A stretch of 32,000 bases of DNA from Candidatus Nanopusillus acidilobi (GCA_001552015.1 CP010514.1:60001-92000); one strand, 5' to 3'. Shown: positions 1 through 32,000, counted from the stretch's first letter. A program made the numbers and translations. Notes: a model not told the origin generated them from the sequence alone.

Positions 1-2
1 TA

Positions 3-1412
3 ATAATTAATGTTACTCAAAATAATTCTTATCCAGAAATTCAATTTGGATATAGTTTTGATGGACAAAATATATATTGGTATGATAATGTTACATTATT
101 AATTCCATCAAATGGTAATATAATTATTTCTCCATATTTTACAGGTTCTAATAATATAGAAGATTTAGAATTTGTTATCGGAGGACCTGGATACGGAACC
201 TGTATAGATATAAACAATATTAGTGGATATTTAGGTTTATATTATTTATATAATAATCAATATCTTACTCCGGATCCATCAATATTTAATTTTGGTTTTA
301 ATACACAAGAATCTTCTTCAAATATTTATGAAAATATAATATCTCAAGGATTTGTAAATTTATTTACAGGTTATTTTTATCCAGAATATTTGGGAAGTAC
401 AAATACTTTAAATTATAATATATCAGTTTATTATTCTTACAATAATTCATATATAAATTATCAATATCCATTTGGAACAATTTTTAATATAAATATTCCG
501 GTATATATTTATCAAAACAATACATTATATTTATTAAATAATTTAACAATAAATGGGGAAAATTATAATATTAATTATTCTCAACAGTATGTTAATATAA
601 GTTTGCTTGTAAATAATAATTATAATATTTCTACAAGCTATATTGAATATTATTTGGTTACTATAAATGATAGTATTGGAATAAATTTCGCAATTTCTGG
701 AAATTATTTAAATGAAACATATTATAATAATATATATTCCCTTTATGCAAATAATATATTGAATATTTACTTAAATCAAACATATAATTTTGGAAATTAT
801 CAGTATTATTGTCCAAATAATATAACATTAAATATAAATAATTCAGAAAGTATAAATCTATCCAATTATTGTTATTTGCAATATCAACTAAATATATCTT
901 TTCCATTCAATTATACAATAAATAATAATACTTATTCTGGAAATAATAGTTTTTATATAAATGCAAATAGTAATATAACTATATTAATAAATTCAATTAA
1001 TTATATAAATAATCAGGAAAGATTGTATTGCAGTCAAAACAATATAACTTTAAATATAAATTCTCCAAAAAATATTAATTTAATCAATTACTGTATATAT
1101 CAATATTTAGTAAATATTAATACACAATTTTTAGTAAATATTTCTATAAATAATTCTGTAAATACTTATGGAAACACTTCTATCTTTTTAAATGATGGAA
1201 CTTTAATAAATATTTTGCCTTCAAAACATATTTATCCAGGATTCTTTTATAATACAATTTATTATGAAAATGGATATAATTATGTTGTAAATCAACCACT
1301 AAATATTGTTATACAGTTTAATAAAGAAATTCAGTATAATTATTTAAATATTGGATTATTGATTGGAGGAATAATTGGAATAATAGTGATAATATTATAT
1401 ATTTTATACTAA
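3..1412 (+). CDS. Surface or secreted N/Y/S/T-rich protein with a C-terminal TM anchor; 5'-truncated by the window edge
   Basis: My hand translation of frame 3 from nt 3 has no stop before the track ORF at 390, whose 'M' is a TTG. Many N-x-S/T sequons. C-terminal hydrophobic anchor LLIGGIIGIIVIILYILY, then TAA at 1410-1412. Confidence 0.75.
   Translation: MINVTQNNSYPEIQFGYSFDGQNIYWYDNVTLLIPSNGNIIISPYFTGSNNIEDLEFVIGGPGYGTCIDINNISGYLGLYYLYNNQYLTPDPSIFNFGFNTQESSSNIYENIISQGFVNLFTGYFYPEYLGSTNTLNYNISVYYSYNNSYINYQYPFGTIFNINIPVYIYQNNTLYLLNNLTINGENYNINYSQQYVNISLLVNNNYNISTSYIEYYLVTINDSIGINFAISGNYLNETYYNNIYSLYANNILNIYLNQTYNFGNYQYYCPNNITLNINNSESINLSNYCYLQYQLNISFPFNYTINNNTYSGNNSFYINANSNITILINSINYINNQERLYCSQNNITLNINSPKNINLINYCIYQYLVNINTQFLVNISINNSVNTYGNTSIFLNDGTLINILPSKHIYPGFFYNTIYYENGYNYVVNQPLNIVIQFNKEIQYNYLNIGLLIGGIIGIIVIILYILY
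804..1241 (+). repeat. Two tandem ~73-aa protein modules, each with a Cys-x19/20-Cys pair
   Basis: YYCPNNITLNINNSESINLSNYCYLQYQLNI aligns with LYCSQNNITLNINSPKNINLINYCIYQYLVNI. Cys at aa 141/161 and 214/235 of the track ORF. Confidence 0.6.
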
Positions 1413-1486
1413 TGGGACCGCCGGGATTTGAACCCGGGACCACCGGTACCCCAAACCGACATCCTTCCAGGCTGGACTACGGTCCC
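1413..1486 (-). tRNA. tRNA-Pro, anticodon GGG, 74 nt, no encoded CCA
   Basis: The reverse complement GGGACCGTAGTCCAGCCTGGAAGGATGTCGGTTTGGGGTACCGGTGGTCCCGGGTTCAAATCCCGGCGGTCCCA folds as a cloverleaf. Acceptor GGGACCG/CGGTCCC, anticodon loop TTGGGGT, G37, T-arm CCGGG-TTCAAAT-CCCGG. Confidence 0.95.
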
Positions 1487-1506
1487 AGATAAAAATATAT
1501 GAAAAA

Positions 1507-2097
1507 TTAAAATATATAAGGAATAAATCTAAAAGTTTCTTTCATATATTCTTCATATTCCTTTCCAAACTTTTCTAACATATATTTTTCTTCTGGAATT
1601 ACTTCTCCAAAATATATCATTAATGATACAATAAAAGCTCCTAATATTCCTAATAGACTATATGTTACAAAGCCAAGTCCAAAGAATATTATTATTTCTC
1701 CGAAATATCCAGGATGTCTTATATATTTGTATATACCATTTTTAATTATTTTTTGATCTTCAACAGTTCCAATAGATGGTAAATAATATTTTCCAAGGGT
1801 TGCTTCAGCAATACCTTGTAATGCTAATCCAATTATAAATAATGAAAATCCAATAATATAACCTAAATTGTAATTAAATAGCGAAAAATTATAATAGTAA
1901 TCTATTGATGCTAATATAACTATAAATGTCATTCCAAATAGTACATATAATATAAAACCTACTAAAGAATACAATTTTAATTCTATTATTTTTTCTTTTT
2001 CTTCTTTTATTATTATAAATGGCAATATCAATCCTACAATTATTTCTGATATTATAAAAAGAAATAGATATTCTTGTATTCCAAAGTTTATTATCAT
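1507..2097 (-). CDS. Isoprenylcysteine carboxyl methyltransferase (ICMT) / phospholipid methyltransferase family membrane protein
   Basis: Multi-TM protein with the C-terminal family motif GIYKYIRHPGYFGEIIIFFG (RHPxYxG). Confidence 0.75.
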   Translation of the reverse strand: MIINFGIQEYLFLFIISEIIVGLILPFIIIKEEKEKIIELKLYSLVGFILYVLFGMTFIVILASIDYYYNFSLFNYNLGYIIGFSLFIIGLALQGIAEATLGKYYLPSIGTVEDQKIIKNGIYKYIRHPGYFGEIIIFFGLGFVTYSLLGILGAFIVSLMIYFGEVIPEEKYMLEKFGKEYEEYMKETFRFIPYIF

Positions 2098-2283
2098 TTT
2101 AATATTATTTTGTTTTTTAAATATAAATTTATACTATCAGTGATTTGAACTGTAACTTGTGGTCAATAATCATTAGTCTGTAGCAACTATAATGGGTTTA
2201 AATTATGTTTTATCTTTACTGTAGTTAGTAAACTTTGAATTATTTCTAAGTTCTGTAAATTTAGACTCAAACTTTTAGAATAA

Positions 2284-2916
2284 TTACGATGTTGGTGTAT
2301 ATACTGTTGTTACTGTAAATGATAATAGAGTTGCTGTTATATTACTTGGGTTATAAGCAATTACTACATAGAGACCTGGACCAACAGAGAGATTATCATT
2401 TATATAAGTGCCCTGATCATATAAGTAATATTGATATGAGTAACCCTCAGCAAATTGTATTAAATTTTGTAAGTCAAGTACATAGATTTCGACAGGGCTT
2501 GATGCTGATACGGTTATGTATATTGTTCCTGAGAAGCCGTTTGGTACAACAACCCATGAATATTCAAAGTAGTCTGGTTGTAATGTACCATCACTAATAT
2601 TAAACTGTCCCAAGTATGTGAGTATGTTCCAATAAGTATTGTTTAGATTACTATACTGGCTCTGTAGTGAGCTATATTGTGTTTGTAGTGTCTGATATTG
2701 GTTTTGTAGGCTACCATAGTTTGTCTCCAGATTTGTATAGTTAGACTCAAGTGTATTGTATTGACTTTGTAATGTTTGATATTGTATTTGTAAGTTTTCG
2801 TAATTAGTTTCATAGTTTGCATAATTAAAATAAGTTGTCAACCATAGTACTGCAAATACTGAAGCTGCTATAGCCAAAATAATCAAACCAATCAGATATA
2901 TCTTAACTGATTTCAT
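2284..2916 (-). CDS. N-terminally anchored secreted protein: TM, heptad-repeat coiled coil, then a beta-rich C-terminal domain
   Basis: N-terminal TM IYLIGLIILAIAASVFAVLWL, about 9 heptads of xYxxLxx, and a C-terminal domain shared with the next gene (SSPVEIYVL, GLYVVIAYN, TTVYTPTS). GC is higher than in the neighbours. Confidence 0.7.
   Translation of the reverse strand: MKSVKIYLIGLIILAIAASVFAVLWLTTYFNYANYETNYENLQIQYQTLQSQYNTLESNYTNLETNYGSLQNQYQTLQTQYSSLQSQYSNLNNTYWNILTYLGQFNISDGTLQPDYFEYSWVVVPNGFSGTIYITVSASSPVEIYVLDLQNLIQFAEGYSYQYYLYDQGTYINDNLSVGPGLYVVIAYNPSNITATLLSFTVTTVYTPTS
2632..2826 (-). repeat. In-frame 21-nt periodic repeat encoding heptads (NYENLQI QYQTLQS QYNTLES NYTNLET NYGSLQN QYQTLQT QYSSLQS QYSNLNN)
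   Basis: A 7-aa period is directly visible in the translated ORF, with Y at position 2 and L at position 5 of each heptad. Confidence 0.8.
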
Positions 2917-3029
2917 ACAAAATAGTACTAAATAAAATTTTTAAGTATTATTAAAGTTATATACTTTAATTGTCTGCATATATTAACTGTCATGTTTATA
3001 CCTGATAGCTGGATATATAAAAATCAAAT

Positions 3030-4115
3030 CTATGACTCGGTAATAGCCAGCATGTTAGGTGTTGTTGGTATATATATTATTGTTACATTACCATTAACAT
3101 ATGTGTACTGAGCATTTGGCAATACATTACTAATGACTAAATAGTAACCACTATTAGCTAGTTGGGTTGTATTTAATGTAATCTCTGTGTTAAATATTGT
3201 TGATTCGCCACCATAGTAATATGCAGGGCTTGTAAATGACCATGCTTCCTGTTGGTATAGACTTTCAAAGTAATTAAATTGATCTGGTGTGAATAAAAAT
3301 AATTCAACAGGGCTTGTTGAGGTAATATTTACAACTAATTCTACATATTTACTGTTTGTTGATAAGTTATATTGTATTGGTAAGTATATGTAATACTGAG
3401 GAGAAAGACTTTCATTAATCGTTGAAACTGTAATTGTTGTAGGCCCACTGCACCAATTGCTTAGTTCTATAACTAACCAAGTATTGTTTTCAAGTTCTAC
3501 TGAGCATCCATATGACTGAAAGTACTGGGGTATATTTATGTTTGGACCTGGTATTTCAGTTACTGGACAGGAACCAGTAATTGCATAAGTTGGTCCGTAG
3601 CCAATATAATATCCATAGTATGTATAATTGCTATCTATTAAACCTTCCCAATAGATTGAAGCCTCTGATTGTAGGATCTGTGCGTACTTACTAGGTGTGT
3701 AGCCACTTGGGTCCAGACTTTCCTCGCCAATAATGAGAAAGCTTTGGTATTGACTTAGGTATTCGTTGAAGTCCTGATCAAAACCGTAGTTGCTTATTGT
3801 AGGGTTCTGGATCATTGTTTCGAACCTAATGTAGGCAAAGTTGTCTAGCCAAGGACAATGTTGTAATGGCGGAGCACCATTTGATTGTCTGTACTGATTT
3901 ACAATGCTAAAGAATTGGAAAACCCATGTTGAATTTATTGTGGTTTGTTTTATATATGAAGGATAATAAATGACTATGAGTATTATTAATATTAATAAAT
4001 TTATTATGATACTAGCAATAATTTTACTAATCATAAGTTTTCTAGACCTACTTTTATTTTCTTTATTATACCAATATCCATATTTTCTGTATTTATAATT
4101 ATCATCAGTCTTCAT
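3030..4115 (-). CDS. Membrane-anchored secreted protein with a possible CAP/SCP-like N-terminal ectodomain and a C-terminal domain paralogous to 2284-2916
   Basis: TM IIASIIINLLILIILIVIYY. VNQYRQSNGAPPLQHCPWLDNFAYIRFETM resembles the CAP/SCP N-terminal motif (NxxRxxxGxxPLxxxxxLxxxA); this is a weak call. C-terminal TSPVELFLF, GYYLVISN and TIIYIPTT match the neighbour. Confidence 0.65.
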   Translation of the reverse strand: MKTDDNYKYRKYGYWYNKENKSRSRKLMISKIIASIIINLLILIILIVIYYPSYIKQTTINSTWVFQFFSIVNQYRQSNGAPPLQHCPWLDNFAYIRFETMIQNPTISNYGFDQDFNEYLSQYQSFLIIGEESLDPSGYTPSKYAQILQSEASIYWEGLIDSNYTYYGYYIGYGPTYAITGSCPVTEIPGPNINIPQYFQSYGCSVELENNTWLVIELSNWCSGPTTITVSTINESLSPQYYIYLPIQYNLSTNSKYVELVVNITSTSPVELFLFTPDQFNYFESLYQQEAWSFTSPAYYYGGESTIFNTEITLNTTQLANSGYYLVISNVLPNAQYTYVNGNVTIIYIPTTPNMLAITES

Positions 4116-4265
4116 AGTTTGATGAATACATATATATTTTTATACTTTATGATCTTTTCTAATAATCCTTAGCCGTTTATAAAATATAAAACAATAATCT
4201 AATTATTGTTCAACTATAATAAAAGAATATATAATCTTTCTCTAATGAAAAATTAAATGAAAAAC

Positions 4266-4340
4266 TGGTGCCACCGCCGGGATTTGAACCCGGGACCTCT
4301 ACCTTACCAGGGTAGCGCTCTACCGCTGAGCTACGGTGGC
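4266..4340 (-). tRNA. tRNA-Thr, anticodon GGT, 75 nt including a genomically encoded 3' CCA
   Basis: The reverse complement GCCACCGTAGCTCAGCGGTAGAGCGCTACCCTGGTAAGGTAGAGGTCCCGGGTTCAAATCCCGGCGGTGGCACCA gives a perfect cloverleaf with anticodon loop CTGGTAA. Confidence 0.95.
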
Positions 4341-5254
4341 TATTTTCCAATCTTTTTTGATATAATATTTATATATTGTGGGTTTATACTATAAATATAT
4401 TCATTGTTATTTACTTCTCTTAATAATATACCTTGTTTATGCATTTTATTCAAATATTTTGATATAGTATTCCTTGGAAGATTTAATATTTTTGATATTT
4501 CTCTTGAGGACATTTTATTTTTATATAATATCTCTAAAATTCTTTTTTGTGTATTAGATAATTTTATATCACCTTCTAAATTTTTTATTTCTTCCAAATC
4601 TTTATTTATATTATCTATCCCCTCTTCTAATAAATTATTTAATTCAATAAATATTTGTCTAACATTATTATTATTCTTTCTTATTAAATTTCTCAATATT
4701 TTTTCATCTATATTTATTTTTCCCTTTAATTTTTTATTTATCAATTTTAATATTTCATCTTCTGGAGGGAATTTCATTTCAATCTTTCTATATAATCTAT
4801 TTAAGAAAGATAAAGTAGCATTCATTACTTGTGGAGATGGTTGAATTAGCATTATTGAATGAACAATCTTATTATCATATAAATATTTTAGTTTTTTAGA
4901 TACATCTTCTGGAAAATTATAATATTCATCTAATATCAATACTATAGGTAATTTATTTTCAAATTTAAAGAATAAGAACTTAATATATTTATTTTCTTCA
5001 ATTATTTCATCTATATCTTTATCTTTTTCATATTCTCCATTTATATATATTACATTATAATCATCTGATAGATCTTTTTTAATTTTAAATGCTAAAGAAG
5101 TTTTTCCAGATCCAATTGGTCCATATAATAAAAATATTTCTCCATTTATTATTGAATCTTTTACTTTTTTTATTATATCATCTACTCCAACTAAATTTTC
5201 ATTTGGTCTTATATCTAAAGGATTTTTAGAAAACCCATATTCTTTCCACCACAT
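4340..5254 (-). CDS. AAA+/P-loop ATPase fused to a C-terminal winged-helix DNA-binding domain
   Basis: Walker A GPIGSGKTS and Walker B-like VLILDEY. C-terminal HTH TQKRILEILYKNKMSSREISKILNLPRNTISKYLNKMHKQGILLR. Its TAG stop (4342-4340) overlaps nt 1 of tRNA-Thr. Confidence 0.7.
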   Translation of the reverse strand: MWWKEYGFSKNPLDIRPNENLVGVDDIIKKVKDSIINGEIFLLYGPIGSGKTSLAFKIKKDLSDDYNVIYINGEYEKDKDIDEIIEENKYIKFLFFKFENKLPIVLILDEYYNFPEDVSKKLKYLYDNKIVHSIMLIQPSPQVMNATLSFLNRLYRKIEMKFPPEDEILKLINKKLKGKINIDEKILRNLIRKNNNNVRQIFIELNNLLEEGIDNINKDLEEIKNLEGDIKLSNTQKRILEILYKNKMSSREISKILNLPRNTISKYLNKMHKQGILLREVNNNEYIYSINPQYINIISKKIGK

Positions 5255-5255
5255 C

Positions 5256-6902
5256 TTATTTTATATTATTTAATAATTCCATATAAGTTGATATTGACCA
5301 TAATTGATGTAAGGCCCCTACTGGTTTTAATTCGTATGCATTGGATCTTTCTGGTAATGTTCCTATCATTTTTATCAATCTTTCATCAGCTTTTATAATA
5401 CTATTTATTATATTTTCATATTTTTCCTTATTTAAATTGTATAAGTCTATAGCAGCAATATTATTTATAAAAATCCATGAATCTCCATTATGCATTGATT
5501 TTCCCTCATTTTTAAAATAATTATCCTCATTACTATATGGAATAAATTCTTTATCAAATATAGATAAACTACTAATTCCTCCCCATTTTAGATATAAATG
5601 AGTTAATGAATAATCAAATATATTTTCCCATTCATAATTTGAAAAAATCTTTGGGTAAAAATAATAGGATAAAAATACATTGCATCTTATTTTTTTATTT
5701 TTTATATCATCATATAATGAATAATCTGATAAATAATTCTTTCTAATTGAATTCTTTATTTTTTCTAATTTTTCTTTATATTCATCTTTCTTTGTATAAT
5801 TATATAAATTGTCATATGCATTTGCCATTAAAAATTGTATTTCAATTGGATAAATTCTATTTAATGTATCCATCCATGTTTCATTTGGATATGCTTTAAA
5901 TAAAAATAATTTTTCATCTAAATAATTTTCTTCAAATAGTTTTAGTTTCTCTATTATATTATTTACTAATTTATTAAATAAATCTCTTTCAAACAAATCT
6001 TTAAATTGAAATAATCTAAAAATATATAATCCTATTCCATCAGAATTTCCAACATTTTCATTTTTTATATTCTTCAATCTTCCATCTAATAAAAAATAAT
6101 TTGAATATTCAATTAACTTATTCTTTACAATATCTTTATTAATATAATATAATCCTTTTAATGAAATTAATAGATCTCTACTCCATTCTTGAAAATACCA
6201 TGGAAAACCTGCAGAAATGTTATTATCATAAATAAAAGATAATAATCTATTTTCAATTAAATCCTTTCCATTTAAATTTTCTTTATCATTTTTATATATT
6301 ATTTCTAATTCTTTTGCATAAAAAGAAAATGGCAAATATAGATATCTTTCAAATGGAGGAGATTTTCTATATAGATCATAATTATAATTTACTTTTACCC
6401 ATTTATTTAATTCTTGATAAACTTCAAATCCCTTTATTATTACTTCATAGTTTAAATCACCTTTATTAAATTTTATTTTTACATAATCCTTATTTTTTTC
6501 ATTATTATATATCCTTCCCCATTCATCTATATCGTATAAATATCTTATATCGAAATAAACATTTAATGTAGAGTATTTATTTGTTTTATACATTAATTTA
6601 TTATCTATTAATTTATATTCCTCCCATCCATTTTTATACATTATTTTTATATCATTATAATCCTTCAATATTACTTTTTCAATTTCATTATAATTTATAT
6701 CCCTATTTTCTATTTTTTCTATTATTTTGATAAAATTGTTGTTATAATATTGTAATAAACCGAAATATCTACTGTTATATAGTAAAGGTAAAAACAAAAA
6801 TGAACCTTTATTATTTATAACAGCATAATTAAAATTTTCCAATTCAATTTCCTTTTCCATACAAATATTTTTGTTAAAAGATTTATAATTATTTTTTTTC
6901 AT
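5256..6902 (-). CDS. Glycogen debranching enzyme-like protein (amylo-alpha-1,6-glucosidase, GDE_C-type)
   Basis: AGFPWYFQEWSRDLLISLKGL matches the GDE_C hallmark (G.PWF..WGRD..I.L.GL). HNGDSWIFINN lies near the C-terminus. The gene sits in a glycogen gene cluster. Confidence 0.7.
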   Translation of the reverse strand: MKKNNYKSFNKNICMEKEIELENFNYAVINNKGSFLFLPLLYNSRYFGLLQYYNNNFIKIIEKIENRDINYNEIEKVILKDYNDIKIMYKNGWEEYKLIDNKLMYKTNKYSTLNVYFDIRYLYDIDEWGRIYNNEKNKDYVKIKFNKGDLNYEVIIKGFEVYQELNKWVKVNYNYDLYRKSPPFERYLYLPFSFYAKELEIIYKNDKENLNGKDLIENRLLSFIYDNNISAGFPWYFQEWSRDLLISLKGLYYINKDIVKNKLIEYSNYFLLDGRLKNIKNENVGNSDGIGLYIFRLFQFKDLFERDLFNKLVNNIIEKLKLFEENYLDEKLFLFKAYPNETWMDTLNRIYPIEIQFLMANAYDNLYNYTKKDEYKEKLEKIKNSIRKNYLSDYSLYDDIKNKKIRCNVFLSYYFYPKIFSNYEWENIFDYSLTHLYLKWGGISSLSIFDKEFIPYSNEDNYFKNEGKSMHNGDSWIFINNIAAIDLYNLNKEKYENIINSIIKADERLIKMIGTLPERSNAYELKPVGALHQLWSISTYMELLNNIK

Positions 6903-6911
6903 TTTTTAATT

Positions 6912-8108
6912 ATGAAAATACTGTTTTTATCATGGGGAGTGTTTCCTCAAAAAGGTGGTGGATTAGAAAAAGTAACCTATTATTATTTAAAATATCTTGA
7001 TTATTTTAATAATAATGTTTATTTATTTATTTTAAACTTGACTGATGATGTAAAATCTTTTTGGGATAATAAATTAAAGAATTCAAAAATCTTTGGATTA
7101 AATATGAAATTATATCAGTCATATATAGATTATTTTAAATATGAATCTTTTACATTATACAAAAGAAAAATTATAGACTATAAAAGAGCAGTAATTGAAT
7201 ATAAAGATAGAATATTAGATATATTGAAGAAAATGAAATTAGATTTCGATATTATATATGCATATGATTGGTTAACTGCTTTAGCAGGTATAGAAATAAA
7301 GAAAATATACAAAAAACCACTGGTTGTTCATTTTCATTCTTTAGTATATGATAGAGTTGGAGGGAATCCTGATGTATTAAAATATTTATATGATTATGAT
7401 TATGGAATAGAGTTGGAAGCTTGTAAATATGCAGATAAAATTGTAGTAGTAAGTAAAAGGGAAAAGGATATATTGGTAAAATATTATAATTGTGATGAAA
7501 AGAAGATTGAGGTAATATATAATGCTCCAGATGATGATTTTAATATAAGAGAAAAAATAAATAGTAAAATAAAAGAGAAATATAAAATAGTATTATATCT
7601 TGGGAGAATGACAATGCATAAGGGTCCAGATTATTTATTAAGAGCAGCTAAAAAGGTTTTAGAAAAAAGGAAGGATATATTATTTATATTTGCAGGAACT
7701 GGAGAAATGTTGGAACAATTGATAAAAATGGCTGCAGATTTAAATATATCAAAAAATGTAATATTTACTGGATGGATTGATGATGATCTGGCAGAATATT
7801 TATATTCAATAGCAGATATATTTGTTTTACCATCTATATCAGAACCATTTGGTTTAACACCATTTGAAGCTTTAAAATATAAGGACTTTATTATAATATC
7901 AAAACAAACAGGAGTATATGAAGTATTAAAGAATGCATTGGCAGTTGATTTTTGGGATGTAAATAAAATGGCAGATTATATATTAGCATTATTATCTTAT
8001 CCAAGATTAGGAGAATTTGAGATAAAATTATGTTTGGATGATATAAAAAATTTATCTTGGAAAAATTCTGTAGAAAAATTAATTTCTATTTTCAATAGCC
8101 TGGTTTAA
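6912..8108 (+). CDS. GT-B glycosyltransferase (GT4/GT5), glycogen-synthase-like
   Basis: N-terminus MKILFLSW..FPQKGGGLEKV (K-GGL motif) and C-terminal PSISEPFGLTPFEALKY (E-x7-E region). Cluster context supports the call. Confidence 0.7.
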   Translation: MKILFLSWGVFPQKGGGLEKVTYYYLKYLDYFNNNVYLFILNLTDDVKSFWDNKLKNSKIFGLNMKLYQSYIDYFKYESFTLYKRKIIDYKRAVIEYKDRILDILKKMKLDFDIIYAYDWLTALAGIEIKKIYKKPLVVHFHSLVYDRVGGNPDVLKYLYDYDYGIELEACKYADKIVVVSKREKDILVKYYNCDEKKIEVIYNAPDDDFNIREKINSKIKEKYKIVLYLGRMTMHKGPDYLLRAAKKVLEKRKDILFIFAGTGEMLEQLIKMAADLNISKNVIFTGWIDDDLAEYLYSIADIFVLPSISEPFGLTPFEALKYKDFIIISKQTGVYEVLKNALAVDFWDVNKMADYILALLSYPRLGEFEIKLCLDDIKNLSWKNSVEKLISIFNSLV

Positions 8109-9254
8109 TTCTATATCTTTTAGAATATTCATATATGATATAAAAGAATCATATGGGGTTGCAAAAGCCTCTTCTCTAAAATATTTATGTACATCCCCAT
8201 CACTATTATATTTTAAACTCATATAATAGAAGTTATCTGAAGTTGATAGATATCTCAATATATTTAATGTTCTTTCATCATTCTTATATTTTTTATATAA
8301 TTCTCTCAAATAATCTAAAGCTTCTCTTTGTATACTATCCCCAATCCATGCAGACAAATCTCTCTCAATATCAGCCCATGATATTAATTCAGGAATATTT
8401 AATTCATCTTTATAATTAAATTCTTCTGTAGCTTCAGTTATATTATATGTTTCAAAATATTTTTCTTTTCCAATATATTCAAATAACTTATTCCAAAATT
8501 CAAATATTCCAGATTCTTTCCATATATGTTCTCCAATTGTTTCAAAGTCCATGAATATATTTATTATATCCCCTGGAGTATTCTTTAGCCATAAATAATA
8601 CTTATCTGCAGTTAATGGATATTCTGACCAATTCTTATTTGTAAATCTAAATCCTATATCATCAGATAATCTATAATTTCTTAATAATAATCTTAAATTG
8701 TTTATTTTTAATTTATATACATAATTTGGACTTCTATTTCCCAAAATTTTTTCAGTTCCTTCAGTTAATGCAACTTTATATCCTAAAGAATATATAATTT
8801 CTCCGATTTCATTGTTAAATACAAGTTCAAAGTTTCTGAAGCTTCTAGATTTATAATTAAATATTTCTTTTATTTTCTTTCTATGCAATTTTATTTGGTT
8901 AATAAATTCATCTTTATCAATTAAATATGCCAATGAATGATAGTAAGTTTCTGATACAATTTCTACATTTCCAGTATCTACCAATTTTTTCCATAATTCC
9001 AAAATTTCTGGATGATATAATTCTAATTGCTCAATTAATGTTCCAGAAATTGAAAATGATACTTTTATATCATATTTTGTAATATTATCATATATCATTT
9101 CTAATGCTGGTTTATAGCATTTATATACAACCCTATCTAATATTCTTTTATTTAGATCATCGTTGAAATAATTTTTTGATCCAATATCAAAAAAAGAATA
9201 ATATCTTATTCTTCTTGGTTGATGTGCATGGAAATAAAATACAATGCCTGTCAT
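8079..9254 (-). CDS. Glycoside hydrolase family 57 (alpha-amylase / alpha-glucan-acting enzyme)
   Basis: GH57 conserved regions are present: FYFHAHQPRR (HQP), GNVEIVSETYYHSL (nucleophile Glu region) and FMDFETIGEH (acid/base Asp region). Confidence 0.85.
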   Translation of the reverse strand: MTGIVFYFHAHQPRRIRYYSFFDIGSKNYFNDDLNKRILDRVVYKCYKPALEMIYDNITKYDIKVSFSISGTLIEQLELYHPEILELWKKLVDTGNVEIVSETYYHSLAYLIDKDEFINQIKLHRKKIKEIFNYKSRSFRNFELVFNNEIGEIIYSLGYKVALTEGTEKILGNRSPNYVYKLKINNLRLLLRNYRLSDDIGFRFTNKNWSEYPLTADKYYLWLKNTPGDIINIFMDFETIGEHIWKESGIFEFWNKLFEYIGKEKYFETYNITEATEEFNYKDELNIPELISWADIERDLSAWIGDSIQREALDYLRELYKKYKNDERTLNILRYLSTSDNFYYMSLKYNSDGDVHKYFREEAFATPYDSFISYMNILKDIELNQAIENRN

Positions 9255-9291
9255 AAATATTTTTTAAAGATATAACAATATAAAATTTAAT

Positions 9292-9606
9292 ATGATTGAA
9301 GTTGATGATGAAAAACAAGCATTTATCACTATTGATGGACAAAAATTATATGGTCTTCAAGATTTATTAATTTGGCTATACAATGCAGATCAAGATAAAT
9401 TTAATTATCATAAAAATCATTTTCCAGAATGGATAAAAAATTCATTAAAGGAGGAGGGATTGTATGAAAAGGTAAAGGAAGCAAAAGATAAGGACGAATA
9501 TATAAAAATAATAGGAAATTTCTTAAAAGCTCATGAAATATATGTAAAGAAAAAAATTTCAAAAGAAGAAGCTGAAGTAAAATTTTCAAAACTATTAGGA
9601 TTATGA
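9292..9606 (+). CDS. Small K/E-rich hypothetical protein, first gene of a 3-gene operon; possibly DUF5752-like (from memory, unverified)
   Basis: ATG start 38 nt from the divergent GH57 start. ATGA overlap with the downstream ParA/MinD gene. No motif I can assign firmly. Confidence 0.5.
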   Translation: MIEVDDEKQAFITIDGQKLYGLQDLLIWLYNADQDKFNYHKNHFPEWIKNSLKEEGLYEKVKEAKDKDEYIKIIGNFLKAHEIYVKKKISKEEAEVKFSKLLGL

Positions 9607-10265
9607 TAGTATCTTTTATATCATTAAAGGGTGGAGTTGGAAAAACTACATTGGCGAATAATCTCGCAGCATATTTAAAAAAGGAATATAATTATAAAGT
9701 ATTGATAATAGATACAAATGGGATTTATTCTTCGAATTTAATATTTCTAAATAATGAAAAATTCTTTGGAAATAAAATATATGAAGGAATAAAGATATTA
9801 CCATACTTTCATTTAAAAATTATAGATAATTTAGATTTTAGTATTAATGATCTAAATTATTTGAAAAGGTATTATGATGTAATTATTTTTGATGTACTTC
9901 CAAATATAAATTATATATTAAATATTGAGAAAATATCGGACATAAATTTTTTAGTAATAAATCCAGATTTCTATTCTTTATATGTAAATAAAAAATTATA
10001 TGATCTTTTAGATAAAAACAAAGTAAAAATAGTAGTAAATAAATATGATAAAAGTATTGAAATAGATTTTATAGAAGATGTATTTAATAAAGAAGTATAT
10101 ACAGTTATTCCAATAGTTAAAGATTTTATTAATTATCAACTCCAATATCAACCAATAGCATTTTATAACGAAAAGTCAAAAGCATTGAAATATATAGATG
10201 AATTAGCATATTGTATAACTGGAAATAAAAAGAAAAGAAGTATATTTGATATTATATTTAGATGA
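9603..10265 (+). CDS. ParA/MinD-family P-loop ATPase (deviant Walker A)
   Basis: SLKGGVGKTTLANNLAAYL (KGGxxGKT), LIIDTN and YDVIIFDVLP. 4-nt overlaps with both flanking genes. Confidence 0.85.
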   Translation: MIVSFISLKGGVGKTTLANNLAAYLKKEYNYKVLIIDTNGIYSSNLIFLNNEKFFGNKIYEGIKILPYFHLKIIDNLDFSINDLNYLKRYYDVIIFDVLPNINYILNIEKISDINFLVINPDFYSLYVNKKLYDLLDKNKVKIVVNKYDKSIEIDFIEDVFNKEVYTVIPIVKDFINYQLQYQPIAFYNEKSKALKYIDELAYCITGNKKKRSIFDIIFR

Positions 10266-11881
10266 TAATATTTGAACAATCTTGGGAAGTATGTAATAAA
10301 GTAGGGGGAATATATACTGTAATATCTACTAAAGCAAAATATATAAAAGAAAAATATAAGGATAAATATTTTTTGATTGGTCCATATAAAAATAATTCAG
10401 AATTTATTGAATTAGATCCTCCAAATTATATAAAAGAAATAAATTATCAATTAGATGGAATTAAGGTACATTATGGATATTGGAATATTGAATCAAAGCC
10501 AAATGTATTTCTAATAGAATTTGATGAATTTTTTAATAAAGAAAGAAATTTATGGAAATATAAATATTGGGAATGGTATAAAATAGATTCTTTAAATTCA
10601 GATTTTACGTTTGATGAGCCATTATTATGGTCGGTTGCTGTCGGTATATTTTTAGAAAAATTAGATAAATATTTTAATGAGAAAAAAATATTACATGCAC
10701 ATGAATGGTTATCTGGAGGTACAATATTATATATAAAGAAGAACAATCTAAATTATAAAACAATATTAACAATTCATGGAACAGTTATTGGAAGAGCATT
10801 ATCTGAAAAAAATGTAAATGTAGAAAATGCATTGAATATAATAGATCCTGATAAAGATTCATATAGATTAGGAATAAATTCAAAATATCAATTGGAAAAA
10901 CAGGCGATATTGAATTCAGATATATTTACAGTTGTATCTGATAATTTGGGAGAAGAAGCATATAAAATATATAAGAGAAAACCAGATTATATAACATATA
11001 ATTATATAAATGTAAAAGAAAAAGAATTATTTAATTATTATAAAATTTCAAAAAAATGGATAGATGAATTTTTAACTTGGTATTTTTATCCATATTATGA
11101 TTTACCAGAAAAATACTTACTAATATATACTATTGGTAGATATGAACCATATAATAAAGGTTTGGATTTATTTATTGATTTATTGAAATATTTAGATGAA
11201 AATAAATTAAATACTATTGCGTTTATTTTTGTTCCTTATAGTATTAAAGGACAAAATGATAATATAATTAGATCTTATAAAGAATATATTAAATTGAAGG
11301 AAAATATAGAAGAAAATATTCATTTAATTATTAGATCTTTATATAATGGAAAAAATATATTGGATAAGTTAGATAGAATAAAGAATAAAAATCCACCAAT
11401 ATGTACCCATGATGTAGAAAATAATATTATAATTGAAAAATTGAGAGAAAATAATTTAAATAATGATAAAAATAATTATGTAAAAGTTATATATGTTCCC
11501 GTTTATCTTGGAAATGATGTATTATTTAGTTTAGATACAGAATATATATTACCGGCATTTGATTTTGGTATATTTTTATCAAGATATGAACCTTATGGAT
11601 ATACACCATTAGAAGCATTGAATAATTTTGTTCCAATTGTTTTATCTAATAAAACTGGATTTTATAGAAATCTAATAAATAAAAATATAAGTCATGAATA
11701 TATAATCAGTGTAGATCCAAGTAATTTGGATAAAGAACTTATATATAATAAATTTTTGCAATATTATAATTTGGATTTATATGATAAAATGGAAATAAAA
11801 AAGCAAATGTATGAAATATCTAAGAAATTTGATTGGAAAAATAATATAAATGAATATATAAATATTTATGAATCTATGTAA
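10262..11881 (+). CDS. Glycogen synthase, GT3 (eukaryote-type) family
   Basis: The N-terminus FEQSWEVCNKVGGIYTVISTKA closely matches the GT3 glycogen synthase hallmark (FE.SWEVANKVGGIYTV..TKA). C-terminal EPYGYTPLEAL is also present. Confidence 0.85.
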   Translation: MIIFEQSWEVCNKVGGIYTVISTKAKYIKEKYKDKYFLIGPYKNNSEFIELDPPNYIKEINYQLDGIKVHYGYWNIESKPNVFLIEFDEFFNKERNLWKYKYWEWYKIDSLNSDFTFDEPLLWSVAVGIFLEKLDKYFNEKKILHAHEWLSGGTILYIKKNNLNYKTILTIHGTVIGRALSEKNVNVENALNIIDPDKDSYRLGINSKYQLEKQAILNSDIFTVVSDNLGEEAYKIYKRKPDYITYNYINVKEKELFNYYKISKKWIDEFLTWYFYPYYDLPEKYLLIYTIGRYEPYNKGLDLFIDLLKYLDENKLNTIAFIFVPYSIKGQNDNIIRSYKEYIKLKENIEENIHLIIRSLYNGKNILDKLDRIKNKNPPICTHDVENNIIIEKLRENNLNNDKNNYVKVIYVPVYLGNDVLFSLDTEYILPAFDFGIFLSRYEPYGYTPLEALNNFVPIVLSNKTGFYRNLINKNISHEYIISVDPSNLDKELIYNKFLQYYNLDLYDKMEIKKQMYEISKKFDWKNNINEYINIYESM

Positions 11882-11914
11882 TAATTTAAAAGTAACAAAA
11901 ATTAATTTTGATAT

Positions 11915-12559
11915 ATGGTATCGTTTGCAAGTTTCATAATAAACCTAGTAAATATATTGGGAATAAATCTAATATTTACTTTTCTATTTTATTTTGGAAT
12001 ATTATATTTTCTAATAAAATTCTTATTAGATGCTATTGGAAAAAAGGATGAAAAAGAAGGAAAAAAAGATATAAATAGTGTACTAGCATTTATTATATCT
12101 GTTTCTGCATCATTATTATTAACAACATTTACTGGTTTTGTATTATATACTCAATATTTTGTAGCTTTTATAGTTTCAATGATTTTAGTGTTCTTTTTCT
12201 TTATACTTTTGGGAGCTTTCTTAACAAATGGAAAAATATTTGAATTAATAGAAAAAAGAATGTTTTCGGGTGAAAGACAAAGTAGCGCTAGATATATACC
12301 ATTGATAATGGTAATATTTATTATTTTATTTGCTTTATTAGCTATGTATTATGCATATCAAGGTTATTTTTTATCGATAACTTTTGGTACATCTCCAGGA
12401 GCACTGAATTATATAATAACTTTTAATCCTTATATATTATTTGCAGCTATATTTTTTGTTTTAATAGGAGTATTTTTGATATTATCTGGCACTGGTCCTA
12501 GTTCTGAAAGTGGAAAGGGATCTGAAAAACAAGGTGGAGATAAGGGAAAATCTGGATAA
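11915..12559 (+). CDS. Polytopic membrane protein with a G/S/K-rich C-terminal tail; function unknown
   Basis: About 5-6 hydrophobic segments, with tail GPSSESGKGSEKQGGDKGKSG. The stop at 12557-12559 abuts the convergent SBDS stop at 12560-12562. Confidence 0.6.
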   Translation: MVSFASFIINLVNILGINLIFTFLFYFGILYFLIKFLLDAIGKKDEKEGKKDINSVLAFIISVSASLLLTTFTGFVLYTQYFVAFIVSMILVFFFFILLGAFLTNGKIFELIEKRMFSGERQSSARYIPLIMVIFIILFALLAMYYAYQGYFLSITFGTSPGALNYIITFNPYILFAAIFFVLIGVFLILSGTGPSSESGKGSEKQGGDKGKSG

Positions 12560-13249
12560 TTATTTTTTTATTTCTTCAACTATACAATCTTCTCCACATA
12601 ACTTTCCTATATCTGAATAAAATTCTGATAATAATCCAATTGGGATTTCTAATATTGCTTCATAATTTTCACCCCAATTTTCTTTTATAATTTTATATTT
12701 ATTTTTTATTATTCCAATTATTTTGAATTTATTTGGGTATACTGTAAGTCTTATATTTTTATATTCTATCTTTAATGGATATTTTTTTCTTATTTCCTTT
12801 AAAACCTCTTCAGCTTGTTTTTCTACAGGTTTATTTATATCTACATTATATTTTACCATTTCGAATAATTCTTTTGCTCTTTCATATGTTAATGGCATAT
12901 TATTTTTGCTATCATATGCTATTCTTCTTATATATTCAATAATTTGTTTTTTCTTTTCTTCAATTAATTCTTTCTTATATTCTGTTGGTAATGGAATTTC
13001 AGAATTTTTTAATATTTCTTTTGCAATTTCAAGAATATCTGTTGTTCCAAAAGCTTTCTTTAGAGATTCAGCTGATGCTCTTTCTCCCTTTTTAGAATCT
13101 TTAAAAATTTCTTCTATAGTTAATACTTCTCTTATATCTTTTATTTTCCCTTCCTTATATTCAAGAGCTTTTCTTAAATATACAATTATCTCAAAATTAT
13201 AGCCTCCTTTTTTATATTTTATACTTATTTCTGTATCTTTATCCTTCAT
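12560..13249 (-). CDS. SBDS-family ribosome maturation protein
   Basis: The N-terminal FYSH-like region (FEIIVYLRKALEYKEGKIKDIREVLTIEEIFKDSKKGERASAESLKKAFGTTD) is typical of archaeal SBDS. Canonical position downstream of psmA. Confidence 0.9.
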   Translation of the reverse strand: MKDKDTEISIKYKKGGYNFEIIVYLRKALEYKEGKIKDIREVLTIEEIFKDSKKGERASAESLKKAFGTTDILEIAKEILKNSEIPLPTEYKKELIEEKKKQIIEYIRRIAYDSKNNMPLTYERAKELFEMVKYNVDINKPVEKQAEEVLKEIRKKYPLKIEYKNIRLTVYPNKFKIIGIIKNKYKIIKENWGENYEAILEIPIGLLSEFYSDIGKLCGEDCIVEEIKK

Positions 13250-13955
13250 ATAACTCTTTTATTTCATGATTTTCAACTGTTTTAACTTTATCACCTTTCT
13301 TTACATATGATAATATTAATCTCTCATATGCAAAATTATCTCCTAAATATTCTTTTAATATATCTATTCCAAATTTAATTGCCTCATTTAAATCCATTTC
13401 TTTATATCTTTCTTCTAATATTGGTGTAATTTTATCTTCTCCTTCTCCAATTACAACAGCTTTATATCTATAGAATATTCCAGAGGGATCTAATGAAAAT
13501 AACTTTGGTTCGCCATCTTTATCTATTCCTCCAATTATTAATGATACAGCAAAAGGTCTTACACCACCAAATCTTGTATAGGATTGCATTACATCACTTA
13601 TTTCCCTTACTAATAGTTCTATATCTATTTGTTTTCCATATTGTAATTTATGTTGTTGAGTAATTTCTCTTGCATAATCTATTAGTACTCTACCATCTGG
13701 TATAAATCCAGAGAATGTTCCAATTATATTATCATCAATTTCCATAATTTTTTCAATAGAATCTGTTATAATTAATTTACTTGGAATCTTTTTATCTGCA
13801 ATTATTAATATACCGTCTGTTGTAGATATTCCAATTGCTGTTGATCCAGCTTTAGCAGCCTGTTTTGCATATTCTACTAATATTAATTTTCCTTCCGGTG
13901 AAAATATTGCCCATCCTCTATCCATTGGTCCGAATTGTCCAAGATCAGTTTCCAT
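13239..13955 (-). CDS. psmA: Proteasome subunit alpha
   Basis: FSPEGKLILVEYAKQAAKAGSTAIGI matches the alpha-subunit signature (FSPEGRLYQVEYA). Confidence 0.93.
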   Translation of the reverse strand: METDLGQFGPMDRGWAIFSPEGKLILVEYAKQAAKAGSTAIGISTTDGILIIADKKIPSKLIITDSIEKIMEIDDNIIGTFSGFIPDGRVLIDYAREITQQHKLQYGKQIDIELLVREISDVMQSYTRFGGVRPFAVSLIIGGIDKDGEPKLFSLDPSGIFYRYKAVVIGEGEDKITPILEERYKEMDLNEAIKFGIDILKEYLGDNFAYERLILSYVKKGDKVKTVENHEIKELYEG

Positions 13956-13966
13956 AAAGATAAAGT

Positions 13967-14245
13967 TTAAGATATATTTAAAAAAGATTTTGCACTTTTT
14001 AATGTTTTAAATATTTTAAAATTTTTTATATTTTGTAAATATAATAAAAAGATTATTTTATACAAATGTTTTTTATTTATAGACAAAATTATTCTTTTAT
14101 TTATTTCTATTTTATTCAAATGTAAATCATAATAATTTATATATCCAAAATATTTAATAAAATCATTTTTTAATTTTTCTTCATCAAAAAAATCTAATAA
14201 GATATATCTATTTTTAATTTTTAATGCCTTTGGTAATATTACCAT
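13967..14245 (-). CDS. Probable RNase P protein component 2 (Pop5-like), unusually short at 92 aa
   Basis: The N-terminus LPKALKIKNRYILLDF resembles the Pop5 start (LPPxLRxxxRYIxFE). It occupies the Pop5 slot upstream of psmA-SBDS. The sequence is highly diverged. Confidence 0.5.
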   Translation of the reverse strand: MVILPKALKIKNRYILLDFFDEEKLKNDFIKYFGYINYYDLHLNKIEINKRIILSINKKHLYKIIFLLYLQNIKNFKIFKTLKSAKSFLNIS

Positions 14246-15165
14246 TCCTCAACATTGTTCATTTTTGCTTCAATATCTTTAAGATTTAATTTTTCTAACA
14301 TTTCCTTATATCTATTTCTTATTGTAACTTCAGTTATTCCAGCAACTTCTGCTATATCTTTTTGTGTCTTCTGTATTCCATGTTTTACGCATGCTAAATA
14401 TATTGCAGCTGCTGCAACTCCTGCTGGACCTCTACCTGCAGTTATATCGGATTCTTTTGCTTTATTAACTATTTCTATTGCAGTAGATACTACTTCTGGT
14501 GGTAGGTTTAATAATGATGAAAATCTATGTACGTATTCTGTAACATCTATTGGTTGTATTTTTATCTTTAATGCTTGTAATAAGTGCTTATATGTTCTTC
14601 CCAATTCTTTTTTATGTATATTTGATGCTTTAACTATTTCATCTATTGTTCTTGCAACATCATGTATTCTACATGCTATATATGTGCATGCAGCAATAAC
14701 AGTTTCTACAGATCTTCCTCTAATTAATCCCTTTTCAACAGCATCTAGATATAATTTTAATGCTGTTTCTTCTACCTGTTTTGGTAATTGCAGGAATGAA
14801 GAAATCCTCTTTAATTCCTGTTGTGCTAATTTTAGATTTCTTTCATATGAACTTGTAGATCTTTGCTGCCATTTTTTAAGTTTTCTAGATAATGCAATAT
14901 CCTCATCTTTTGATTCTGCTTTTCCAATTTCTGTCGATATCATACTTGGTATATTTGTATATCTCATTGCACTACCTGTTCTTGATAATTTTTCTGCATC
15001 TTCTGAATTTATTGTTCTATATTCCTTTCCCAAATATGGAACTTCTTCAATTACATATCCACATTTTGCACATACTAATTCTGCTGTTTTCTCATTGTAT
15101 ATAAATTCTGTACTTCCACATATTGGACATTTCAATTCAGGATTTTTTATAAGCTTTTGGACCAT
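14239..15165 (-). CDS. tfb: Transcription initiation factor IIB (TFB)
   Basis: N-terminal Zn ribbon CPICGSTEFIYNEKTAELVCAKCGYV followed by two cyclin-fold repeats (RGRSVETVIAACTYIACR, GRGPAGVAAAAIYLAC). Confidence 0.95.
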   Translation of the reverse strand: MVQKLIKNPELKCPICGSTEFIYNEKTAELVCAKCGYVIEEVPYLGKEYRTINSEDAEKLSRTGSAMRYTNIPSMISTEIGKAESKDEDIALSRKLKKWQQRSTSSYERNLKLAQQELKRISSFLQLPKQVEETALKLYLDAVEKGLIRGRSVETVIAACTYIACRIHDVARTIDEIVKASNIHKKELGRTYKHLLQALKIKIQPIDVTEYVHRFSSLLNLPPEVVSTAIEIVNKAKESDITAGRGPAGVAAAAIYLACVKHGIQKTQKDIAEVAGITEVTIRNRYKEMLEKLNLKDIEAKMNNVEEW

Positions 15166-15186
15166 AATAAATTTTTAAATATTATG

Positions 15187-15194
15187 TTTATAAA
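15187..15194 (-). promoter_or_regulatory. Candidate TATA box TTTATAAA for tfb, 22-29 nt upstream of the ATG (implies a leaderless mRNA)
   Basis: A palindromic TTTATAAA at the spacing expected if transcription starts at or near the start codon. TATA-like strings are common in this AT-rich DNA, so support is weak. Confidence 0.3.
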
Positions 15195-15262
15195 GTTAAC
15201 CTTTTAAGCATTACCAATTTTTTACTATTAATCAATGAATATAACCTTTAGTATTTTTTATA

Positions 15263-16228
15263 TCATTTTGTTAGAACATCAAATTGTTTCCTTATCCATA
15301 TTATAGAAAATATTGCTAATGAAAATATTATTACTTCTATTGGATTAAATATTATAGAAAATATTGGTAATAGAGCAATAGTTATAACAGATGCAATATA
15401 AAATGGTGTAGTTGATAATATTAATATATCTCCAATAAATTTATTTGGATATGTATATCCTTTTCTAATTGATAAAAGTGGAGATAATAATATCCCTATT
15501 GGTATTATTGATGTATATGTAAAGAAAAATAAGAAATAAAAGAAATAATAAACAAAACCATTTAATAATGCTGAAAAGTTTGATATATATTTTATTGATG
15601 AATATATTATCCATAATATTATTGTAGAAATCAAAAATATCCTTAATAATTCATCATTTCTTACTTCTATATTTTTACTTCTTCCAATTCTTTTATATTC
15701 TACTACTATTGGTTTCATGGAAAATACTATTGGAACATATAATCCAAGAGTAATTATTGATATTATAATTGTAATTATATAACTTAGATTGTGTCTCCTT
15801 ATATATGTAAAATTTATTTGATCTTGCTTTGAACTTTTTATTTTCATTTGTTTTATATAATTATAAAAGAATAATATTACAAAAATAGATATCATAACAT
15901 ATACAAACAAGTTATATCTAAATATAAAGAATAATATTATTTCTAAAATAATTAATAGATAATAAAAAAATGCATATGATCTTCTTTTATAAAATAATAT
16001 TTTCAATTCTGCAATAACATTATCTAAATAAATATATAAACCATAAAACGATGAAACTAAATTAAATATAAATAAAAGTATAAAGTATGAAATTACTGTA
16101 TAAATTATTGAGAAAAATAGATTAGCTAATCCAATAAATAAATTATCCCAATGATTAAAAGATAGGAAAAAACCTATAATTATTAAATAATATACTATTC
16201 TTCTATCTATTTTTATATATTCAAACAT
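15263..16228 (-). CDS. Polytopic membrane protein, function unknown
   Basis: 321 aa, about 8 or more hydrophobic segments, no recognisable motif. Confidence 0.55.
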
Positions 16229-16266
16229 ATTTCATCTTTTTATTTTTTAACTTTATAAAATATATT

Positions 16267-18129
16267 ATGTCTGAAAACAATGTAATATCAATAAAGGACT
16301 TATATAACATATTTACATTTAAGACTACAGAAGAAATAAATGTACCTGAAAAAATATCAGAGCAAATTATTGGACAAGATAAGGCATTGGATATAATTAA
16401 AAAAGCTGCTAAACAAAGAAGACATGTTTTATTGATAGGAGATCCTGGTACTGGTAAATCTATGCTAGCACAGGCATTGGCAGAAATATTGTCAGAAGAT
16501 AAGGAACAAGTTAAAAATTTAGAAGATATATTAGTATTTCCAAATCCAAATGATGAATATCAGCCAATAATAAAGACAGTACCAATGGGAGCTGGTAAAA
16601 AAATTGTAGAAGAAATTAGAAAAAGGGTTTTAGAACAAGCAAAGATGTTTCAATATTTTTATATTCTATTATTATTTATATCTGCATTTACTCCAATGTA
16701 CTTTTATTATGCAGGAAATTATATAATGGCTGGTGCAACATTTATTGGATTTATGATTTTAATGGCTGGATTATCTTTTTCTTTCCAAGCAATGCAAAAG
16801 CAAATAATGAAAAATGTACCAAAATTATTGGTAGATAACTCAAATAGGACATCTGTACCATTTGTAGATGCTACAGGTGCATTTGAAGGTATGTTATTTG
16901 GAGATGTATTGCATGACCCATTTCAATCTGGAGGTCTTGAAACTCCAGCCCATCAAAGGGTAATTGCTGGTGCAATACATAAGGCACACAGAGGTGTACT
17001 ATTTATAGATGAAATTGGTACATTAAGACCAGAAGTTCAAATAGAATTATTATCTGTTTTACAAGAAAAGAAATATCCAATATTTGGAAGATCTGAAAGA
17101 TCTGCTGGTGCAATGGTAAGAACTACTCCAGCTCCTGCTGATTTTGTACTAGTTGCAGCTGGAAATTTAGAAACATTACAAAAATTGCATCCAGCATTTA
17201 GATCAAGAATAAGAGGATATGGATATGAAGTATTTATGAATTCTGAAATATTATTTACTGAGGAAACTGCAAAAAAATTTGCTCAATTTGTTGCACAGGA
17301 AATAAAAAAGACAGGCAATATACCTCATTTTACAAAAGAGGCTGTAATAGAAATTATTAAGGAAGCTCAAAGAAGATCTGGAAGAAAGAGTTATTTAACA
17401 TTAAGATTAAGAGATTTGGGAGGATTAGTAAGATTAGCAGGAGATATTGCAAAATCAAAAGGAAAAGAATATGTTGAACCTGAAGATGTTATAGAGGCAA
17501 AGGAAAAGGCATTAACAATTGAAGAACAATTATCAAAATATTATATTGAAAGAAGGAAAGAATATCAAATAATAAAAACTGAAGGATATGAAGTTGGAAG
17601 AGTAAATGGATTGGCAGTAATTGGATCAAGATTATATTATTCAGGATTGGTATTACCAGTTGAGGCAGAAGTTGTTCCTGGAAAAGGTGGTAGAGAAATT
17701 ATTGCTACAGGAAATTTGGGAAAAATTGCAAGAGAAGCAATAGTAAATGTATCTGCAGTAATAAAAAAGAAGTTCGGAGAAGATTTGAAGAAATATAGAG
17801 TTCATGTCCAATTTTTACAAACATATGAAGGTGTAGAAGGGGATTCTGCTTCAATAACTGTTGCAACTGCAATAATATCTGCATTAAAGAATTGGCCAGT
17901 GAGACAAGATCTGGCAATGACAGGTTCTTTATCAATAAGAGGAGAAGTATTACCTGTTGGTGGTATAATAGCAAAAGTAGAAGCTGCAATTGAATCTAAA
18001 TTAAAAGAAGTTATAGTGCCAGAAGGTAATTATAATGATATACCCGAAGACTTATTTGATAAGATAAAAATAACACCTGTAAAAACAATAGATGAAGTTA
18101 TAGAAATTGCAACTGGTAAGAAGATTTAA
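16267..18129 (+). CDS. lonB: Archaeal membrane-bound Lon protease (LonB)
   Basis: Walker [13 protein letters not shown] insertion within the ATPase domain ([14 protein letters not shown]...MAGLSFSF), Walker B VLFIDEIG, catalytic Ser motif [12 protein letters not shown] and Lys region [10 protein letters not shown]. Confidence 0.95.
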
Positions 18130-18153
18130 AAAATTTTTTATGAATGAATTTTT

Positions 18154-21100
18154 ATGAAAAAGATATATTTATTATCATTTCTTTTATTTTTCTTATATTC
18201 AATTTTTTCTCAAGGATATAATATATGGCATTCAGAATCTTTATATAAACCAGTAACATTTTTAAGTATAAATTTATCAAGCAATAATTTATCTGTAGGT
18301 CAAACATTATATTATAACGTTTATATAAATTATAGAGATATTTATTATATACCAAATGCATCATTAGTAATACAAATAATACAAAAAAATGATAATAATA
18401 ATATTTATCCATTTCAATTTACCTCAGATAATGAGGTATATGAATATGTAATAAAAAATATATATTTACAACCGGGAGAATCATTAAATATGCCATTAAA
18501 TTATACAATTCCAGATAATTTACCTTCTGGATATTATTATATTGTTGTTTATTTATATACACCTTTAAGTGAAATAGATGGTTTACCATTTATATATTAT
18601 CCAGGAGTATATCAAGAATTTTATATATATAATCCAAATAATGTTCCAGAAATTTATATTGTAAAAAATGATACATATTTAAGTTCTCCTGCTTTATATA
18701 CATGGGGTAGTTTATTATCTTCATCAGGATATTATTATTCTTCATTAAGTGGACCTTCTGGATATGGTGTTTCAAATTATATTAATTTAACAGTTGGTAT
18801 ATATTCAAGTATAAATACAAATGCTACATTGAATATTTTAATATCTCCATGGGATGATATTTTATATAATCCAGTATACAATTATACTGAAGATATACAA
18901 TTAAATGAGGGATATAATATAATAAATATTCCATATATAAATGTTGCAACATTGAATCCAAATGCTTATTCATTAAAAATAACTTTATTATATAATAATC
19001 AAACAGAATCAATATATAGGTTAAGATTTATTGTTTTAGGTCCAACAACAAGGTTGGATGGTGTTTATTTACAAGGTAATGGAAATTTAACATTTATAGT
19101 AGCTCCATCTCCTGATCATTATACATATCCAGTTACTCCGAATGTAGTAGCAGAAGTTTATTCAAATACATTGGGATTTAATGAAAATATATATTTAGGA
19201 AATATAAGCTGGAATAGTACGCAATTTACTTATGTGAATTTACAATTACCATTGAATTCTACTAGCTTTGATTTATGTATAAATCTATATTCTAATAATA
19301 ATTTAGATTACGGATATTGTACATATTATATTATAAATCAATCAAATACTTATGGAATTCCATTAAATAATTTAATTTATGTAAATTATACAAATAATTA
19401 CTTCTATATATGTTCAAATATTTCTGGAATATTAAATATAGGATATAATTCTGAATCAAATGTAATATATACTGGAAATATAAATAATAATTGTTTAAAT
19501 TATACATTAGGGAATGGAGTTTATTATATTTCTTTCTATTCATCTCAATATTCAAATCTATGGATAATAAACAACACAATAATACAAAATAATATAAGTA
19601 TAACTAAAACTCAGCCAATAAGTAGTGTAAAAAGTTATTATAATTATACAAACTATTATTATTTAATAATATTAATAATTTTAATTGCAATAATATTATT
19701 TATGATATTGAGAAAGAAAAAATTATTTATCCTTTCATTAGTTTTATTACCACTATTATTTAATATACATTCTCAGGAACTATATCTAAGTTCAAATCAG
19801 ATATGTACGCCTTCAGATTCGTTAAATATAACAACACAAGGATTTAGTGGATTAGTAAATGTTTCTTATATATTTTATAATTCATCAAATCTTTCACAAA
19901 TTTTTGCAATTGGTAATTATAGTTATTTAGGTGACAATATATCCATTTATAATTATACTGTATATTTCAATAATTTAACATTAAATTTATCAAATAACAT
20001 AAATTCTACAATAATGGATTATAATATAACTGTTCAAAATTGTACATTAATTTCTTGTGATCAATATAATTATAATGGTTCAATATATCTAAATTATCCA
20101 TATTATTTTGAATATTATACAAATCCAATATATCAAGGATCTGATGATGCAGCACAAATAATCCCAGGTTGTCCTTCTTCAAATAACTTATTAAATAATA
20201 CATATTTTAACTTTACATTAGTTTTACCAAATGGAACAAGTATTATTACTAGAACAAACTGTCCTGGATCTGGGGATCCAGATTGGGGTCAGAATTTATG
20301 TGATCTATATGTAAGTAATTATGATACTAATACTGGAAATTATACATATTATGGAGAATATTATTACAATAATGTTTCATTTAATCAATCATTTATTAAT
20401 AATCCATTACAAATATTAGTAGCAAGTTCTGGAGAATTTACTAATCAATCATGTTCCCATGCATGGACACTAACAAGTACTAGTTCAAATCCTCTATCTA
20501 TAAGTTTCTCATATTATGGACCATATTCAGGAACATATTATACATATTATAATGGAATATATGTTTTAGCGCAAAATACTTCTGTAGGATTTAATGTAAA
20601 TGGTGGATATAACTGGTTGTGTAGTGATGGTAATACAAATACTAGTATACCTCCTGTTGCTGCTTGGTTATATAGTTCGAATCAATATTATAACCCAGAT
20701 TCATTTGCGTATGTACAAGGTATATCAAATTTACCATTCAACTTCACACAATATAATATAGATAGAAATGCTGTTTATAATATATATTCAAATGAGGGAT
20801 TATTAATTCCAGAAAGTTTTCCTCATGGTCCTTTTGGTAATTCTTACTTTACTTTATATAATTTTAGTGATAATGCAGGTTATTATGTAATATATCAAGA
20901 TTATTTAAAAACAATATGTAATAATCCATCAAATTATATATGTGATGCAAATGGAACTTTGTGTAATATTGGTCATATAGTAGGACAGGCAGAAGGATGG
21001 TTACCAATATCTCCAGAGCCAGGATATTATTTATTAGTAATAAATCCAAATGCTACTGTATATTTGCAAAATTTAACATATTATCCATATATTTATAATA

Positions 21101-22407
21101 TAAATCCTGGTGATGCAATTTATATTGGTAATATAACAAATGTTGGAATTGGAAATCTTACAATAAATATAAATTGGTCTCTTCCAAATGATCCAAATAG
21201 TAGTTTCTTATTACAGGAACAACAAATTTCTCCATTATATATTTATTTCCCAACAAATCTATGTCTACATCAAGATTGTACAGTAAATTATAGTGTAACA
21301 TATCAGAATTCATATGGATTAACAGTATATAGTCCTGTAACATATTATGGATATGTAAATATTAACTGGGATACATTAAATATATATACTAATCCATCAT
21401 TAACACAAGTAACATATGGACAACCTTCATATATAACATTAGCAGTACAAAATACAGGACCAGTACCTGCTGAAAATATATCTGTACAAAATGTATATTA
21501 TAATTCAAATTGTATACAAGTATTAAATACTGGAGGTCAAATAAATTCATTAAATACAAATCAAGTAGGTTACTTAAATGTAGAAATTAATATAACAAAT
21601 CCATATTGTTCTCCACAGGATTATAATATAACATTTACAGTTTATGGATGGAATACATACGTATATAATTATTCAATAATATTACCAATAAGTTATATAA
21701 TTTCTCCACCAAATGGAGCACAATTGCAATCAATAACAACATTTAATATAGTAGATGAGAATGCACAAACATGTTATATAATATTTAATGGAGCACAATT
21801 CTCTAGAAATTGTAATTCAGATTTCACATATCAGCAATCCATGTGTGCAGGATCATTATGTAATACTCAAATTCAATCAATAAATAATTATGCAAAATTC
21901 TATGAAAATTATGTATACTATAATTATTTAACTAATCAATCATCAATAATAGGAATAGCAATTGCATCAAATATAATAAGTTTATATGTTGGACAAGAGT
22001 ATATATATCCTGTCTTAATAAAGAATTTAGTACCAACAAATATTCAATGTTCTTTAGTACCAGTTCCATCAACTACAAATAATAAAGCAATTGTTACCAA
22101 TTATAGTATAAATGGAATAAGCAGTAATAATTTTGTTATAGGTCCTTATGGATCTTCAGAATTAGATATAAATATTTTAGGAACTTCTAGTGGTATAAGT
22201 AGTTTATTATATGGTGTAGTATGTAATTCTACATATGGTTCCTCTTCATTTAGTACTCAAGTTCCGATATATGTATTTGGGCCAAATAATTTAATAGCAA
22301 ACTATACTCAATCTCAAATAATAGTATCTGAGAAAATATCTCCAACAGGTTTAATTGGAATTGGAGGTTTAATAATAGGTTTATTAGCTTTGTTTAATAT
22401 AATCTAA
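18154..22407 (+). CDS. Giant (1417 aa) N/Y/S/T-rich surface protein with a signal peptide, an internal TM-RKKK-signal-like hairpin and a C-terminal TM anchor
   Basis: N-terminal signal MKKIYLLSFLLFFLYSIFSQG, dense N-x-S/T sequons, and C-terminal anchor TGLIGIGGLIIGLLALFNII. All antisense mini-ORFs are low-complexity shadows. Confidence 0.75.
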   Translation: MKKIYLLSFLLFFLYSIFSQGYNIWHSESLYKPVTFLSINLSSNNLSVGQTLYYNVYINYRDIYYIPNASLVIQIIQKNDNNNIYPFQFTSDNEVYEYVIKNIYLQPGESLNMPLNYTIPDNLPSGYYYIVVYLYTPLSEIDGLPFIYYPGVYQEFYIYNPNNVPEIYIVKNDTYLSSPALYTWGSLLSSSGYYYSSLSGPSGYGVSNYINLTVGIYSSINTNATLNILISPWDDILYNPVYNYTEDIQLNEGYNIINIPYINVATLNPNAYSLKITLLYNNQTESIYRLRFIVLGPTTRLDGVYLQGNGNLTFIVAPSPDHYTYPVTPNVVAEVYSNTLGFNENIYLGNISWNSTQFTYVNLQLPLNSTSFDLCINLYSNNNLDYGYCTYYIINQSNTYGIPLNNLIYVNYTNNYFYICSNISGILNIGYNSESNVIYTGNINNNCLNYTLGNGVYYISFYSSQYSNLWIINNTIIQNNISITKTQPISSVKSYYNYTNYYYLIILIILIAIILFMILRKKKLFILSLVLLPLLFNIHSQELYLSSNQICTPSDSLNITTQGFSGLVNVSYIFYNSSNLSQIFAIGNYSYLGDNISIYNYTVYFNNLTLNLSNNINSTIMDYNITVQNCTLISCDQYNYNGSIYLNYPYYFEYYTNPIYQGSDDAAQIIPGCPSSNNLLNNTYFNFTLVLPNGTSIITRTNCPGSGDPDWGQNLCDLYVSNYDTNTGNYTYYGEYYYNNVSFNQSFINNPLQILVASSGEFTNQSCSHAWTLTSTSSNPLSISFSYYGPYSGTYYTYYNGIYVLAQNTSVGFNVNGGYNWLCSDGNTNTSIPPVAAWLYSSNQYYNPDSFAYVQGISNLPFNFTQYNIDRNAVYNIYSNEGLLIPESFPHGPFGNSYFTLYNFSDNAGYYVIYQDYLKTICNNPSNYICDANGTLCNIGHIVGQAEGWLPISPEPGYYLLVINPNATVYLQNLTYYPYIYNINPGDAIYIGNITNVGIGNLTININWSLPNDPNSSFLLQEQQISPLYIYFPTNLCLHQDCTVNYSVTYQNSYGLTVYSPVTYYGYVNINWDTLNIYTNPSLTQVTYGQPSYITLAVQNTGPVPAENISVQNVYYNSNCIQVLNTGGQINSLNTNQVGYLNVEINITNPYCSPQDYNITFTVYGWNTYVYNYSIILPISYIISPPNGAQLQSITTFNIVDENAQTCYIIFNGAQFSRNCNSDFTYQQSMCAGSLCNTQIQSINNYAKFYENYVYYNYLTNQSSIIGIAIASNIISLYVGQEYIYPVLIKNLVPTNIQCSLVPVPSTTNNKAIVTNYSINGISSNNFVIGPYGSSELDINILGTSSGISSLLYGVVCNSTYGSSSFSTQVPIYVFGPNNLIANYTQSQIIVSEKISPTGLIGIGGLIIGLLALFNII

Positions 22408-22692
22408 TTTTTTCAATCTTTTTCTTATTTCCAATATTGCATCATGAATTGCAGCACCCAAAAATAATGTTGTTAATATATATAATTCATATAAATATGT
22501 AATCGTTCCAATTATTGCAGGTATTATTCCAAATGCTGATAAATATATATGATGTATTTTTGCTCTATATTCTTTTGTTCTTGTTTTAATTTCAATAAAG
22601 AATTCTGGTGAAAATTTCTTAATTATATAATCTGCTGAGAGATATCCTACTAAGAATGACAAGCTATAAGTCATTATTATGATATCATTCAT
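22384..22692 (-). CDS. Small (102 aa) membrane protein, unknown
   Basis: 2-3 hydrophobic segments. The 3' end overlaps the convergent giant ORF by 24 nt. Confidence 0.45.
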   Translation of the reverse strand: MNDIIIMTYSLSFLVGYLSADYIIKKFSPEFFIEIKTRTKEYRAKIHHIYLSAFGIIPAIIGTITYLYELYILTTLFLGAAIHDAILEIRKRLKKLDYIKQS

Positions 22693-22714
22693 TTTATAAT
22701 AATGTCGTTCATCA

Positions 22715-22722
22715 TTTTAAAA
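22715..22722. promoter_or_regulatory. Palindromic TTTTAAAA placed roughly symmetrically between divergent starts 22692 (-) and 22747 (+); candidate shared or bidirectional TATA element
   Basis: It lies 23-30 nt from the minus-strand start and 25-32 nt from the plus-strand start. Statistical support is weak in AT-rich DNA. Confidence 0.3.
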
Positions 22723-22746
22723 AATTATATCATATAAATTATTTAC

Positions 22747-23031
22747 ATGGATCTAAAAATAATAAGTAGGGAAAATAATCAATTATTAAATAGAGAAGAA
22801 ATTATTGTTTTGATAGATCATAAAAATGAACCAACACCAAAGAGAGATGATATAAGGGAAAAAGTTTCTGCAATGATCGGAAAAGACAAAAATTTAATTG
22901 TAGTAGAAAAAATATTGACAGAATTTGGAAAACAAAGATCAAAAGCATTTATAAATGTATATCAGAATGAGGAAGATATGAAAAAATTAGAGCCAAAACA
23001 TATATTAAAAAGGAATAAAATTATACAATGA
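22747..23031 (+). CDS. rps24e: Ribosomal protein S24e (eS24)
   Basis: [35 protein letters not shown] is typical of S24e. Canonical adjacency to S27ae. Confidence 0.9.
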
Positions 23032-23231
23032 GTGAAAAGAAAGATTTGAGAATATTAAAATTATACAAGGTTGAGGATAATAAAGTAATTAGATTGAAAA
23101 AAATATGCCCAAGATGTGGAAGATTTATGGCAGAACATGAAGATAGATATCATTGTGGATATTGTGGATATACAGAATTTAAGCAAAATATAGAAAGAAG
23201 ATATATAAAAGAAATTGGAATACAAATATAA
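23028..23231 (+). CDS. rps27ae: Ribosomal protein S27ae (eS31)
   Basis: Zn ribbon [27 protein letters not shown] overlap with S24e. Confidence 0.85.
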
Positions 23232-23535
23232 AATAAAATATTTTGGTCCTATTAGATCTTTTATTGGTTTAATGTTTCAATTACCAAAAAAGGATACAAT
23301 ATATATTTTAGATCTAAAAAAAGATGTTGAAGATGGTTTTGTTCATACATTTTTTTGTTTAAAACCATTAGATATTTATTTATATAATTCAAATTTTGAA
23401 TTGATTCAATATTATAAAAAATTAAAACCATTTAAGATTTTGATTCCCAAGAAAAAATTTAGATATATAATTGAAGGTTTGGATATAAATGATGATATGT
23501 TAAAATATTCAATAGAATATTTAAAATCTTTGTAA
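23215..23535 (+). CDS. Hypothetical protein, possibly DUF192 (COG1430)-like
   Basis: R..IGLMF....(D/K)TIYIL resembles the DUF192 GLM region. The start is a TTG overlapping S27ae by 17 nt; an in-frame ATG lies at 23272. Confidence 0.4.
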
Positions 23536-23907
23536 ATTATTAGTTAATATTTCTATTTCTACAAATAATTTATCAATCATACTTTTTATTTCTTTTATTC
23601 CATTATTTATTTGTCCAAGGATTTCTATTTTTATATTTGGTGTTATATATGGATTTCCACTTATTTCTTTATAATATAATGTTATATAATCTTTTATATT
23701 CTCTAAAATGCCTATTAATAATTTCATTGAATTTATCAAACTGTTAATTTCTTGCATTTGATAATTATATAAATAATATTGATTTCCACTAATATTTTTT
23801 TCATATTCATTTAATTTTTCTAATTGTAAAATATTGTTATTTATTTGTGATAATAAATTCCTGATTTGAGCTAATAACTGATTTTCTAAATCCTGAATAT
23901 CATCCAT
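23521..23907 (-). CDS. Coiled-coil protein, unknown function
   Basis: 128 aa, heptad-like L/I/N/Q-rich sequence, no TM segment. Confidence 0.5.
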   Translation of the reverse strand: MDDIQDLENQLLAQIRNLLSQINNNILQLEKLNEYEKNISGNQYYLYNYQMQEINSLINSMKLLIGILENIKDYITLYYKEISGNPYITPNIKIEILGQINNGIKEIKSMIDKLFVEIEILTNNLQRF

Positions 23908-23940
23908 AATTAATTAATATTTTAACTATTTTATATTTTT

Positions 23941-23991
23941 TCAGGGAGGAGGTGTATTCATCATTTATTCAGTCGCGCGCAACATCATCAT
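23941..23991 (-). ncRNA. C/D box sRNA (2'-O-methylation guide) with four consensus boxes
   Basis: The minus strand reads ATGATGA(C)-TGTTGCGCGCGA-CTGA(D')-ATA-ATGATGA(C')-ATACACCTCCTCC-CTGA(D). Guides are 12 and 13 nt and are GC-rich against an AT-rich background. Confidence 0.8.
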
Positions 23992-24602
23992 ATAAATTTT
24001 AGTATTCCTTCCTTTTTATCCTTATTTAATATTTCTTTTATTGTTTTAAAATCTTGATCAAGATATTCTCTCCATTCTTTATGATATAATGTAGATGCTG
24101 GATGTAATGTTGGAATTATTGTAACAATTTTTCCCCATTTATTTACCCTAAATATTTTTCCCCTTAATTTTGTTATTGAAGAAAATTTTAATTTAAAATA
24201 ATCAAAAACCCATTTTGTTGAGTAATGACCTAAAGTTACAATTATATCTGGTTGAATTATTTCTAATTGTTTTTCTAGCCAAATAGAACATGCCTTTATT
24301 TCTTCTTCTTCAGGTTCCCTATTTTCTGGAGGTCTGCATTTAACAACATTAGTTATATATACATCCTTTCTATCCATGTTTAATATATTTTTTATATTTT
24401 CGGTTAATACTTGTCCAGCTTTTCCAACAAAAGGTTTTCCTTGTTTGTCCTCTTCTCCACCTGGTGCTTCACCTATAAATAATATCTTTGAATTTGGATT
24501 TCCATCTCCTGGAACATAATTTGTTTTAAATTTATATAAAGGACATCTGGTACACTTTAATATTTGATTATTTAATTCTTCAATCATTTTTTCTTTATCC
24601 AT
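23988..24602 (-). CDS. udg: Uracil-DNA glycosylase, family 4 (Fe-S type)
   Basis: CTRCPLY, FIGEAPGGEEDKQGKPFVGKAGQVL (GEAPG and F.G.AG motifs) and the HPAS region. Confidence 0.9.
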   Translation of the reverse strand: MDKEKMIEELNNQILKCTRCPLYKFKTNYVPGDGNPNSKILFIGEAPGGEEDKQGKPFVGKAGQVLTENIKNILNMDRKDVYITNVVKCRPPENREPEEEEIKACSIWLEKQLEIIQPDIIVTLGHYSTKWVFDYFKLKFSSITKLRGKIFRVNKWGKIVTIIPTLHPASTLYHKEWREYLDQDFKTIKEILNKDKKEGILKFI

Positions 24603-24635
24603 TAAAAATATAAGTATGATAATTATTTTAGTTTA

Positions 24636-25466
24636 ATGTTCGCACATGCTCAGGGTGAATATGATAAATCTAAATGGATAATAGTAGGAATTCCATCTGA
24701 AATTGGTAGTTTATCTCATATAAAAAATTATATGGAAGGACCTGAATCTATTAGGGATGCATCTTATAGAATATTTTCTCCAATATTTGGAGAAATAAAT
24801 ATGGAAGAAATATATGATTATGGAGATATAGATTTAGAAGATATAAAAGATCTGAATAAATTATATGAGAAAATATATAATGAAATTAAAAAAATATATA
24901 GAAAGGATAAAAAATATATATTTTTAGGAGGAGATCATTCAATAACATATCCAATATTAAAAATTGTTAAAGAAAATTGGGAAGATTTTTATTTATTATA
25001 TTTTGATGCTCATCCAGATATTCATCCAGATCCATATCCAAATTATCAAAGTTTTATTTATCATTTAATAAAAGAAAATTACATTGAACCTGAAAAAATT
25101 ATCTATGTAGGTATATCTAATTTATCATTTGAAGAAAAGAATATAATAAAAGAATGGGGAATAAAGTATTATAATCCTTTAGATATTTGGGATAATATAA
25201 AAGAAATTTCAAAGGAAATATCAAATATATTGGAGAATAAAAATGTATATATTTCAATTGATATAGATGTATTTGATACTGGGTGTGGGCATTGGCTGGA
25301 AGGTATTGGAATTAGACCATATCATTATTTTAAGATTATAAAAGAATTAAGGAATATTAATTTAATTGGTTTTGATTTAGTAGAATTATTTTCAAATGAA
25401 GTATGTGATAATTTAGCATCAAAAATAGTAGTAGAAACTATTGCAATATTCAATAATAAAGTATAA
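24636..25466 (+). CDS. Arginase/agmatinase-family ureohydrolase (probable agmatinase)
   Basis: Metal-binding motifs GGDHSITYP, FDAHPD and SIDIDVFD. Confidence 0.85.
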   Translation: MFAHAQGEYDKSKWIIVGIPSEIGSLSHIKNYMEGPESIRDASYRIFSPIFGEINMEEIYDYGDIDLEDIKDLNKLYEKIYNEIKKIYRKDKKYIFLGGDHSITYPILKIVKENWEDFYLLYFDAHPDIHPDPYPNYQSFIYHLIKENYIEPEKIIYVGISNLSFEEKNIIKEWGIKYYNPLDIWDNIKEISKEISNILENKNVYISIDIDVFDTGCGHWLEGIGIRPYHYFKIIKELRNINLIGFDLVELFSNEVCDNLASKIVVETIAIFNNKV

Positions 25467-25482
25467 TTAATCTTTGAAAAAT

Positions 25483-26553
25483 TTAAATATGATTTTTATA
25501 TATGGAATGTATATAAATTATTACTAATCCTATAATTGCTAATATTAGTAAGTTTATTGAAAATAAAATTATGAATAAAGGAAAATTAATTAAAATTCCT
25601 TGATAAATATAGTAGAAATAATTTACGAAATTCATTAATATAAATGGTATTCCTGAAACAATTCCCAAAATTATTTTTTTACTGTCTGGAAACCTATGAT
25701 ATAAATATGCGTGAATTGCGGTAAAGAAAAATAAAAACATGATTATAATATTTTGAATAATATAAATTATATTGATTTTTGTTAAGAAAAATAGAATTGT
25801 AAAGAAGATAAATAGAAATATTATTAATATTAAAATATACATTGTGAACCCTTCTGGCTTATTATCAAATATTCTTTTAATCATAATCATTAAAATAAAT
25901 TCCAATATTGAGAATAAGGATATAATAAATAATATTAAAATATTTTGAACAATTAAAGAAAGTATTAACTGTATAGATAAAAAAAGAGAAATTATGGAGA
26001 AGATAGTTTGTTTATATTTGTTTAAAAAATTTAATGAACTTAAATGATATATTTTTTTATCATCTAAATTGAATAAAAATCCTAGAAGGGATATAAAAAA
26101 TAGAGAATAAATATTTATAATATTATATAATGTTATATATAAAACATATATTAGAGAAACTATTAATATTATTATTTGTTTTCTATTTATAGATAATTTA
26201 TTCTCTGCGACAAAATTTCCAAAGAAATAAAATAAAATAAATGAAAAAAATACATAAACAAAATATTTAAGTAAAATATTATTAAAAATATTTAATATAG
26301 GTAATAAAAAAATTAATAAATATAAAATTTTTATCATATTGAATTTTGTGTTTTTCAAGAAATAATATAAAACAAATAAGTAAAATATTCCAAATAAGAT
26401 ATAATATAAATTTGTAAAAAATAATATAGATATTGGGAATATTATTAAATATAATATAAGTATATGTTTATTGATATTTTTGTTTTCGTCAATTAATCTA
26501 TCTATGATAGTTTCGCCCATTATATATAGAAATTCATTAAAACTTTTATGCAA
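25483..26553 (-). CDS. Polytopic membrane protein, paralog of 28477-29577
   Basis: About 10 hydrophobic segments. Collinear motifs are shared with the 366-aa protein (NKYKQTIFSIISLFLSIQLIL and FLFFFTAIHAYLYHRFPDSKKIILGIVSGI). 8-nt overlap with the upstream gene. Confidence 0.6.
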   Translation of the reverse strand: MHKSFNEFLYIMGETIIDRLIDENKNINKHILILYLIIFPISILFFTNLYYILFGIFYLFVLYYFLKNTKFNMIKILYLLIFLLPILNIFNNILLKYFVYVFFSFILFYFFGNFVAENKLSINRKQIIILIVSLIYVLYITLYNIINIYSLFFISLLGFLFNLDDKKIYHLSSLNFLNKYKQTIFSIISLFLSIQLILSLIVQNILILFIISLFSILEFILMIMIKRIFDNKPEGFTMYILILIIFLFIFFTILFFLTKINIIYIIQNIIIMFLFFFTAIHAYLYHRFPDSKKIILGIVSGIPFILMNFVNYFYYIYQGILINFPLFIILFSINLLILAIIGLVIIYIHSIYKNHI

Positions 26554-27193
26554 TTCTAAAATATGTTTGATTAATTCTTTCTAAATATACTGTTGCAAAT
26601 TGATAAAAAGTAATATTATTTATTGAATAACATGGTATATAATTACATATGATATTTCCATTTGTATTTTCTGTACATGTTATATTTCCAGATAAATTTG
26701 TTGGGAATAAAAATACAAATGTTTGATTTGATGTATTTTCATTACTTAAACAGAAACTATATAAAAAATAATAGAAATCTGAATAATAATTTTTGCATAT
26801 TGTTAATTTAATATAATCTAAAGAATAATATATGGAAATCGGATATATATATGTATTACAATTTCCATTAAAGTTTATTATTCCAAAACTATAATTATCT
26901 ATTTCTGCTCTAAATGTATAAGGAAATATTGTACAATTTGGAAGTTCATTATAATATGTTTGATTAAATTGTTCTATTTTATCTAGAGTTGTAAAATATA
27001 TTGGATAATTTGGATATCCTAAACAATTTGGGGAAAATAGATCATATATTATTTCTTGTTCATATGAAAAAGAAGTTTGTTCTTTATAATTTGTTAAATT
27101 TATATTGGAAAATATAGCTAATAAAATTATCATTCCAACTAAAAATAATACTGTTAATATTGTTATAAATATGATAGATAGTTGTTCTTTCAT
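26546..27193 (-). CDS. N-terminally anchored, Cys-containing ectodomain protein (215 aa)
   Basis: N-terminus MKEQLSIIFITILTVLFLVGMIILLAIF. 8 Cys by hand count, plus sequons. Confidence 0.6.
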   Translation of the reverse strand: MKEQLSIIFITILTVLFLVGMIILLAIFSNINLTNYKEQTSFSYEQEIIYDLFSPNCLGYPNYPIYFTTLDKIEQFNQTYYNELPNCTIFPYTFRAEIDNYSFGIINFNGNCNTYIYPISIYYSLDYIKLTICKNYYSDFYYFLYSFCLSNENTSNQTFVFLFPTNLSGNITCTENTNGNIICNYIPCYSINNITFYQFATVYLERINQTYFRIA

Positions 27194-27238
27194 TTTATAG
27201 TAATTTTATATAATAAATATATTTTTTGTTTTTCTTTT

Positions 27239-28480
27239 TCATTGTTGTTGAGTATTCTGTTGTATACATTCAGATGGAAATGATATTGTTGCTGGGCATT
27301 GATAAGGACATTCTCCAGGTAAACAAGCAGGACATTGGTGTCCACCAATTATGCAAGTATAGCAATTAACTTGAATTGAATAATAGTATTGAAATGCAAA
27401 TATTTCTTCTGAATTTTGTTGAGTTGTACTTACACTGCCGCACTCATTCTGAAGGGGAGAACAAGAATATTGTTGATTTTCTAATGTACAACTTTGAGAT
27501 ATTATTTGATTACTTGTTAAATTATATGTTTCAATACAATTATATGTACAATTTAAATAATATTGATTTGTTATATTTTCATAAAAAACTATAGAAGTAA
27601 TTGTTATAGTTTGAGGATAAGTATTACCATTATAATATACATTGTATTGATTATCAGAGCATTTTAATATTACTTTACATGCAATTCCCTGTGGATTTGA
27701 ACATATTTGACATAATGGAATATTTATACATTGATATGGAATTATTGTTTCATTACATTGAATATATGGATTATTTGAAAATTGTTCAAACTCCTGCGCA
27801 CATGTATAGGTTGGATTATTATTTAATGTATTTGAGCAATCTTGATATGAACATTCTGAAAATTCCCCATTTTGGGAAAATTGATATGCTAAGTTATATA
27901 AATAGAATGCTGGATTATTTGTTATATTTGATGTAACTGAATATGGAATTATTGAACCTGAAGAAGGACCTGTAATATTTATATATAATCCTTGAACATA
28001 AACGGGAAAACTATAATTATATTCTCCGGAAGCTATATCGCTACAATCTCCAAGAATTCCTGCTTGATAGTTATTTGAAAAATTGAAGGATATGTTATAA
28101 GGATAATAATATTGATATGCAGACAAATATTGTTCTCCAAAACTTAATAAAGTTTCAAATCCTGAAGTTAGCAAATTGTTATAATATTGAATTGCATTTT
28201 GACACGATTGTGGTAATATACATCCATAAGGATAGGAAGCCCATTCTTCTTCTCCCCATCCATTAGTTCCTGCTATATATGACTCTACATAACCTTCTTG
28301 TGTTAATGCTGTTTGTAAATATCCTAAAAAATAATTTGATAATGTAGATAAAGAAGTAAATCTATTAAAAACAATATTTTGATTGTAATTATATGTTAAT
28401 GCATAAAAAGATAAAAGAATTATTAATATTGCAATTGTTAAAAATAAAACTACATAAACAGTTTCTAATTGATTTCTCAT
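27239..28480 (-). CDS. N-terminally anchored, Cys-rich ectodomain protein (413 aa)
   Basis: N-terminus MRNQLETVYVVLFLTIAILIILLSFYAL. 24 Cys by hand count, including the C-terminal CYTCIIGGHQCPACLPGECPYQCP. Confidence 0.7.
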   Translation of the reverse strand: MRNQLETVYVVLFLTIAILIILLSFYALTYNYNQNIVFNRFTSLSTLSNYFLGYLQTALTQEGYVESYIAGTNGWGEEEWASYPYGCILPQSCQNAIQYYNNLLTSGFETLLSFGEQYLSAYQYYYPYNISFNFSNNYQAGILGDCSDIASGEYNYSFPVYVQGLYINITGPSSGSIIPYSVTSNITNNPAFYLYNLAYQFSQNGEFSECSYQDCSNTLNNNPTYTCAQEFEQFSNNPYIQCNETIIPYQCINIPLCQICSNPQGIACKVILKCSDNQYNVYYNGNTYPQTITITSIVFYENITNQYYLNCTYNCIETYNLTSNQIISQSCTLENQQYSCSPLQNECGSVSTTQQNSEEIFAFQYYYSIQVNCYTCIIGGHQCPACLPGECPYQCPATISFPSECIQQNTQQQ

Positions 28481-29577
28481 ATTTTTAATTTAATATGTAA
28501 ATATATAAATGTTAAGATAAGAATTGGCGTTACAAATCCATGTATAATTCCAAGTGCAATTAATATATTTGGTATAGATATTAAATGTATACTACTTGGC
28601 CCTCCAAATAATACAGATTCAAGGAATTCTCCAGTTATATTTTGTATTAGAACTAATATTCCGATTGTAATACCCAATGCTTTTGTTATTATTCTTTTAC
28701 TATTTCTATATATTTCATAATGGATTCCCATAAAGAAAAATAATAAAGCAATTAAATATCTAGTATGTAAAGCTGCAGAAATAATATCCACATTTGATAA
28801 ATATAGTTCTCCGAAAAATATTATTAAAACCATAGTAAAAAGTAAGAAATAATTTGTTGGAACATTATATCTTAAATTTCTATAAACTAAAAAGTAAATA
28901 ATAAATTCATATATTGATAAAAAAATTAATGATTCATATGCATATATATAATATTTTCCAACTGAGCTTTCTATAATTAAATTATTATAAAATGATAATT
29001 TATATATGGCAATAATAATTTGTAATATTATAATAAGGAATATTAATAGAAATACATACTTTTTGTATTTATAGATTTCTGATATCTTCTTGAATATATT
29101 TGTTCTTACTATTAGTATTTCATTGCTATTAAAATACATAACTAGAAATAGAAATATGGCAAAAATAATAAATAGGGATGAATAGAGTATCTCAAAAGTA
29201 TAAAGATGAAAATATGCAAAGGTAAGGAATAAACCCGATATATATCCCATAACTACGTCTAGATCTGTAGTTGCAGAATTATATATTAATTCAAGGAAAA
29301 ATAATATTATAAATAATATTATTGAGATTATATAAAATATTAATGATTTTCTTGAAATATATAAATTGTTTTCAAATAAATAATATCCCATAGAAAATGC
29401 TATAAAATAAAATACCCAATAATTTACCATATAAGTAAATATTGATGGAAATGGAAAAGGTAAAGGTAAATTAGTATAAATTCCAAAAATTCCAATTGGT
29501 ATATATAATGGAAATATTAATTTATATATTAAAGATGTATTCTTTGAATTTTTTAATATAAAAGATAATAAGAACAA
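28477..29577 (-). CDS. Polytopic membrane protein, paralog of 25483-26553
   Basis: About 10 hydrophobic segments. Motifs YKYKKYVFLLIFLIIILQIII and LLFFFMGIHYEIYRNSKRIITKALGITIGI. TTG start is uncertain. 4-nt overlap with the downstream gene. Confidence 0.6.
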   Translation of the reverse strand: MFLLSFILKNSKNTSLIYKLIFPLYIPIGIFGIYTNLPLPFPFPSIFTYMVNYWVFYFIAFSMGYYLFENNLYISRKSLIFYIISIILFIILFFLELIYNSATTDLDVVMGYISGLFLTFAYFHLYTFEILYSSLFIIFAIFLFLVMYFNSNEILIVRTNIFKKISEIYKYKKYVFLLIFLIIILQIIIAIYKLSFYNNLIIESSVGKYYIYAYESLIFLSIYEFIIYFLVYRNLRYNVPTNYFLLFTMVLIIFFGELYLSNVDIISAALHTRYLIALLFFFMGIHYEIYRNSKRIITKALGITIGILVLIQNITGEFLESVLFGGPSSIHLISIPNILIALGIIHGFVTPILILTFIYLHIKLKI

Positions 29578-29680
29578 ATATATTGTACCAAAAATAATTA
29601 TATTAATATTAAAGTTGCTAATGTAAATAAAAATTAAAAATAATATTAAATATAAAAGAAATAAAATTTTATCTTCTTTT

Positions 29681-31330
29681 TTACCATACTGTTAATTTAG
29701 CAACCAAATATCCGCCTAAGAATGGTACATCTACTGGTAAATATATATAATAAACATATGTATTTGTATTTGGTGGTATTGGATATCCTAGACTTATGAA
29801 TTCTCCACTACCCTGATAAATGTATGCATTTAATTCTTCTTTATTTCCAGTGTTTGTAATACAATATACTCTTGCCATTGCAACGCCATTTCCTCCGGGA
29901 TGAGGATCATAATATACTGCAGAAATTATAAATTGATTTGTATTTGGATCTCTATCATCTATTACCCATTTAGTAATATTAAATCTATAAAATCCTTCAG
30001 TATTTTTATTAATATCTCCTAAGTAAACTAAAGGACATTCTTTTCCAACAATAATTCCATTTACATTTTGTATATTATCATATACACCAGTTGGGCAATT
30101 TATTGTATCTCCGTTTAAATTATATTCACAGAAAGGATCTGCTGCTAAGAATACATAATCTGGTTCTCCGCTTGTATTTAAAAATGAAATATATAATCTT
30201 ATTACCTCATGCCATGGATAATCAATGAATACTTGCTGACAATTTGGTGGTATATCTACTACACCTCTATAAAATGCTCCAACAATTAATTCCTGATTAC
30301 CCGGATTAGCCTGATTACCTTCGCAAAGAGAATTGCCTATATAATATGTACCAAATTCTTCTTGGCATGCTTCATTTAAATATTGTTGTGGGATTATAAA
30401 TTCTGCTAATCTATTTATATCAGTAGCAGTTCTATAAATAGGAGGACCTTGATAATAATAAGGTATAGATGTTAGATATTGATTATAAGTTTCAGGGCAT
30501 TGTTCTGTATTATAAATACATAAATATCCGGAAAAGAAATTAGGCAAACTAGAGTTAGGTTGTGCTGGCGTACTATCTCCGCCTATATAATTTGGAAATA
30601 AATTCCATTCATCCTGTGGACAATATACAGAAGCGTTTGTAAAATTATAATTTGGAAATATTTCCGTTAATGGCGTACAGTATCCATTTTGTACGGCTTG
30701 AGATTGAGATAGATCATTATATAATGCTGGTAAGCCCCATAAACTTACTGACGCAGATTGATGAAATGGCGCTGTTGCATTTACCCATCCTGCTCCATAT
30801 AAAGTTTGACTTACCGGTATATTAATATTTTCTGTATAATTATTTACAAAGAAATATGTATAATTCCATTCATACCATTGTGTACCGTCAGGATCCGGTG
30901 GAGGATTCATTGAACAAGGATCCCAATTTCCAATATTACCAGCTACTATAAACATTTGAACAATCCATCCTGTTACTGGTGGGATAAAATATATTGTAAG
31001 GTTCCATCTATTTCCATATATATTATCAAAGTAATTTATCAAATCTTCTGATATGTTTGTACATGTATTTTGATTTATACAATATGTATCATTTCCAGAA
31101 GATGAAAAATATGATAATAAAAATGCATAGGATAAATTAACATTATTGTCATAAATATATGGTAATAAATCAAGGCTATTTTGAATTGTTAATGTATATT
31201 GATTTTCTACATTATATGTTTGTGTTATTTTAGAGTTAGAGCTAGTAGTTAATAGATAAACTAAAAGAATTGATAAAATTATTATTGAAATAATAATAAC
31301 AAATGTTAATGTATTTATCTGATTTTTCAT
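29681..31330 (-). CDS. N-terminally anchored, Cys-containing large ectodomain protein (549 aa)
   Basis: N-terminus MKNQINTLTFVIIISIIILSILLVYLL. 14 Cys by hand count. ATGA overlap with the upstream gene. Confidence 0.7.
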   Translation of the reverse strand: MKNQINTLTFVIIISIIILSILLVYLLTTSSNSKITQTYNVENQYTLTIQNSLDLLPYIYDNNVNLSYAFLLSYFSSSGNDTYCINQNTCTNISEDLINYFDNIYGNRWNLTIYFIPPVTGWIVQMFIVAGNIGNWDPCSMNPPPDPDGTQWYEWNYTYFFVNNYTENINIPVSQTLYGAGWVNATAPFHQSASVSLWGLPALYNDLSQSQAVQNGYCTPLTEIFPNYNFTNASVYCPQDEWNLFPNYIGGDSTPAQPNSSLPNFFSGYLCIYNTEQCPETYNQYLTSIPYYYQGPPIYRTATDINRLAEFIIPQQYLNEACQEEFGTYYIGNSLCEGNQANPGNQELIVGAFYRGVVDIPPNCQQVFIDYPWHEVIRLYISFLNTSGEPDYVFLAADPFCEYNLNGDTINCPTGVYDNIQNVNGIIVGKECPLVYLGDINKNTEGFYRFNITKWVIDDRDPNTNQFIISAVYYDPHPGGNGVAMARVYCITNTGNKEELNAYIYQGSGEFISLGYPIPPNTNTYVYYIYLPVDVPFLGGYLVAKLTVW

Positions 31331-32000
31331 TTTAGATAATATAAAAGTATAATTAGGCCTATTATTATAATTACTATTACTATTGCTGCTGGCAAAATCA
31401 AATTGACGTTATTTATTTTATTACTTACATTTGGTTGTGGATAAATTAATTGTTGGGTACTATTTGTTAAATTTACTTCAGTTTGATTTATGCATTCAAA
31501 TACTCCTGTACATGATATATATACAATATTTGGTGGTGGACATTGCTGTAAAAATTCTTGATATAACTGATTTAATGAATAATTATATGGACATCTAAAC
31601 CAATCTCCTTCAAAAGATAAGTTTTCTGGGCAATATCCGCATTGATATTCTATTTTATATACATTCAATACTGATTGATATGATTCATTATTTGTTAAAT
31701 AAGATTGAGGTATATATGGAGGATTAAAACATGGATAAATCTGATTTGAACATGGTTGATAATACCATGGTGTATTTGAACAATTTAGTAAACTATTACA
31801 TAATGTTGGTACAGGTATAATTATGTCTTGATATGCTGATGGAGGAATTAATGCATATGGACTAACTAATGTTCCATTTGGATATTCGCAATAACTACTA
31901 TTTACATATATTAATCCATAATGGGCGCAAAAAGAATATTGGGGTGATACATTATTTTCATAATATTGTAAAGCATTAAAGTATGTACCATTTATAATAC
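31327..32000 (-). CDS. Cys-rich protein with a C-terminal TM anchor; 5'-truncated by the window edge
   Basis: The track start at 31668 is a TTG. My hand translation of the same frame is open from nt 31998 (IINGTYFNALQYYENNVSPQYSFCAHYGLIYVNSSYCEYPNG...). C-terminal anchor LILPAAIVIVIIIIGLIILLYYLK. Confidence 0.65.
   Translation of the reverse strand, partial: IINGTYFNALQYYENNVSPQYSFCAHYGLIYVNSSYCEYPNGTLVSPYALIPPSAYQDIIIPVPTLCNSLLNCSNTPWYYQPCSNQIYPCFNPPYIPQSYLTNNESYQSVLNVYKIEYQCGYCPENLSFEGDWFRCPYNYSLNQLYQEFLQQCPPPNIVYISCTGVFECINQTEVNLTNSTQQLIYPQPNVSNKINNVNLILPAAIVIVIIIIGLIILLYYLK

What the first reader, a model, noticed from the sequence alone, without database searches (positions are those of the whole stretch)
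25483..32000. Candidate undescribed surface system: duplicated modules of Cys-rich anchored ectodomain proteins plus a paralogous polytopic membrane protein
All six ORFs are on the minus strand and tightly coupled, with overlaps of 4, 4 and 8 nt and only two short gaps. In transcription order they are: a Cys-rich C-terminally anchored protein (31327 to beyond 32000); a 549-aa N-anchored ectodomain protein; a 366-aa polytopic membrane protein; a 413-aa N-anchored protein with 24 Cys; a 215-aa N-anchored protein; and a 356-aa polytopic membrane protein. The pattern 'ectodomain protein(s) followed by a ~360-aa integral membrane protein' therefore occurs twice, and the two membrane proteins are paralogs. 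None has a motif I can assign to a known family. No ATPase, prepilin peptidase or secretin-like gene is in the window. The arrangement suggests a dedicated membrane partner (assembly platform, anchor, transporter or maturase) for each set of exposed proteins. In a reduced symbiont-like archaeon that could be an adhesion or host-interaction apparatus.
Basis: inference. Interest (0 to 1): 0.75.

Follow-up and report, generated by a model that had tools for sequence, protein, structure and literature searches.

The report
Tail of a nanoarchaeal pilus-like operon
The six genes are the far end of a conserved 12-13-gene operon in Nanopusillus-type symbiotic archaea that pairs a type IV pilus platform protein with many pilin-like, disulfide-rich surface glycoproteins and a previously undescribed 12-helix membrane protein family, making it a candidate for the still unidentified host-attachment machinery of these organisms.

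Summary
The window is from Candidatus Nanopusillus acidilobi; the six ORFs are Nps_00465 to Nps_00490. The ORFs are real. Two gene boundaries need correcting. The 366-aa membrane ORF is a 403-aa gene broken by a 1-nt deletion in an A-run. The 356-aa ORF most likely starts at an ATG that gives 345 aa.

The two membrane proteins are true but distant paralogs (hhalign 98%, E 2e-13; controls 0.3% or less). They form an orphan 12-TM family found only in Nanopusillaceae.

The cluster is not self-contained. In nine relatives it is the distal part of one operon: a pilin-like gene with a canonical class III signal, a divergent T2SSF/TadC platform, four small pilin-like genes, an N-anchored papain-like protease, and then the window genes. 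Distant homologs of the platform sit beside a T2SSE ATPase, followed by many KG-leader proteins.

The second membrane paralog is missing from six of eleven complete loci, so the "one membrane partner per module" idea fails.

Best reading: a type-IV-filament-like display or adhesion system whose ATPase is encoded elsewhere. The function of the membrane family is unresolved. The operon is present in the two cultured species that build the uncharacterised "attachment organelle".

The parts
31327..32000 (-). 3' part (223 codons) of the Cys-rich, C-terminally anchored glycoprotein gene (Nps_00490). Full-length orthologs are 270-298 aa, with an N-terminal Sec-type signal and a weak DUF333-like NPxAVYC..GG motif.
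   Evidence: Open frame to the window edge. Orthologs in L001/L002/L003/L014/L017 always have 14 Cys. DUF333 hits are below threshold: E 5e-4 to 1e-2.
29681..31330 (-). 549-aa N-anchored ectodomain glycoprotein (Nps_00485). Leader is MKNQ followed by a 25-residue hydrophobic helix. It has 14 Cys and 12 N-glycosylation sequons.
   Evidence: Orthologs in all loci are 43-85% identical. Leaders are M[KR][NSA][QD]. No family or PDB sequence hit. The single-sequence AF2 model is unusable apart from the N-terminal helix.
28477..29687 (-). memB (Nps_00480): the core 12-TM membrane protein of a new family. It is 403 aa in relatives. Here it is interrupted by a 1-nt deletion in an A-run, leaving a 366-aa TTG-start ORF (28477-29577).
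   Evidence: AF2 model with 12 TM helices, pLDDT 69.8. No Pfam/NCBIfam/PDB match. Present in every complete locus.
29677..29682 (-). A6 homopolymer (A7 in relatives) that causes the frameshift at codons 3-5 of memB.
   Evidence: DNA alignment with L001/L002/L003.
27239..28480 (-). 413-aa N-anchored ectodomain glycoprotein (Nps_00475). Leader is MRNQLE. It has 24 Cys and 9 sequons.
   Evidence: Cys count is 22-24 in all orthologs. No family or PDB hit.
26546..27193 (-). 215-aa N-anchored ectodomain glycoprotein (Nps_00470). Leader is MKEQLS. It has 8 Cys and 10 sequons.
   Evidence: All seven orthologs have 8 Cys.
25483..26520 (-). memA (Nps_00465): a 345-aa accessory paralog of memB, using the ATG start at 26520. 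The gene is present in some relatives and absent from others.
   Evidence: 100% identical to the deposited N. acidilobi protein. Paralogy. Present in window, L001, L002, L007, L009 and L017. Absent from L003, L005, L008, L010, L012 and L014.

Best explanation
The six ORFs are genes 8-13 of a single operon specific to Nanopusillaceae. The operon is a derived type-IV-filament (TFF, archaeal pilus-like) locus.

Gene order in relatives is:
- a 253-aa pilin-like protein with a canonical class III site (MKRRG|IDMAVQ...);
- a 656-aa divergent T2SSF/TadC/FlaJ platform protein;
- four small pilin-like proteins (94, 159, 137 and 146 aa);
- a papain-like protease with a pilin-like anchor;
- the window genes.

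The three N-anchored window proteins carry the same kind of short basic leader plus long hydrophobic helix (M[KR]xQ...). I infer that they insert into the membrane by this helix. The platform and an ATPase encoded elsewhere then either add them to a short fibre or hold them at the cell surface. Minor pilins with tip adhesins, or the Sulfolobus bindosome proteins, behave in this way.

Their ectodomains are fully disulfide-bonded, N-glycosylated modules suited to an acidic hot spring. They probably act in host adhesion or envelope breaching, together with the protease.

memB is a lineage-specific core membrane subunit or enzyme of this machine, and memA is a dispensable paralog.

Shown: operon membership, platform homology, paralogy, conservation, Cys parity. 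Inferred: pilin-like handling of the window proteins, the host-interaction role, and any activity of memB.
For: Source organism and gene identities.

The same gene order, with 4-8-nt overlaps, occurs in Nanopusillus MAGs, Nst1, Nanobdella aerobiophila, YN1 and two more distant Nanopusillaceae.

Platform: the 656-aa protein hits DPANN proteins at E 5e-64 and 1e-55. Those proteins pass Pfam's T2SSF threshold (36.6 and 26.5 bits against 25.2). They lie directly after a 757-aa T2SSE ATPase and before 11-14 N-anchored genes with KG leaders, several of them large and Cys-rich.

First gene: the R[G/S/A]|IDMAVQ site covaries only among small residues at position -1.

All ten N-anchored families share [KR]-x-[Q/I/L/D] leaders followed by helices of about 22-25 hydrophobic residues. 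The s137 family gives a recurrent sub-threshold Flp1_like pilin hit.

Cys counts are even in 47 of 47 ectodomain proteins and odd in 5 of 5 proteases.

N. acidilobi has four arCOG01817 ATPases elsewhere in its genome.

Literature: Nanoarchaeota are thought to have two T4P systems plus an archaellum (PMC6142677). [quoted passage not shown]
Against: The locus contains no ATPase and no class III signal peptidase.

The window proteins' leaders have N, E, V, Y or L at position -1, where A24 peptidases need G/A/S. Cleavage and filament incorporation are therefore unproven, and these could be plain signal-anchor proteins.

No accessory protein shows sequence homology to any known pilin family or to the accessory proteins of the related DPANN loci.

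None of the operon's products was detected in the N. acidilobi proteome.

The platform gene lies outside the window. It is tied to N. acidilobi only through the published gene table (Nps_00520, arCOG01814) and synteny.
Confidence: 0.6

Rival explanations
1. One reading: a self-contained, previously unknown surface system made of two duplicated modules, each an ectodomain set served by its own polytopic membrane partner.
For: The membrane proteins are genuine paralogs of an orphan family. Each one follows ectodomain genes in this window.
Against: memA is absent from six of eleven complete loci, while its supposed clients (the 413- and 215-aa genes) remain. The ectodomain proteins of the two modules are not paralogous. 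The genes are fused by overlaps into a larger operon led by pilin-like and T2SSF genes.
Confidence: 0.12
2. memB/memA are a new, non-aspartyl type of class III signal peptidase or N-terminal processing enzyme. They would cut the M[KR]x|Q leaders at the cytoplasmic membrane face, replacing the A24 prepilin peptidase that nanoarchaea appear to lack.
For: Makarova et al. report no A24 peptidase in two nanoarchaea. None is listed for N. acidilobi, and ArlK/FlaK is absent from the gene lists given for Nanobdella and YN1. The residues invariant in both paralogs (E106, K114, S122, H323, H398) all map to the predicted cytoplasmic face. Position -1 in the leaders is not restricted to small residues, which implies a different specificity. 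The related DPANN loci, which keep canonical KG leaders, have no such membrane protein.
Against: This is guilt by association only. The family shows no similarity to any protease family or fold. memB evolves fast: 63% identity where the platform keeps 92%. The family was not found outside Nanopusillaceae, so it cannot explain archaellin processing in other nanoarchaea. The first gene of the operon keeps a canonical small-residue site. Spatial clustering of the invariant residues could not be checked.
Confidence: 0.1
3. memB/memA are secondary transporters or flippases (12 TM, N-in/C-in) that merely share an operon with surface proteins, for example to take up host metabolites or lipids at the contact site.
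For: The proteins have 12 TM helices with very short loops. The topology agrees with the positive-inside rule. Conserved polar residues lie inside helices (Q223, E261, H383). These organisms depend on host lipids and metabolites (PMC4935971).
Against: No Pfam transporter family hit even at E<=10. No internal 6+6 repeat. Foldseek finds no transporter fold: best E 0.19, TM-score 0.25 or less. Translational coupling on both sides to pilin-like genes argues for a shared function.
Confidence: 0.15
4. The N-anchored proteins are ordinary signal-anchored (type II) or Sec-cleaved surface glycoproteins. Their adjacency to the platform gene has no mechanistic meaning.
For: The leaders do not match the canonical class III motif. 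No pilin family hit reaches threshold. Nanoarchaeal genomes are packed with N-anchored glycoproteins, including others in this window.
Against: Gene order and translational coupling are strictly conserved with the platform and pilin-like genes across genera. The architecture 'platform followed by many N-anchored proteins, some large and Cys-rich' is the same in bona fide ATPase-platform loci of other DPANN. The Q/E-type +1 to +5 pattern after the basic residue is conserved.
Confidence: 0.2

Closest known systems
Archaeal type IV pilus-like (TFF) loci, especially the multi-pilin loci of DPANN and euryarchaea (Epd/system 1; subsystem 4A of Makarova 2016 and Sivabalasarma & Albers 2026)
   Same: Both have a platform protein of the T2SSF/TadC family, followed downstream by a string of small and large N-anchored proteins with short basic leaders. 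A major-pilin-like first gene has a canonical class III site. A surface peptidase is linked to the locus.
   Different: No ATPase and no A24 peptidase are encoded in cis. Most leaders have non-small residues at -1. There is one 656-aa platform instead of two. A polytopic 12-TM family (memB/memA) is present that no described TFF locus has. The pilin-like proteins match no known pilin arCOG or Pfam family.
Sulfolobus bindosome assembly system (Bas) and its class III-signal sugar-binding proteins
   Same: Large globular ectodomain proteins are held by a pilin-like N-terminal helix and depend on a TFF core plus small pilin-like proteins. This is the best functional analogy for the 549-, 413- and 215-aa proteins and for the protease.
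   Different: The cargo here is not substrate-binding proteins. There is no linked ABC transporter and no BasE-type ATPase in the operon. No homology was detected.
Bacterial minor-pilin/tip-adhesin sets (FimU-PilVWX-PilY1; GspH-I-J-K; TadE/F/G)
   Same: Four small pilin-like genes are followed by large pilin-like or adhesin genes in one operon. This fits a priming or tip complex that presents big ectodomains.
   Different: This is an analogy only. The domain of life differs, and no sequence or fold relationship was shown.
Attachment organelle of Nanobdella aerobiophila and YN1 (cone, portal, intercellular filament)
   Same: The operon is present and complete in both organisms in which the organelle was imaged. 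A filament of about 6.6 nm passes through the portal, and the component proteins are explicitly unknown (PMC11420986).
   Different: No experimental link exists. The organelle has not been reported for N. acidilobi in the papers read here. The cone itself is far larger than a pilus machine.
A24 prepilin peptidases (PibD/FlaK/EppA)
   Same: Polytopic membrane proteins encoded with pilin genes (EppA is in the Epd locus). In memA/memB the conserved polar residues lie at the cytoplasmic face.
   Different: There is no PF01478 hit, no conserved Asp pair or GxGD motif, and 12 TM helices instead of 5 or 9. memA/memB are not members.

Membership tests
Type IV filament (TFF) superfamily locus | Platform protein of the T2SSF/TadC/FlaJ family in the locus | tested here: met
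   The 656-aa gene sits five to six genes upstream of the window genes in all relatives. It is homologous at E 5e-64 and 1e-55 to proteins that pass the Pfam T2SSF threshold. It lies outside the window (Nps_00520).
Type IV filament (TFF) superfamily locus | Secretion ATPase (T2SSE/FlaI/VirB11 family) in the locus | tested here: not met
   None in the operon or its flanks in ten loci. The ATPase is adjacent to the platform's distant homologs. Four arCOG01817 ATPases lie elsewhere in N. acidilobi.
Type IV filament (TFF) superfamily locus | Subunits with class III signal peptide ([KR][GAS] cleavage site before a hydrophobic helix) | tested here: inconclusive
   The first gene of the operon fits this feature (R[G/S/A]|IDMAVQ). 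The window proteins have M[KR]xQ with N/E/V/Y/L/S/A/G at -1. No Pfam pilin model reaches threshold.
Type IV filament (TFF) superfamily locus | Class III (A24) signal peptidase | tested here: not met
   No PF01478 hit in any operon protein. The literature reports none in nanoarchaea. A genome-wide search was not possible with these tools.
Type IV filament (TFF) superfamily locus | Assembly of a surface filament | not testable with these tools
   This needs microscopy or biochemistry.
A24 prepilin peptidase (for memA/memB) | Two catalytic Asp residues, the second in a GxGD-type motif; Pfam PF01478 | tested here: not met
   No Asp is invariant across the two paralogs. No Pfam hit at E<=10 in 16 members.
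GT-C glycosyltransferase / O-antigen ligase-type oligosaccharyltransferase (for memA/memB) | Family HMM match (PMT_2, Wzy_C, STT3) and the matching fold | tested here: not met
DsbB/VKOR-type disulfide oxidoreductase (for memA/memB) | Conserved redox-active Cys pairs | tested here: not met
   memB and memA have no cysteines in nearly all members.
Archaeosortase/exosortase (for memA/memB, given the C-anchored neighbour) | Catalytic Cys-Arg-His; a PGF-CTERM-like sorting signal on the substrate | tested here: not met
   The membrane proteins have no Cys. The C-terminal anchor has no PGF/PEF motif. No NCBIfam hit.
Papain-like peptidase C1 (operon gene outside the window) | Pfam PF00112 above threshold; catalytic Cys/His/Asn motifs | tested here: met
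   66.8 bits against a 20.7-bit threshold. The CGDCWAF, GHAMLLVGY and NEWG motifs are visible in the sequence. The Cys count is odd in 5 of 5 orthologs.

The most novel reading that the evidence does not exclude
This operon encodes the filament and portal machinery of the Nanobdellota 'attachment organelle', whose proteins are unknown. memB would be its lineage-specific membrane core. In the boldest version, memB is a new non-A24 enzyme that processes the unusual M[KR]x|Q leaders; that sub-claim alone has a probability of about 0.1.
Probability: 0.22. Interest if true: 0.85.

Novelty: new variant of a known kind. Interest (0 to 1): 0.6.

Why it matters
How nanoarchaeal and other DPANN ectosymbionts attach to their hosts and breach the host envelope is an open question. 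The cryo-ET papers on Nanobdella and YN1 state that the components of the attachment organelle are unknown.

This analysis offers a concrete, conserved 12-13-gene candidate locus. It has a recognisable assembly core (a TFF platform), a probably active surface protease, several fast-evolving disulfide-rich glycoproteins and a membrane protein family with no known relatives. All of these can be tested by antibodies, N-terminal proteomics and cryo-ET in the three existing co-cultures.

It also sharpens a second puzzle: which enzyme, if any, processes pilin and archaellin precursors in nanoarchaea that lack a recognisable A24 peptidase.

Tried and rejected
- Exact-sequence contig look-ups for the 549-aa protein and for Nps_00465 found nothing. 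The window was therefore extended through relatives instead.
- Pfam and NCBIfam gave no hits for any of the six window proteins.
- PDB profile searches with the membrane family, the platform, and the 549- and 413-aa families returned only noise.
- An exhaustive HMMER search of 1.84 billion representatives with the merged membrane-protein profile found only 11 proteins, all of the same family.
- The AF2 model of memB is moderate (pLDDT 69.8), and Foldseek against the PDB found no match.
- The single-sequence AF2 model of the 549-aa protein failed (pLDDT 35.7), so no fold search was run on it.
- hhalign all-against-all found no paralogy among the ectodomain families beyond the N-terminal helix.
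- No internal repeat was found in memB.
- memA/memB are not related to the T2SSF platform.
- HMMs of the ten accessory families found no homologs among the accessory genes of the related DPANN ATPase-platform loci.
- The bacterial promoter/terminator scan was uninformative: 79 sites against 80 expected.
- Rejected for memA/memB: DsbB/VKOR and archaeosortase (no cysteines); A24 peptidase (no Asp pair, no HMM hit).


Full report
SOURCE AND OBSERVATION

The window has about 22% G+C and carries archaeal housekeeping genes: TFB, the proteasome alpha subunit and archaeal Lon. The 356-aa ORF is 100% identical over 345 aa to Nps_00465 of Candidatus Nanopusillus acidilobi, on a 605,887-bp contig. In the published gene table the six ORFs are Nps_00465 to Nps_00490. 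All are 'uncharacterized', have no arCOG, and were not detected in the proteome.

All six minus-strand ORFs exist as described, and the sixth is open to the window edge. None has a Pfam or NCBIfam hit.

Two gene boundaries need correcting.

- The 77 homologs of the 366-aa ORF are mostly 400-403 aa and begin MVKKEDK. In the window the corresponding ATG (29687-29685) overlaps the stop of the 549-aa gene. An A-run, however, is A6 (29677-29682) where relatives have A7, and this breaks the frame. The 103-nt 'gap' is therefore a frameshift.
- The 356-aa ORF most likely starts at the ATG at 26520, giving 345 aa. The 8-nt overlap then becomes a 25-nt gap.

THE TWO MEMBRANE PROTEINS ARE PARALOGS OF AN ORPHAN FAMILY

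BLASTP finds no similarity between them. Alignments of each family, however, share collinear motifs such as G..(F/A)EN..(S/I).(R/K)K and FFFxxIHxxLY..SKK...GIxxGI. hhalign gives 98% probability and E 1.8e-13 over 277 columns. Controls with reversed alignments, with another polytopic protein from this window, and with the platform protein give 0.3% or less. In the divergent locus L014, memA cross-hits the memB gene by tblastn at E 3e-6.

A profile of both families, searched with HMMER against 1.84 billion representatives, found only 11 proteins, all of this family. A scan of 185,579 species genomes found it only in Nanopusillus, Nanobsidianus and Nanopusillaceae. Exact-sequence look-ups add Nanobdella aerobiophila and strain YN1.

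The AF2 model (pLDDT 69.8, pTM 0.68) has 12 TM helices. A manual topology (N-in, C-in) satisfies the positive-inside rule at every loop. Foldseek against the PDB gives nothing better than E 0.19 and TM-score 0.25. Other fold libraries were unavailable.

The proteins contain no cysteine, which excludes DsbB/VKOR- or archaeosortase-type chemistry. They have no conserved Asp pair, which excludes A24. Residues invariant in both paralogs (E106, K114, S122, H323, G339, G343, H398) map to the cytoplasmic face. Residues conserved only in memB (D142, D301, H308-R310, E354, E357) map to the outer face. The outer half of memB is significantly more variable than the inner half (entropy 0.71 against 0.43, p 2e-6).

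THE WINDOW CUTS A LARGER OPERON

Loci from relatives show one co-directional, overlapping gene string between DUF371 and a convergent arginase gene:

- 253-aa N-anchored protein
- 656-aa polytopic protein
- small proteins of 94, 159, 137 and 146 aa
- 509-aa N-anchored Peptidase_C1
- the C-anchored Cys-rich protein
- 552 aa
- memB
- 412 aa
- 215 aa
- memA, where present

A tblastn survey shows genes 1-12 in the same order in every complete locus, across identities from 96% down to 25%. The N. acidilobi gene table lists the same series beyond base 32000 (Nps_00495 Peptidase C1A ... Nps_00520, 9 TM, arCOG01814 ... Nps_00525).

memA is present in N. acidilobi, L001, L007, Nst1, Nanobdella and YN1. 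It is absent from L003, L005, L008, L010, L012 and L014, where the 215-aa gene abuts the arginase gene. One MAG even contains both versions. The ectodomain families are not paralogs of each other. These facts contradict the idea of one dedicated membrane partner per module.

THE OPERON IS A TYPE-IV-FILAMENT-LIKE LOCUS

The 656-aa protein has no direct Pfam or NCBIfam hit. A profile search, however, links it at E 5e-64 and 1e-55 to DPANN proteins of 675-681 aa that pass Pfam's T2SSF threshold. Two of the distant platform homologs were looked up in their contigs: one of these T2SSF-positive proteins, and an Aenigmarchaeota protein (E 2e-56) whose own T2SSF score is below threshold. In each contig the platform gene directly follows a 757-758-aa T2SSE ATPase. 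It is followed by 11-14 genes for single-anchor proteins with canonical KG leaders, including large ones with 12-18 Cys. No polytopic protein is present. That is the same architecture as here, except that the Nanopusillaceae version lacks the cis ATPase and has gained memB.

The first operon gene has a textbook class III site that varies only among small residues (MKRRG|, MGKRS|, MKKRA| before IDMAVQL). All other N-anchored families, including the three in the window, have leaders of 3-6 residues ending in [KR]-x, then Q (occasionally I, L, D or E), often a polar or acidic residue two to four positions later, and a hydrophobic helix of about 22-25 residues. Position -1 is not restricted to G/A/S, so cleavage by a classical A24 enzyme is doubtful. 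No pilin Pfam model reaches threshold; only a recurrent weak Flp1_like hit appears in the 137-aa family.

N. acidilobi encodes four FlaI/VirB11-type ATPases elsewhere. Makarova et al. noted that nanoarchaeal ATPases lacked identifiable cognate pilins and that two nanoarchaea lack an A24 peptidase.

NATURE OF THE ECTODOMAIN PROTEINS

No sequence or PDB relationship was found, and a single-sequence AF2 model failed. The proteins are rich in N-glycosylation sequons, with 9-12 each.

Cysteine counts are even in all 47 non-protease ectodomain orthologs examined and odd in all five C1 proteases. This indicates complete disulfide pairing plus one free catalytic Cys. The protease keeps its Cys, His and Asn motifs.

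The distal genes (protease, 549 aa, memB, 413 aa) diverge faster than the proximal ones. In L010 they are 59-74% identical, against 92% for the platform. This fits exposed, host-facing functions, and it agrees with the excess of non-synonymous SNPs reported for nanoarchaeal surface proteins and a FlaJ/TadC gene (PMC6142677).

MECHANISM, COMMITTED

Most likely (about 0.6), the window genes belong to a TFF-like display or adhesion machine. The proteins insert by their N-terminal helices. The platform, with an ATPase encoded in trans, primes assembly with the four small pilin-like proteins and the 253-aa pilin. The large glycoproteins and the protease are presented at the tip or along the fibre, or are held bindosome-style at the surface.

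memB is a core, lineage-specific membrane component, and memA is an optional paralog. Its activity is unknown. Roles considered are assembly or anchoring partner, non-A24 processing enzyme (about 0.1), and transporter (about 0.15).

RELATION TO THE ATTACHMENT ORGANELLE

Cryo-ET of YN1 and Nanobdella shows a cone, a portal and an intercellular filament of about 6.6 nm. The authors state that the component proteins are unknown (PMC11420986; PMC11104419). Both genomes carry the complete operon. None of the papers read or searched here describes the operon or assigns proteins to the organelle. The link is an inference and is the most interesting testable consequence.

VERDICT

It misses that the genes are the tail of a pilus-like operon, and the 'module with its own partner' idea is contradicted. 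I rate it a new variant of a known kind, containing one protein family with no detectable relatives.

Noticed in passing
window 29677-29682 (minus strand): An A6 homopolymer, where close relatives have A7, frameshifts memB three codons after its ATG. This could be a sequencing error or a slippage-prone, possibly phase-variable tract at the 5' end of a surface-system gene.
   Followed up: partly
window 18154-22407 (+): A 1417-aa Asn/Tyr-rich surface protein has an internal hydrophobic anchor followed by a basic stretch and a second signal-like segment (…LIILIILIAIILFMILRKKKLFILSLVLLPLLF…). This looks like two surface proteins fused. It is conserved at 1404-1461 aa next to the operon region in L001, L002, L003 and L017.
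   Followed up: no
L009 (Nanobsidianus stetteri Nst1_C7) 11206-18368: In Nst1 an inversion directly after memB turns the block of the 412-aa gene, the 215-aa gene, memA, arginase and UDG around. This splits the operon, which shows that the distal genes can be expressed separately.
   Followed up: partly
L007 and L008 (both from MAG DS.bin.8): The same MAG holds two versions of the locus, one with memA and one without. This points to strain-level presence/absence polymorphism of the accessory paralog.
   Followed up: partly
L017 (YN1, AP031373) 7522-8478: YN1 has two extra genes (141 and 172 aa) between the C-anchored gene and the 510-aa gene. The 172-aa product repeats the weak DUF333-like motif of the C-anchored protein. 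YN1 also appears to lack the 146-aa gene.
   Followed up: no
operon-wide (window 25483-32000 and L001-L017): Cysteine parity: 47 of 47 ectodomain orthologs have an even Cys count, and 5 of 5 papain-like proteases have an odd count. This implies fully paired disulfides plus one free catalytic Cys.
   Followed up: yes
window 14255-15178 (+): A 307-aa ORF lies exactly antisense to the TFB gene (14239-15165, minus strand). It is almost certainly a spurious shadow ORF.
   Followed up: no
window 5256-11881: A cluster of glycogen and glycan metabolism genes: a glycogen-debranching-like gene, a glycosyltransferase, an alpha-amylase-like gene, a ParA-like gene and a glycogen synthase. This is consistent with the published emphasis on gluconeogenesis and glycosylation in N. 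acidilobi.
   Followed up: no
window 390-1412 (+), 2284-2916 (-), 3030-4115 (-): Three further anchored, sequon-rich surface proteins are in the window. The 210-aa one begins MKSVKIYLIG…, another short basic leader plus long helix that resembles the operon's leaders.
   Followed up: no
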